Under the pieces are notes generated by a model. The model ran no database searches, was not told the origin of the DNA, and saw only the letters and a list, made by a program, of their open reading frames with translations. Positions 1 to 64,000 of a DNA stretch of 64,000 bases are shown here, piece after piece. The DNA comes from a virus (taxonomy: Duplodnaviria > Caudoviricetes). The stretch's first letter is position 1; each line of letters begins with the position of its first letter. The stretch covers positions 6,598-70,597 of IMG/VR virus record IMGVR_UViG_3300046010_012285; one strand, 5' to 3'. The position numbers and the translations under genes are program-made.

Positions 1-461
1 ATCTTTTCAGCATTCTCTTGAATAGAAGGATAAGTAAGCATATTGAAAGCTTCGCCGTGCTTCTTGATAAACTTATCCCAGTCCTTCTTTTGCTCCTGAG
101 TAAGAGGAGTCTTTGTGGGCCGAGCCTCTCCAGCCTTACGAATAATTTCAACCAGCTTATCTTCCATTACGCGAGCAGCAGCAGAGATGTGCGCCTTATC
201 TGGATAAATCGCTTGGCGAATAGAAGTGGAACCATCCTTAATGTGAATCAGCCAAAAGCCATTACGAAGCCCATCATAAGCATAAGGGTCATTGTCAGGA
301 ATGAACTTCTTACCTACCTTACGATAAAGCCGTTGATCTTCTTTTTCAGCAGCCCTTGCAGTGACTGGATCTGTTTGAAATTTGAAGTTAAACAATTCAT
401 GATAACGTATAGCTTCATTTCTGTAATGCTCGATAGTTTCTGTGTCAGATTTAGTAGCCAT
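1..461 (-). CDS. hypothetical protein, runs off the window edge (3' partial)
   Basis: Not in the ORF track. Manual translation from ATG at 461 (MATKSDTETIEHYRNEA...MLTYPSIQENAEK) is open to base 1 and co-oriented with its neighbours. Confidence 0.75.
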   Translation of the reverse strand, partial: MATKSDTETIEHYRNEAIRYHELFNFKFQTDPVTARAAEKEDQRLYRKVGKKFIPDNDPYAYDGLRNGFWLIHIKDGSTSIRQAIYPDKAHISAAARVMEDKLVEIIRKAGEARPTKTPLTQEQKKDWDKFIKKHGEAFNMLTYPSIQENAEK

Positions 462-466
462 ATTTT

Positions 467-688
467 TTATTCGTAATAATACTTTTGCCCACCGAAATAG
501 TATCTAACCCTTTTAAGCGAATCAAGATTCAAAACGTGGTACTTCAAGTCTTCCTTTTCGTATGACTTGAGACCTTTCTTGCTTTTGAGCCGTTTGATCT
601 CGGTTTCAATACAATCAATGGAATTAGTGATACTGGAAACGATGATGCCGTCCATCATATCTTCGTCAACTTCGATTTTAATTTTCAT
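467..688 (-). CDS. hypothetical protein
   Basis: ORF 467..781 trimmed to MKIKIEVDED, which removes the overlap with the SNase gene. Confidence 0.6.
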   Translation of the reverse strand: MKIKIEVDEDMMDGIIVSSITNSIDCIETEIKRLKSKKGLKSYEKEDLKYHVLNLDSLKRVRYYFGGQKYYYE

Positions 689-692
689 AAAA

Positions 693-1115
693 TTAAGGTA
701 TCTCGCCCCTTTCTCTGAGCTTAGTGGCGTTTGCCCTGTGCAGTTGTTCAAGGTTAACCTTGCTCTTGCCATCGTAAGCAACAGCGTAGTTGCGCTGAAC
801 CATCCACTTATTCACATCAATTCCGCCCCCTGTTTGGACATGACCCAAGATTCGGCCAAACTTGTCGTCAGGATCAAGCTCTGTGCGAATGATAAGTGAA
901 CCAGAATAGTCATCAAGAGCGTCAATTAAGCCTGCCAATGCTGCTTTCCCCATAGCTTTCATCTCCTTATCGGAGGTTCTAATTTCTGGGGTGTCAATAC
1001 CAGCCAAGCGGATTCTTTGATTTCTGAGCCAAACACCAAAGCCCAAATCAAAGTCAACTTCGATTGTATCGCCGTCAATAACTTTGACTAAATCAGCCTT
1101 GTATTGATACAGCAT
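693..1115 (-). CDS. thermonuclease (SNase-like) family nuclease
   Basis: VIDGDTIEV and RIRLAGIDTPE motifs, GRILG and YAVAY segments typical of SNase. Confidence 0.9.
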   Translation of the reverse strand: MLYQYKADLVKVIDGDTIEVDFDLGFGVWLRNQRIRLAGIDTPEIRTSDKEMKAMGKAALAGLIDALDDYSGSLIIRTELDPDDKFGRILGHVQTGGGIDVNKWMVQRNYAVAYDGKSKVNLEQLHRANATKLRERGEIP

Positions 1116-1116
1116 A

Positions 1117-1332
1117 TTACTCGGCTCCTTCCATTTCTACTGTCCACTCTGTGTCATTGTAGACATGATCCCAAAGAATCTGGCTTTCTTCTTCGGAAAG
1201 CCCCATTGAAGCAGCGATGCGATCAAAACGCTTGTCTTGCCTAAGCTGGCTCTTCAGAATCATATCCTTAAAATTCTTGATTCGCTTCTGATACTTCTTT
1301 TTGATAACGAGTTTGGATGGATTTTCGCTCAT
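1117..1332 (-). CDS. hypothetical protein
   Basis: 71-aa ORF tightly packed in the minus-strand block. Confidence 0.6.
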   Translation of the reverse strand: MSENPSKLVIKKKYQKRIKNFKDMILKSQLRQDKRFDRIAASMGLSEEESQILWDHVYNDTEWTVEMEGAE

Positions 1333-1345
1333 AATTTAATAGTTT

Positions 1346-1672
1346 TTAATCAGTCTTTTGGTTAGCTTGTTGTACGTAGTCGAGAAGTTCGCGGGCAGCA
1401 TCAATGTAATTCGCCTTCAGTTGGTGGAACTGAGGATCGCTGATGTCGCGGTAATTAGAATAGTGTCTGAACGCAGCATCGAAGCCTTCGGTATCGATGA
1501 TAGACAAGATGCTTTCTGCGTCGTGCGGGCGCATGAGATTCTGGAACTCACGCTCTTCGTGCTGTGGCGCATCTTGTTCTTGTGCTGGCAGCTTTGTAAT
1601 CGCAATTATTGTAATGCCCAAGGCCGTGCCAGCAATAAAACTTACGGCGATTCTTTGAATAACGTCTTTCAT
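1346..1672 (-). CDS. hypothetical protein with N-terminal TM/signal segment
   Basis: Hydrophobic IAVSFIAGTALGITIIAI; sits directly behind a sigma70-like promoter. Confidence 0.65.
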   Translation of the reverse strand: MKDVIQRIAVSFIAGTALGITIIAITKLPAQEQDAPQHEEREFQNLMRPHDAESILSIIDTEGFDAAFRHYSNYRDISDPQFHQLKANYIDAARELLDYVQQANQKTD

Positions 1673-1679
1673 AGGAGAA

Positions 1680-1707
1680 AAAGTATAAGTGTTGGGAGAA
1701 ATGTCAA
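1680..1707 (-). promoter_or_regulatory. sigma70-like promoter TTGACA-N16-TACTTT, 7 nt before ATG 1672
   Basis: Read directly from the sequence. Confidence 0.6.
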
Positions 1708-1710
1708 GTG

Positions 1711-1902
1711 TTAATCTGAATATTCGTCAAAATGTCCGTACCTTACAAACTGATAAATGTTTGGCACCGATTCCATAAAGAAAGACCAGTTAGGGTAAAG
1801 AATTAAATATATGGCGCAGGGTATTGCAAAAAACGTAACAACTGCCAATGCTACCGCGAGTCTGACTGGCATTGTGATTAGGCTTAAAAAGGTGTCTTTC
1901 AT
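1711..1902 (-). CDS. small membrane protein
   Basis: 63 aa with a long hydrophobic stretch. Confidence 0.55.
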   Translation of the reverse strand: MKDTFLSLITMPVRLAVALAVVTFFAIPCAIYLILYPNWSFFMESVPNIYQFVRYGHFDEYSD

Positions 1903-1905
1903 TTT

Positions 1906-2553
1906 TTATATGATAAAAACCTTGGGCTCGTTCACAATTCGATAATCTTCATTGCAGAGACAAACATTGGAAAAGATTGTGCTGCCAAAGGTCTTTTCAG
2001 ATCCGCCAGAAAAGTGGATGTGACCAAACAAATGAAGTTTCAGCTTCAGTTGCTGAACTCTCTTGGCAAGTTCTTCGCAGCCAACTTCGTCAGGAAAGCC
2101 GCGATCTCTCAGAACTGTATCACAAATCTTATGCGGTGGGCCATGACTAATCAGAACATCAGTATCATCGGGAATAGCCTCCCAGTGCTTACGAATATCG
2201 GAGCCCCGCTTGCGATTGAACGCCCAATTAAAAAAGGTCGGCGTTACCGGAGAGCCCCAAAAGTTCACGCCATCAATAGAAATGCCAGTATCTTCCAAGT
2301 AAATTAGCTCTGGGCACTCTCTGACCAATGCTTTAGCAACGCCGCTATTTTTTTCAAATAGAACATCATGATTGCCCGCAATGAAAATTTTATGCTTGTG
2401 GGGCATAGCATTGAACCAATGCAAGAATTTTTGAGCATCTTTTATGTTTCCCCAAGAGCAAAAATCGCCGCAATGAATTAAAACGTCGCCATCTGGGATG
2501 TTTTTAACATTGAGGTGTAAACCATGAGTATCTGACAGAGCGACGATTTTCAT
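1906..2553 (-). CDS. calcineurin-like metallophosphoesterase
   Basis: SDTHG, HCGD, GNHD, SHGPP and GHIH motifs. Confidence 0.92.
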   Translation of the reverse strand: MKIVALSDTHGLHLNVKNIPDGDVLIHCGDFCSWGNIKDAQKFLHWFNAMPHKHKIFIAGNHDVLFEKNSGVAKALVRECPELIYLEDTGISIDGVNFWGSPVTPTFFNWAFNRKRGSDIRKHWEAIPDDTDVLISHGPPHKICDTVLRDRGFPDEVGCEELAKRVQQLKLKLHLFGHIHFSGGSEKTFGSTIFSNVCLCNEDYRIVNEPKVFII

Positions 2554-2558
2554 TTAAA

Positions 2559-2990
2559 ATGGAGGAACAACAGATACAATCACTAAAAATGGAGATTAGT
2601 CAAGAGGTCTTGCCCAAAAAAATATGTATTAAATGTTCTGAGGAGACTGAGAATTTTAGAAAACGGCAAGATGGATATCAGAGGCGCGTGTGCAGAAAAT
2701 GCGAAAATTCAGAGGGAATCAAAAGAAAAACTTCGACCAAAACTAAATGCGTCGAATACAAGGGCGGCAAATGTTTTGCTTGTGGCTACAATAAGTATCA
2801 AGGCTCTCTTGACTTTCATCACATTGATCCAAAAGAAAAAGACTTTTCAATCGGCAATATGAGAGGAACATCTTTTGAGAACTTAAAACAAGAGTTAGAT
2901 AAGTGTGTTTTACTCTGCAAGAACTGCCATTGTGAAGTTCACGCTGGCTTAATTGATCTGAATAAAATTGGTAGTCCCGCTGGGATTTGA
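2559..2990 (+). CDS. HNH endonuclease (zinc-binding, homing-type)
   Basis: CFACGY...DFHHIDP...CVLLCKNCHCEVH; opposite strand to its neighbours. Confidence 0.85.
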   Translation: MEEQQIQSLKMEISQEVLPKKICIKCSEETENFRKRQDGYQRRVCRKCENSEGIKRKTSTKTKCVEYKGGKCFACGYNKYQGSLDFHHIDPKEKDFSIGNMRGTSFENLKQELDKCVLLCKNCHCEVHAGLIDLNKIGSPAGI

Positions 2991-3044
2991 ACCCAGAACC
3001 TAGCCCTTATAAAGAGCTTGCTCTAACCGTTAAGCTACGGGACG
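2969..3044 (-). tRNA. tRNA-Ile, anticodon TAT, encoded CCA
   Basis: Cloverleaf folded by hand: anticodon arm AGCTC-TTTATAA-GGGCT, T arm CTGGG-TTCAAAT-CCCAG, 3' ACCA; pair 1:72 is C:T. Confidence 0.9.
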
Positions 3045-3050
3045 ATAAAA

Positions 3051-3278
3051 TTAGTTAGTCCAGCCTCTGCGCGTTCTTAACTTTCCGCCACTTACGCTAC
3101 CGGGATTATGTCTTGAAGCAATAAACCTATTGGTCATTTGGATTAACTCATTATATGTTTTTTCTTTTAGAAGTCCATCCGAAAAACCAGCTTTTTTAAG
3201 ATTCTTGACCATCGATGATCTGCTTGGAGTGTACTGATTTTTTTTATTTTTAAAATCTTTCGGAACGAATATTCTCAT
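3051..3278 (-). CDS. hypothetical basic protein between tRNAs
   Basis: 75-aa ORF that fills the gap between two tRNAs. Confidence 0.55.
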   Translation of the reverse strand: MRIFVPKDFKNKKNQYTPSRSSMVKNLKKAGFSDGLLKEKTYNELIQMTNRFIASRHNPGSVSGGKLRTRRGWTN

Positions 3279-3297
3279 TGCAGTTTTGTGTTAAAAT

Positions 3298-3372
3298 TGG
3301 TGGTGCCAGTGGGATTTGAACCCACAACCAACGACTTAAAAGGACGCTGCTCTACCATTGAGCTATAGCACC
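3298..3372 (-). tRNA. tRNA-Lys, anticodon TTT, encoded CCA
   Basis: Acceptor GGTGCTA/TGGCACC, loop CTTTTAA, T arm GTGGG-TTCAAAT-CCCAC. Confidence 0.92.
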
Positions 3373-3378
3373 AAAAAG

Positions 3379-3645
3379 TTAGTTAGTTACCACAAACATT
3401 TGGTCATACATTACGGGAACCGTAGTGTCCAATAGAAGTGTTGAAAGCATACGATTTCCAATTCCTGCCCCTTCAGAATAAATACCTTCAATGTTCTCAA
3501 CGATAGAAGTGTCGCCAATCTTGCTATCATTCATAATATCTGTGAAGGTGTCACCAAACATCTCTGAAGGAATAATGTTGTCTGGAAAGCGCTTGCCAGT
3601 CTTAATGCAACGAACATTGTATTCGATAACGTAACCTTTTTTCAT
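3379..3645 (-). CDS. hypothetical protein
   Basis: ORF 3379..3690 trimmed to MKKGYVIEY because the longer start lies inside the CAT tRNA. Confidence 0.55.
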   Translation of the reverse strand: MKKGYVIEYNVRCIKTGKRFPDNIIPSEMFGDTFTDIMNDSKIGDTSIVENIEGIYSEGAGIGNRMLSTLLLDTTVPVMYDQMFVVTN

Positions 3646-3656
3646 AGTATGGGAAT

Positions 3657-3732
3657 TGGTGGGCGGTGAGGGATTCGAACCCCCACTCAAAGGATTATGA
3701 GTCCTCTGCTTTAACCGTTAAGCTAACCGCCC
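3657..3732 (-). tRNA. tRNA with CAT anticodon (elongator Met or Ile2), encoded CCA
   Basis: Acceptor GGGCGGT/ACCGCCC, anticodon arm GAGGA-CTCATAA-TCCTT; lacks initiator hallmarks (1:72 is paired, no 3 G:C run). Confidence 0.88.
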
Positions 3733-3737
3733 GAAAG

Positions 3738-3814
3738 TGGCGCGAGGACCGAGAATCGAACTCGGAACCGACAGTTTAGAAAACTGTTGCTCTATCCAGT
3801 TGAGCTATCCTCGC
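3738..3814 (-). tRNA. tRNA-Arg, anticodon TCT, encoded CCA
   Basis: Acceptor GCGAGGA/TCCTCGC, arm ACAGT-TTTCTAA-ACTGT, T arm CCGAG-TTCGATT-CTCGG. Confidence 0.92.
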
Positions 3815-3821
3815 GTTTAAA

Positions 3822-4133
3822 TTAATAAAAATTAGTAACGATGCCTTTTTCTTTTACCCGCTCCTTGAAATCTTCAAAGTTTTGTTTTGCAGCATTATCT
3901 CTTTCGATCTGATCGATTTCTGCCTGACGCTGCTTTTCTCTTGCTAACTTACGCATGTCCTTCTGATGCTTGCGGTCCTTCGATTCGTCATAAGTTAGCG
4001 CCCTTTCAAACTCGGCCCGATACTTGTTTAAGATGAAGTTGTATGTCTTCATCGTTGAAGACGCGGTGGCAGAAGGAGCATTGCCATCGTAAGAATCAAC
4101 GGAGCTTTGAGCAATGGGAGTGCGCTCGTCCAT
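3822..4133 (-). CDS. hypothetical coiled-coil protein
   Basis: 103-aa charged helical ORF. Confidence 0.6.
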   Translation of the reverse strand: MDERTPIAQSSVDSYDGNAPSATASSTMKTYNFILNKYRAEFERALTYDESKDRKHQKDMRKLAREKQRQAEIDQIERDNAAKQNFEDFKERVKEKGIVTNFY

Positions 4134-4154
4134 TGTAAGAGTTGTTAAGTTTTT

Positions 4155-4481
4155 TCAACCAACGACCGTCTTGCCCTTGAAATAGTTTTCGCAGCGGAGC
4201 TTGAAGTGGTCGTAAACGGTCGTACCATCACGGCGACGAACAGAAAGCATAGAGAGCGGGATCGGGGCGATAGAACCCTTGAAAGAACGCTGGTAAGCGA
4301 TCTCGACGCCGAGATTGGTATCGAATCGGTCGCCAGCAGTGAAGTTGCAGAGCGACCAGCCGATATAAATCATATCGGGGAAGGCGATGGTATGAGTCGC
4401 GGCGAATACTCCGATCCGCTGCTTCTTGTTGTCTAGCACGTAAACGTGCATTCCGTCTTGATGGTGTAGTTGTTCAGTCAT
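4155..4481 (-). CDS. hypothetical phage protein
   Basis: 108-aa ORF downstream of a sigma70-like promoter. Confidence 0.65.
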   Translation of the reverse strand: MTEQLHHQDGMHVYVLDNKKQRIGVFAATHTIAFPDMIYIGWSLCNFTAGDRFDTNLGVEIAYQRSFKGSIAPIPLSMLSVRRRDGTTVYDHFKLRCENYFKGKTVVG

Positions 4482-4502
4482 TGTGGTTGTGGCGATGATG
4501 TT

Positions 4503-4531
4503 AAGGTACTAAATCTTGCTACTTTGGTCAA
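4503..4531 (-). promoter_or_regulatory. sigma70-like promoter TTGACC-N17-TACCTT, possibly also driving the tRNA cluster
   Basis: Read directly; AT-rich tract upstream. Confidence 0.6.
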
Positions 4532-4545
4532 GCACTTTTTGAAAA

Positions 4546-4566
4546 TTTTCTAAAATTTTTAGAAAA
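4546..4566. repeat. perfect 10-bp inverted repeat TTTTCTAAAA-T-TTTTAGAAAA
   Basis: Read directly; lies between the GT2 stop codon and the promoter. Confidence 0.7.
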
Positions 4567-4568
4567 AA

Positions 4569-5816
4569 TTATATTTTAATTTCTCCGGGCGCGTAGCAGC
4601 TTTCGTCTCCTCCTTTGAGGGCAGTTAAGTGAGCCATAACATAAATTATGTGATGCTGTTTATGCCAACTTGTCGGATACCAATTTTTAATATGAGTAAG
4701 TTGAAATCTCACAGGTGTGTTAACGTAAGCCGCTGTTTGCGATTGCGTATAATACCAAAAAGAATTTGAATTCCAAAATGAAACGTGAGTTGGGTCTTGA
4801 AATGCGCCTCTACCATCCGTAGATGGCGTGTTCGATAAAAGCATCCCGCCAGGAGCTAAGATACGATGAATTTCTTTCATTGTTTGAATTTTATCTTTTA
4901 AATGCTCTAAAGCATCAGAAGCTCTAACAATTCCAGCGCTATTTTCTGCGAAAGGCCAAGGAGCTTGATTTAAATCATGTTTGACATCACTCCTCTCAAT
5001 GTCTATGCTAGTATAACCCTTTGGAGGATTATGCCCACCACACAAATCAACTTTCAAAAGATTATTTAAATCACACCATCTTTCCATCATTGGAGTTATA
5101 TATTTTTCATAAAGAACTAAGGTATGGCTTTGTATCCATTTGTTTAAATCTTTCGAAAGAAAAGAATTATCTTTATGAAGGTGGTATTTGTATAAAGGTA
5201 TCGATATTTTATGCATAATACCATTAATATAGGTTCGGCACATTAAGTCCTGATCGTCCAAAGCTTTCATTTCAATATCGTGTCCACCAATCATATGGTA
5301 AAAGCCCTTTTTCCAAACCCTAATATGGTTTGGCGCATACCAAATGCGAGACAAGCTTTGAGGGCTGTGCGGGAAAGTCTTATTAATCAAATGTTTTTCG
5401 CCTTCAAATTCAAAATCATAATGCTTCCAGCCCCATTTAGAATCAAAAATAACACTTTTTCCGTTTTTTACTTCTATTGAATCTGAATATAAAAAATTAG
5501 CTTCTGGATTCAGAAAAGAATTCTTAATAATTTCTTCGACGCAGTTTGGAAGAAGTTCGTCATCGTGATCTACCTCTGCAAGCCAGTCGCCTGTTCCTTG
5601 TTTAAAGGCAAAATTTTTTATTTTTCCTATGATTTTGTCTTCATGAGGGTATGGTACAATGCGTATCCAATTTTCTTTAGGAAGAAAGGATACGTCTGTT
5701 CCATTGTTTGGAACAACAACCCATTCAAAGTCTTTGGATGTTTGTTTTTTTATAGACTCATAAAGTCTATTCAAATAAATTGGATTGTGAGTGGGGGTGA
5801 TAAGTGATACTTTCAT
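4569..5816 (-). CDS. GT2 glycosyltransferase fused to a class I SAM methyltransferase-like domain
   Basis: SLITPTHN, EVDHDD (DxD) and DDQDL in the N-terminal part; VDLCGG, DALEH and EIHRILAPGG in the C-terminal part. Confidence 0.85.
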   Translation of the reverse strand: MKVSLITPTHNPIYLNRLYESIKKQTSKDFEWVVVPNNGTDVSFLPKENWIRIVPYPHEDKIIGKIKNFAFKQGTGDWLAEVDHDDELLPNCVEEIIKNSFLNPEANFLYSDSIEVKNGKSVIFDSKWGWKHYDFEFEGEKHLINKTFPHSPQSLSRIWYAPNHIRVWKKGFYHMIGGHDIEMKALDDQDLMCRTYINGIMHKISIPLYKYHLHKDNSFLSKDLNKWIQSHTLVLYEKYITPMMERWCDLNNLLKVDLCGGHNPPKGYTSIDIERSDVKHDLNQAPWPFAENSAGIVRASDALEHLKDKIQTMKEIHRILAPGGMLLSNTPSTDGRGAFQDPTHVSFWNSNSFWYYTQSQTAAYVNTPVRFQLTHIKNWYPTSWHKQHHIIYVMAHLTALKGGDESCYAPGEIKI

Positions 5817-5837
5817 AGCTTATGATGATTCCTCACT

Positions 5838-6122
5838 TTAATTTTTAACCTCTTTTTGCAAGTCGAGGTACTTTTTTTCAGCCATCGCAAGTCCTTGCGG
5901 GCCAGAGAAATGCCAGCCTTTGGTGCCGAAATCTTCGTCCTTGGGCAAGTATTCTGCGGGCTCTACCTTAACGCCCTTGATTTCGTAGCCGTTGTGCCGC
6001 TGTACCAGCACAACTTCGTAGCCCCCGCACTTGGAATACATAGCGACTTTTTCCGTGCGCTTAACCAGCTTCATGGTCATGCCATGATTTTTAAGTTCAG
6101 AGGGAAGAGGTTTAAAATTCAT
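5838..6122 (-). CDS. hypothetical protein
   Basis: ORF 5838..6167 trimmed to MNFKPLP. Confidence 0.6.
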   Translation of the reverse strand: MNFKPLPSELKNHGMTMKLVKRTEKVAMYSKCGGYEVVLVQRHNGYEIKGVKVEPAEYLPKDEDFGTKGWHFSGPQGLAMAEKKYLDLQKEVKN

Positions 6123-6327
6123 TTTTAATCCTGTCGTTGAATCCTTTTGAGCAGCGGGGCATTCCATTTACTTTTAAGTGAGCAGAAGACCATTTTAATT
6201 GCACGAAGCAGTCGGCGCAAACATAGCCAATGTCAACGTCTTGTCTGCAAGCCTCCACTTCTGGGTTAAATTGATCCTCGCAGCACTGACAGATAACGAT
6301 TGTTGGGGCGTGAGCGTCTTCAGACAT
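6112..6327 (-). CDS. small Cys-rich (zinc-finger-like) protein
   Basis: CQCC...CADC; start trimmed to MSEDAH. Confidence 0.55.
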   Translation of the reverse strand: MSEDAHAPTIVICQCCEDQFNPEVEACRQDVDIGYVCADCFVQLKWSSAHLKVNGMPRCSKGFNDRIKNEF

Positions 6328-6328
6328 A

Positions 6329-6694
6329 TTACTGCCAAGTACGGTGTTTTTCTGCGATCCATTCGCAGCCATCATATTCCATCAATACCCAATCAACGTC
6401 GGCAGGAATTTCAACAATCTTCAATACGATATCATACTGACTCATCTCTTCTAGCGGCTTATCTAAGCCAAGTTCAACGATTGTTTCGATTAGAATTGGG
6501 TCATCTCTTGCGATGTCTCGGCAAGAAAAATACTCGCCGTTAACAGTGAAATAATATTTTGATCCAAAAAAATTATGGGCTCTTAGTTTCTTCTCATAAG
6601 CGATTCCCTTCTTGTTCAAGAAGCTTTCGATGGCTTGGTGAGGGAGAAAGAAACCGCCGTATTCGCGGCTAATGGCGATCTTGCGTGTATTCAT
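6329..6694 (-). CDS. conserved phage hypothetical protein
   Basis: YGGF...RDDPIL...LKIVEIP...EYDG.EWIAEKHRTW pattern recalled from other phage proteins. Confidence 0.7.
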   Translation of the reverse strand: MNTRKIAISREYGGFFLPHQAIESFLNKKGIAYEKKLRAHNFFGSKYYFTVNGEYFSCRDIARDDPILIETIVELGLDKPLEEMSQYDIVLKIVEIPADVDWVLMEYDGCEWIAEKHRTWQ

Positions 6695-6774
6695 TTGTTT
6701 TTGAAATAGTTAGGTTTGTTAAGCAAATAGTATAAAGCAACTATAAATATAATAAAACTAATTCCTGACATTAG

Positions 6775-6780
6775 GTGTAA
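6775..6780 (+). promoter_or_regulatory. GTGTAA motif (putative phage late promoter), 8 nt before ATG 6789
   Basis: One of eight copies oriented toward an adjacent start codon. Confidence 0.5.
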
Positions 6781-6788
6781 AATAAAAT

Positions 6789-7052
6789 ATGGAAAGCCCC
6801 CGTTTACTCCAAGCCGAAATCCATAGTAATTTTAGCACCGCTTCTGGTGATTGGGCGGCGTACAAATCAGAAATTACCGGACTGTACTCTGCAACTGGTT
6901 ATGGAGCTTCTGGCAACGCTACTTTTGGCGACTTCTCCGATCATTTAATCAGAGAGTTTAATGGCAAAATCGTAGAGCTTGGAATGCCTACTGGCTTACT
7001 GATCCAGCCCTACGATGCCGGTTATCGTTTAACAGGAATAGCTATTAGCTAG
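6789..7052 (+). CDS. hypothetical protein, possibly virion-associated
   Basis: Lone plus-strand gene behind GTGTAA; rich in SG/TG like the tail proteins. Confidence 0.6.
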   Translation: MESPRLLQAEIHSNFSTASGDWAAYKSEITGLYSATGYGASGNATFGDFSDHLIREFNGKIVELGMPTGLLIQPYDAGYRLTGIAIS

Positions 7053-7371
7053 CCTTTTCCGTCTTATCCTTAACGTAAGCTGACATAAGAACACAGTAGT
7101 TAAGGATGTCTAGGATCGCATCCTCATACGTCTCGTTCTTGACTGCCAGCTTGCCGTCAGCAGCGAAGGTAGAAAGGCGAGAAACCTTATCTACGATTCG
7201 GACCAAGAACCCCTGCTCAACAGAGCAAACCCCCATCGCCTCGCAGCGTTGGAAATTTGCAAAGGGGGTATCGCCCTTGCTGCCAGCATAGTCATTGTTT
7301 TTGGTCTTCATAATATCGAACGCCTTGGCGCACAGATGATTATGATGGGCGAAAAGTTGGTCGCGTGTCAT
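7045..7371 (-). CDS. nucleotide-modification-associated domain 1 (Nmad1/DUF1599-like, MazG-like helical fold)
   Basis: KNNDYAG...PFANF...RIVDKVSRL...ETYEDAILDILNY. Confidence 0.75.
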   Translation of the reverse strand: MTRDQLFAHHNHLCAKAFDIMKTKNNDYAGSKGDTPFANFQRCEAMGVCSVEQGFLVRIVDKVSRLSTFAADGKLAVKNETYEDAILDILNYCVLMSAYVKDKTEKAS

Positions 7372-7376
7372 TTTAA

Positions 7377-7685
7377 TTAATTCTTAATGAGGGTGCTGCG
7401 GAACTTTTTGACCGTTTGGAAGATCGAAGCGTCGGAGTTAACCGGCATAATATCTCTAACAGTCTCGTTCTTTTCGTCCTTGTAAGCGTGAACAACAACA
7501 AGGTCTTCGTCAGTCCGGTCGGACTCTAGGCGCAAGCAGTTGGCGACCCAAGCTGCGACGTTCTCGAAAGCCATATCGTAAAAATTTACGCAAGTTTTCA
7601 AAGAGCCGTCAGCCTCAATCGACCATACTTCAAACCAGTTCTTGTTTGTCTCGATTCCCTTAGTGAGTGTAGTTACGGTATCCAT
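7377..7685 (-). CDS. hypothetical protein
   Basis: 102 aa, 1-nt overlap with the upstream ORF. Confidence 0.6.
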   Translation of the reverse strand: MDTVTTLTKGIETNKNWFEVWSIEADGSLKTCVNFYDMAFENVAAWVANCLRLESDRTDEDLVVVHAYKDEKNETVRDIMPVNSDASIFQTVKKFRSTLIKN

Positions 7686-7939
7686 TAGTTATTGGTATGA
7701 AACTCCTTGGCGCGGGCCAGCATAAAGTCGTGGATGAAATGGCGGGTTTCTCTGTCTAGCAGTCGTCCATTCTCCTGCGGCAAACCCTTAATAACCTCCT
7801 CAAAGTTTAGACCGAAACAGAGGCAGAGCCCCTTGATCTTACGGTAAATTCCAATTTCCTTGTACTTGAGGAGGGCGAAAGCCACATCAAGTTCAGTTTC
7901 GTTAGCTGCGCTAAGTTTAGCAGTTAGTGGATTATTCAT
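7685..7939 (-). CDS. hypothetical protein
   Basis: 84 aa, packed directly behind rIIB. Confidence 0.6.
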   Translation of the reverse strand: MNNPLTAKLSAANETELDVAFALLKYKEIGIYRKIKGLCLCFGLNFEEVIKGLPQENGRLLDRETRHFIHDFMLARAKEFHTNN

Positions 7940-7945
7940 GGCTGA

Positions 7946-9058
7946 TCAAAAATTGGTTTCGCGTCCGGTGATGAAATACTGGGAGATTGGAAGCGCACCA
8001 TTGTCGTCGGAGCACTCAAAGATGTAATCGTCATCGCGGAGCATATGGAAAATCTGGTCACAAGACAGATCGTAATCCTTCATGCGGCTCTGAATCTGCT
8101 TAACGGTCGGGTAGTGACCGTTGTCCTCAAAAAAGTTTTCGATATAGTTCGTCATCTTGAGAAGAAGAACATTGGTCGGAACTGGATCGCAGAAATCGCA
8201 CTTTTCTGGATTGTCGCAGAAGTCGCAGTCGCTTGAAGAATCCTTGATAGTAGGATCAATGCTGTCAGTGTCCTCGGCGTCATTATAAACCGCGCTGGGA
8301 ATCTCCTTGCGCTCTGGAGTGATATCAGAAATCACCTTGTACTTGGAGACGCGCAGCTTCTGGAAACTGCAATCGGTCGGCACGCTAACAGCATCAGCGG
8401 GGTCAACCTCAACCACAAGGAGACGCCCATTGTTGCCCGCCCAATTGTTGGCGTAGTCGTAGCTGCCAACGTGCAGGCCAAAGGAGCAGTGATTGTCCTT
8501 GTTGTCGTCAACAGAGCGGCGAGCGACTTCAATAGTCTCGCCAACGCCATTGTAGATAGAACCGTTTTCGGCAACCTTGCCGCTCACAACAAGCGTGCTC
8601 TTGTTGCCCTGCTTGGAATAAAAAGTATTATCAACTCCCTTGTAGGCCAAGAACTTTCCATCAGCGGTGATGGGCAAGCTCTTGTAGGACAAGAAGGAAT
8701 AGAGTTCGTTGACAGAGTTGGCGGAAGGATTCGCCATCAGACGATCAATAAAATTGATCAAGCTCTGAACGTCCTTTGCTCCCTGTGAGAGCATAGCCAA
8801 GAGCTTCTCGACAACTACACCGTCAAGCTGATGGTTCTTATAGAAGACCTCGCCATTCTTTACGGTAAGGTTGCCAAAACTGGCGTTCTGGATTCTGCTG
8901 GTAACGGAGACCAGCGAGGGAATCGCATCGTAATCCGCATTCAAAATCGCCTTACGAAGATCGGCAAAATTGATGTGCGTATTGTTGATCGTATGAGGCT
9001 TCCCATCAACGAAGACCGTGATGGAATTGTCCTGCATGATGTAGGCGGGCTTGTTCAT
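7946..9058 (-). CDS. rIIB: RIIB-like protein
   Basis: LMANPS...ELYSFL...ITADGKFLAYK...CSFGLHVG...VEVDPADAVSVPTD...KLRVSKYKV; adjacent to rIIA. Confidence 0.85.
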   Translation of the reverse strand: MNKPAYIMQDNSITVFVDGKPHTINNTHINFADLRKAILNADYDAIPSLVSVTSRIQNASFGNLTVKNGEVFYKNHQLDGVVVEKLLAMLSQGAKDVQSLINFIDRLMANPSANSVNELYSFLSYKSLPITADGKFLAYKGVDNTFYSKQGNKSTLVVSGKVAENGSIYNGVGETIEVARRSVDDNKDNHCSFGLHVGSYDYANNWAGNNGRLLVVEVDPADAVSVPTDCSFQKLRVSKYKVISDITPERKEIPSAVYNDAEDTDSIDPTIKDSSSDCDFCDNPEKCDFCDPVPTNVLLLKMTNYIENFFEDNGHYPTVKQIQSRMKDYDLSCDQIFHMLRDDDYIFECSDDNGALPISQYFITGRETNF

Positions 9059-9089
9059 GTTATTTATGATTATTTACAGTTGAGGTTTA

Positions 9090-11141
9090 TCAAGAATTAT
9101 TGTCGATAAAATTAATGTAGTCGATTACCTTGTCCATAGTGGCTTGATCAGCATAGCCATATCGGCCATTGATGACGATGTTAAGGAGAGGATACTTGGC
9201 ATCAATCTGGGCCATTGCCTCGGTAGCTTCCTTGGTAAAATCAAACTTTTCGGCAGGATTGAACCAGAAGGTTCCAATCTGTTCGATCAGTCTGGTGCAG
9301 GCAAGCTGTGCATCTGAACTGTCGTTTTTTAAAGTCATGTTCGACGCATACTTGCAAACAATGTTGTCTTTCGGAAGCTTGCCAGAATCTGCAAGCGCAA
9401 CGAACGGAGTCCGATAAGAGCACAAGCTGAGATAAGCTCTCTTCTTCGCGTAGAGGGACAACTCGGCGTTGATCTCTTGTATTTTCTTTTCGCAAGCAGC
9501 GAGGAAAAGAGCAGAAAGATTTTTGGCATTGCTGGGCAGAGACGAGTCGTCAATCACGCCGTAAATCTTGTCAACTCCGGTGACGCCAACTGCTTCGCAA
9601 GCACTGAAAACCTTGTAGACCTCAAACTTTTCAACTTCACTCTGGATTCCAAACTTAGCCGTACCCTTATTAGAGCGGCCTCCGGTGCTAGGCACAGAGA
9701 TTTTAATGTAAAAAAAATCAGTGTTAGGGGCGCCAATCTTATTGTAGAAGTCAACGTGATGAGTGTTCTTTTCGGCAAGCAGGCGAACATTACCAGCCTT
9801 TTGCTTCTTCTCCTTGGTAAAAGCCTCTACTTTGGAGGTATAAAAAACCCTGTCAGAAGAGAAAGTGTCGATAAAGAAATGCTCCGTCGCAGCTTCCTTA
9901 CTCACAACAACAACGGATTGAGTCTTATTCTCGCGGAGAATGGTCTCAGCCTTTTGCATTAGACTACCCTTTTCGCCTTCGTCAACCAGAAGAGCATAGT
10001 TGCTCGATCCAAAGCCAATAGGCTCAACCCGAAAAGAACTCTTCTTCAGCGGTCTGATGTTCTTGTTCCTGTTCAGAGTGTAAGCCTTGTAAGAATCATC
10101 GGGCAAACAGAACGAAAGGACTGCCTTGCGATTTTTATTGAAATAAAAAGCGTGGTCAGAGAGAACCCTAGTAAGCCTGTGCTTTCTCACAGAAAACAGC
10201 TTATTCATAAACCCTAATCCATCAGAAAAAGAATCAAGCTCGTTCTGAACAGAAGCTGCGAGTTCGCTGATGAAAAGGTTGATCCGAGTAGTAATGAACT
10301 TCTTGCAGTGCTCGGTATACTCAAGCGACTCTCTGGAGTGGTGCAGGGGAACAGAACCAACCGGAGCGAAAAGAACCAGTCCAACGGTATAAGACCAGTC
10401 TTTGAGCATAGGGTGATCCAACGGAATGCAAGCGTCGATCTTGATGGGATAAGCGATGCCGCCCATCACAATGAAATTATCTGTAAGGCTCGACACTGCC
10501 CACTTATCGGTCTTAATCAGCCATTCAATTTTGTTAACCTGCAAATCAGCAACATACGAATTGCGATCTTGAAAACGCAAGACGCTGTTGAGCGCAGTTT
10601 GAAAAGAGCTAACATCATCGAACTTGACTGCAACATTGATCTCCAAGCCAGACGGCTCGTTCGACTCGCATCGATTCAGCATCGAAAAACGAGTGTCGCC
10701 GTGCTCGTCAACGTAAACCATCACGGTCAAAGCTTCGCCGCCGTGATAAGAGATAACAGTAAAAGAATCAGTGTAAGACAGGGGCGCAAAGCGACCGATA
10801 CCAAACCCGCCAATGCAGGCATTATCAGAACGCTTGGTCGAGCGACCATACTTGGTGTAGAGACCAAAGAGGTCAGCTTCAGAGAGGCCAGCACCAAAGT
10901 CGCGGACCTTAAAAATGGCATCAATCCTATTGGGACACTGAATGGAAATGGGTTGCGAAGAGCCGCGATTCGCATCGAGTGCGTTGGCGACGATCTCACG
11001 AACCGTAGCGAGAATCGGCTCGGAATAGTTGTTCCGCAGGAGAGAGGAGACGTACCTCATCTCCTGCTGGTCAATGGTAGCGATTTCGCTACGGAAGTCG
11101 TGAGACTCGACGACGTTCTTTTGGATGGTTTTGACAATCAT
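9090..11141 (-). CDS. rIIA: RIIA-like protein (GHKL/HSP90-like N-terminal ATPase)
   Basis: REIVANALDA, DFGAGLS, YGRSTKR...IGGFGIGRFAPLSYTDSF. Confidence 0.88.
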   Translation of the reverse strand: MIVKTIQKNVVESHDFRSEIATIDQQEMRYVSSLLRNNYSEPILATVREIVANALDANRGSSQPISIQCPNRIDAIFKVRDFGAGLSEADLFGLYTKYGRSTKRSDNACIGGFGIGRFAPLSYTDSFTVISYHGGEALTVMVYVDEHGDTRFSMLNRCESNEPSGLEINVAVKFDDVSSFQTALNSVLRFQDRNSYVADLQVNKIEWLIKTDKWAVSSLTDNFIVMGGIAYPIKIDACIPLDHPMLKDWSYTVGLVLFAPVGSVPLHHSRESLEYTEHCKKFITTRINLFISELAASVQNELDSFSDGLGFMNKLFSVRKHRLTRVLSDHAFYFNKNRKAVLSFCLPDDSYKAYTLNRNKNIRPLKKSSFRVEPIGFGSSNYALLVDEGEKGSLMQKAETILRENKTQSVVVVSKEAATEHFFIDTFSSDRVFYTSKVEAFTKEKKQKAGNVRLLAEKNTHHVDFYNKIGAPNTDFFYIKISVPSTGGRSNKGTAKFGIQSEVEKFEVYKVFSACEAVGVTGVDKIYGVIDDSSLPSNAKNLSALFLAACEKKIQEINAELSLYAKKRAYLSLCSYRTPFVALADSGKLPKDNIVCKYASNMTLKNDSSDAQLACTRLIEQIGTFWFNPAEKFDFTKEATEAMAQIDAKYPLLNIVINGRYGYADQATMDKVIDYINFIDNNS

Positions 11142-11154
11142 TGGAGCAATTTGA

Positions 11155-11160
11155 TTACAC
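11155..11160 (-). promoter_or_regulatory. GTGTAA motif, 13 nt before the rIIA start
   Basis: Read directly. Confidence 0.4.
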
Positions 11161-11164
11161 CCCT

Positions 11165-11193
11165 AATATGCCACAGGGGGCGGGTTCCGTCAA
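11165..11193 (-). promoter_or_regulatory. sigma70-like promoter TTGACG-N17-CATATT upstream of rIIA
   Basis: Read directly. Confidence 0.5.
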
Positions 11194-11426
11194 GAAGTTT
11201 TCTTAACTTTTTCTGAAGAAATTTCTAGAACCTTATCTTCCAGCCACTTACGCTCAGTTTCTGACAAGACTTCGACGGCCAGAATGAAATCGTCCTTGAA
11301 CGAGGTGTTCGTAATTCTGAACTCCGCTTGGTATTTAAAATTCTTTAAAAATTCAGCGTTGAGAGTATTGTAGAGAGCGTATACTTCTTGAACACTCTTT
11401 GAAGAAAATACGGGATGGAACTTCAT
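11190..11426 (-). CDS. hypothetical protein
   Basis: 78-aa ORF. Confidence 0.6.
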   Translation of the reverse strand: MKFHPVFSSKSVQEVYALYNTLNAEFLKNFKYQAEFRITNTSFKDDFILAVEVLSETERKWLEDKVLEISSEKVKKTS

Positions 11427-11437
11427 TTTAATTGATT

Positions 11438-11779
11438 TTAATTTGCAGGCTCAAAAGAAAGCGCGAGCAGCTTCTTGTAAGTCGTAAGATTCTTGATGTG
11501 AATCCAAACCTTTCCTTGCTCCATAATCTGCTCGTCGGTCATACCTTCTGACACAAGGTGGTGGATTAGATTTTCGTTCAAAGCAAGAAACTCAACCTTA
11601 CGTGAATTGAAATTCCAAGCGATAACGCTAGAAAGGCTCTGCATTAATACTCTGTAACCAGTGAAAGATTTTTGTTGGCTTTCATGCTCTAGGTTGATTG
11701 CATCAATTTCAAATGGAATATTTTTTTCACTTAAAAAAGCTGCGACTTTATCTCTTGTGCTGTCTATTTTGCTTTGCAT
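11438..11779 (-). CDS. hypothetical protein
   Basis: 113-aa ORF overlapping the end of uvsE. Confidence 0.6.
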   Translation of the reverse strand: MQSKIDSTRDKVAAFLSEKNIPFEIDAINLEHESQQKSFTGYRVLMQSLSSVIAWNFNSRKVEFLALNENLIHHLVSEGMTDEQIMEQGKVWIHIKNLTTYKKLLALSFEPAN

Positions 11780-12666
11780 TGTTGGAGGATATGAATAATT
11801 GCGTGATCTTTGGCTTTGAGTTCTACGTCAAAGAATACGGGCTTACCGTAGGAATTGGGAATACCTGTGGGCATATCGGCGTGTTTGCGTGTGCCATTGA
11901 CACCTTCGGAGTAATGAAACAAAGGGGCAAGAGGCCAAGTAGAGTAAGCGAGGTGAAAATCAGTAGAGTCATCATTGCCGTGATTGCAGAATTGGCGATG
12001 CAGAGAATCGTAAGTGATAGGAATGCCAGATGTCAAGTAAAAGTACTGGAAAAGATTACGAATAGACCAAGTGCCGCTAACATTATCGTTGACCTCGACA
12101 ACAAGACGACTGCGAACATTAGCGGGCAAGGTGTTGAAGACAGACAGAAAACGTTGGGAAATTTCTACTGGATCGCCGTCTTGGCGACAATGAATGTTGA
12201 GTGGCGAGCGATAGTCTTGGGGCAAGCCGATAAGGTCAAAAAGGTTGGCGTGCTGAGTGAGGTCGTCAACGCTATTACGAATAGCGGCAGGGTCAAGGCT
12301 AGTAAGCGTGATGTATTCTGAAGGGTGAGCAGAAACGCGAACGCCGGTAAGCTTGATGGTGCGAGAGATGGCGTCAAGAGCAGCGCGAATGTCGGACCAA
12401 TTGGGCAAATCTTGCAGGCGCAAGTTGACTATGGGGTGAGAGATGACAGGTACGAGCGTAGAGGAGAGTCGGTAGCCAGCAATACCGCAATTCGCGCAGT
12501 ATTGAATAATGGCGTTGGTAACAATAAAATTGTTTAGGATGCGTTCGCTGAGAATGCGAACAGCGTCGGCGCGAGGCAGCGCAAGGAAACGAGTCAGAGT
12601 CATAGTCTGAAACTTGATTCCGCGCTCGGCAAGAACGTTGGAGATGCAGCAAAGTGAGAGTTGCAT
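11764..12666 (-). CDS. uvsE: UV damage endonuclease
   Basis: SLCCIS, YRLSS, RVSAHPSEY, LVVEVND, PITYDSLH, PLFHYSEG, HAD, DVELKAKD; start set at MQLSLCC. Confidence 0.9.
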   Translation of the reverse strand: MQLSLCCISNVLAERGIKFQTMTLTRFLALPRADAVRILSERILNNFIVTNAIIQYCANCGIAGYRLSSTLVPVISHPIVNLRLQDLPNWSDIRAALDAISRTIKLTGVRVSAHPSEYITLTSLDPAAIRNSVDDLTQHANLFDLIGLPQDYRSPLNIHCRQDGDPVEISQRFLSVFNTLPANVRSRLVVEVNDNVSGTWSIRNLFQYFYLTSGIPITYDSLHRQFCNHGNDDSTDFHLAYSTWPLAPLFHYSEGVNGTRKHADMPTGIPNSYGKPVFFDVELKAKDHAIIHILQQCKAK

Positions 12667-12671
12667 ACTGG

Positions 12672-13064
12672 TTAAGTTACGCAAGAATGTGCTTCTGTCA
12701 ATAGATTTTTTTGATTATTTTTTCTTTCCTTAGCTATCGCTTTAAGTTCTGACCGAGTGACTAATTTTAAATTTTCTCTACGGTTGTCCATTCTGTTGCC
12801 ATTGATGTGGGTTACGCAAAATCTTCTGCTTCTTTCGGGATTCCATAACATTCTGTCCGCAATTTCCAAATGAACAGCAAACAAAAAATCCTGTTGGCAT
12901 CTTAGCTGCAAAAATCCGTCATCATTTATCAAATCGGCTAAATGCGACCTCAAATCTTCATCTTCTGGAGAAAAAAAGATTTTTGATTGATCAATATTTT
13001 TAAACTGCCTATTGAAAAATTTATTGTGAATATACTTGTATCTAGTTGGAATGTAGTGGCCCAT
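12672..13064 (-). CDS. HNH endonuclease (HNH_3-like, possibly degenerate)
   Basis: VTHINGNRMDNRRENLKLVTRSEL; the final Asn of the motif appears to be replaced by Leu. Confidence 0.7.
   Translation of the reverse strand: MGHYIPTRYKYIHNKFFNRQFKNIDQSKIFFSPEDEDLRSHLADLINDDGFLQLRCQQDFLFAVHLEIADRMLWNPERSRRFCVTHINGNRMDNRRENLKLVTRSELKAIAKERKNNQKNLLTEAHSCVT
12674..12701 (-). promoter_or_regulatory. sigma70-like promoter TTGACA-N16-TAACTT, 7 nt before the uvsE ATG
   Basis: Read directly; embedded in the 3' end of the HNH gene. Confidence 0.6.
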
Positions 13065-13072
13065 TTTTTTTA

Positions 13073-13561
13073 TTAATTAGAAGTTAACTGTTCGATTTTT
13101 AAATTGTAGCAGCTTGACGGGAAAACGTATTTGTCTCCTCTGGGATCGGGATCGAAGTCGCCGCCATTAAAGAATGTAGCCTGCTCAAAAAAATCCTTCT
13201 TCTTGATGTAGCCGAGAATCCAGCCCCTGCTGTAGTCTCCAAAGATACTGGTGAATAGGTAGTAGTCGCATTTCTGCTTAGTGTTGTATTCTTTCACCGT
13301 ACAGTTGTACCAAGGCTGCGGCACAACGTTGCGCTCTTTGGATTTAATTTCAAATAAAAATAGCTTGGGCGAGATCCAGTCGAAATCGAAGCTCATATCC
13401 GATACGATTCTGCCGCCCCAAGTCTTCTGAACCATAAGGTCAGACAATGCGGCTATCTTAGTTCCGTGATTATTTGTGTCCGAATTATTCAAAATTGGAA
13501 CTTGCGCGGCTCTTTCCAAAGCCTCGCTGATCATATCTTGATTTATTTCGACCTCAATCAT
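13073..13561 (-). CDS. PD-(D/E)XK restriction-endonuclease-like protein
   Basis: DFD...FEIKSK catalytic pattern, then CDYYLF and GWILGYI. Confidence 0.6.
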   Translation of the reverse strand: MIEVEINQDMISEALERAAQVPILNNSDTNNHGTKIAALSDLMVQKTWGGRIVSDMSFDFDWISPKLFLFEIKSKERNVVPQPWYNCTVKEYNTKQKCDYYLFTSIFGDYSRGWILGYIKKKDFFEQATFFNGGDFDPDPRGDKYVFPSSCYNLKIEQLTSN

Positions 13562-14214
13562 TCGTTATTTTTAAATTGATAAAAGTAGTCGTAGTTGTCT
13601 TCTGCGACCCACTTGCCTTTACCCTCACAGGTGAACTCCCCATCAAATACCTTCCAGTCGGGCCTCTTGTCAAGCTTTTTGGAAATAAAAGCACCGCCAT
13701 CTTTCCAGATCACTCGGTTGTTTGGCTGTAGGAATAGCTGATTAACCGCATCACCTTTCTTATTCTGTAGTCCCCAGATGAGGTGGCCGCACTTGTGGCC
13801 CCCAGCCATTTCAGAATAGCCGTAGGCAGCGTCAGGGTTATCATGCCAGTCTATCGTGAATAGATATTTGCCCTCAATCCATTCACGATTTTTTAGCTGT
13901 ACTTCAACCGAGGCGTTCTTGTGATACTCGTATCTCGTAACTGAAAGAGAGTTGGAGAAACAGTCCCAAAGTTGCAGCCAATCAAGATCAAACTTGGAGT
14001 GTTCTGGGTCTTTAACCAGATAATGAATTGGCACTCTATCGTGCCTCGACCCAAACTCCGTCATGATTTGGAACATCAAGCATCGTCTAGTTAAAGATGT
14101 GATGCCAAACACTTCACAAGGAATGTATTCTGTATTTTTATTAGTATTATTATACAGAAAATCACTCTTCAGATAAGCAAAGAACGTCGGAATGTTTGAG
14201 TTGAGGTGCGGCAT
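13558..14214 (-). CDS. conserved phage hypothetical protein
   Basis: LNSNIP...LQLWDCFS...GKYLFTIDW...HKCGH...QPNNRVIW pattern recalled from other phage proteins. Confidence 0.7.
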   Translation of the reverse strand: MPHLNSNIPTFFAYLKSDFLYNNTNKNTEYIPCEVFGITSLTRRCLMFQIMTEFGSRHDRVPIHYLVKDPEHSKFDLDWLQLWDCFSNSLSVTRYEYHKNASVEVQLKNREWIEGKYLFTIDWHDNPDAAYGYSEMAGGHKCGHLIWGLQNKKGDAVNQLFLQPNNRVIWKDGGAFISKKLDKRPDWKVFDGEFTCEGKGKWVAEDNYDYFYQFKNNE

Positions 14215-14222
14215 TATTAAAA

Positions 14223-14867
14223 TTAAATCTTTTTGGACTTATTTGCCTTTTTTGGATTCTTGTTTTTGACAAAAGCCTCCATTTGTTCGATTGTCATAAT
14301 ATCAAGTTCAGTCGTGATGTACTTGTAAAAATCGGGAAAACACTCTTTTAGCATCTTGAGGTTAACTACGCTGGAGTCCATTGATGGGCGATTAAAAGAA
14401 TTATAAAGAATTCGGATAGCCGTCTCGTCGCCTTTGATTACGGATTGACGCAGTTCTGGAGACAAGAAGAACGAAATGAAGCATTCTTGTAAACTACTGG
14501 TAATCATTTTCACGCCAACTTCGTACTGCTCCTGCTGAGAAAAGAACATATCAATAGGAATGTTCCAAGCCAACATCGGCGTATTCTCGTAATGGATAAA
14601 AATCTTTAGATTCTTTTCTTTGATCTCGGCCCAGACAACTTCGCCAAGATAATTATGGCAGACCTTGAAAAATTCCGAGATACTATCGCGGATTTTATCG
14701 TCAGCCTCAAGCTTGGTCATTTCGCTGGCAGCAATCCGCGTCGTGTCAATGATTGCTTTCTTAAAATTCTTTCGGGTGATCTTGCGATCAAGCAGTGTCT
14801 CAAAGTCAGCTTTGACCTTTAAAAACTCTTCGTATACCTTGTCCTCTTGTTCTTTTAACGTCATCAT
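14223..14867 (-). CDS. hypothetical protein
   Basis: 214-aa ORF. Confidence 0.7.
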   Translation of the reverse strand: MMTLKEQEDKVYEEFLKVKADFETLLDRKITRKNFKKAIIDTTRIAASEMTKLEADDKIRDSISEFFKVCHNYLGEVVWAEIKEKNLKIFIHYENTPMLAWNIPIDMFFSQQEQYEVGVKMITSSLQECFISFFLSPELRQSVIKGDETAIRILYNSFNRPSMDSSVVNLKMLKECFPDFYKYITTELDIMTIEQMEAFVKNKNPKKANKSKKI

Positions 14868-15091
14868 AGTTGATTTTCGTGCTTATCAAAATATGGTAAA
14901 ATATCTCGGGTGATTTTTAATAGCCATCCGCAGGAAGTTTGCCAGTGTTCGATCTCACTGTCCCACATATCCTTCATTCGGCTTACTACCCGAATAGAGT
15001 CGTGCTTGTAGAGAGTGACTTGTTGACCAGTTCTGCCACAGATCAACTGGTCTCCAAACACGTTGAAGGTTGTATTTATTTTGTACGTCAT
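14864..15091 (-). CDS. hypothetical protein
   Basis: Start set at MTYKIN, which gives ATGA coupling with the upstream ORF. Confidence 0.55.
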   Translation of the reverse strand: MTYKINTTFNVFGDQLICGRTGQQVTLYKHDSIRVVSRMKDMWDSEIEHWQTSCGWLLKITRDILPYFDKHENQL

Positions 15092-15360
15092 TGTTGTAAA
15101 ACTAGTCTGATTTGGCATAGGTAAGCTTCTGGACTAACCGAGAACCAGCCCTTAATTTCAAGCTCTTGAGTGAAGAAACTTGTCTCATTAACTTGAATTT
15201 CGCCCTCAATGCCGAGTTCTGGCACTGAAATTAAAATATAGTTATTATTTGAGATAACTTTGGCTTTTGACAAGAGGTCGATTTCATACTGCTTTTCGAC
15301 ATCGACTCCGAGGTGCTTTGCTGACTTTTGCGTCAGTTCAATTCGTCCTTTGAATTTCAT
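15088..15360 (-). CDS. hypothetical protein
   Basis: 90 aa, 4-nt overlap with the BGT-like gene. Confidence 0.6.
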   Translation of the reverse strand: MKFKGRIELTQKSAKHLGVDVEKQYEIDLLSKAKVISNNNYILISVPELGIEGEIQVNETSFFTQELEIKGWFSVSPEAYLCQIRLVLQQ

Positions 15361-16349
15361 AGAAGAAAATCTTTTATTTGCTTGATTGCGGTTCGTTTTT
15401 CACTAATCGCCTGATCGAAGAATGTCTGTTGATGCATCAGGTTTGCTTGAAAAGCAAGAGATTCTGCATAATTAGTGATGCCATTTTTCAGTTTTTCACC
15501 ATCGATAATCAAACGGTCAGGAATCGTATAGCCACACTTTTGAATAGTGTTTGAGCAATCGGCATCGAATAGCATAACAACGTCTGCCATCAAAGCTTCA
15601 TAAAAGCGATTAGCCAGAAATGCATAATTTTTATGCGTATGCTCGTCCTCCATATAAATGGAGTACTTAAATTTGCGAAGATCTTCGTTATTCTTCTGCC
15701 ATTCAAGTTTAGGCATATAGTTGCAATTGCAGCCAAGGGCTTGGAATTTTTTCCAATTCTTATTGGAAGCAGAAAGAAATACTCCTTCCCTCAAGAACTT
15801 TTTAAAGGATTCGGCTCGCCATTTACGGTAGGTGCCATAATAAATTACGCCATTCTTTTGCGAATGGTCAACTGGTTTTCTGTTCTCGTCCATAATCAAC
15901 GAGTTCAGATTAACGGTCAGCCACTTATAGATAAAGTCGTTAAGTTTTCTATTTGCAATATTCTTGTTCAAGATCCAGTGGCGATATCCTTCTCTGGGAT
16001 TGTTGCAGATCATGTCGTATACCAAGCCCATATTGACCACGCCCCAACGTAAAAGCTGATTGTCTTCAATATCGTGATCGTTTACAAGCCAGATATACCT
16101 TGCCTTGGGGTTCTTCTCTAGAACCTGACGATAAGGTACATGGGGCATATAAGGCGAGGCATAGCAGCAGATGATGATATCGTACTGCTTCTTTAATACT
16201 TCTGGTAGGAAATATTCGCCATCAAGAAGATCGGCGCCAAGAGCATTCTTCAAGATTAAGCTATTTCGACAATGTACGATGGAAGTGTCGCTATAATCCT
16301 CTGCCAGCGGTTTACGCTTGCTAGTAGCTTCAATAATCAATATATTCAT
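15357..16349 (-). CDS. T4 DNA beta-glucosyltransferase (BGT)-like GT-B enzyme
   Basis: YIWLVND ~ T4 YYLFTD; VIYYGTYRKWR ~ VIYGGSFRSGQR; EDEH...ANRFYEALMADVVMLFD ~ GDKN...TLRVWETMASDAVMLID; similar length. Confidence 0.75.
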   Translation of the reverse strand: MNILIIEATSKRKPLAEDYSDTSIVHCRNSLILKNALGADLLDGEYFLPEVLKKQYDIIICCYASPYMPHVPYRQVLEKNPKARYIWLVNDHDIEDNQLLRWGVVNMGLVYDMICNNPREGYRHWILNKNIANRKLNDFIYKWLTVNLNSLIMDENRKPVDHSQKNGVIYYGTYRKWRAESFKKFLREGVFLSASNKNWKKFQALGCNCNYMPKLEWQKNNEDLRKFKYSIYMEDEHTHKNYAFLANRFYEALMADVVMLFDADCSNTIQKCGYTIPDRLIIDGEKLKNGITNYAESLAFQANLMHQQTFFDQAISEKRTAIKQIKDFLL

Positions 16350-16379
16350 TAGATTGGGTATAAGTATTTAAAAATTTCT

Positions 16380-16754
16380 TTAGGCTTTTTCGAATTGCCC
16401 TTGTTCATTAGAATAATAAATCTCTTTAAAACTAACGTCATTTAGAAGCTTTTGGCAGTGCTTGCACGGCTTACCCATAGCAACTTTATTATTCCTGTCA
16501 ATACGAAATGTAACTAAGGTATGCCTTGAGTGGTCTATGTTCCCTGACTTAATAACGGCGCAAGCTTCTGCGTGTAAACCACTTCCATCAAAGTAGCCAT
16601 ACTTTTGGTTAATTGGATGAGATTTTTTGGAGTTGCGTCCAATAGAAACTATTTTGCTTTTGTTTAGGATAAAAGCGAAGTGGCGACAACGCAATTCAAT
16701 ATCGTCATAGATTATCAGATTCCTAGCAAGGCTTACCAGTCTGCTTAAATTCAT
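16380..16754 (-). CDS. zinc-dependent cytidine/dCMP deaminase-like protein
   Basis: HAE...KPCKHC motif; start set at MNLSRL because the longer TTG start is the -35 box. Confidence 0.85.
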   Translation of the reverse strand: MNLSRLVSLARNLIIYDDIELRCRHFAFILNKSKIVSIGRNSKKSHPINQKYGYFDGSGLHAEACAVIKSGNIDHSRHTLVTFRIDRNNKVAMGKPCKHCQKLLNDVSFKEIYYSNEQGQFEKA

Positions 16755-16761
16755 TGCTATG

Positions 16762-16790
16762 AATTTAAAGGGCTCTTTGCCCTTTGTCAA
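16762..16790 (-). promoter_or_regulatory. sigma70-like promoter TTGACA-N17-TAAATT, 7 nt before the deaminase ATG
   Basis: Read directly; the spacer contains the inverted repeat AAGGGC/GCCCTT. Confidence 0.65.
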
Positions 16791-16803
16791 GCCTTTTTGA
16801 GAG

Positions 16804-17286
16804 TTATTTTGGTTTTTCGTAAACCAAAGTTAGGTAAAGGTCATTATCATTAAAAACTTTTTTAAATCCAAAAAGATTTAAAAACCTTATATATGCTTCA
16901 AATTTTTTTCTTTTTTTGTAAACTGGAGCGTAAAAAGTGTCAAAACGCATATCGTTCAGAGTATTGATAAATGTGTCGTACATTGCGCTAGTTTGGATAG
17001 CGTTTGCATCAGCAAAACAATAGAGTAGTTCGGCTGTTTTTGTAGTTTGGGGCTTGATTATAAAAGCTGCCCCAGCCTTATTTTTATGTCTAAAAACGAA
17101 AGAATGCCTAGTGTTTTGCTGCAAAACCTTGCTTATTTGCTCCAAAAATACTGTTGGGGAGCTATGCGGACTTACGCCAAATGAAGATTGCGCCGAAATC
17201 GCTAGTTTTAATATATCAGGAATATCTGTCAAATATAGTCTTGTGACCTCAAAAGAATCTATTTTTATCTTGCTTTTAGGGTCCAT
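16804..17286 (-). CDS. GNAT-fold protein (putative acetyltransferase)
   Basis: Size and strand pattern, AELLYCF strand and C-terminal RFLNLFGFKK resemble GNAT motif B. Confidence 0.45.
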   Translation of the reverse strand: MDPKSKIKIDSFEVTRLYLTDIPDILKLAISAQSSFGVSPHSSPTVFLEQISKVLQQNTRHSFVFRHKNKAGAAFIIKPQTTKTAELLYCFADANAIQTSAMYDTFINTLNDMRFDTFYAPVYKKRKKFEAYIRFLNLFGFKKVFNDNDLYLTLVYEKPK

Positions 17287-17288
17287 CG

Positions 17289-17294
17289 GTGTAA
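17289..17294 (+). promoter_or_regulatory. GTGTAA motif heading the tail-tip operon
   Basis: GGTGTAATATAAT, 22 nt before the gpL ATG. Confidence 0.55.
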
Positions 17295-17316
17295 TATAAT
17301 CTAAAGGTAAAAGGAA

Positions 17317-18807
17317 ATGTCAAGGGAGTCTAGTCAAAAAGTAAATTCTGAGCTATTTTCATTAGAGCCTACCGCTCTTTTGGAATTTTTTGTTATTTAC
17401 TATAACTACGTTGAAAGACCTGATGATAAACTTTACATTCACGGCGGAACTAATGGAATAAATAGTTCCATATATTGGCAAGGCGTTGAATATTTGCCGT
17501 TCCCAATTCAAAGTTCAGAGTTTGAAAGTAAGGGCGATGGCAGTTTGCCAAGGCCCAAATTAGCAGTTTCCAACCAAGATTTTTTTATATCTAATTTAAT
17601 TAGAAGATATAATAATCTTGTAGGCGCCAAAATTGTCAGAAAAAGAACCTTTTTAAAGTTCTTGGACGATGTTAACTTTTCGGAAGGGAAGAATCCATAC
17701 GGATCAGCAGATCCAAATGCTGGTCTAGAAGATCAGGTATTTTTTATTCTGAGAAGAGAAAGCGAAACTAGAGCCTTTGTTAATTTTGAATTAGCCTCTC
17801 CGCTTGAGATCGAAAACGTAACATTCCCTAAAAGAACGGTTATGGCTAGATACTGCTCTTTTCATTACCGAGGCAATGGTTGCAGATATATGGGCGAACC
17901 AGTAGCTGATGAAAATGATAGAAGATTGTCTCTTCCCACTGATTTTACCAAAGGATCATTAATAAGAAGAAAATATACTGGAACAACAATGCCTTCAAGC
18001 AATAGTACTTTTACAAGTGCTATAGCTGCGGCTAATTTTTCTTCTGAGACGCTGGTTACGAGTACTGCTCCAGAAGTTGCCGATAATTATTATTACGAAT
18101 TTTTAGGGTATTTTAAAGCAGACTATGGCGAGGGTGGAACTTACTCTTTTCAAGTTCAAGTTAATGATTGTGTAGAATTGATTATAAATAATACTATTGT
18201 ATGCTCTCGATATTCATCTAACGGTTCAACTATAAATGTCTCTGGAAGCATTACATTGCCAGAAGGCTACCATAGGCTCGTAATAAGGTTTTTTGAAGCT
18301 AACGGAACCGGCGGGGATCAATATTTAACTTTAAGCTATAAAGTTCCAGCTTCTACTTCTTTTGTCTCTGTGCCCTCTACTAGATTTTTTTATGATCAAT
18401 TTGAACTTGGACTCTTAACCTCTACTCAAAGATTTTATACAGCGGTTTCACTTTCTAAATCTATTGCCCTAGACAACTCCACAGTAAAAGGAGAAACATT
18501 TGCTGGCATATGGGAAAATGGTAAAAATTACCGAGTTGGAGACTATGTTTATATAGAAAATTATAATATTAAAGTGTCTAAAAGAGATTGTAATGATTCT
18601 CCTAATTGGCAACCTTTACAAGTCTTTTATTTTTGTATTAAAAACCACGCTTCTTCGATGACAAAATATCCGTCTTTGGACAAAGAGCATTGGGTGGCTG
18701 ATCAATGTTCTAGGACTTTAAGTGGCTGTAAATTAAGATTTGGGAACAAGGGTTATTTGCCATTTGGCGGATTCCCCGGAACTGAAGAATATTCTATTTC
18801 TATATAA
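17317..18807 (+). CDS. minor tail protein L (lambda gpL-like) with inserted PA14 and CBM-like modules
   Basis: WQGVEYLPFPI, GDGSLPRPKL, GAKIVRKRTFLKFLD, YCSFHYRGNGC, DQCSRTLSGCKLRF, LPFGGFPG (four Fe-S-type Cys). Confidence 0.9.
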   Translation: MSRESSQKVNSELFSLEPTALLEFFVIYYNYVERPDDKLYIHGGTNGINSSIYWQGVEYLPFPIQSSEFESKGDGSLPRPKLAVSNQDFFISNLIRRYNNLVGAKIVRKRTFLKFLDDVNFSEGKNPYGSADPNAGLEDQVFFILRRESETRAFVNFELASPLEIENVTFPKRTVMARYCSFHYRGNGCRYMGEPVADENDRRLSLPTDFTKGSLIRRKYTGTTMPSSNSTFTSAIAAANFSSETLVTSTAPEVADNYYYEFLGYFKADYGEGGTYSFQVQVNDCVELIINNTIVCSRYSSNGSTINVSGSITLPEGYHRLVIRFFEANGTGGDQYLTLSYKVPASTSFVSVPSTRFFYDQFELGLLTSTQRFYTAVSLSKSIALDNSTVKGETFAGIWENGKNYRVGDYVYIENYNIKVSKRDCNDSPNWQPLQVFYFCIKNHASSMTKYPSLDKEHWVADQCSRTLSGCKLRFGNKGYLPFGGFPGTEEYSISI

Positions 18808-18808
18808 A

Positions 18809-19171
18809 ATGAAATCAATAGTTGATCATGCTAATACATCAGAGCAAGAAGTCTGTGGATTTATATTAGTTGATGAAGGCAAATTAAAATCGGAACCCGC
18901 TCAGAACATTGCATTTATCAAAGATAATATATTTGAAATTCATCCATTAGAAATTTTAAAAAAAATAAAAAGCGGGAAATTAGCGGCGATATATCACACC
19001 CATCCAGTTTCTGGAGAAGCTGAATCAATGTTTGACAAATTTAACTGCGAAAATTGCTGCATCCCGTTTGTTATTTATAGTAAACAAAATCAAAAGTTTA
19101 ATTTAATTCTGCCTAAAACAGTTCATGTAAATAAAGAATATGTAACTATATTAAAAAATAACTATGACTAG
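18809..19171 (+). CDS. tail assembly protein K-like, JAB/MPN domain only
   Basis: EVCGFI and IYHTHP...S..D; no NlpC/P60 domain; start set at MKSIVD. Confidence 0.8.
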   Translation: MKSIVDHANTSEQEVCGFILVDEGKLKSEPAQNIAFIKDNIFEIHPLEILKKIKSGKLAAIYHTHPVSGEAESMFDKFNCENCCIPFVIYSKQNQKFNLILPKTVHVNKEYVTILKNNYD

Positions 19172-21731
19172 AGTTTATTTATATGGAGAATTGCGAAATA
19201 AATTTGGGTCTGAATTTAAATTTCAAGTAAATTCAACAAAAGAAGTTTTTTTAGCTATAAATTCAAACAGAAAAGGATTTATAGATGAGCTAAAGAAACT
19301 TGCAGTAAAATCTATTCACTATAGAGTAGTCATCGATGACTATATAATTACAGATCTAAAAGAAATAGAAAGTAAAAAAATTCCTAAAGAGGTTCATATT
19401 GTTCCTATTGTATGGGGCGCTGGATTTGTAGAAGGCAGCATAGCAGCAGTAACTGCGTTTTTAGAGTATGTTGGCGTTCAAGCGGCAGTAGCTGGTTATA
19501 TAGCTACCGCTGTTGTATATATCGCTATCGCTGTCGCTATAGCGGGAGCGATGATGTTGCTTTATCCAGAACCTAAGCCAGACTTCGATCAAGAAGTTCA
19601 AGCTGGATCAAAGTCTTATCTTTTCGGCAATAGACCAAATAATAAATCTCAAGGCCAAGCTATTCCTGTTGGATATGGAAGATTAAAAATTGGTGGTTCT
19701 CAAATTAGCATCGGCGCTTCTCACCATCCAATGAATATGGATGTTAAGCAGTTGATGACTCCTGTTGATAAGCCTATTCACGACTATACTTCGCTTGAAT
19801 TTGAAAACGAAGCTCCAGACTCTACTGACGGATTAATTCAAAATTCATTCTCAACAAATCAAGCAGGAGAAATAGATGAGTCAGTATCTTTCGCTTCTGC
19901 TACAATTGTAAATTCATACGTTGATATTGTTTCTAAAAATGCCGTCAAAGTTACCAGCGGTCCAGTTGAAGTAGTCGTAAAAAGAAATGGGGAAGTTGTT
20001 TCTAATATTGATTTGGATACTTATGATGAAGATATTGAATACGAGTGGACTCTGCTTGAAACTGTAGAAAGCAGAAGAAAAGGTGTTATTCCAAAAATAA
20101 AGATCGAAAAGCCTTATGCGTTCCAAAATGGATTGGTTTTTAGAAGTTATCATCCCCCAGATTACAAGTTAACTACAGATTATGAAAATGCAACCAATAC
20201 TGGCGGGGGGTATTTTTTTGAATATTCTTCTGGTGATTTGGTGAAATTTGGCCCAACACAGTTTCAAAAATTACCAATTGGAGATTGGGATTTTTCTACG
20301 AGATATTATAGTGGGCAAATGGTTAGATACACAACAGGAACTCAAACTGATGTTTTCTTCCAAACTCTTGTTACTGGTACAGGCGGGGCAGTTTTAGGTT
20401 TTGATAGCTCAGATACTGGTGTTTCAACCAATCCAACAGGCACTGATGGCCTTATAAGAAGTAGTTTTTGGACAAAAATAACTTCTCCAACAGGAGAGTT
20501 TATATACAAAGCTCTAAGAGATGTTGTAGGGCTATTACCTTCGACCGGCGGGAACATAAGCAAGTTGCCAGATTGGACCGGCTTGTTCGCAGTTACAGGA
20601 AAAATACAGTTTGATGAACTTCTAAGCGGGATGCCGAATTATAAATTTGAAGGAGCCTATGAAGGCAAAATCGAAGCTATGAATGAACAGCGTGCATTCG
20701 GCAGTAATACAAATGCAGATAATTATGTAATGGAGCTAATGGGATATTTATATATTCCAGTAGTAGAGGATTTAAAGAAACAAGTCCCAGACGCGACTCC
20801 TAATGTAATGTATGAAATTCTAAAAGTTGGCGACACTGGTCAATGGAGTGGAATAGGGCTAACTGGCGCAGGAGGCGCGGCCATTCCTCCAAAACGTGGA
20901 ATAACATTTGTAAAAAATTCAACCCAAAGCACTGGAGATGGACTTTGCTATCCTGTCGTAAAATATAAATTTAAAATAGATTCTGATGATGCTGCGGACT
21001 TGTATATCGACGGACAAGTGGCAAGCACTTGGTATGGAGGTCATGGGCTAGTAAGTCCATCAACTCCAGCTGGAATCGAAGCCCTTCCTTCTACAACTAA
21101 CGAACTGCTTCTAACAGCTGGATATCATCATGTTTATGCAAGGCTGCAAGATGGAGTTGGTTCTGATGGAATCAGTTTCTATTACCAATACGACACAAAT
21201 TGGGACGGAGGCTATTCAAATTTTGTTGTTATTCCTCAAGATAGATTAAAATATCGTCAGATATCTGACATTAATTTTCCAGAAAATGAAAAATTTGTGT
21301 CGAGATCTTTTCAAATTCCAGTCTCTAACATGGTAAGCGGTAGGCAATATAAGATACTGAATCTTGGAAACACTACAAACTGGACTAGTATTGGCGCAAG
21401 TTCACCAGTAACTGGCACAATATTCACTAAAACAAATAATACTGCTGCTAATGGTAACGGTTTTGTTTTTGATGATTTGTATAATTATGCCGAATCTAAA
21501 TCTTCAGAAGGAAATAGGGTTGTTCAATTCTCTGCCGAGAGGCCAAAAATAAACGGTGTTTTTAGCAACGGATATTCTTCTTTTTTTGCTAATTATAACT
21601 GTAAAGTAACGTTGGATGGGTTAACTTTAACGACTTCTCCAGTAAGGGTTAAAATTAGGATGTTAGGAACAGATACGTCATTCAGACAATTAACTTCTGC
21701 AAACTTACCACTAGCAAACTATAAAACATAA
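19164..21731 (+). CDS. tail assembly protein I (lambda gpI-like) with long extension containing PA14
   Basis: VYLYGELRNKFG, IHIVPIVWGA, TM-like segment, SYLFG...QGQAIPVGYGRLKIGG; PA14 IDSDDAADLYIDG...TAGYHHV. Confidence 0.85.
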   Translation: MTRVYLYGELRNKFGSEFKFQVNSTKEVFLAINSNRKGFIDELKKLAVKSIHYRVVIDDYIITDLKEIESKKIPKEVHIVPIVWGAGFVEGSIAAVTAFLEYVGVQAAVAGYIATAVVYIAIAVAIAGAMMLLYPEPKPDFDQEVQAGSKSYLFGNRPNNKSQGQAIPVGYGRLKIGGSQISIGASHHPMNMDVKQLMTPVDKPIHDYTSLEFENEAPDSTDGLIQNSFSTNQAGEIDESVSFASATIVNSYVDIVSKNAVKVTSGPVEVVVKRNGEVVSNIDLDTYDEDIEYEWTLLETVESRRKGVIPKIKIEKPYAFQNGLVFRSYHPPDYKLTTDYENATNTGGGYFFEYSSGDLVKFGPTQFQKLPIGDWDFSTRYYSGQMVRYTTGTQTDVFFQTLVTGTGGAVLGFDSSDTGVSTNPTGTDGLIRSSFWTKITSPTGEFIYKALRDVVGLLPSTGGNISKLPDWTGLFAVTGKIQFDELLSGMPNYKFEGAYEGKIEAMNEQRAFGSNTNADNYVMELMGYLYIPVVEDLKKQVPDATPNVMYEILKVGDTGQWSGIGLTGAGGAAIPPKRGITFVKNSTQSTGDGLCYPVVKYKFKIDSDDAADLYIDGQVASTWYGGHGLVSPSTPAGIEALPSTTNELLLTAGYHHVYARLQDGVGSDGISFYYQYDTNWDGGYSNFVVIPQDRLKYRQISDINFPENEKFVSRSFQIPVSNMVSGRQYKILNLGNTTNWTSIGASSPVTGTIFTKTNNTAANGNGFVFDDLYNYAESKSSEGNRVVQFSAERPKINGVFSNGYSSFFANYNCKVTLDGLTLTTSPVRVKIRMLGTDTSFRQLTSANLPLANYKT

Positions 21732-22651
21732 TGAAAATTTTAAATAAATATAGATTTGCAAGAGGGGCTAAGAGCGATCCCCCAACCCCTAGGCTAGTTC
21801 CGCCTCCAAATAATCAAAATCTTTTAAAATCAATATCGGTTTCCAGCAGCGTAGATCTTTTGTGCGAAGGCCCAATATATGGACTTGTTGATCAATTTGG
21901 CAAAAAAGTATATGGATTAGATATGCTAAAGGGCGTTTATTTAAATACAGTACCAGTAATGAACCTTAAAGGAGAATATAATTATAGAAATGTGCTAATG
22001 GAAATAAATTTAGGCACTGAGAATCAAAAACCTTTAGTTAATTTTGATCATGTATATATTCCAAAAGTTGCTAATTTTAAATTAATTGGAGCTATAAATC
22101 CCAGCGAACAAGATATTAGACCTAATGGAAGCGAATTTTCAAATGCAGGAGTAGAAGCTAAAAACTTCAGTGCATGGGCGAGAGGGTCTGATGGCTGGCC
22201 TGATGTGTACCAAGATCCTTTTGTCTTTATTCATCATATTAGAAATAAAGATGTTAAAAAACTAAAAATAGGTTTTGTAATCGAGCAATTGTACGACACC
22301 ATATCAGAAGGCGCAGGAAAAGGAGATGCGGGAAGCATGGGCAATTTCAAAAAGTGTTCAGTAGAGTTTTTAGTAAAGTGGGGGATTGAAGGATCTACTA
22401 TGTTCTCTTCAAGAAGAGTTATTGTTCAAGGAGTTGTAACATCTCCTTATGCTTATATGATCGGAGACGGAGCATCTACGCTAGATTCTTCGGCGGCGAA
22501 TTCTGGCTCTCTTGGTGGGTTAAATCAAGCTTTTGGATCTTCTATAATTAGAACCTCTTCGATACCAGCAAACGATAATTCAAGAAGAATTCCAGCCATA
22601 ACTGATGCTCCTGATCTAAATAGATCAAATCCAACATCGAGATCAATATAA
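21731..22651 (+). CDS. tail tip protein J, N-terminal part
   Basis: DLLCEGPIYGL, VYLNTVPV and NLGTENQKPL match the N-terminus of lambda-type J. Confidence 0.75.
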   Translation: MKILNKYRFARGAKSDPPTPRLVPPPNNQNLLKSISVSSSVDLLCEGPIYGLVDQFGKKVYGLDMLKGVYLNTVPVMNLKGEYNYRNVLMEINLGTENQKPLVNFDHVYIPKVANFKLIGAINPSEQDIRPNGSEFSNAGVEAKNFSAWARGSDGWPDVYQDPFVFIHHIRNKDVKKLKIGFVIEQLYDTISEGAGKGDAGSMGNFKKCSVEFLVKWGIEGSTMFSSRRVIVQGVVTSPYAYMIGDGASTLDSSAANSGSLGGLNQAFGSSIIRTSSIPANDNSRRIPAITDAPDLNRSNPTSRSI

Positions 22652-22658
22652 TATTATT

Positions 22659-23210
22659 ATGCCAATACCGGAGACATACGAGGAATATTTAGCCAAAAAA
22701 ATAAATCGCAGAAATTACTCTGATATTTTATCGATAATTTATTCTTTGAGAAAAAGGCAAGATGCAGAATATATTCCTCCATCTTTTGACAGGATCGTTT
22801 ACGCATCTCTTGCGGTTGGAGAAAATTCAGCGTCTGCTGTATTTAATGTTTTGTCGGGGTCTAGCTTTGCCAGAGGAAGCCAAATAACCCTATCCGGTAC
22901 TGCAACATATAAATTAGTAAACGGCGCTACTCTTTTATCTTTAAACCCAGCGATTAAAGTTACCGCACAAATCGATATTGGAAGAAATGGCCCGCCAGAT
23001 AGTTTACCAGCTTATCAAATTGACTGCAAAGCTTCTGAAATAGACAGTAGCGGTGTTTTTAGCTTTGTAATTCCTTCTACGATAACCTCCAAACTTTCAA
23101 TTGGCAGGCATACTGTTTATATTGACGCCCATTCTCCCAACAATCCACCAGTTCGTTTGACTGCATCTGGTACTTCAGACAACCAAAGAGAGTTTACAAT
23201 TACAGCTTAA
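22659..23210 (+). CDS. Ig-like beta-sandwich tail protein between the two J parts
   Basis: Beta-strand pattern GVFSFVIP...GRHTVYIDA...FTITA. Confidence 0.6.
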   Translation: MPIPETYEEYLAKKINRRNYSDILSIIYSLRKRQDAEYIPPSFDRIVYASLAVGENSASAVFNVLSGSSFARGSQITLSGTATYKLVNGATLLSLNPAIKVTAQIDIGRNGPPDSLPAYQIDCKASEIDSSGVFSFVIPSTITSKLSIGRHTVYIDAHSPNNPPVRLTASGTSDNQREFTITA

Positions 23211-23226
23211 ATTTTAATATAAGTAT

Positions 23227-26200
23227 ATGTCAGACGAAAACGAAGATGATAAATTAGCTTATGGCGAGGGTGAAAGTGATCCCGTCCTTCAAGCTATTAT
23301 TGCCGCTAATAAAGAGGAAATTGTTTTGCCACCAGCAATTGATGGCAAAGATCGATACGTTACGATAACAAAAACCTCTACCGAAACTACTAGTCCTCTT
23401 ATTAAAAGAACTGTTGGCGTAGATACTATTTACGAAATTATTGATAGAAATTTCTCTTACCCTCTAACTGCTCACGTTGGATTGAAATTTGATGCCCGTA
23501 CATTCGCAAATATACCAGATAGAGAATATGATGTAAAAATGAAAAAAGTTAAGGTTCCGTCTAATTATTTTCCATTAGGCGGTAATGGCTTGGATCGTAG
23601 GTATGTTTATTCAAATCCTAATTATCCAGCCAACCCAACTACGCTTGATGTCATATTTATGATTGATCAAAATATGAATTTTGCGATGAGATCTTTAATA
23701 AAGAGAAACTTGCAGCAATTTTTAAGTAAGTTAATATCTGGATATACAAATGTAAGAGCTTCGGTTTGGCAAACTCAAAGTGGGACTAATACCATAGTAA
23801 ATCCATCTACAGAAGAAACTATAAATAATTTTACCTATTTTGATAGTGATTTGTTTTTTGAATTAGAAGTCCCAGATTCTACAGGAGCTAATCAAACAAA
23901 TTTGTATAAAAAACTTATTGATGCTTTGGCAACTACCAGTCAGATATCTCCAGCAATCGATCCTGCTGAAACTTCTATAGCAAATTTCTTTTTAAGAAAA
24001 AGTCAGTTTAGCATAACTGACGAAGTTGGTTCAAAATCAGAAGATTATACCTTAGAAAAGGTATGGAAGAATACGGTAAGAAAAATTATTTATTTTTCTG
24101 GATCTACGCCAGAAGTAATGTCGGCATCGACGTATCAAGTTTTATTAAATCACGCAAGAGAAAACTGTATTCAATTTTACTATTTATATGCTGATGCACA
24201 ATTTTCTGGAACAAGAACTCTTAGAGAGCTTAGTGATGATAGCGGTGGTGGCTCTTTTAATATGCAGCACGACTCTGATATTAAGCTGCAACAATTCTGC
24301 GACAACAATTTTTACGACAGCAATAAAATCTATTACGGTGATTGGGATGGGACTTTTAAAATCGCATGGACGGATAATCCTGCTTGGGTGCTTTATGATA
24401 TTCTTACTGATACTAATTATGGGTTGGGTAATTATATAGATATATACTCAATAGATAAATGGACGCTTTACGATATCGCAAGATATTGCGACGCTGTAGA
24501 CGATAATGGAAAATTTGCAGGCGTACCAGATGGCAAGGGTGGTCTTGAGCCAAGATATACTTGCAATATTATTTTTTATAATAAAGACGAAGCCTTTAAA
24601 GTTGTTCAGGAAATGGCAGCAATTTTTAAAGGAATAATATACTGGAATACTGAAGGTTTTTCGTTTTTTGCTGACAGACCGAAAGATCCAATAATGTACT
24701 TTGGAAATGCTAATGTAAAAGATGGTGTATTTAGTTATAGCGAAGTTGCAAAAAATAAGCGCTATACAAGCGTAGAAGTAGTTTATAATGACAGGTTTGA
24801 TAATTTTAAAGCTAAAATTGAATTGATAGAAGATCAAGACGGCATTAGAAAATACGGTCTAAATCCATTTAGGATTATGGCTGCTGGATGCACTTCAAGA
24901 TCAGAAGCTAGAAGAATTGGCAGATATGTCTTGTGCGGATCAATGTTTGAATCAGATACGGTATCATTTACCGCTGGTCTTGAAGCGGTTTATCTTCAAC
25001 CTGGAGATATTTTTGCAATAAGTGATGAGGTCAGAAACGTTGGTAGAACATTTGGAAGAGTGTTAGAAATAAATAATAACGAAATCAAAATTGATGGAGA
25101 GTTCGTAAATGGACTAGATTCTGGTATTTATCTTCATATTCCATCTGGAAGCTATTCTATTTCTGATTTAAATAATTTTACAGGGTCAGACGGAAATTTT
25201 ACTGGCAAACTTGGACAAATCAGAGCGAGAAGGCAAAATCAAGCAAGAAAGTTTAACATTGCTAATGTACAAGATGAAGATGATAGTTATGGAGCGACGA
25301 TAACGGTAACAGGTGATTTTCTCGCAGTCTCGGCAAAAACAGATATCTATCCAGTTGTTGGAAGAATTTCTGGTGGAGGTGTTATAACTGGAGAGACTGT
25401 ATTAACGGGAATAAATTATATATTTCCAAACCAGACGGTAATAGAAGGAAATCCTAAATGGGACTCAGTATCATTTGAAGATATTTCGGGGGTTTTTTCT
25501 TCTGAAGATATAGACATAACGTTCTCTGGATCGGCTGGATCTGGACAGATAGTTGATTGGGTCCAAAACTGGACGGCAGATATTGAATTTGCTTCTTCCT
25601 CAAATAGTTCTTTAAAGATAAATAATTCTTTAGTTGGAGTTTCAAGCTCTAATGAGATTAGAATGTTTAGACTCTCTTCAGCTGGACAAGTTGAAGCCTC
25701 GGGAACTCTTTCAAACTTAAATGAATTTTGGACAAGCTCTGTTCATACAGACGCTGATGCGGGAGATGCGCTTATCGTATATACAAAAGGAAATCAAATT
25801 AGTAATACTTTTTCTCCAAACAGCATTTGGTCTACAGGGGCAGCTGCAACAGAGATATATCAAATAGGAGATGATATTTCAGCGTCTTCTTCAAGTTTTG
25901 GATATGCGGCGGCTTTTATAAAAGGAGGCTACCGAATTGTAGAAAGAGCTTCAAAGGGATTATCTGAAAGTGGTAAAATTAAATTTACATATAGAGATTT
26001 ATTAGCTTATTCAAAACTAAGACCGTTTTATACTATCGTGCAGGCTGACGTTGGAAACAGACAGCCTTCTGTTTTTGATGAGTGGCAGGCGTCTAGATAT
26101 TACAAAGCAGGAAACAAAATAAAAGTAACAACAAATGGAGTTTCTGTACCATATGTGTGTGTCAGAACGCATGAACAATCTTCTACAGGTTTCGCCGCAG

Positions 26201-34900: not shown

Positions 34901-36803
34901 TTTCGGAATATAGATTTAGTTCGATAAGATCGGCTCCATTATGCTGGTAATCAAAAAGCTTTTGGGTGCCAAAATGAGGTAGAAAAGCAAGGTTAAAGTA
35001 GCCTTCATAAGCGCCGTGTCCTTCCATTGTCAGCAGATTCTCCATAAAAGGGCTGAAGACAATTGCCTTATGAATGAAAGGATTGCCCTCTAAGATATTT
35101 AAATATTCAGCCTTGGTGGCAAAATAAATATTAAAGTTTGGATAAAGCTTCTTGATTGATGGCAATAAAGAAGTAGAAATAAATACGTCACCAGCGCTCT
35201 CTGGCATTACAAATAAAATTCTTCTGCCTTTGTCGTCTTTATTCAGTATGTCCGAAAATTCAATTTTAACATTTTCTTGATTCTCTTTGACGGCAACGCT
35301 TCTGAAATAATTTAAAATTTGCTGACGAGGAATTCCATTATTTAATTGACTAAGCCAGCTTTTTACTCCATCGTCATTTGCTTCGACCTTTACTTTTAAA
35401 ATATTAGCATATAGATCGATAACCCATTCTAAGTTCTGAAGATCATCCTTCCCCTTGTAGTTTGGGTCGCGAGGAATGAAAGAAGTATTAAAATCCCATT
35501 CAATTTTTGGAGCATCGTCAATAATTTTTTCAATCTGCTTGCCGATAATCTCAGCAGAAAGATTATCAATTACAAATTGTCTACCAATCTTGCCCATCTC
35601 GGCTAGTTTAGCGGGACTCATTTTATAGACTCTTTCCAGCTTTTCAGCAATTGATTCTGGAAGAGTAGTAGCTTTGATAAAATTACTACCTGGTTCGTAA
35701 TAAGGTTTCCAGTTTAGGGAAACGCCCCCGCTTTCTTCTGTGCAAAAATCTTCGCCACAAGAATAATTAGTTACCAAAGTTACAAGCTCTGTAAGCTTAG
35801 CTTCTGTAATAGGAATTTCTTGCCCACCGCTTGTGAAAGGGTGACAATAAACATCCATCAGGTTATAAACTTCGTTAAGCTGAGCTTCTGAAACTCCCTC
35901 AGTAATATTTGTAGTCTCTACCGTTCCTTTTGCTCCGCAGTATCTGCAATCAATTTTTTGTCCAGCGAATGATTTTACCTCAAACTGCTTACAGCTTTTG
36001 CAGAAGTAAGTTGTAAGAACATCTGAATTTTCAATTCCAGCGTCTTTAATTAATCGAGGAATATCCCAACCTTCCGACCAATGAGTGTGAAGCAAGAGCT
36101 TTGCTTTTACTTTAGGATTTTTATCTTTGAAGATTTTAAAACCTTGGAGAAGATTTGGAACACTCTTTCGAAGCTGGTTTCGGAAAACGAAGCCAATAAT
36201 AAACTCGTCCGAAAGGTTAAACTCTTTTCGTAGAGCAGCGCGATTTTCATCACTAAGTCTGTAAAAAGCAGAAGTTTCTCCTGCACCTCTTAATGTTTTG
36301 ATCGCCCCGTCCTCATATCCAAGACGCTTGACCTCTTTAGAAACAAAAGAGGCCCAAGCATAATAGTGCTTAACTTTTGGAATAATCCTTAAAGCATCTG
36401 GGTATATAGGTAACGAATCTAATGTAGTCCAAATCATGCAATTGTTATTCCACCATTTTTTATCAACTAAAGGAGATAAAGCCCAGATATCCTCTACGCC
36501 GATATAAAAATCCGGCTTTACTTCACTAAGTAACTGATCAATCTCAAATAAACCGTATGCAGCCGTTCTAATTTTATTCTGATCTCCACCGAGAGACTGC
36601 ATTTTTGCATTATCTGGTAGCGTTCCGTAAGCTCTCCAAGGTAGTGTTTTTAGTTCGTCAGCATCCTTGGTTTTGGCGTTAGCAAACTCAACAAGATTAT
36701 ACTTGCCGGTCTTATGCAAATAGCGAAGAACGTTCCTCATGTTCTTGCCAAAGCCAGTGAAGACTCTGCTATGGTTACTGTGGAGAACTACGGTTTTTTT
36801 CAT
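34887..36803 (-). CDS. GT4-like glycosyltransferase with Zn-ribbon insert, DUF4214-like helices and a GT9 N-terminal domain
   Basis: TGFGK, FRNQLRK, DVYCHPFTSGGQEIPITEA; CKSC/CRYC; LYANIL...GVKSWLSQL; AGDVFISTSLLPSIKKLYP. Confidence 0.8.
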   Translation of the reverse strand: MKKTVVLHSNHSRVFTGFGKNMRNVLRYLHKTGKYNLVEFANAKTKDADELKTLPWRAYGTLPDNAKMQSLGGDQNKIRTAAYGLFEIDQLLSEVKPDFYIGVEDIWALSPLVDKKWWNNNCMIWTTLDSLPIYPDALRIIPKVKHYYAWASFVSKEVKRLGYEDGAIKTLRGAGETSAFYRLSDENRAALRKEFNLSDEFIIGFVFRNQLRKSVPNLLQGFKIFKDKNPKVKAKLLLHTHWSEGWDIPRLIKDAGIENSDVLTTYFCKSCKQFEVKSFAGQKIDCRYCGAKGTVETTNITEGVSEAQLNEVYNLMDVYCHPFTSGGQEIPITEAKLTELVTLVTNYSCGEDFCTEESGGVSLNWKPYYEPGSNFIKATTLPESIAEKLERVYKMSPAKLAEMGKIGRQFVIDNLSAEIIGKQIEKIIDDAPKIEWDFNTSFIPRDPNYKGKDDLQNLEWVIDLYANILKVKVEANDDGVKSWLSQLNNGIPRQQILNYFRSVAVKENQENVKIEFSDILNKDDKGRRILFVMPESAGDVFISTSLLPSIKKLYPNFNIYFATKAEYLNILEGNPFIHKAIVFSPFMENLLTMEGHGAYEGYFNLAFLPHFGTQKLFDYQHNGADLIELNLYSENAHS

Positions 36804-37264
36804 ACTGAATGCTCAAAGAAAACACGAAGATAGTTTTCCATAAACTGGGCGATAAGCTCAGCTTCACCAAGCTCAAATCCAATTAGGAAAGACTGTTCGC
36901 CCTTCTTGATACTAAATGAAAAAGCATCTTCGCCGCTCTTTTTCTGATACGGCCCAAACATAATTGATGTTGTTGAGCCCTGATAAGCGTGAACCGTAGA
37001 AAACTTAGAACAGCATCGGACTGAACGGATGATTGACGCCGCCTCTGTTTCGTTTAGTTTAAGCGCCGCAGTCTTTTCTGGATTTTTGGCGTTCTCTGAG
37101 AATGAGCCTTTTCTAGTCTGATCGTTCCAACCAGCTTGCTTAACGAAGCTAACGTAAAGATCTGGCGCTTCTCCCTTTGCCTGATCCTTGTCCTTGTAAG
37201 AGACGTTGAAAGATACCGCTGTCCCTGTATTCGACTTGTTTGGTTTATAAAAATTAAGGCGCAT
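36800..37264 (-). CDS. hypothetical protein, possibly a PC4/Whirly-like ssDNA-binding fold
   Basis: Duplicated beta-beta-beta-alpha pattern ending LKLNETEAA and FELGEAELI. Confidence 0.35.
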   Translation of the reverse strand: MRLNFYKPNKSNTGTAVSFNVSYKDKDQAKGEAPDLYVSFVKQAGWNDQTRKGSFSENAKNPEKTAALKLNETEAASIIRSVRCCSKFSTVHAYQGSTTSIMFGPYQKKSGEDAFSFSIKKGEQSFLIGFELGEAELIAQFMENYLRVFFEHSV

Positions 37265-37315
37265 AAATCATCAGTTTAACGATGATAAATGCGCCGGTTC
37301 TGATTTAAAGAACTT

Positions 37316-37528
37316 TTATTCGATAATTACGCGAGAAACATCACCCTCATCCCACTTAGTTTCATCCATTGAGCCTTGAGCCTTTTTCTTCTTGCGGCGG
37401 TACTGAGAATAGCAAATCGCAGCGCGCTGCTTTTGATTAGGATATTCTTTGTTCATTGTCTCTGAGCCCATGCAGGAAGAAATAAAATCGTCTTCCTCTT
37501 GATTTTTCTTAGGAGTTGGGATTGGCAT
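37316..37528 (-). CDS. small phage protein with MPIP...CM...EYP...QRAAICYS module
   Basis: Module recalled from phage head-morphogenesis neighbourhoods; preceded by GTGTAA. Confidence 0.65.
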   Translation of the reverse strand: MPIPTPKKNQEEDDFISSCMGSETMNKEYPNQKQRAAICYSQYRRKKKKAQGSMDETKWDEGDVSRVIIE

Positions 37529-37538
37529 ATACTTATAT

Positions 37539-37544
37539 TTACAC
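37539..37544 (-). promoter_or_regulatory. GTGTAA motif, 10 nt before ATG 37528
   Basis: Read directly; lies immediately after a terminator. Confidence 0.55.
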
Positions 37545-37577
37545 TAAAAAAGAAAGGCTGAACTTGCGTTCAGCCTT
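37545..37577 (-). terminator. Rho-independent terminator
   Basis: Minus strand AAGGCTGAAC-GCAA-GTTCAGCCTT followed by TCTTTTTT. Confidence 0.85.
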
Positions 37578-37597
37578 GGTTTATTTAGTATTTAAAG

Positions 37598-37816
37598 TTA
37601 GCGAGCGGTGATTCTTCGACCTTGAAAAGTGACAGCCGTAACTTCGCTCTTTGCAAAGCGGCGATTGCGGCCAGAATTGCGGTCCTCGACAGTAATAAGC
37701 GAAGCGCCAAACTCTACTAGTCGAGCGTTAATAGTCTCAGTCGCTGTTTCAAGGCCGAAAAAGCGGCCTGCGGTATTTTGAATCGTATTGATTGCGCGAT
37801 TGTTCTTAGTGTTCAT
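37598..37816 (-). CDS. hypothetical protein
   Basis: Start set at MNTKNN; followed by the terminator. Confidence 0.6.
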   Translation of the reverse strand: MNTKNNRAINTIQNTAGRFFGLETATETINARLVEFGASLITVEDRNSGRNRRFAKSEVTAVTFQGRRITAR

Positions 37817-37821
37817 AGTTT

Positions 37822-38739
37822 CTATTTCCAAAGATTATAGAACTTCTGTATGCTATTATCAAGTTTTTTTTCAACAAAAAGCTTATGGCTTAGTTTATTG
37901 TAATAAGATTGTGATTTATTTATCCAGTATCTTAGCTTGATATGGTTCCTTACTCCAAACGTCATATACTCTGCAATTATTTTTGAATTGAAATAAGCGA
38001 ATATAAAAATATCAGCAGCCTGTCTATAGCTATGAAGTTTTGTTTTATCTATTTCGTATGAGTTTATAAAACTTGCAAATCCTTCATCAGAGGCGTTCAT
38101 TGTTTCACGCGCTGTCCACATATCAATATAAATATTCGCATTAGCGGCGTATTCAAAATTTATAAATTTAAATTCTTTATTTGAGTAAATAATATTTTCT
38201 GGCGACAGGTCGAAATGACACAGACCACAATCATCAATATTTGATTTATAAATAGTTCTGAAAAGAGATCTCAGAGAGCCTATCAACTGAGCAACTGGGA
38301 ACGGATCGTAAATCATTGAAGCTTCAAACGGACACATTCCGTTAAAAATCTTCACGGTTTCATCTTCATTTTTTATTTTAACTTTGTGTATTTTTTTAAT
38401 ATCTCTTGCAAATAAATTAATAAAATTTAGTTTTGAGCTTAATGGATAGTTTGATATATCAGAGACGAAAACCCCTTGTGGAAGCTCAAAGCAAAGATAT
38501 TTATTTAATTCATCTTCTTTTGAAGAAGAGATAATTTTAGGATGAAAGGAAAAATTATGCTCAGCTAACTCTTTCCAGAAGTTTGGCAATTCTGGAGATA
38601 AATTAACTTTTATTAAAAGCGGCTTTTTACCACTTACTCCTATGTAGGAGTCATATAAAACCTCTGAAGACCTTTTTTCTAAATTACTTATTTCTGTGCC
38701 AAGTTTTAATTCTATTAAACGCTTAATATCATCAAGCAT
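37822..38739 (-). CDS. choline/aminoglycoside phosphotransferase-like kinase
   Basis: CHFDLSPENII and INFEYA; start set at MLDD (ATGCTTGA overlap with the Clp stop), with an alternative ATG at 38808. Confidence 0.7.
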   Translation of the reverse strand: MLDDIKRLIELKLGTEISNLEKRSSEVLYDSYIGVSGKKPLLIKVNLSPELPNFWKELAEHNFSFHPKIISSSKEDELNKYLCFELPQGVFVSDISNYPLSSKLNFINLFARDIKKIHKVKIKNEDETVKIFNGMCPFEASMIYDPFPVAQLIGSLRSLFRTIYKSNIDDCGLCHFDLSPENIIYSNKEFKFINFEYAANANIYIDMWTARETMNASDEGFASFINSYEIDKTKLHSYRQAADIFIFAYFNSKIIAEYMTFGVRNHIKLRYWINKSQSYYNKLSHKLFVEKKLDNSIQKFYNLWK

Positions 38740-41167
38740 CTCCTTCTCGATTGGGAGAATGTCGTTGTTCTGTATTACGTGCTGAACGAAGTTTTTTTGA
38801 TTTTCCATCAACCTTGATAGCCCCGTTTTCTACTGAGACTGCAATATGATTATAAGAACCTGACGCCAAAACGTCAACGATCTTTGTTTTTAATTCATTC
38901 TCAACAAAAAAGATAACTTTTCTAGCGCCGTCGTTAGAGTTCTTTGTTTCCGCAACAACTAAGGAATATAGATGTTCTGTTACTATAAAACTAACATTCT
39001 TTTCTTTTAGGCTGTCTTTTATTTTAGACACTTCTTTCTCAGCAATCTTACGTAAAGCCTCGTCCGGCAAGGAGTTAAATACCACAACATCATTTAATCT
39101 GGCTAAAAATTCTGGGCGGAAAAACTTCTGAAGACTTTGCTTAATAGCGTCTTTAGTAAGAACTTCGGCAGGCGACTGAAAGAACCCCATTTTCTTGCTG
39201 TCTCCAAATTGAAAGCCTATATTGCCTGTTAAGATAATGATTGAGTTTTTAAAATCAAGTTTACGCCCAACTGATGTTGTAAGTTGGCCGTTATCCATTA
39301 TCTGAAGCAAAACATTAATAACATCTGGATGCGCTTTTTCGATCTCGTCAAAAAGGAATACGCTCGACGGGAACTTCTGAAGCTGTTCAGAAAGAACATT
39401 AGATTCGCCAAATCCAATGTAGCCGGGCGCTGATCCAAGAAGCTTCGTCACAGAGCTTTGCTCCATATACTCTGACATATCTAATCTGACTAAACTAGCT
39501 TCGCTACCGAAAGCTTCCATAGCTAAAGTCTTAGCCAGATAAGTCTTACCTGAACCCGTTGGTCCAAGAAACATAAAGCTACCAAGGGGGCGGTTGGGTG
39601 AAGATAAGCCAAAAGATGAACGAACGACACAATTCGATATCTTCTTCAGCGCCTCATCTTGACCAAATACGTGCTTCTGCAAGTTCGCGAAGATGTTCTT
39701 AAACTTTGAATCAGATACGTTGGAATCAATAAAGACTCCGATCTTATCGGAAAGCGCAGCGTAAAGATCTTGTTTTGTAACACTCTTGCTTGACTGCTTC
39801 ATAGAAGAAAACCAGTGATTATACTTATCTTCGTATTCTTTTAATACGAAAGTGATATCGTCGTCTTCTGATGTTTCGGCAATTTTCTTTTCCAAATCCT
39901 TAAAGAATAAGGGTCTGGCATATACCTTTATTTTAGACTTTGAGCCAACGTGATCCATAAGGTCGATAGCCTTATCTGGGAATCTTCTGTTTGTAATATA
40001 CTTAGCACAAAGATCAACAACGCCCTCTAGAATACTATCTGGATAAGATACAGCGTGAAAAGCTTCATAATGCTGCTTGATGTTTTTAAGTATTTTTAAA
40101 GTATCTTCTTTTGAAGGCTCCTTAATAAATAACGGCTCAAAGCGGCGATTCATCGCGGAATCATTCTGGAAATACTTCTCGTATTCTTTCTGAGTTGTTG
40201 CTCCGATACAGCTAATCTCGTCACCAGCAAGGTACGGCTTTAAAATATTGGAAGCATCAAGAGAGCCTTCGTCATTGCCAGTTCCACTAATTGTATGAAT
40301 CTCGTCAATAAACAAAATAATATTCTTTTGCGCCTTTACTTCATTAAGAATCTTATGCAGACGCTCTTCAAATTGGCCGCGAAGATTAGTTCCAGAAACA
40401 AGCGCGGTCATATCTAGCTGTAAAACTATTTTACCTAAAAGAAACTCTGTGCAATCACCGGACACAATATTTTTTGCTAGTAAGCCTACAACTGCGCTTT
40501 TTCCTACGCCCGCTTCTCCAACAATAATTGGATTTTTCTTCTGCTTGCGACAAAGAATCTCAGACATTTGCGCCACTTCCTTTTCTCTGAAACAAATAAG
40601 GTCAAAGTCGCCCTTCATAGCCTTCTCGTTATAGTTTATGCAATAATTTTTAATCGCTACTGACTTTAAACTTGAGTCTGAAGCTGGCGCAGATGTCGGA
40701 GCTTTCTTCTTTGGGTTAGAGATATTCTTACACCCAGAGTCAATTTTTTGGACAATAAATCCAATGTCGATGCCATTTTTCTTAAAAAACTTTTTAATAA
40801 ATGGCGAATGAGTAAGTGCAGAGCGGAAAATATGCTCTACTCCAGTATAGTTTTGATTATATTGCTTGGAGTATGTTAAAGATTCGTTAATAATTTTGCT
40901 TGCAGTAGTTGTAAATTCAACATTTTCCTTTGCGGCACCTTTGACGATAGATGGCAACGCTTTCCAAACAAGCTCTGCAAGCTCTTGAGGAGAGATCTTA
41001 ATCTCGACAAAAGCCGAATTAACGATCATCGACTCTGATTTCAGCACAGCATAAAAGAGGAAGTCATCGCTGATTTCAGCGATTTTCTTTTCTATGCAAG
41101 CCTGTTTAGCAACATCTAAGACTCTTTTGGCCTTTGGAGTGAAATTGATTTCTTGCACTCTATTCAT
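38732..41167 (-). CDS. ClpA/ClpC-type Hsp100 ATPase
   Basis: Two Clp-N repeats, GEAGVGKS, LFIDEIH, RRF, GPTGSGKT, FLFDEIEKAHPDV, MGF ClpP-docking loop. Confidence 0.93.
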   Translation of the reverse strand: MNRVQEINFTPKAKRVLDVAKQACIEKKIAEISDDFLFYAVLKSESMIVNSAFVEIKISPQELAELVWKALPSIVKGAAKENVEFTTTASKIINESLTYSKQYNQNYTGVEHIFRSALTHSPFIKKFFKKNGIDIGFIVQKIDSGCKNISNPKKKAPTSAPASDSSLKSVAIKNYCINYNEKAMKGDFDLICFREKEVAQMSEILCRKQKKNPIIVGEAGVGKSAVVGLLAKNIVSGDCTEFLLGKIVLQLDMTALVSGTNLRGQFEERLHKILNEVKAQKNIILFIDEIHTISGTGNDEGSLDASNILKPYLAGDEISCIGATTQKEYEKYFQNDSAMNRRFEPLFIKEPSKEDTLKILKNIKQHYEAFHAVSYPDSILEGVVDLCAKYITNRRFPDKAIDLMDHVGSKSKIKVYARPLFFKDLEKKIAETSEDDDITFVLKEYEDKYNHWFSSMKQSSKSVTKQDLYAALSDKIGVFIDSNVSDSKFKNIFANLQKHVFGQDEALKKISNCVVRSSFGLSSPNRPLGSFMFLGPTGSGKTYLAKTLAMEAFGSEASLVRLDMSEYMEQSSVTKLLGSAPGYIGFGESNVLSEQLQKFPSSVFLFDEIEKAHPDVINVLLQIMDNGQLTTSVGRKLDFKNSIIILTGNIGFQFGDSKKMGFFQSPAEVLTKDAIKQSLQKFFRPEFLARLNDVVVFNSLPDEALRKIAEKEVSKIKDSLKEKNVSFIVTEHLYSLVVAETKNSNDGARKVIFFVENELKTKIVDVLASGSYNHIAVSVENGAIKVDGKSKKLRSARNTEQRHSPNREGDA

Positions 41168-41173
41168 TTACAC
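41168..41173 (-). promoter_or_regulatory. GTGTAA motif abutting the Clp start (an in-frame GTG lies 9 nt downstream)
   Basis: Read directly. Confidence 0.4.
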
Positions 41174-41176
41174 TTT

Positions 41177-43741
41177 TTAAGATTCTAAATCGGAAAGCTT
41201 AGTATAAATTTTCTCGTTCAAGATTGATAGTGTATTTAAAAATATAGAGTCCTCAGACTTATTTCCGTACACAATAACAATCTCATCTTCCTTTGGTGTG
41301 CGGCCTTCACCTTCATAATACCTTGTCATATTATCTTGGCGACCATCCATCAACCGGCAGGAGATCTGACCATATTCATCAGAAAGCTTAATAAACAGAT
41401 AGTTGTTACCGTTTCTGCTAGTCTTCTTTCGCGCTTCTTTAACAATCCCAACCATCTTGACTGCCTGTCTAGGCTCTGATTGCAGTACTTCGTAGCTGGT
41501 AAGCAGTGCATCAGAATCAGTATCTTGGAATACTTCCTTCAGCTTGTAGGTGTAGCTGTAGCCAAGAAGACGCTTTTCAAAGAACCAATTAGCGAACTTC
41601 TCGTATTTTTTATTCATTTCATAAATACGTTTAAATGGCTCGTACTTATTTTTAAAAGTATTGTAGCGTTTTTCAGACATTAGGAGCTTTCCATCATCTG
41701 CGGTCTGCTTATTCTTCATCGCTTCTGAGATAGTTGTCAATACATCGTGCCCATATTTTGGCGCAAGAAGTTTTACATTTCTCTTTTCTCTGTCAGTAAG
41801 CGCATTATAAGTCTGAGCTTCAAGCACCAATCTGCAACGCTTTTCTGTAAAGCTAGATAGAGTTCCAGCTTGAATCAGTGCAGAAAGAACACCAATATTT
41901 AATCCAGCTTCTTTTGCGCCATCGAAGCAGTCGATCTTGTTTGAGAACTCGCCCTGACGAAACTCAAGTAGCTTGGATAGGATCTTGTCAGATACTCCTT
42001 TGATTGCATTGAGTCCAAAGCGGATATTATCGCCTTCAATTTCAAAGTCTGGCTTAGACTTAACCAAGTCTGGAGCAAGAAGTCTGATCCCAAAGAATGG
42101 AAGCTCCTGAGACACCGCCTCAATCTCTTCGTGCGGATCTGGCTCATGTCTGGAGGACTTCAGTAGGGCTAAGAAGAATTCCTTGGGATAATTAAACTTT
42201 AAAAACGCGGTCAGCGCCGAAAGTGTTGCGTAGCTAGCTGCGTGAGAAAGATTGAACGAATAATTCGCACTGTCTTCGGCCACCTTCCAGAGCACTTCTG
42301 CAACTTGCGAATCAAGACCACTCTCTCTTACCTTATTGGTAATCTTCTCTTTCCAAGCTGGCATCTCGCTAACCTTCTTCTTGCCAATGATTCGGCGCAC
42401 AGTCTCAGCTTCATCAAGAGTAAACCCTACCTTTACGATCATCTTCATCAACTGTTCTTGGAAGATTGGAATACCTCCAGTAATACTTAGGATGTCGTCA
42501 AAGAATGGGTGGACGGATTGGAACTCACCGCTTTCGATGTATCTGGCGTACTGATCTAGGAAGTCCAAAGCACCGGGGCGAGCGAGCGACAATACGCACG
42601 CAAGCTCAAGCATATTTCTTGGCTTAACCTTTTTACAAACGTGGAAGTTGGTATTGGCCTCGATCTGGAACAGACCTTTTGGATTCTTTAGATCTTGCAA
42701 GAATCCGTAAGTCGATGGCTGATCAAAATTAACTGTTTTAAAATCAAGCCCGAGTCTTTGGCAAGTATCGAATACAACAGATAGGGTTCTCAGACCCAAA
42801 ATATCAAATTTGACAGTGATGTCGGATACGTTGTTCATATCATATCCAGATACAATTTCACCGTCGCCGGTCTTTTGGAGCGGCATGATATCCTCGTTGT
42901 TGTAAAAGGAGATGGAGATGCCAGATGGGTGAACGCCAGTATTCTTGTTTAATCCCTCAATTTTCTTAGCAATCTTAAATACCTTTGGGTTTTTATTACA
43001 AAAAGCCCTGAAGATTTCGCTCTCATCATAAGCATCTTTGAGCGCAAAGACCTTACCGAACTGTTTTGGTATAGAGTCGCTTACAGCGTTTACCTCATCT
43101 TCGCTCATCTCGCCAACAATCTTGCCGCACTCCTTAATGCAGAGTTTGCCAGTCAATGTATTCATCGTCAAGATCTTACAGGTCTTGCCAGAATACTTTG
43201 TCTTAATGTAATTGATTACATCCTGACGACGCGAGAACTCGATATCATTATCTACGTCAGGCATCAGAGATCCATCGAGATAAGTTACCCCATCAACGAC
43301 AATCTTCTTAGCTCTGCTCTTTGAAACGAATCGCTCAAAGAATAATCCGTTCTTAATCGGATCTACATTGGTGACGCCAATAAGAAAAAGAATAAGCGAG
43401 CCAGCAGCAGAGCCGCGCCCATAACCAGTAGGAATGCTATGCTCGTGAGCATAATTAAGAATGTCCCAATTAAGCAGGATATAGTCAGTGAAGCCCAGTT
43501 CTTCAAAAACTGAAAGCTCGTACTTTGCTCGTTCATAATATTCTTTTTTATTGTCAAGCTTGTCGATCCCTTTTTCTTTGACTGCCTTGAGGCAGAGTTG
43601 ACGGAGGAATTCATAATTAGAAACAGAAGATGAGACGCCAAGCTTCTCGTAGTGGCGGGTATCGATTTTGATTTCGGGGAGACGAACACCGGGCGGAACT
43701 GGATGCTCGTACTTCTGGAAACTGCTATTAAAATCAGTCAT
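41177..43741 (-). CDS. dnaE: DNA polymerase III alpha (family C) lacking the PHP domain
   Basis: GYGRGSAAGSL, FERF, PDVDND, GVHPSG, KFDILGL, GLFQIE, RPG, IFQEQLM, YSFNLSHA, C-terminal OB fold. Confidence 0.95.
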   Translation of the reverse strand: MTDFNSSFQKYEHPVPPGVRLPEIKIDTRHYEKLGVSSSVSNYEFLRQLCLKAVKEKGIDKLDNKKEYYERAKYELSVFEELGFTDYILLNWDILNYAHEHSIPTGYGRGSAAGSLILFLIGVTNVDPIKNGLFFERFVSKSRAKKIVVDGVTYLDGSLMPDVDNDIEFSRRQDVINYIKTKYSGKTCKILTMNTLTGKLCIKECGKIVGEMSEDEVNAVSDSIPKQFGKVFALKDAYDESEIFRAFCNKNPKVFKIAKKIEGLNKNTGVHPSGISISFYNNEDIMPLQKTGDGEIVSGYDMNNVSDITVKFDILGLRTLSVVFDTCQRLGLDFKTVNFDQPSTYGFLQDLKNPKGLFQIEANTNFHVCKKVKPRNMLELACVLSLARPGALDFLDQYARYIESGEFQSVHPFFDDILSITGGIPIFQEQLMKMIVKVGFTLDEAETVRRIIGKKKVSEMPAWKEKITNKVRESGLDSQVAEVLWKVAEDSANYSFNLSHAASYATLSALTAFLKFNYPKEFFLALLKSSRHEPDPHEEIEAVSQELPFFGIRLLAPDLVKSKPDFEIEGDNIRFGLNAIKGVSDKILSKLLEFRQGEFSNKIDCFDGAKEAGLNIGVLSALIQAGTLSSFTEKRCRLVLEAQTYNALTDREKRNVKLLAPKYGHDVLTTISEAMKNKQTADDGKLLMSEKRYNTFKNKYEPFKRIYEMNKKYEKFANWFFEKRLLGYSYTYKLKEVFQDTDSDALLTSYEVLQSEPRQAVKMVGIVKEARKKTSRNGNNYLFIKLSDEYGQISCRLMDGRQDNMTRYYEGEGRTPKEDEIVIVYGNKSEDSIFLNTLSILNEKIYTKLSDLES

Positions 43742-44364
43742 ACGTTTACCTCCATAATAAGCTTACGGAAGATCTTATAATTCATTGTGATATCGTAAAG
43801 CGCGTTGTGCAGCTTGCTTGGATCGTGATCTATGGCAAAGTGCTTCAGCATAAAGCCTTGACTGGTCTTCAATCCCTTCTCGTAAAAATTCATAAGCTTC
43901 ATTTGCCAAGGCAAGAGGTCGCCAGATGGCTGGATTCCTTTAAACATTGCAGTAGACAACGCACGGGTGTCAACACATCGGCTCAAAAAACTCCAATCGT
44001 TCTTGATCCCGATTGTATTCATCATCGTGTTTAAGATATAAATATCGTAGTTAAGGATATTTTGCCCTACAAGTAGGTTGTTGCTATCATAAAGATAAGG
44101 CGCGAACGTCTGCCATACTTCAAGCGGAGCCTTGGCCTTAGACAAGTAATCGGCGTGATTAAAGCCGGTTATTCTAGCTGCTTCTGGCGATACATTTAGA
44201 TCAGGATACAGAACGAACTCATCGTGAGACTCAAGGATCTTATCGCCTTGGCAAACGATCCAAGATAGCTGCCAAGGGCGCGAAGCAGTCAAAGACAAGC
44301 CTTCGGTCTCAGTATCAAATACTACAAACTTCTGATTAAGATTTTGTTTTAAAAGGGTATTCAC
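43738..44364 (-). CDS. DEDDh 3'-5' exonuclease (DnaQ-like)
   Basis: VFDTETEG, GQNILNYD, HNALYD; GTGA and ATGA overlaps with both neighbours. Confidence 0.88.
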   Translation of the reverse strand: MNTLLKQNLNQKFVVFDTETEGLSLTASRPWQLSWIVCQGDKILESHDEFVLYPDLNVSPEAARITGFNHADYLSKAKAPLEVWQTFAPYLYDSNNLLVGQNILNYDIYILNTMMNTIGIKNDWSFLSRCVDTRALSTAMFKGIQPSGDLLPWQMKLMNFYEKGLKTSQGFMLKHFAIDHDPSKLHNALYDITMNYKIFRKLIMEVNV

Positions 44365-45095
44365 GACATCTCCTTCCAAGATTGGAAACAGAACTCTTTG
44401 CTAGCGCAGCCATTGATTTCTGGCGCAGAGAGAGTTTGATGCTTGCCCATTCTTCTGTTGCAGGCAATCTTATAAGTCAACCAAGCCTCGTAGTCCTCTC
44501 TATTCTTATAATAAATAGACTTGACCATAATCGGAGTTGGGGTGAGCGATTTCACCGACTCACCGATAACAGGGTCAAATGGAAGCTTGTTATCTTCCGT
44601 AAAGAAAACATGATCGAAGTCTTTAAGGAAAGTAGGCATACAGTTCTTAAAGAACTGCCAGTTCTGCCAAACGAAACTGTCGTAAAACGGCACCGCGATC
44701 AAAACATCATCAGTAAGGCGAGTAGCCAAATCATCGTTTGAGATGATGCTATCCTTCTCCGTGTTGGCGAATGTAAAGATTTTACTAATACTTTTAAATC
44801 CTGCGTCATTCTTGGCAAAGAGAATGAGCTTACTTTTTGATGAGTCTACTGACTCATAAGAGTTGCAGATATCCATTCTAACACCAAATCTAAGATGGAT
44901 ATCGTGCTTCGCACAGGTTTTAAACGCAGTCAAAAAACCCGTAAGAGAATCTTCTACTAAATGAAGAGTCTTCAGATTGTTTTCTATGGCAATCTGAATG
45001 ATGCTGTCTGGTCCGTCCTTCTTCTGCTTTTCTGGTTCTGCCAGAGTCAGAATGCTTTTCCCGACAGAAAAGCTAGACTTGAATAGTGGGATCAT
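44361..45095 (-). CDS. stand-alone PHP domain of DnaE
   Basis: PLFKSSFSVGKSIL, LVEDSLTGF, LRFGVRM, LILFAKNDAGFKSI; start set at MIPLF. Confidence 0.85.
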   Translation of the reverse strand: MIPLFKSSFSVGKSILTLAEPEKQKKDGPDSIIQIAIENNLKTLHLVEDSLTGFLTAFKTCAKHDIHLRFGVRMDICNSYESVDSSKSKLILFAKNDAGFKSISKIFTFANTEKDSIISNDDLATRLTDDVLIAVPFYDSFVWQNWQFFKNCMPTFLKDFDHVFFTEDNKLPFDPVIGESVKSLTPTPIMVKSIYYKNREDYEAWLTYKIACNRRMGKHQTLSAPEINGCASKEFCFQSWKEMS

Positions 45096-45102
45096 GCCCA
45101 CT

Positions 45103-45130
45103 ATCTTACAGGATTTCAATCCCGTGTCAA
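45103..45130 (-). promoter_or_regulatory. sigma70-like promoter TTGACA-N16-TAAGAT, 7 nt before the PHP ATG
   Basis: Read directly. Confidence 0.65.
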
Positions 45131-46144
45131 GTGTTTCGGGCACCCTGCGTAGTATTCTTTCGTAACTTTGTGCCCACCCTTTGCTATTTTAAACGCCTCT
45201 TCTTTATCGTCCTCAAAGAATGTTTTGATAATCTTATTGTCCTTGTCCCTGAGAGCGTAATAATTAAAACTGAATTTATATGGACAGTGCCACTTTGGCT
45301 TACCATCCTTCTTTAATTCACCCTTCTTCTTGGCAAACCCACAGGCCAGCTTACCGCTAAAAGAGCCATCAGAAGGCATCGGCTTATCGGCGGCAAAGTT
45401 TGAATAGGCGTCAGCTTCCGAGAAATTATCGACTACCTTCTGCACCTCAGTAAGCTGGTATTCAAAACTGAGAAGATCCTCATCCGTCAGATGATCCATC
45501 TTTAGCAGGCCATCGCCGCCCTTTGAAACGTCAAACTTTAAGAATAAAAATTCAACACGGGTAGTAAGCTCTGGGTCAAGCTTTTTTGACGCCAAGGTAT
45601 ACATCAAATGCTGCATATTGTCCTCAGCATCCTTACCAGCAAATACCGCTTTGCTGGTCTTATAGTCGCGAATTACAGACGTTTTGTCCTTATAAGCGAA
45701 GAAGCGGTCAATAAAGCCTTTGATCCTGTACTTCTTGTTCTCTTCGTTAACGACGATATCAAACTCTCTTTCGCTGCAATCTTGAACAGGCTTTCTCTTA
45801 GCGTTGCCAAAAAAGTCGTAGCTTAGCCCAACAAGAGTCATTTCCCTGATAGATTCAATATTATCTAGATCAGAAACCTTATTCTTTCTGGCTCTCTTTA
45901 ATGTCAGCGACTTAACTGACTTGATGCAGAAGATGTCGCCTTTTTCCAGAATCTGATCTACGTATTTCTTTCTTCTTGGGTGCGAAAGAACCTCAAGAAT
46001 AAGGTGTACTACATCTCCCCTGCTAGCTCCATCATTTGGGGTGTCTGGCAGCTTGAGGACATAGTTGCACCAGTAGGACCAACTGCATTTTTCAAGCGTC
46101 TTTATCCTACTAGCTGATAGGGCCGTGTGTTTTGAATCAGACAA
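45116..46144 (-). CDS. PD-(D/E)XK nuclease, RecB/AddB/Cas4-like
   Basis: LSASRIKT..KC, GDVVHLILE, IKGFIDR, IRDYKTSK, QHLMY, C-terminal Cys residues. Confidence 0.88.
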   Translation of the reverse strand: MSDSKHTALSASRIKTLEKCSWSYWCNYVLKLPDTPNDGASRGDVVHLILEVLSHPRRKKYVDQILEKGDIFCIKSVKSLTLKRARKNKVSDLDNIESIREMTLVGLSYDFFGNAKRKPVQDCSEREFDIVVNEENKKYRIKGFIDRFFAYKDKTSVIRDYKTSKAVFAGKDAEDNMQHLMYTLASKKLDPELTTRVEFLFLKFDVSKGGDGLLKMDHLTDEDLLSFEYQLTEVQKVVDNFSEADAYSNFAADKPMPSDGSFSGKLACGFAKKKGELKKDGKPKWHCPYKFSFNYYALRDKDNKIIKTFFEDDKEEAFKIAKGGHKVTKEYYAGCPKHLTRD

Positions 46145-47216
46145 TTTGATCTAAGAGTTTATTGGCTCGGCTAATCAGAAGCTGCGGAAAGCCATTGGCA
46201 ATAGCAATTTCGTGAATCTTTTTGATCTGGAGTTCTTTATTTATGCTTTTATTTTCCCAGTTAGAGAAGATATCGGACTCGCCTTCGTTTCTGGCGGTGT
46301 GCATATCAAAGAAATCATTTTTAAGCGGTAGACGAATCTCGATCTTTGAGGCGTCGAAGATAGAGCAAAGCTGAAGGAACGACTTACAGGCAGAAATCAA
46401 ACCGTGGTTAGTGTCACCTTCTGCGTCATTATTTGATGAAATAATGATCTTCTCTGGAGAGAGCGCGACCAATGTAGCGCATAACTTGGATGAAATTCCA
46501 AGACCAAATGTTACAAGATTATTCTTATACCCATTCTCAAAAAGAGCCATACTATCGCCAATGCTTTCAACGATAATAACAGAACTCTTAGCTTCAATAG
46601 CCTCTTTAACCTCATATGAAGAGTTTCTCTTCATATTCAAAGGATAGATCCAATCGGCGCGCTTTCCTAGATGTTTCCATTTTGGAAACTCTGAATCCTT
46701 TTGCCAGAATATAGCTCGTCCAGAAAATCCGTGAATCTGCCCGACTGAATTATAAATAGGAAAAACAATCCTTCGGAAAAGTTGTCCGGCTGTAGCATAT
46801 CCACATTTATAAAAATCAAGCGTGTCTTTTGATATGCCCTTCTTCTCGTAAAAATCAAGATGTGGTAAAAGATTCGAAAGCAGCGACTCTGGATAGATCT
46901 TTTCCATTTCTATTTTCTGTTTTGGCTCTGATTGGATGATAACTTCTGACGAAGTATTTACATACTTATTTATTACCGTAGGATCATTGGTATTAAGAGT
47001 AAGCTGAATTAGCTTTTGGATTGGATAGCTCTTGGACCCATTGGCGGCATAGTCTGTCCAAACCCCACTGTTCTTATAAATCTTTACAGCTGTACCATTA
47101 TCGCCGCCGCGATAAAGCGCTCTTGTTCTCCAGTAGCTTCCATAGTCTTTAAGATTGTAACCCAAAGACTCAAGCGAAGTCTTCAGCTGAAACGAATCAA
47201 TTGAAGTTTGGGACAT
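46137..47216 (-). CDS. dnaG: DnaG-type primase
   Basis: RIVFPI..S.GQIHGFSGR, PKWKH, IVESIGD, NNDAEGD Toprim motifs; start uncertain (47216 or 47228). Confidence 0.85.
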   Translation of the reverse strand: MSQTSIDSFQLKTSLESLGYNLKDYGSYWRTRALYRGGDNGTAVKIYKNSGVWTDYAANGSKSYPIQKLIQLTLNTNDPTVINKYVNTSSEVIIQSEPKQKIEMEKIYPESLLSNLLPHLDFYEKKGISKDTLDFYKCGYATAGQLFRRIVFPIYNSVGQIHGFSGRAIFWQKDSEFPKWKHLGKRADWIYPLNMKRNSSYEVKEAIEAKSSVIIVESIGDSMALFENGYKNNLVTFGLGISSKLCATLVALSPEKIIISSNNDAEGDTNHGLISACKSFLQLCSIFDASKIEIRLPLKNDFFDMHTARNEGESDIFSNWENKSINKELQIKKIHEIAIANGFPQLLISRANKLLDQIV

Positions 47217-48714
47217 CGTTCTGTTCATTATTTTGTTCAAGTGGGCTGATGCCAGTATCCATTGCTCGGACAATATCGCGGAGATCGCCGCGCTCTTCAA
47301 CGTCAAAGTTGTTAAAACGAAGATTAATAAAATTACGCTTCAAAGTGCCGTCTGGCATTCTGACTGGCTCAACAGCGCCAGCAACGTCAGATCCTAAGAA
47401 TCGATTTTTAACGAAAATTAATTTATGAGTGCCAAAGTCTTGACCCTCTTCTGCCCGCTCGTCAACGGTCTTTTGGCGAAGGATCGCCATATGAGAGCAG
47501 TAGTGAGTGATGCGGTCCGACATTGATACAATGCTTTCGTCGTCATTGATTGCGTCTGCCGCTCTGTTGGTTGTAACACCGCTTCGATTCGATTGAACAG
47601 AAGTGAACATCGTGATGCAAGGCTTCTGATCTTGAACGATATCTCGCTGAAGAGTCTTCTTGAACTTGTTCAACATATCGCCAATGACTTGCCATTCTGG
47701 CTTACCACTATCGGAATCAGCAGAGGGCTTGATGTAGTCAAAGCTGAAGATCAGGGGATTGCCGCGACCAATCTTGGAGTAGTAAAACCTCTTAAGATTA
47801 TTGATCATTTGATCAGTGGTCATACCACCGACATTATAATAATAAAACTTTAAGTTCTTGATTTGATTCCAAGTAGCCCTGACCTTATCAACAGTTTCCG
47901 CTCCAGCTTTACGCCAGAGACCGCTCTCAAGCAAGTGAACAGGAACGTGACTAAGGGCAGCGCACTGCCGCATAATTACTTCTTCCTTGCTCATTTCTCC
48001 GTTATCAAAGTGAAGAACTGGAACATCGTACTTAGCCGAAACCTTTGTAGAATAGTTAAGGGCAAGCAGAGTCTTGCCTACACCGGATCGGGCAACGATA
48101 ACTGAGATATTACCGGGTCTCAGAAGAGAGCCGTAAATCTTGTTAACAGTTGGGAATGGCCCCAAGAAGCCAAATTCAGTAATAGGATTGTTGCCGCGCT
48201 CTTCAATGACATTCTCCATCTCCTCAAAGATGTTAACAGGCTTTTCATCATTGTTTTCATAAAGATTAATTGTCTTATTAAATGCCGAATCAGCCTCTTC
48301 GATGATCTTTTGATACGAAGAATCGGGGGCGATCTTCTTCATCTTGTCCGCAACATCCAAGGCTGACCTGTGGATTGTGCGGCGAATAGAGTATTTTTTA
48401 ATCTCTTTCGCCGCAGAAACTGCGGTGGATTTGTTGGTCTTTCTTAGGGCGAGCGAGCGGAGGTAATCAAAGATATCAATATTATCCTCAAAGGATATTC
48501 CAATCTCCTTGATTCGCTGGGCAATAATTATCTCGTCAAGCTTTTCGTTGCCCTCCATGCACTTGCGAAGAATATGGTAGATCGTTTTATGGACCACTGT
48601 TTCTTCGGAGTAAAAGTCAGCCTCAGAAATGAAATCGCAGATCTCTGCGTATGCGTCTGGGTACTGGATGAGGCCAGCTAAAAGCTGCTTCTCTACTTCT
48701 AGTGAATAAAGCAT
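47197..48714 (-). CDS. dnaB: replicative DNA helicase
   Basis: VEKQLLAGL, ARSGVGKT, FDNGEM, FDYI, VQSNR, KNRFLG. Confidence 0.9.
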   Translation of the reverse strand: MLYSLEVEKQLLAGLIQYPDAYAEICDFISEADFYSEETVVHKTIYHILRKCMEGNEKLDEIIIAQRIKEIGISFEDNIDIFDYLRSLALRKTNKSTAVSAAKEIKKYSIRRTIHRSALDVADKMKKIAPDSSYQKIIEEADSAFNKTINLYENNDEKPVNIFEEMENVIEERGNNPITEFGFLGPFPTVNKIYGSLLRPGNISVIVARSGVGKTLLALNYSTKVSAKYDVPVLHFDNGEMSKEEVIMRQCAALSHVPVHLLESGLWRKAGAETVDKVRATWNQIKNLKFYYYNVGGMTTDQMINNLKRFYYSKIGRGNPLIFSFDYIKPSADSDSGKPEWQVIGDMLNKFKKTLQRDIVQDQKPCITMFTSVQSNRSGVTTNRAADAINDDESIVSMSDRITHYCSHMAILRQKTVDERAEEGQDFGTHKLIFVKNRFLGSDVAGAVEPVRMPDGTLKRNFINLRFNNFDVEERGDLRDIVRAMDTGISPLEQNNEQNDVPNFN

Positions 48715-48953
48715 TAGATTTCGTCGTCTCTAACATCCATCTCTTCAGAGTTCAGGTATTCTTCAAGGGCTTTTTTAAGCCCAAGAGAAGTAACTACAGA
48801 ATCAAATCTAGTGAAGATTTGAGGCACGCCGTTTTGTGTGCAAACGCACAAGATTAGACCTTTGAAGTTCTCTGCGCCGCCAGAGAGTTCATAGATCTGT
48901 TCCACCATTTCTGGTGGGAATAGAAATTCTTTATCCTTTGAGGATTCGCTCAT
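48714..48953 (-). CDS. hypothetical protein
   Basis: Start set at MSESSK, 1-nt coupling on both sides. Confidence 0.6.
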   Translation of the reverse strand: MSESSKDKEFLFPPEMVEQIYELSGGAENFKGLILCVCTQNGVPQIFTRFDSVVTSLGLKKALEEYLNSEEMDVRDDEI

Positions 48954-49363
48954 TATAAAATGACTCCTTGTTTTTCGAAGGTCTCTTTGCAGATAAGGTC
49001 TGTCTCGTAGATTTCTACCAGCTTTATCCCGTTTGTCAAGCAAAATTGCAGCTTTAAATCGTCGCGGCGAAGCTGGGATAGCCACTTTCGCCGGTCGTTA
49101 CCGTGGAAGTAGGGGTTATAAGTCTGATGCTGCTTGCCTTGAACCTCTACTGCTATCTTTTTATTTGCATTATAAATATCAAGAGATAAGCGACTTCCAA
49201 CGACCCTGATCTCCTCAAATACAACGTCGTACTTCCAGTAGGAGAGCAAAAACTGCTTTACTCTCCACTGGATATTGCTCTTTGACTTCGCTTCCCAATT
49301 AATTATATATTTTTTAGCGTTCTTGAGAAAGCGCTCTTTGCCGTTTAGAGTCTTAAACTTCAT
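48953..49363 (-). CDS. DUF559/Vsr-like endonuclease
   Basis: LSLDIY...IAVEVQGKQH...RDDLK..FC..NGIKLVEI. Confidence 0.75.
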   Translation of the reverse strand: MKFKTLNGKERFLKNAKKYIINWEAKSKSNIQWRVKQFLLSYWKYDVVFEEIRVVGSRLSLDIYNANKKIAVEVQGKQHQTYNPYFHGNDRRKWLSQLRRDDLKLQFCLTNGIKLVEIYETDLICKETFEKQGVIL

Positions 49364-50510
49364 TTGCTGAATTCTCAGCGATAATATTAATGAAGTACTT
49401 GTGTAGGGTCTTAGTCAGATTTTCGTTAGCTTCAACGAATTCGAATACGGCATTTTCGCCTTGGAACTTTTCTGGCATATCTACCCCGATATCCTTCGCG
49501 ATCTTAATCAGATCCTCTGATACAGTATACCAAGCGCCAGCACGGCTCACAAGCTCCCAAGTAAGAAGCATATCGACAATCTCCTTCTCAAGCCATACTG
49601 AGCGACCATTTGAGCGCCCATATTTAATTGGATATGTTACTCTGTTCTTACTTTTCTCGTTTGGACTCTTCTTGATATAAATCTTGCAATTGTGTCCAAT
49701 GATTGGATTCTTTACGGGATCTGGCTTCTTTATATTTGGGTCTTTGAGAATAACATCTCCCTCAAAGCGAGCTTCAAATTCGAAAATAAAATTAGCAAAG
49801 TGGAGCAGCGCATTGCCGCCGGTAGCTGATGTTTGGCGAATTGGCGCTGAACTGTATGGGTCAAGCTTGATATCGCTTCTTACTTGGGAGATGAAAATCG
49901 CCATATGACCGCGCTTGGTAAGCGCGATTGAGATCTTCTTCATAAAATTAGCGGCAATTACTGCGCCGCCTGCCACCTTTACTGACTCCTCAAATGTCTT
50001 ACCCATATCATTTTTTGCAATCAGTCCGTCAACCGAATCAATAATAAACATATACTTATTCTTCTCATCATTATTCATAATGAGTTTTCGCATGGCATCT
50101 ACAACCGTCTCGTAGATATTTGATTCAAAAACAAAGCAAGTTCCATCTTCCCATTCGGATGCGTCAAACACAAACTTAACTCCGCTTCTCTTTTGCATCT
50201 CTGGCGACAGACGACCCTCAGCCTTGATATAAAAGCCTTTTGAGTTTGGGACGGTATTGAGGAAGTTTCGCATTACCTCAAGCGATGCAGAAGTCTTGCC
50301 GCCTTCGGTAAATCCTACGAAGCGATGGAGCCCCGGTCCTAGACCTCCACCAGTTTGCATATCTAGATTAAGAGAGCCTGTTGAAACCTTATAGTTAACA
50401 GGCTCTTCAAAATTATAGTGGTCTTCCTTGTTAGACTTTAAAAAATCTCCAAGAATACTCTTGGATGAAATACCATCTTCCTTCTGTTCTTCTTTTGCCT
50501 TCTTGGTCAT
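49353..50510 (-). CDS. recA: RecA/UvsX-like recombinase
   Basis: STGSLNLD...GG, GFTEGGKT, IIDSVDGL, FISQVR, TGGNALLHFA, GAWY. Confidence 0.88.
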   Translation of the reverse strand: MTKKAKEEQKEDGISSKSILGDFLKSNKEDHYNFEEPVNYKVSTGSLNLDMQTGGGLGPGLHRFVGFTEGGKTSASLEVMRNFLNTVPNSKGFYIKAEGRLSPEMQKRSGVKFVFDASEWEDGTCFVFESNIYETVVDAMRKLIMNNDEKNKYMFIIDSVDGLIAKNDMGKTFEESVKVAGGAVIAANFMKKISIALTKRGHMAIFISQVRSDIKLDPYSSAPIRQTSATGGNALLHFANFIFEFEARFEGDVILKDPNIKKPDPVKNPIIGHNCKIYIKKSPNEKSKNRVTYPIKYGRSNGRSVWLEKEIVDMLLTWELVSRAGAWYTVSEDLIKIAKDIGVDMPEKFQGENAVFEFVEANENLTKTLHKYFINIIAENSANEV

Positions 50511-50836
50511 TGTAGAAAATCCCTAAGTGTTTTTTTAGTTTTGATTTGAGCGTCATCTCCAACCTTTTCAGAGATTACTGGGCGCTCGATTACTTCTGGA
50601 CGATAGTAAAATTGGTTCTTGTAGCTTTCAAGCTTTTTCTTGCCATAGTCAGAAAAGAACATTGCAAGAGATGCAATCTTTTCTGGAGGAACGAATTGCG
50701 AAAGAAACTCAATACCGTAGATAGCTTCAAGTCTCTTGAACAAGACCAACTCCTTGATCCAGAATTCTTTGCCAGCATTCTTAGGAATGTTGACAAAATT
50801 ATTAATATAATTTCGCCTATTGATCCTTTGCTTCAT
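50507..50836 (-). CDS. hypothetical protein
   Basis: 109 aa; TTGACA lies 29 nt upstream of the ATG. Confidence 0.6.
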   Translation of the reverse strand: MKQRINRRNYINNFVNIPKNAGKEFWIKELVLFKRLEAIYGIEFLSQFVPPEKIASLAMFFSDYGKKKLESYKNQFYYRPEVIERPVISEKVGDDAQIKTKKTLRDFLQ

Positions 50837-50876
50837 AACCTAGCTTCACCGACTATACCCAACCTTGTCAAGTGTT

Positions 50877-51308
50877 TTAAGACTTATTTGCTGCGGCAGC
50901 AGATCCGAAATAAAATCCAGTAATAGCTATCAGGCACTGTCTAATCTCAGTAGTAATTAAATTACCAGATATTTCCACAAAAGCGGTTTTTGTCTTATCT
51001 GCTAGAAGTCCAAAAAGCCCGCCGCCATCTTGATAACTTACCTCTAAGTAAGTTGGAATTCCGAGTATCGCCATCACAAATGGCGATATTACGATAGAGA
51101 ATATTACGGACATCACGATCATACGTCTGATTACCTTGCCAAAATCAGCATCTCTATTCGCTGCTTTGTCAGCAGATTCGTCCTGCTTATCAATCGCGCT
51201 CATCATCCGGTCAAAGCGGTTCTTACTCTCTTCTGTCTTTAATGCAATTATTCTAAAAATAAAGCCTGTTATGGCCCCGCCAAACAGGCTTATGAGTTCA
51301 GTGGTCAC
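50877..51308 (-). CDS. holin-like membrane protein
   Basis: Three hydrophobic segments, C-terminal ITGFYFGS, GTGTAA upstream. Confidence 0.55.
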   Translation of the reverse strand: MTTELISLFGGAITGFIFRIIALKTEESKNRFDRMMSAIDKQDESADKAANRDADFGKVIRRMIVMSVIFSIVISPFVMAILGIPTYLEVSYQDGGGLFGLLADKTKTAFVEISGNLITTEIRQCLIAITGFYFGSAAAANKS

Positions 51309-51316
51309 ACCACTAT

Positions 51317-51322
51317 TTACAC
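51317..51322 (-). promoter_or_regulatory. GTGTAA motif, 8 nt before GTG 51308
   Basis: Read directly. Confidence 0.55.
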
Positions 51323-51949
51323 TTAAAGCTTGAAAGCTTGTATTGTAAGGGGGAACTTGTTAGTTTCTTTTACGAGTTCTAGCATTTGACTCGCAATGTT
51401 GCGAATCTCTACTTGCGCATCTTGTTTATTACGAAGATTTAAGAAGTGATAAAATGAGCGCCAATTAAACATTACGTCGCTAGTGATCTGGGTATTGTAC
51501 CCCCGAAAGAATCGAGCAGACTCCTTAGCCCGTTTTCTAGTGAACCCAAAGTTCTTAACTAGATCATCTATGCACTTATGGTATAGATCCATCCCCCTCT
51601 CTGTGTGAGTAGATAGGATATCTTTCCAAGTATCAGGCCAATCTTCTGGGATTAGAAAATCATCCTCCTTGATTTCTTTGTATCTTGCCGATTCTCCGTT
51701 AACGGAAACCCCAACCCTATGCTTGATAAGGTGAATATGAGAAGCAATGTCAGTCTTAATCAAGAAGTGGAGTGATGACTTTTCAAATGGAGTGTGATGT
51801 CCATTATCGGCTAGCATCTTGAGTAAATCGCCAATTCTGCCCTTCTTTTCCTCGTTGATTTCCCGACTGGTTGAAGTCCAAGCAGAACAAGCATGAGTAA
51901 GATCGTCGCCATAAATTCCTATTAGTTGTACGCTATTTGTTTTGCTCAT
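51323..51949 (-). CDS. thyX: flavin-dependent thymidylate synthase
   Basis: GHHTPFE, KHRVGVSVNGESARY, ESAR, FNWRSF..F..LR...AQ.EIR. Confidence 0.93.
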   Translation of the reverse strand: MSKTNSVQLIGIYGDDLTHACSAWTSTSREINEEKKGRIGDLLKMLADNGHHTPFEKSSLHFLIKTDIASHIHLIKHRVGVSVNGESARYKEIKEDDFLIPEDWPDTWKDILSTHTERGMDLYHKCIDDLVKNFGFTRKRAKESARFFRGYNTQITSDVMFNWRSFYHFLNLRNKQDAQVEIRNIASQMLELVKETNKFPLTIQAFKL

Positions 51950-52871
51950 TGTATATTTTATTATAATTCATTAATACGTTAGAATAATATACAGCATGAA
52001 AGAGTGGGCTGGCAAGACTTTCTCCTAGGATTTTTTGATCTTTTTTCAAATTTATTAAAAACTCCTCAAACATATCGCTTCCTAAAATAAAATTTTCTAT
52101 GGAAAATTCATCCAAATAAATAAATGGTCTAAAAATATCAAAGATATGATAGTACCAAGAGATCTCGTCCTGTTGAACTGGGGGCTTTAAAAATACGCAG
52201 ATAGAATTCGATGCTAGTGCCCATATCAGCCTTTCCCAAGAAGTAGTGTTGCCGTTAACATTTAAAATATATTTATATTTTAATTGGTCCTTTATGGATA
52301 TGTATTGATGGGTTATCGAGTCGTCATTACGTCCATCTACAAAATTTGTTATCTTTGCGATAATGTCTTCGTGCCCCTTATACATCTTGCAAAGTTTGGT
52401 TCTTTGACAAATTCCATTCTCGTATCTTTTGCCGGTGTCTGAACCAAAGAAAGAAATCTTATTTATTTTATCTTCTAAAGGAATATCGATTTGATTTAAA
52501 TTTCTACATATTGATTCTACTCTTGGTAAATGAGAGTCTGGAATGCATATGTGCGGACTATTTCTAGGTCTTGCAAAGAAAAACCTAGTCTCCAGTTCTT
52601 CGTAATGAGGACCATCGTTTAGGTTAACGATAAACTTAAAGTTTAAATCTTTTAAATCAAAGCGATTTAAAACTTGCTGTGTAAATCCTTCGAAAAAGTT
52701 TAATCTTATATTGTCTGTTTCGCCACCATCTCTTAGTTTAATTAGCTTGCCAGAATTTATCCAATACTGAACTTCGTTGTTAGCTAGCAGACAGGTATCA
52801 ATATTTTTAGGAAGATTGATCCGTCTTTCATCAATTTCATTAAGCAGGCAATATTTTATAAATTTATTCAT
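51933..52871 (-). CDS. GT90 (KDELC/CAP10-like) glycosyltransferase
   Basis: FFGSDTG...R...QLKYKYILNVNGNTTSWERLIWALASNS. Confidence 0.7.
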   Translation of the reverse strand: MNKFIKYCLLNEIDERRINLPKNIDTCLLANNEVQYWINSGKLIKLRDGGETDNIRLNFFEGFTQQVLNRFDLKDLNFKFIVNLNDGPHYEELETRFFFARPRNSPHICIPDSHLPRVESICRNLNQIDIPLEDKINKISFFGSDTGKRYENGICQRTKLCKMYKGHEDIIAKITNFVDGRNDDSITHQYISIKDQLKYKYILNVNGNTTSWERLIWALASNSICVFLKPPVQQDEISWYYHIFDIFRPFIYLDEFSIENFILGSDMFEEFLINLKKDQKILGESLASPLFHAVYYSNVLMNYNKIYNEQNK

Positions 52872-52894
52872 TAGAGTTTTAAAATAGCGATATG

Positions 52895-53719
52895 TTATAT
52901 TACGTTGTAATGTTTAGCGCTGTCGATTATTTTTTGAATCCAAAAATCAGCCAGCAGATGTTTTCTATCAAAATTATTTTTTGCCTCATCTATCTTAATT
53001 TTAAGATAGCTTGAATTTTCGAATTCTGATATATCTGTTACTAAATAAACAGGAAATAGGTTATGTATAAATCGGTACTGCAAAGGGTCAAAGCTTATTG
53101 CTACCCTATCTAAAAATGCAGTTTCATAAATTCTATGAGTATCCGCCCCATTTCCAATTGGGCATACAACTGCTTCATGGTCTAAAATTCCTTGAATAAA
53201 CTGATCGTAATTGTTGCTTGGGTTTTCCCAAGTAACGCAAGATTGTGCAATTAGAATATTTTTGATAAAACTTCTATGGGTGCGGTTTGTTTCGATATTA
53301 AAATTAGCATAAACTAAATTTCTTTTTGTAAAAGAATTCTTATTTTTTTCAAAAAGTTTTTTTGCTTTTAATGGAGCGTGATCCCAAACATACCCATGAC
53401 TAAATTCATAGGAGTTGCTATGGTGTCTTTTTGACGGCTCGCTATTTTCTAGACCGATTGGGATAGACTCAAGAATATTATTTTCTGACAATCTATTTTG
53501 ACAAAACCATTTTTTAATATTTTTTGGCGCTAATGCAACGAGATCATCGCCAATAGAATAGTCACTATTGCCTGTGATTAAAATTACATCATTTTTTAAA
53601 AGTTTTATTTTTTCAAACTCAGAATGGATAAAATCTGTTTTGCAGAAAATTATTTTTTCGCCATCATGAATTTGAGATATTTTGTTTATAGATATAGCAT
53701 CATTCGTGCTCCAGATCAT
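52895..53719 (-). CDS. exostosin/GT47-like glycosyltransferase
   Basis: ILITGNSD, KWFCQN, IPIGLEN, VVCPIGNGADTHRIYE. Confidence 0.65.
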   Translation of the reverse strand: MIWSTNDAISINKISQIHDGEKIIFCKTDFIHSEFEKIKLLKNDVILITGNSDYSIGDDLVALAPKNIKKWFCQNRLSENNILESIPIGLENSEPSKRHHSNSYEFSHGYVWDHAPLKAKKLFEKNKNSFTKRNLVYANFNIETNRTHRSFIKNILIAQSCVTWENPSNNYDQFIQGILDHEAVVCPIGNGADTHRIYETAFLDRVAISFDPLQYRFIHNLFPVYLVTDISEFENSSYLKIKIDEAKNNFDRKHLLADFWIQKIIDSAKHYNVI

Positions 53720-54731
53720 GATTGGTCATTTTTTTGACAAGCTGAAAAAAACTTGTCTTTGGCTTCCAGCTAAGTTCATTTCTAGCCAATGTAGAATCTC
53801 CAAGAAGAAGATCTACTTCTGCTGGACGAAATAGCTTTGGATCAATCATTACCATTGGAAGTCTACTATATTTATTAATAAATACTTCTTCTATGGTTCC
53901 TTTTTTGCCAAGCCACTGTCCTTCTATTCCAGCGGCTGCAAATGAAAGCTCGACAAACTCTCTTACTGTATGAGTTTCGTTTGAGGAAAGAACATAGTCT
54001 TTTGGCTTTTCCTGATGAAGCATCAGCCACACGCCATAAATAAAATCCTCTGCATCACTCCAGTCTCTTTGCGACTCAAGATTACCTAATTTAATAGGTT
54101 GAATAAAATTATTAGAATCAATAGCTTTCTTTATTTGAGCTACTCCTTTTGTAATTTTTCTAGTAACGAATTCAGTTCCTCTACGAGTGCCTTCATGATT
54201 AAATAGCCAGCCTTGAACAGCGTAAATATCATATGAATCTCTCCAGACTTTAACTATTTGTCTAGCGGATGCCTTGGATGCTCCGTATGGACTTCTTGGC
54301 CTTAATGGATGGAGTTCTGTTTGGGGGCTAAACGCTACGTCGCCAAACTCTTCTGAAGAGCCAGCATTATAATATTTGCATTTTGGGAAAAATCTTCTAA
54401 TTGCTTCAAGTTGATATAAAACAGACATACAATTAGTTTGCATATGATTTACTGGCATTTCCCAACTTGTTCCAACAAACGAGTTTGCAGCAAAATTTAT
54501 AAAATAATCTGGTTTATGATTTATGATTGCACTGTTGGTGCTTTCTGGGTCCGAAATATCTAAATCAATAAGAGTGAATCTAGGATTTGATATGTGGGCA
54601 ATATTTTTATGATTAGATACGCTCAATCTACGAATTGCGCCTAGAATTTGATAGTCCGTGTTTGCCAAAAGATAATCGGCCATATGGCTACCATCTTGTC
54701 CTGTAACTCCGGTGATAATTACTTTCTTCAT
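53700..54731 (-). CDS. gmd: GDP-mannose 4,6-dehydratase
   Basis: IITGVTGQDGSHMA, NFAANSFV, SSEEFG, PRSPYGASK, FNHEG.RRG..FVTRKI, LGNL...RDW. Confidence 0.95.
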   Translation of the reverse strand: MKKVIITGVTGQDGSHMADYLLANTDYQILGAIRRLSVSNHKNIAHISNPRFTLIDLDISDPESTNSAIINHKPDYFINFAANSFVGTSWEMPVNHMQTNCMSVLYQLEAIRRFFPKCKYYNAGSSEEFGDVAFSPQTELHPLRPRSPYGASKASARQIVKVWRDSYDIYAVQGWLFNHEGTRRGTEFVTRKITKGVAQIKKAIDSNNFIQPIKLGNLESQRDWSDAEDFIYGVWLMLHQEKPKDYVLSSNETHTVREFVELSFAAAGIEGQWLGKKGTIEEVFINKYSRLPMVMIDPKLFRPAEVDLLLGDSTLARNELSWKPKTSFFQLVKKMTNHDLEHE

Positions 54732-54733
54732 TT

Positions 54734-55336
54734 TTAATTATGAAATTTGAATATAGAAAATCCATGTCTTTCTGACAGATTTTCATATATAAGATTTGAT
54801 GTTTTTAATAGTTCTTGTCTAGTAAAATAGTTCTTAATGCATGGAATATTTACATCGTCTAAAAATATAAAATTACTCCTATTTTTTAGAATATTGAATT
54901 CATGAAAAGTTGTAAACTCGCCTCCGTCTAAAATCAAAAAATCAATTTTTTCTGGCAATTTATGTAAAATATTTGGACAGGTTGAAAGATTTAACAAATC
55001 CTGCTCTCTCCATTTAGATTTAACTTCAATTGGAAAATCAGAAAAAAACTTAGGATTTAATGAATTTAAATCAATTAATTCATCAGTGATTTTGCCTAAA
55101 AAAAGTTCAATTTGCGGGATTTTTTGGTAAAAATTTTTAGCAATTTCATGCATATCTTTATTAATTTCTAAGGAAATTAGTTTTTTATTTCTGTCCTTTA
55201 TGGCTTCATATACGCATTTTGTAGAACCCATTCCATTCCAAGTTCCAATTTCAACTATGCTAGAAACGTCTTCACGACTACAAACAGAAGCTATCCATTT
55301 ACCAGCATCAGAAGACTGTTGAATTTGACCGATCAT
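54734..55336 (-). CDS. class I SAM methyltransferase-like protein
   Basis: IVEIGTWNG and IDFLILDGG motifs. Confidence 0.7.
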   Translation of the reverse strand: MIGQIQQSSDAGKWIASVCSREDVSSIVEIGTWNGMGSTKCVYEAIKDRNKKLISLEINKDMHEIAKNFYQKIPQIELFLGKITDELIDLNSLNPKFFSDFPIEVKSKWREQDLLNLSTCPNILHKLPEKIDFLILDGGEFTTFHEFNILKNRSNFIFLDDVNIPCIKNYFTRQELLKTSNLIYENLSERHGFSIFKFHN

Positions 55337-55384
55337 AAAATTTATATTTAATATTAAATGTCTATTTGACTTTGACTACAGATC

Positions 55385-56428
55385 TTATTTTACTTTGTTG
55401 AATATTTTTTCCCAAAGAGAATAAATTGTATTTTTTCTTTTTTTGTTCTCTTCTCTCATCCTTTCGGAAACATCTTTTAAATTAATATCGTTTGTCAAAG
55501 ACTTTAAATGATCTATAGAGTCGAAAAGAATTATATTTTTCATAGAATTTTTATCTAGCCAATCACATAATTTAAAATTATGCTCTGCTGAAATTGGATC
55601 TAAAAACAAATTAAGGTCGCGAACTCCATTTGTAAAATTTGGATATGTTTTATCAAGCTTAAACCAAGAAATTTCTTCAAGAACTGAGTATGGATTTTTT
55701 TTCCATTGTTCAATTAAAAAGTTATAACTTGGCAAGAATAGTGGCATATTTGAGGCGTATCTTTCAAAAAGAGACATGACGGAATTATTATATGGTATCA
55801 TAACACATCCGCTAAACTTATAAAATTCTTCTAAGGAATAAGCTCCAGAAAATTTATAAAATTTATCTCCAGAAAGATCAAGAGACGATCTATTTCTGTC
55901 GAATAATATTTTATCATTTTCAAGGGAGCAGTTTTTATTATCATAGCCACAATAGCTTGATATGTAATAAACCTCCCTGTCTAAAGTTTTCTCCATATGA
56001 TCTTTATCTAAAAGATTATTAGAACATAAGATTATTTGTTTGTCGTCAATACCTCTTTTCAAGAATGACAAAAACCATTTCAGTTGCTTTTCGTCATTTT
56101 GAAATGGAACTTCAAATCTTATTGGGCAGTGAATGATTATTGGTTTTTGAAATTTTTCATACAAAAGGCTAAAAGAAGGGGCGTAAAAACAATAAAAGCA
56201 AGATATTTCGCTCAATTCTTCCCTGTATTTTTTATAAAAATCATCGCAAACATATGGATTTATATGCCTCCAAAGATATTTATAGTCTATAAATTTTTCA
56301 GTTTTAGATAACCCGCACAAATGAGTATGGTCAGAAAGGCTTTCTAAACGAATTTCATGACCAAGGTCTTTGCATATTTGGGCAAAGTCTCTTACTCCAA
56401 TATGACAATCTAAATTAAAAAATTTCAT
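55385..56428 (-). CDS. putative GT-B glycosyltransferase
   Basis: NLDCH, IPYNNSVMSLFERYASNMPLFLP; island context. Confidence 0.55.
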   Translation of the reverse strand: MKFFNLDCHIGVRDFAQICKDLGHEIRLESLSDHTHLCGLSKTEKFIDYKYLWRHINPYVCDDFYKKYREELSEISCFYCFYAPSFSLLYEKFQKPIIIHCPIRFEVPFQNDEKQLKWFLSFLKRGIDDKQIILCSNNLLDKDHMEKTLDREVYYISSYCGYDNKNCSLENDKILFDRNRSSLDLSGDKFYKFSGAYSLEEFYKFSGCVMIPYNNSVMSLFERYASNMPLFLPSYNFLIEQWKKNPYSVLEEISWFKLDKTYPNFTNGVRDLNLFLDPISAEHNFKLCDWLDKNSMKNIILFDSIDHLKSLTNDINLKDVSERMREENKKRKNTIYSLWEKIFNKVK

Positions 56429-57072
56429 TAATTGGTGTAAAAAACTAATTTTTCATCAATAAATAATCCATTGAAGCCATTAGAAAGTAAGTCTTGACAG
56501 AATTTACCATCTTCTTTTCTATAAAATTCAAAAGATTCATTAAATTTAACTTTTTCAAAGCATTTTTTCTTAACCGCTATATGCGCATGATGAATCGCGC
56601 TTTCGTATGATTCTGAATGAATATTTGTATTTAATGGATTTATAGCTAAATCTTTTTTAATTAAGCTTTTACTTATATCGATAGGTTTATCGTCAATATT
56701 TATTGACGAATAAGAATGAACAATAAAGTCTGGATTATGACTATCAAATAAAGTTTTTGTTATTTCTATTTTTTGAAAATGGGGTATGTCATCTATATCA
56801 AAAAATACGACAATATCTCCAGAAGCAAATGAGGCGCATATATTTCTAGCGATAGATTGAATAGTTCTTTCTAGACTATTTATATATTTTATATCTATCT
56901 TTTTACCAGCAATTTGTAAGTATTCTGTTTTGAAGTAAAGTTCGTCGTCAAAGCCGCTTGAATAAACGATTAATTCATCAGGAGCTTGCGTCTGTTTTTC
57001 TAGAGCAGAAAAAAGCTTATCTAGTAAAAAATAATCACCATCATAACAAGTTATACAAAATGACAACTTCAT
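56428..57072 (-). CDS. GT2 glycosyltransferase
   Basis: SFCITCY, ARNIC, FFDIDD, EDGKF. Confidence 0.8.
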   Translation of the reverse strand: MKLSFCITCYDGDYFLLDKLFSALEKQTQAPDELIVYSSGFDDELYFKTEYLQIAGKKIDIKYINSLERTIQSIARNICASFASGDIVVFFDIDDIPHFQKIEITKTLFDSHNPDFIVHSYSSINIDDKPIDISKSLIKKDLAINPLNTNIHSESYESAIHHAHIAVKKKCFEKVKFNESFEFYRKEDGKFCQDLLSNGFNGLFIDEKLVFYTN

Positions 57073-57725
57073 GAAATAGCTCTTTTTAAACCTTCTATGT
57101 GCTCTTGAACTGTATTATCGTTTTCGTCAAACACTTCTCCAACAAACTGGTAGCCAATTCTTTTTAATGGAAAGTTTGTTTTTTCAAAAAACTCGTCGTG
57201 GACGATCTTGTCGTTCCCCATCAAGGGATACAGTACAGATATGAAAAAATTATAATCTATACCGTAATGATCATCTTTTTTGAAATTTTTTAGTAGATCA
57301 CCAAGTCCGTATTTATTATTAGGTTTTACGCCCCACATTCCTCCAAGAATAGGAAAAGCATGAGCGGGGTGGTCTCTCATTATATGAAAAGTTTTGTCTG
57401 AACTTAACCATTCATCAACTGCGGCTTTTTCTCTTAGATTTAATCTTGAATCAGTATCTCTAAAAATTATAGCTTCGCAGTCTTTGTCTGTGCCAGCTTC
57501 AAAGCGCCAAAACATACCAGTCCAGTCCCCAGCTTCATCTTTTAAAACTATTTCACAATTTAGATTAGCGAGACTATCTATAGTTTGTTTATTAACAAAT
57601 TTAGATATGTAAAATCTACAAGTCCAGTCTGGATAAATCCTTGGCGCCAATTCGGCATTTCTTATCGCACCAACGCAATACTTTGGGTTATCCCCCCAAA
57701 GACTAAATGAGATTAGCTTTTTCAT
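57069..57725 (-). CDS. putative GT-A glycosyltransferase
   Basis: ISFSLWG...MFWRF...IFRDTDSR...HIMRDHP.H...ILGGMWG. Confidence 0.65.
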   Translation of the reverse strand: MKKLISFSLWGDNPKYCVGAIRNAELAPRIYPDWTCRFYISKFVNKQTIDSLANLNCEIVLKDEAGDWTGMFWRFEAGTDKDCEAIIFRDTDSRLNLREKAAVDEWLSSDKTFHIMRDHPAHAFPILGGMWGVKPNNKYGLGDLLKNFKKDDHYGIDYNFFISVLYPLMGNDKIVHDEFFEKTNFPLKRIGYQFVGEVFDENDNTVQEHIEGLKRAIS

Positions 57726-58461
57726 TAAAAAGATTTAGATATTTCTGTTTTATTTCTGAGCCCTCTTTAATATTTAAAGATTGAGAGTTTGTTGACAATC
57801 CATTGGGGTTATAATAATAAGATCCAACTATATCTTGTATTTTATCAAACCTTGCGCCATTATACAAGCTTCTCATCCAAAACTCAAAGTCTGCGGCTGT
57901 TGGATAGCTTGTATCGAATAATCCAAATTTATCATGTAAACTTTTTCTCCAGAAAGGCATGCAGTGAGGAGAATTGTTTTCAATCATGGTTTGGAGAGAT
58001 ACATTAAAGCATGGATAAACATCAGTAAGAGGGTTTTGTTCAAAAGTTTCGTTTGGCTTAAAGCTCCAAGCTAAATATCCATAACAAACATCGCAAAGAG
58101 GATTGTTTTCCATATATCGTGTTTGAGTCTCAATTGAATTATTTTTTCTTCTATCGTCTATGTTCCAATTGCTGAGAATTGAGCTTTTTGATAAACCGAC
58201 TCCTATATTCCAAGTTTCGTATATTGAGTATTTTTTATCTAGCTTTTTATAAATTAAACTAGGGTGTTTGTATTCTAATATTATTTTTTCGCTATTGTCA
58301 GACGAGTATGCATCAAGCAATAGAATTTCAACTTCATCTATAAATGTTTGAGAAATGGCATTCTCAAGAAACCCGTGTAAAAATTTTTCGCCGTTATAGA
58401 TAGATGTTAATATGCTTGCTCTTGGAGTTTTCATTTTTTGTAATTGCATATTAAAATTCAC
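57703..58461 (-). CDS. GT2 glycosyltransferase
   Basis: SILTSIYN, SNWNIDD, PFWRKSLH, AADFEFW; the start may be MKTPRAS. Confidence 0.82.
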   Translation of the reverse strand: MNFNMQLQKMKTPRASILTSIYNGEKFLHGFLENAISQTFIDEVEILLLDAYSSDNSEKIILEYKHPSLIYKKLDKKYSIYETWNIGVGLSKSSILSNWNIDDRRKNNSIETQTRYMENNPLCDVCYGYLAWSFKPNETFEQNPLTDVYPCFNVSLQTMIENNSPHCMPFWRKSLHDKFGLFDTSYPTAADFEFWMRSLYNGARFDKIQDIVGSYYYNPNGLSTNSQSLNIKEGSEIKQKYLNLFNEKANLI

Positions 58462-58515
58462 TTCCCCAGCCTACGGATAAAATACTTATAGACTTTCCGT
58501 TTATCATTGATCTAT

Positions 58516-59277
58516 TTATCTTGTGATATTTAGCTTTGGACAATCTATAGCCCCAACTCTATTAATAATATTAATATTTAAATTATGATTAAAAGATAAA
58601 GTTTTTGATAAAATATATTCTGGATCGCCCCAAATTTCAGAATTAAAAACTGAAGAATGTTTTAAAAAGCAACTGCTATACTTGTCCATAGAGTCAGAAT
58701 CACCAAAGGCAAATTGGTCATCCATTACACATCCTTCATATGCATTTGCATAATATATAGAGTTTTGATTTACAGATAAATCATTAAAAAAATCTAAATC
58801 TAATATTTTGTAATCTGGTCTTGTTCTAAAGACAATATCATATTTTTTGTTATTTAAAAATTCTTGATACTTTTTCAATAAATTTGCCTCATAAATTAAG
58901 AAAAACATTCTTGATGAATGAATTACTTGGCCGCTAATTAATTTGGCATTAAGGTTAAATTTTTTATCAGTTAAGTTAAAATAATTTATTGGAGAATATG
59001 TAGAGCCATAAAACCTATCATCAAATAATTTAACAAAATTAGTTTGATATATTTTTTTTATATTATTTTCATCAATGTTATTTTTTGCTAAACTAGTATC
59101 TGCAAGTCCATGTTCGCTTGACCAGCTATTTAAGGCTTCCTGTTTATCCCAAGTTGCAATAAAAATATCAACCTTTCCATGCTGTTCTAGTTTTTTTCTG
59201 AATAAATTAAAATTATCTATTAATCTATCAAAGTTTCGTAAATGTCCAGATAGACAAACTGCAATTTTTTTATTCAT
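58516..59277 (-). CDS. putative glycosyltransferase
   Basis: IAVCLSGHLR...YDIVFRTRPD...DDQFAFG pattern. Confidence 0.6.
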   Translation of the reverse strand: MNKKIAVCLSGHLRNFDRLIDNFNLFRKKLEQHGKVDIFIATWDKQEALNSWSSEHGLADTSLAKNNIDENNIKKIYQTNFVKLFDDRFYGSTYSPINYFNLTDKKFNLNAKLISGQVIHSSRMFFLIYEANLLKKYQEFLNNKKYDIVFRTRPDYKILDLDFFNDLSVNQNSIYYANAYEGCVMDDQFAFGDSDSMDKYSSCFLKHSSVFNSEIWGDPEYILSKTLSFNHNLNINIINRVGAIDCPKLNITR

Positions 59278-59708
59278 AAATGCATTCTCAAATCATCGCT
59301 ACAGACACCATATATCTGTTTAATGTTTTCGTTAAAAAATTCTTTACTAGGCATGACTAATATTCCTGTCCCTGTGTACTTATTTGGATACGCCCAGATT
59401 ATTCCTTTAGATGTTAAAGTATAGTCGTCTTCTTGGTGCCAAAAGCAGTGAATGCCCAAGTCAAGCATTTCCTCCAGCGCATATATATTTTTAGCGTGAC
59501 ACCATAACATTTCTTTATTTTTTAATAAGAAGGATTTATTTATTTGATGTTGGCTGTGATCATGACCGAGAAACCATTTTTTGTCAAAAAATCTAATATC
59601 TATTTCTACTGGAATTCCCATAGAAATAACTTTATCGATTTGCTTGATGGTGTTTTCTTTCGACGGATCTGGTCCATCAATATTACCTCTATGAGAAATT
59701 ATTAGCAT
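59274..59708 (-). CDS. glycerophosphodiester phosphodiesterase-like (PLC-like) protein
   Basis: ISHRGN...ENT...VEIDI...LGHD...CSD. Confidence 0.7.
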   Translation of the reverse strand: MLIISHRGNIDGPDPSKENTIKQIDKVISMGIPVEIDIRFFDKKWFLGHDHSQHQINKSFLLKNKEMLWCHAKNIYALEEMLDLGIHCFWHQEDDYTLTSKGIIWAYPNKYTGTGILVMPSKEFFNENIKQIYGVCSDDLRMHL

Positions 59709-59758
59709 ATTTTTCTAACCTGTTGTTTATTTAAATTTGCAATACTATTTTATTATTG

Positions 59759-60397
59759 TTAGCTATTTTTAACTATCCAAAATCTTCGGATTGCTTGCTG
59801 GAATATTTTATTTCCATTCAATTCCCAATCATATATATGCATGCCACCATTTAGACTACTGTCGGTGTACATTTTATATTGTTCGATGCCAAGACTATCA
59901 AATATATCTTCAACAAATTTTTGCGATGGATAGCCATCAATTTGGGTTAAAGACTGGTCAACTCCAATGCGATCTACTTTGAATATTTCGTTTTCAAAAG
60001 AATTAAAAATAACACTTTCCAAAAACATTAATTCGCAATTTTTAATGCAGTTTATTAAGTGTTCTGCGTGATATTTTTCTAAGTGATATAATAATCCAAA
60101 ATTAATAATTATATCAAATTTTCCATATGTCCACTCAGGAGTATCTAAATCACCTAAGATTACATTTAAGTTTGGGTAATCTCGTTTTATCTGATCAATG
60201 TTAGATTGGCGACCTTCAACAGATAGTACATTTGCCCCAAGATTACGAAAATATTCTCCGATATATCCATTAAATGGTCCAAGTTCTAAAATATTTTTTC
60301 CGCTGAAAAAATTTTCGCCGTATTTAGATATTATAAATTTTATACGATTATTTTGCCAATCTGGATGATACTCACTATTTTTGATTTTATTATTCAT
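59759..60397 (-). CDS. class I SAM methyltransferase
   Basis: ILELGPFNG, LGANVLSVEGR, FGLLYHL. Confidence 0.8.
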   Translation of the reverse strand: MNNKIKNSEYHPDWQNNRIKFIISKYGENFFSGKNILELGPFNGYIGEYFRNLGANVLSVEGRQSNIDQIKRDYPNLNVILGDLDTPEWTYGKFDIIINFGLLYHLEKYHAEHLINCIKNCELMFLESVIFNSFENEIFKVDRIGVDQSLTQIDGYPSQKFVEDIFDSLGIEQYKMYTDSSLNGGMHIYDWELNGNKIFQQAIRRFWIVKNS

Positions 60398-61754
60398 AAT
60401 TTTTCAAATAGTAATTCAAGTCTTCTGGAGTACCCAATCCCCACATCTTTTCTATGTGAAAAGTTTTAAAAATCTTTGAATCTTGTATCGCTTCATTATA
60501 AACTGGGCAGATGTAAAACTCATTATTGACGCGAATGTTCTTAATTATCATTTGCTCGGCATACTTGACATAATCACTGCCGCGCCTCCAATGATATATT
60601 CCAACAGAAGCTTTATCTGATATTGGATTTTTTTCTGCCACCTCCAATATTACTCCATAATCATCAGTTTTGCAAAAAGACCATTTGGGATGTGTCGCTG
60701 TAAATGTTAATATTCCTCCATCTATTCCATCTGCTTCCATGCTATACATAAATTTTGAAGAGTCCCATTCAACAAATTGATCGGAGTTTGCAATCAAAAG
60801 TGGGTTGTCGTTGTTTATGTATTGTTTTGCAAGAAGAGTTGTGCAAGCCGCACCATCAGTAACTGAGTCTACCTGTACTATATTGCAATTTTGAGCAATA
60901 TTATTAAGCACTGCTTCTAGATTAAATTTATCGTAATGCTCTTTTAAGACGATGAATGTATAGTTAGCTTCTACATTTAGATTTTCCACGACAAGCTGTA
61001 TCATTGCCTTTCCATTTACTTCAATTAGAGGTTTTGGGAATGTGTATCCAGCTTTTTCAAATCTACTGCCCCTGCCAGCCATTGGGATAAGAATATTTAA
61101 ATTTTTATTAGTCCATTTCATTGCTTTTGTTTTTTCTTCATTAAATTTCTTACAAAAATCTACTATATCCCCATGTTTCAATTCGTCTGGGGAGGCAACT
61201 GGAAATATCAAAGCTCCTGATCTTTCTGCGGCAAGTCTTCCGACATAAGAATCCTCTACGATTATTGTACTTTTAGGATAAGACTTGGCTACGATCATCG
61301 CCTTCAAAAATATTTCTGGACTAGGTTTTCCAGAATGAACATCTTGATTTGATATAAAAAAATCAACATATGGCATCAACCCTAATTTTAGGATTGAAAG
61401 TTTAACTGTCTCTCTTATCGAATTAGAGCAAACACAAATGGTGTAGCCAATATTTTTTATCTCTTTAAAAATTTTTATTAAAGAGTCGTCTTGTTTGACT
61501 TCATTAATAAATGTTATTGTAGCCTCTTGCTTTGCGTCCCAGACCAACTGGAATTTATCAATAGGGAGTCCTTTATTGGCATGCAAAAGTTCTAATTTTT
61601 TTTTAGTACTAAGGCCATCGTATTGCAACAAATGCTCTTTTCTGGTTATAACGTATTTTTGATCTACGTTTTTTAGTGAAGTATTTAGGGCGTTGTAATG
61701 AATTTCTTTTGCGTCTATCAAAACGCCGTCTAAATCAAAAATTATTAATTTCAT
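60390..61754 (-). CDS. HAD phosphatase fused to a sugar-phosphate nucleotidyltransferase (BcbE-like)
   Basis: IFDLDGVL, GKPSP, IVEDS; IPMAGRGSRF..GY..PKPL, ANSDQ, VAEK, GLGTPEDL. Confidence 0.88.
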   Translation of the reverse strand: MKLIIFDLDGVLIDAKEIHYNALNTSLKNVDQKYVITRKEHLLQYDGLSTKKKLELLHANKGLPIDKFQLVWDAKQEATITFINEVKQDDSLIKIFKEIKNIGYTICVCSNSIRETVKLSILKLGLMPYVDFFISNQDVHSGKPSPEIFLKAMIVAKSYPKSTIIVEDSYVGRLAAERSGALIFPVASPDELKHGDIVDFCKKFNEEKTKAMKWTNKNLNILIPMAGRGSRFEKAGYTFPKPLIEVNGKAMIQLVVENLNVEANYTFIVLKEHYDKFNLEAVLNNIAQNCNIVQVDSVTDGAACTTLLAKQYINNDNPLLIANSDQFVEWDSSKFMYSMEADGIDGGILTFTATHPKWSFCKTDDYGVILEVAEKNPISDKASVGIYHWRRGSDYVKYAEQMIIKNIRVNNEFYICPVYNEAIQDSKIFKTFHIEKMWGLGTPEDLNYYLKNYE

Positions 61755-61806
61755 TAAGCTTAATCCTCAATAATGGAAATAGAAAACCATTAATATCCAT
61801 AATAGG

Positions 61807-61834
61807 ATATTACGATTATGGCAAGGTTTGTCAA
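61807..61834 (-). promoter_or_regulatory. sigma70-like promoter TTGACA-N16-TAATAT heading the glycan island
   Basis: Read directly in the intergenic gap. Confidence 0.6.
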
Positions 61835-61844
61835 TAGCTAATTA

Positions 61845-62627
61845 TTACTCTGTAGATTCGGAGGACAAGTAATCGTAAACTGTACCAATGTAATCATCAA
61901 TTACAGTAATCTTAGCGGCAACCCATGGCTCAGTAATTTCCATGGCAGCTTCTGGATTGGCGTCGATCATTGCCATCAATTGTTCCGCTTTTCTTTTGAT
62001 TGTTGATAGGTTTTGATAAGCCATGTCAACAGCCTCTTCTTGATAGTCGATCATGTCTTCGTTCTCATTCTCGACTTCTGGGGCTTCAGTTAAGCTTGGA
62101 TTCTGATTAATGAGATTCTGCTGCTCATACATGTCCTCCATGTCCATCACATCCATCATCTCTTGACCGAGGGAGCCCTTGGTGACTTGAGTTACAGATT
62201 TACCGCCTTCCCACATTCTGCAACTCCAATAGCGAGCTTTCCATTTTGGACCGGGATTGGTATCGCACTGATGGCGAGCGCGGAAATTTTTGCGTCTTTC
62301 TGGATCATCACGTTTGATCTCCATATTTGGATCACCAAACTTAACCATGACAACATTGCCCTTGGGATTCTTTACATATACGCCGAATTTCTTTTTTGAG
62401 CCAGAAGGAAGGCGGAACGGTTTATTCAGAGTTTTCTTTTCTGCTTCTGTATATGTAAGCTCAATAGATGCCTGAGCTTTTTCCCAAGCTTGTTTGCTTG
62501 GGCGCTCAGGAGAACCGGGCTTGGCTGCGCGATAGTTTTTGCCCATTCTTTGCTTCTTTTTTCTAATATTGTCCCAAAGTCCAGATTTTGAAATTTCGGA
62601 TATTTGTTCTGAAAAGTCTAGTTCCAT
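61845..62627 (-). CDS. modular phage protein, possibly an internal head protein
   Basis: Start set at MELDFSEQ; modules GLWDNI..KK, KTLNKPF...RARHQC...YWSCRMW and EPWVAAKIT..DY. Confidence 0.65.
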   Translation of the reverse strand: MELDFSEQISEISKSGLWDNIRKKKQRMGKNYRAAKPGSPERPSKQAWEKAQASIELTYTEAEKKTLNKPFRLPSGSKKKFGVYVKNPKGNVVMVKFGDPNMEIKRDDPERRKNFRARHQCDTNPGPKWKARYWSCRMWEGGKSVTQVTKGSLGQEMMDVMDMEDMYEQQNLINQNPSLTEAPEVENENEDMIDYQEEAVDMAYQNLSTIKRKAEQLMAMIDANPEAAMEITEPWVAAKITVIDDYIGTVYDYLSSESTE

Positions 62628-62628
62628 A

Positions 62629-63246
62629 TTATTCTTGTTCGTCTTGTGGTTCATATACTTCGTTCATTTCTTTAGTGGAAATGTTTGAATTTGAAAGGTC
62701 AAATGAGGCGATGATTAATTCCACATCTTCGAAATCAATTGACGCTGTTGATTCGTCTGTGATGCTTTTCATTTCATAGCTATCCGCTTTTGCTATATCT
62801 TGATCGGCGGCTCTGTACGCATCTTTAACTTTGCCGCCAGCCATCATTTTCAAAAACATGTTTACGCGAGCCATTGCCCATTGACCGCGACTTTTACCCG
62901 GTCTGCTAGATCCAGAGAAGGCTCCTGCCCCTCTTCTGTATACTTTTTTTAGCTGAGAAAGCGTTACTTTCTTTGAGTATTTTTTATTATGCTCTTGCAC
63001 TTTTTTTCTTAAAGCTTCTGTGACTTTTTCGCTGAAAGTGATAGCGGCTTTTACTACTTTTTTATCGTCTTTTCTTTTAAGTGCTTTTTCGGCTTTTTCT
63101 TTGGCGTCTGGGGATGTGCCAGCAGAACCAGGTTTATTTTTTGGAGATCCCTTCAGCCTGTCCTCTGGTTTAGCCGGTGTTTGAGCTGCGCTTCTTGGGC
63201 CAGATCTTTTTCTAGCCAAGATCTTTTCAGAAAAATCAAGTTCCAT
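62629..63246 (-). CDS. modular phage protein, possibly an internal head protein
   Basis: MELDFSEK start; LKKVYRRGAGA...RPG...QWAMARVNMF module. Confidence 0.65.
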   Translation of the reverse strand: MELDFSEKILARKRSGPRSAAQTPAKPEDRLKGSPKNKPGSAGTSPDAKEKAEKALKRKDDKKVVKAAITFSEKVTEALRKKVQEHNKKYSKKVTLSQLKKVYRRGAGAFSGSSRPGKSRGQWAMARVNMFLKMMAGGKVKDAYRAADQDIAKADSYEMKSITDESTASIDFEDVELIIASFDLSNSNISTKEMNEVYEPQDEQE

Positions 63247-63257
63247 AGTATTGTTAT

Positions 63258-63263
63258 TTACAC
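63258..63263 (-). promoter_or_regulatory. GTGTAA motif, 11 nt before ATG 63246
   Basis: Read directly. Confidence 0.55.
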
Positions 63264-63937
63264 TAAAAGATTATCGCTTTTATATTCTTTTTGTTTGGAT
63301 AAGAAGCTAAACTTATATAGGTTCCATTTTGCGGTTCGATTACGAACCACCCATCGTCAAGCCAAACAATATTTAATGAATGCCATATGCCGTTACCGTA
63401 TTGGATACCAGCGAACTCCTCTAGCTGCTCAACTATCACGGTGCCACAAGCTAGCTGAGATGTCAAGCTGCTATTCAAATTATAGTTCGAAAAACTATAG
63501 GCCACCATAAAAAAATCACTGAAATTATCGCAATCAAAAGAATTTGCTACAAAATAAACGTCGTGATCAATGATCATTGTGATCCACCAAGTGGCATATT
63601 TATTAAACCAAGAAAGAGTGGCGAAACTGTAATGCTTATCTCGAAATATGACATCAACATTTGTGTCTAGTCCGGTCTTAAGAAGAGTTTCTCTCAGGTA
63701 GTTCGTATCATAAGATTTGCTAATACTTTCAGTTTTTGGAGATGTTTTTAAAAAAAGAAGACCATCCTCAAACCATGAATTAATATTATTTCGGCCAAAT
63801 CTTTTAATCGGTTGTGACTCGTTGATTGGGTTGTATTTATGATAGAATTTCTCAGCAGTCCGAGATAAAAATACAGACCCCAATCCAAGCAGCAATCCTG
63901 CGAGGAAAAAGTAAATGTTTTTGGCCCGATTTCTCAT
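63263..63937 (-). CDS. membrane-anchored papain/transglutaminase-like Cys protease (MOA agglutinin C-domain-like)
   Basis: N-terminal TM segment; FDCDNF, WHSLN and IEPQ give a Cys-His-Glu triad. Confidence 0.7.
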   Translation of the reverse strand: MRNRAKNIYFFLAGLLLGLGSVFLSRTAEKFYHKYNPINESQPIKRFGRNNINSWFEDGLLFLKTSPKTESISKSYDTNYLRETLLKTGLDTNVDVIFRDKHYSFATLSWFNKYATWWITMIIDHDVYFVANSFDCDNFSDFFMVAYSFSNYNLNSSLTSQLACGTVIVEQLEEFAGIQYGNGIWHSLNIVWLDDGWFVIEPQNGTYISLASYPNKKNIKAIIF

Positions 63938-63945
63938 CTAAAATT

Positions 63946-63951
63946 TTACAC
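63946..63951 (-). promoter_or_regulatory. GTGTAA motif, 8 nt before ATG 63937
   Basis: Read directly. Confidence 0.55.
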
Positions 63952-63965
63952 CCGATTTTGGTTTT

Positions 63966-63996
63966 CCCTCCCCCTTAACCCTTTCTCCCTTCCCCC
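63966..63996 (-). other. polypurine tract matching a G-quadruplex motif
   Basis: Minus strand GGGGG-AA-GGG-AGAAA-GGG-TTAA-GGGGG-A-GGG. Confidence 0.5.
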
Positions 63997-64000
63997 TTCT

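What the first reader, a model, noticed from the sequence alone, without database searches (positions are those of the whole stretch)
15357..17286. Candidate DNA-glycosylation cassette: GNAT, Zn-deaminase and T4 BGT-like enzyme, with no hydroxymethylase in view
Seen: the 330-aa protein aligns by eye with T4 beta-glucosyltransferase at the functional positions: catalytic Asp (WLVND vs LFTD100), the UDP-binding Arg pair (GTYRKWR vs GSFRSGQR) and RxxE (NRFYE vs LRVWE), followed by ADVVMLFD vs SDAVMLID. It lies 30 nt downstream of an HAE/PCxxC deaminase that has its own promoter, and a GNAT-like gene precedes both. Known: BGT glucosylates 5-hydroxymethylcytosine in duplex DNA and needs an hmC source (gp42-type hydroxymethylase, or methylase plus TET). 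Neither is in this window, and the thymidylate synthase here is ThyX. Inference: a non-T4 phage modifies its DNA by a route that may involve deamination (for example a glycosylated hmU-type base) or an acetylated sugar.
Basis: partly seen in the sequence, partly recalled or inferred. Interest (0 to 1): 0.85.

Follow-up and report, generated by a model that had tools for sequence, protein, structure and literature searches.

The report
T4-BGT-like glycosyltransferase in uncultured phage
A large uncultured phage carries a true distant relative of the T4 enzyme that puts glucose on phage DNA, but neither it nor several complete phages with the same enzyme encode any known way to make the hydroxylated base that such enzymes need.

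Summary
Three minus-strand genes lie at 15357-17286. The 330-aa protein is a remote homologue of T4 beta-glucosyltransferase (BGT). Its AF2 model has pLDDT 95. BGT is the best solved match (VIA Z 22.2, 300 residues), T4 alpha-GT is second, and generic GT-B enzymes score Z 16.8 or less. hhalign (92%, E 8e-8) reproduces every by-eye match: D91=D100, R175/R178=R191/R195, R248/E251=R269/E272, all invariant or D/E in 41 relatives. The deaminase belongs to a family whose only solved relatives are dCMP deaminases, so it most simply feeds ThyX. The 160-aa protein has a GNAT fold without the usual CoA loop.

The "cassette" reading is not supported. Outside related phages only the transferase recurs. 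It sits alone in replication, recombination or nin regions of unrelated phages and is almost absent from cellular genomes. One relative lies beside a gp42-like TS homologue, and another beside two C5-methylases. Yet four complete or near-complete phage genomes with the enzyme show no TS-fold, C5-methylase, TET/JBP or PF13640-type 2OG-oxygenase gene, and three of them no ThyX.

Best reading (0.55): a UDP-sugar DNA-base glycosyltransferase with an unknown acceptor source. It is a new variant of a known kind, and its activity is untested.

The parts
15357..16349 (-). 330-aa GT-B glycosyltransferase, a remote homologue of T4 beta-glucosyltransferase. Putative catalytic base is D91. UDP-binding residues are R175, R178, R248 and E251. 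E234 and D235 are also invariant.
16350..16379 (-). 30-nt spacer between the deaminase stop and the transferase start. The two genes are probably co-transcribed.
16380..16754 (-). Small zinc deaminase with HAE and PCxxC motifs. It is 124 aa from the ATG at 16754 (the mechanical ORF extends to the TTG at 16790). It belongs to a family related to dCMP deaminases.
16762..16790 (-). Sigma-70-like promoter match TTGACA-17 nt-TAAATT, ending 7 nt before the deaminase ATG. The spacer holds a GGGC/GCCC inverted repeat.
   Evidence: consensus match only
16804..17286 (-). 160-aa GNAT-fold protein. The pyrophosphate-binding loop is replaced by K124-K-R126-K127-K. It is restricted to this phage clade and diverges fast.
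17296..17323 (-). Sigma-70-like promoter match TTGACA-16 nt-GATTAT upstream of the GNAT-fold gene, in the divergent region shared with the tail-L operon.
   Evidence: consensus match only
51323..51949 (-). ThyX, the only thymidylate synthase in the window and the probable consumer of the deaminase product. This is context, not part of a cassette.

Best explanation
The 330-aa protein is a phage-specific, inverting, UDP-sugar-dependent GT-B glycosyltransferase descended from the same stock as T4 beta-glucosyltransferase. It most likely glycosylates a base in the phage's own duplex DNA after replication, as protection against host nucleases.

Inferred mechanism, by analogy with BGT: the C-terminal domain holds the UDP-sugar through R175, R178, R248 and E251. 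The target base is flipped into the cleft. D91, at the end of beta-4 of the N-terminal domain, deprotonates the acceptor hydroxyl for direct displacement at C1 of the sugar.

The gene works as a self-contained unit that moves between unrelated phages. The acceptor base and the enzyme that makes its hydroxyl are unknown for this phage. The neighbouring deaminase is most likely an ordinary dCMP deaminase supplying dUMP to ThyX. The GNAT-fold protein has no demonstrable link to the transferase.

Shown here: homology, fold, conserved catalytic residues, gene contexts and phage restriction. Inferred: DNA as the acceptor, the sugar donor and the biological role.
For: Fold. The AF2 model has pLDDT 95.2. 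T4 BGT is the best solved match by two methods: Foldseek E 4e-10 and TM 0.70, with the next family at E 9e-6; VIA Z 22.2, rmsd 3.1 A over 300 of 330 residues. The second-best match is the other T4 DNA glucosyltransferase, AGT (Z 18.9), and generic GT-B enzymes score Z 16.8 or less.

Sequence. hhalign against BGT gives 92% and E 8e-8, and all catalytic and UDP-binding positions align. These positions are conserved in 41 relatives that are 27-87% identical to the window protein.

Phage restriction. There are 112 protein clusters and more than 330 IMG/VR contigs. Only 4 loci, all on MAG contigs, were found in 185,579 species genomes.

Context in unrelated phages is DNA metabolism or anti-defence:
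- between SSB and PolA in L051, where low GC marks a recent insertion;
- before the SNF2 helicase in related phages;
- before DnaB, a PDDEXK nuclease and ERF in a complete 68.7-kb genome;
- in the nin region (Cro, DUF1376, GT, RusA, NinB) of a 99%-complete P22-like genome;
- between uvsY and uvsW in Straboviridae phage S13;
- next to Acb1.

Two relatives sit in DNA-modification clusters. L163 has a gp42-like truncated TS homologue, then the GT, a GNAT, two Asn-synthase-like genes and a radical SAM gene. L090 has the GT, an N6/N4 methylase, two C5 methylases and ThyX.

In the window the gene lies in a tightly packed same-strand run that includes UvdE and rIIA/rIIB homologues, downstream of sigma-70-like promoter matches.

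Published work shows that metavirome GT-B enzymes with weaker Foldseek similarity to BGT (E 1e-5 to 1e-7) do glycosylate 5hmC in DNA (bioRxiv 10.1101/2023.12.21.572611).
Against: No enzyme that could make a hydroxylated pyrimidine was found.
- In the window, no TS-fold, TET/JBP, C5-methylase or DSBH protein appeared.
- PF00303 matched 0 of 9 close-clade records, which together reach about 23 kb beyond the window's right end and about 9 kb beyond its left end.
- Four complete or near-complete genomes with the enzyme lack PF00303, PF00145, PF12851 and PF13640, and three of them also lack ThyX. PF00145 was not searched in one of the four, G008. The PF12851 search had no positive control.

No activity, DNA binding or electrostatics was tested. 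The pI of 8.7 is only mildly basic, and the family median is 8.0.

The same phage encodes at least five other glycosyltransferases and a sugar-nucleotide island. The gene abuts the tail operon. A sister phage group has a sulfotransferase just upstream and a prolyl-4-hydroxylase homologue 6 kb away. A glycan or protein acceptor therefore cannot be excluded.

Pfam's own BGT model does not match the protein at E up to 0.1.
Confidence: 0.55

Rival explanations
1. The enzyme has the BGT fold but a non-DNA acceptor. It would glycosylate a virion or host protein (for example Ser, Thr or hydroxyproline on tail or capsid proteins), a glycan intermediate or a small molecule, as part of the phage's large glycosylation machinery or as a host-takeover function.
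For: The window encodes five other GTs, a GDP-mannose dehydratase, a HAD-nucleotidyltransferase and methyltransferases. The gene lies directly beside the tail-L/K/J operon in three related phage groups. The sister group has Sulfotransfer_2 immediately upstream and a prolyl-4-hydroxylase homologue (E 3e-23) 6 kb downstream. Complete genomes with the enzyme lack every known source of a DNA hydroxyl. Fold similarity alone does not fix the acceptor.
Against: The two closest solved structures are the two DNA glucosyltransferases, across both domains including the acceptor domain. In unrelated phages the gene sits in replication, recombination or nin early regions, not in late or structural regions. 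Small phages with no other glycan genes visible near it also carry it. It is virtually absent from cellular genomes, where glycan GTs abound. Relatives sit beside a TS-like enzyme or DNA methylases.
Confidence: 0.25
2. GNAT, deaminase and transferase would act together on DNA. For example, deamination of a hydroxymethyl-cytosine-type nucleotide or base would give an hmU-type acceptor that is then glycosylated, and the GNAT would acetylate the sugar.
For: The order GNAT-deaminase-GT is kept across the close clade, where the GT is 69-98% identical. A second related group has a different, canonical dCMP deaminase in the same position just upstream of the GT. In L163 a canonical GNAT lies two genes downstream of the GT, beside a TS-like enzyme that aligns an Asn as in uracil-specific enzymes.
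Against: The deaminase family's only solved relatives are dCMP deaminases, and ThyX offers an ordinary use for dUMP. No hydroxymethylase exists to feed the proposed route. In six annotated unrelated contexts the transferase has neither a deaminase nor the 160-aa protein. The sister group replaces both with other genes. The 160-aa protein is not detectably similar to the L163 GNAT, lacks the Q/RxxGxG/A loop and has its own promoter-like site.
Confidence: 0.07
3. The transferase is a relic or has been taken over for a non-catalytic role. It would be carried along without glycosyltransferase function in phages that have lost the hydroxymethylase.
For: No partner enzyme is found in most genomes.
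Against: The catalytic and UDP-binding residues are invariant across 41 diverse relatives. Conservation is strong within the clade, where the GT is 69-98% identical while neighbours drop to 27-60%. The gene has been acquired recently by unrelated phages.
Confidence: 0.03

Closest known systems
T4 beta-glucosyltransferase (BGT; CAZy GT63 from my own knowledge; PDB 1J39, 1C3J)
   Same: Both are two-domain GT-B enzymes of similar size (330 against 351 aa). BGT is the best structural match, at Z 22.2 over 300 residues. The catalytic Asp after beta-4 and the R...R / RxxE UDP-binding residues align and are conserved. Both are phage-encoded.
   Different: Identity is only about 15-19%, and the Pfam BGT model does not match at E up to 0.1. 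The host phage has a lambda-like tail and PolIII-type replication, not a T4 type. It has no gp42-type hydroxymethylase or dCTPase. The acceptor and the sugar are unknown.
T4 alpha-glucosyltransferase (AGT; PDB 1Y6F, 1XV5)
   Same: It is the second-best structural match (Z 18.9), and it is another DNA-base-flipping GT-B enzyme.
   Different: AGT is a retaining enzyme without the Asp100-type base. The window protein carries the BGT-type residues instead.
Metavirome GT-B DNA glycosyltransferases associated with 5mYOX or ThyS (GT53, GT66, GT94; bioRxiv 10.1101/2023.12.21.572611)
   Same: These are uncultured-phage GT-B enzymes whose models resemble BGT, with a proposed Asp equivalent to D100. They have been shown to put sugars on 5hmC in DNA. 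That study also notes that about 65% of GT-bearing contigs have no neighbouring base-modification enzyme.
   Different: Those tested enzymes sit next to a C5-methylase plus TET-like dioxygenase, or next to a TS homologue. Here none is found in the window or in four complete or near-complete genomes. I could not compare sequences directly, so membership in their HMM family is untested.
Cyanophage S-TIM5 dCMP deaminase (PDB 4P9C) and T4 cd
   Same: All share the small zinc deaminase fold with HAE and PCxxC motifs. These are the best and only kind of solved relative of the deaminase family profile (E 1e-8 and 1.6e-6). S-TIM5's size is similar (138 aa).
   Different: The window protein on its own matches only weakly (E 0.2), and it has HAEACA where S-TIM5 has HAEQNA. 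Substrate is untested.
GNAT acetyltransferases (e.g. Ard1/Naa50, PH1933)
   Same: The fold matches: Foldseek E about 1e-6, TM up to 0.72, and all top hits are GNATs.
   Different: No Pfam GNAT model matches. The Q/RxxGxG/A CoA-binding loop is replaced by an invariant basic K-x-R-K stretch. Homologues occur only in this phage clade.

Membership tests
T4 BGT family (GT63-type DNA beta-glucosyltransferase) | GT-B fold with BGT as the closest structure over both domains | tested here: met
   Foldseek puts BGT entries at ranks 1-6 (E 4e-10, TM 0.70). VIA gives Z 22.2, rmsd 3.1 A and 300 aligned residues.
T4 BGT family (GT63-type DNA beta-glucosyltransferase) | Catalytic base Asp100 at the end of beta-4 | tested here: met
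   D91 aligns with D100 in the global hhalign. The column is D in 31 and E in 10 of 41 sequences, and it follows strand 84-89 of the model.
T4 BGT family (GT63-type DNA beta-glucosyltransferase) | UDP-binding Arg191, Arg195, Arg269 and Glu272 | tested here: met
   R175, R178, R248 and E251 align with them and are invariant in 41 sequences.
T4 BGT family (GT63-type DNA beta-glucosyltransferase) | Match to the family's curated sequence model (Pfam T4 BGT family) | tested here: not met
   A Pfam scan at E up to 0.1 gave only two spurious sub-threshold hits. phmmer and a profile search against PDB sequences did not retrieve BGT. Only profile-to-sequence hhalign detects it.
T4 BGT family (GT63-type DNA beta-glucosyltransferase) | Acts on 5-hydroxymethylcytosine in duplex DNA, with a co-encoded dCMP hydroxymethylase | tested here: not met
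   The co-encoded hydroxymethylase was searched for and not found in the window or in related and complete records. The activity itself cannot be tested with these tools.
Phage GT-B DNA glycosyltransferases linked to 5mYOX or ThyS | Neighbourhood with a C5-methylase plus TET-like dioxygenase, or with a TS homologue | tested here: inconclusive
   This is met in two distant relatives: L163 has a TS-like gene directly upstream, and L090 has two C5 methylases downstream. It is not met in the window, in 9 close-clade records or in 22 of 23 second-clade records. The TET search lacked a positive control.
dCMP deaminase (cytidine/deoxycytidylate deaminase superfamily) | Zinc-binding H-A-E and P-C-x-x-C motifs, with a profile closest to dCMP deaminases | tested here: met
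   PF00383 matches at E 1.1e-5, just above its cut-off. H73, E75, C109 and C112 are conserved in the family. The profile's PDB hits are dCMP deaminases (4p9c 1e-8, 2w4l 5e-7, 1vq2 1.6e-6, 2hvv 2e-6).
dCMP deaminase (cytidine/deoxycytidylate deaminase superfamily) | Substrate is dCMP | not testable with these tools
   This is inferred from the relatives and from the presence of ThyX.
GNAT acyltransferases | GNAT alpha/beta fold | tested here: met
   The model has pLDDT 90.2. All top Foldseek PDB hits are GNATs.
GNAT acyltransferases | Acyl-CoA pyrophosphate-binding loop Q/R-x-x-G-x-G/A after beta-4 | tested here: not met
   The loop at residues 124-128 reads K-K-R-K-K with no glycine. K124, R126 and K127 are invariant in 21 sequences. 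No Pfam GNAT model matches.

The most novel reading that the evidence does not exclude
This is a free-standing, horizontally mobile family of BGT-like enzymes that glycosylates phage DNA without any of the known hydroxyl-installing partners (TS-fold hydroxymethylase or 5hoC synthase, or C5-methylase plus TET, or T-dioxygenase). Either it acts directly on a canonical base or on an acceptor made by an unrecognised enzyme. One chemically conceivable source in the larger phages is a ThyX-type enzyme releasing 5-hydroxymethyl-dUMP. The family would then play the same stand-alone anti-restriction role that orphan DNA methylases play in the nin regions of small temperate phages.
Probability: 0.2. Interest if true: 0.85.

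Novelty: new variant of a known kind. Interest (0 to 1): 0.58.

Why it matters
Sugar-modified DNA protects phages from restriction enzymes and CRISPR nucleases. It has also supplied laboratory tools: T4 BGT is the standard reagent for tagging 5hmC.

All characterised DNA glycosyltransferases depend on a partner that first installs a hydroxyl on a pyrimidine. This sequence family keeps the BGT catalytic machinery and is abundant in uncultured phages, with more than 330 viral contigs. It hops between unrelated phages as a single gene, and it occurs in complete genomes that lack every known partner.

If it does modify DNA, there are two possibilities. Either a new way of making the acceptor exists, or a new acceptor exists. 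Both would widen the known chemistry of viral DNA and give a new enzyme for DNA labelling. If instead it glycosylates something else, it shows that the BGT scaffold is not DNA-specific, which matters for annotating the many GT-B genes in viromes.

A cultured carrier, Cronobacter phage S13, makes the question directly testable.

Tried and rejected
- Sequence searches for the 330-aa protein found no named family. Pfam, PHROGs and NCBIfam gave nothing useful, and phmmer and a profile search against PDB sequences gave only chance hits.
- The window's own assembly is not held. The nearest record shares 21% of sampled words and has no match. Megablast against GenBank phages found nothing.
- I looked for a hidden hydroxymethylase or dioxygenase among unannotated window ORFs. 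BLAST against T4 gp42, the S13 TS and the L163 TS-like protein, plus RSxD and HxD motif scans, gave nothing. Two ESM-Atlas look-ups, on 13558-14214 and 32977-33744, gave no informative family.
- PF00303 candidates from the first look in G002, G005, G017, G022 and G024 did not score even at E 10.
- The 2OG-oxygenase hits near relatives are not TET/JBP-like. One is a prolyl-4-hydroxylase homologue, and the other is 2rg4-like.
- I tested whether the unknown proteins immediately upstream of the transferase in S13, L092, L093 and L167 are a shared hidden partner. They show no significant mutual similarity, apart from a weak 34-residue match between L093 and S13.
- The window GNAT-fold protein compared with the L163 GNAT and the 179-aa neighbour showed no similarity.
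- A search for long fused forms of the transferase found none. One 456-aa relative has an unassigned C-terminal extension.
- The 'atlas' fold library was unavailable.
- The literature gave no data on DNA modification in S13, LPCS28 or Ci1.
- pI and net charge were too weak to use as a DNA-binding indicator.
Full report
**What is there.** Three tightly spaced minus-strand ORFs occupy 15357-17286: a 330-aa protein, a small deaminase and a 160-aa protein. They head a long same-strand run of small genes that continues through an HNH endonuclease, a UvdE UV-endonuclease and rIIA/rIIB homologues. On the other side a lambda-type tail-tip operon (L, K/JAB, I, J) diverges from them. The rest of the window shows a large phage. 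It has PolIII-alpha, DnaB, primase and RecA-type replication, class I RNR, ThyX and a ClpB/C-like ATPase. It also has at least five further glycosyltransferases and a sugar-nucleotide island. From CheckV estimates for related contigs the genome should be about 144 kb, so the window covers under half of it.

**The 330-aa protein is a real BGT homologue.** Curated libraries and plain sequence searches give nothing. The protein does have 112 homologous clusters in metagenomes. With 41 of them as alignment A1, AlphaFold2 gives a model with pLDDT 95.2 and pTM 0.92.
- Foldseek against the PDB puts six T4 beta-glucosyltransferase entries first (E 4.3e-10 to 6.5e-8, TM 0.67-0.70). The next family appears at E 9e-6 and TM about 0.5.
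- An independent all-against-all aligner gives BGT Z 22.2 (rmsd 3.1 A, 300 of 330 residues). T4 alpha-glucosyltransferase scores Z 18.9, and generic GT-B enzymes score Z 16.8 or less. The two closest solved structures are therefore the two DNA glucosyltransferases.
- I took the T4 b-gt product from NC_000866 and aligned it to the family profile. The local hhalign gives 86.5% and E 4.6e-6 over the C-terminal domain. The global hhalign gives 92.1% and E 7.9e-8 over 313 columns.
- In A1 these columns are invariant, apart from position 91, which is always acidic (D in 31, E in 10).

**The deaminase.** Pfam PF00383 matches just above its threshold (E 1.1e-5). An exhaustive phmmer search finds 1850 representative relatives, nearly all 120-140 aa. 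Many begin at query residue 13, so the true start is probably the ATG at 16754 (124 aa). The upstream TTG at 16790 is the -35 box of a promoter-like site, TTGACA-17-TAAATT, that ends 7 nt before that ATG. This is a consensus match only, because such sites are not enriched in the region. A profile of 36 relatives (A4) hits only dCMP deaminases among solved structures (plus one 'nucleoside deaminase family protein' at E 0.004). These are cyanophage S-TIM5 (1e-8), human DCTD (5e-7), T4 cd (1.6e-6) and S. mutans (2e-6). With ThyX and RNR in the same genome, the simplest role is dUMP supply for thymidylate synthesis.

**The 160-aa protein.** It has no library match, and its 22 homologues all come from the same phage clade. 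The AF2 model (pLDDT 90.2) matches only GNAT acetyltransferases (Foldseek E about 1e-6, TM up to 0.72). The glycine-containing CoA pyrophosphate loop after beta-4 is replaced by an invariant basic K-x-R-K stretch. The protein also diverges much faster than its neighbours: it is 33-62% identical where the transferase is 85-98%. "GNAT-like" is right for the fold. Acetyltransferase activity is open.

**Is it a cassette?** Among 80 close IMG/VR loci the order GNAT-deaminase-GT is constant, but these are all one phage lineage.
- A second set of 72 loci and neighbour clustering show two related lineages with the same tail-side position.
- In one of them a different, canonical dCMP deaminase (PDB 2w4l 5e-11) lies just upstream of the transferase, and ThyX lies 2.2 kb downstream.
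- In the other, the upstream genes are two unknowns, a Sulfotransfer_2 protein and an 84-aa ORF, with UvdE and ThyX downstream.
- In genuinely unrelated phages only the transferase is shared, and none of six annotated contexts has a deaminase or the 160-aa protein.

The transferase is therefore the mobile, self-sufficient unit. The link to the deaminase is at most a property of one group of related phages, and ordinary nucleotide-metabolism clustering explains it.

**Where the transferase travels.**
- In a 93%-complete 47.7-kb phage of about 60% GC, a 78%-identical copy with 46% GC sits between the Enc34-type SSB and PolA.
- In related phages it sits instead just before the SNF2 helicase.
- In a complete 68.7-kb genome with terminal repeats it overlaps the start of DnaB and is followed by a PDDEXK nuclease and ERF.
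- In a 99%-complete P22-like genome it lies in the nin region, in the order Cro, DUF1376, GT, RusA, NinB. My own knowledge is that small temperate phages often keep orphan DNA methylases there.
- In Straboviridae phage S13 it lies between uvsY and uvsW.
- In a 99-kb contig it follows the anti-CBASS gene Acb1.
- In L093 a UDP-glucose dehydrogenase and an epimerase/dehydratase lie upstream.
- Two contexts are overt DNA-modification clusters. L090 has the GT, an N6/N4 methylase, two unknowns, two C5 methylases and a long ThyX.
- L163 has a sulfotransferase, an epimerase, a truncated TS homologue, the GT, an unknown, a canonical GNAT, two Asn-synthase-like genes and a radical SAM gene. Its TS homologue matches PF00303 only partially, as T4 gp42 does. 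It keeps the catalytic Cys, aligns an Asn as uracil-specific enzymes do, and lacks the TS C-terminal tail.
- Across 185,579 species genomes only four loci, all on MAG contigs, carry the family, so it is essentially phage-specific.

**The missing acceptor.**
- In the window, Pfam scans of every ORF of 100 aa or more show no TS-fold, TET/JBP, C5-methylase or 2OG-dioxygenase. Motif and BLAST checks of the unassigned ORFs add nothing.
- PF00303 is absent from 9 close-clade records, which extend about 23 kb beyond the right end of the window and about 9 kb beyond the left. It is absent from 22 of 23 second-clade records.
- PF00145 is absent from all 23 second-clade records. PF12851 is absent from 15 records, though that search had no positive control.
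- PF13640 is absent from all complete genomes. The two oxygenase hits near relatives are a prolyl-4-hydroxylase homologue and a 2rg4-like protein, not TET/JBP.
- Four complete or near-complete genomes carry the enzyme: 210 kb, 68.7 kb, 34.4 kb and 47.7 kb. None has any of these families (PF00145 was not searched in the 47.7-kb one), and only the largest has ThyX.
- S13 has one full-length ThyA and no gp42.

**Interpretation.** The literature shows that metavirome GT-B enzymes with weaker similarity to BGT do glycosylate 5hmC in DNA. It also shows that about 65% of GT-bearing contigs lack a neighbouring TS or 5mYOX (bioRxiv 10.1101/2023.12.21.572611). Hydroxyl sources now include 5hoC synthases, which are TS homologues (PMC13326640), and phage T-dioxygenases (PMC13229309).

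Against that background the most probable reading (0.55) is a UDP-sugar, inverting, base-flipping DNA glycosyltransferase whose acceptor source is unrecognised. The main rival (0.25) is a non-DNA acceptor. It is favoured by the phage's heavy glycan machinery, the position next to the tail genes, and the sulfotransferase and P4H genes in sister phages. It is disfavoured by the early and replication contexts, by phage specificity and by the structural ranking.

The most novel reading not excluded (0.2) is a free-standing DNA glycosyltransferase that needs none of the known partners.

**Verdict.** This is a new variant of a known kind. Interest is moderate to high, because the family is abundant and mobile, is catalytically intact, lacks its expected partner, and can be tested in a cultured phage.

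Noticed in passing
L163:4476-13245: A candidate elaborate thymidine-type hypermodification cluster in an IMG/VR contig. The order is sulfotransferase, NAD-epimerase, Sm-like protein, truncated TS homologue (aligns an Asn as uracil-specific enzymes do), BGT-like GT, a 179-aa unknown, a canonical GNAT, two Asn-synthase-like enzymes and a radical SAM enzyme.
   Followed up: partly
L168:8059-17926: A sister phage group has a Sulfotransfer_2 gene and an 84-aa ORF directly upstream of the BGT-like gene, and a prolyl-4-hydroxylase homologue (PDB 7zsc, E 3e-23) 6 kb downstream. With L163, sulfotransferases lie near the transferase in two independent contexts. This could mean a sulfated sugar.
   Followed up: partly
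L090:10001-15652: The BGT-like gene is followed by an N6/N4 methylase, two unknown ORFs (228 and 113 aa), two C5 DNA methylases and an unusually long ThyX (306 aa). The 228-aa unknown could be an unrecognised dioxygenase. It has no Pfam hit.
   Followed up: partly
L001 (Cronobacter phage S13, KC954775.1 42709-43560): This T4-family phage has one canonical ThyA and no gp42-type hydroxymethylase, yet carries a BGT-like homologue between uvsY and uvsW. Its DNA modification state appears to be unreported.
   Followed up: partly
window 13558-14214: This highly conserved 218-aa protein (phrog_3704, labelled 'ferredoxin') lies within a few kb of the BGT-like gene in three different phage backgrounds: the window clade, L092 and L130. 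Its function is unknown, and an ESM-Atlas look-up was uninformative.
   Followed up: partly
window 7946-11141: There are rIIB-like (7946-9058) and rIIA-like (9090-11141, HATPase_c) genes in a phage with a lambda-type tail tip. The assignment comes from Pfam hits on the near-identical genes of a related contig.
   Followed up: partly
window 41177-45143: The replicative polymerase appears to be split into three adjacent ORFs: a PHP domain (44361-45143), a DnaQ-like exonuclease (43738-44379) and the PolIII-alpha core with HHH and OB domains (41177-43741).
   Followed up: no
window 16755-16803: The promoter-like site upstream of the deaminase ends 7 nt before the ATG, which suggests a leaderless or near-leaderless mRNA. 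Its spacer contains a GGGC...GCCC inverted repeat that could be a terminator for the GNAT-fold gene or an operator.
   Followed up: partly
window 7045-7371: This 108-aa ORF gives a weak, sub-threshold hit to DUF1599, 'nucleotide modification associated domain 1' (E 0.0015).
   Followed up: no
L170:9247-10930: In a 99-kb viral contig the BGT-like gene directly follows an Acb1 (anti-CBASS phosphodiesterase) homologue and an 82-aa ORF. This hints at an anti-defence gene neighbourhood.
   Followed up: no
L051:10001-10987: A 78%-identical copy of the transferase with 46% GC is embedded in a phage genome of about 55-65% GC. This is a clear case of recent horizontal acquisition from a low-GC phage. 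Related phages carry the gene at a different site in the same replication module.
   Followed up: yes
window 51933-61834: This low-GC (about 30%) block encodes GDP-mannose 4,6-dehydratase, two GT2 enzymes, methyltransferases and a HAD-nucleotidyltransferase fusion. Pfam supports the glycan-island note of the first stage for these members.
   Followed up: partly
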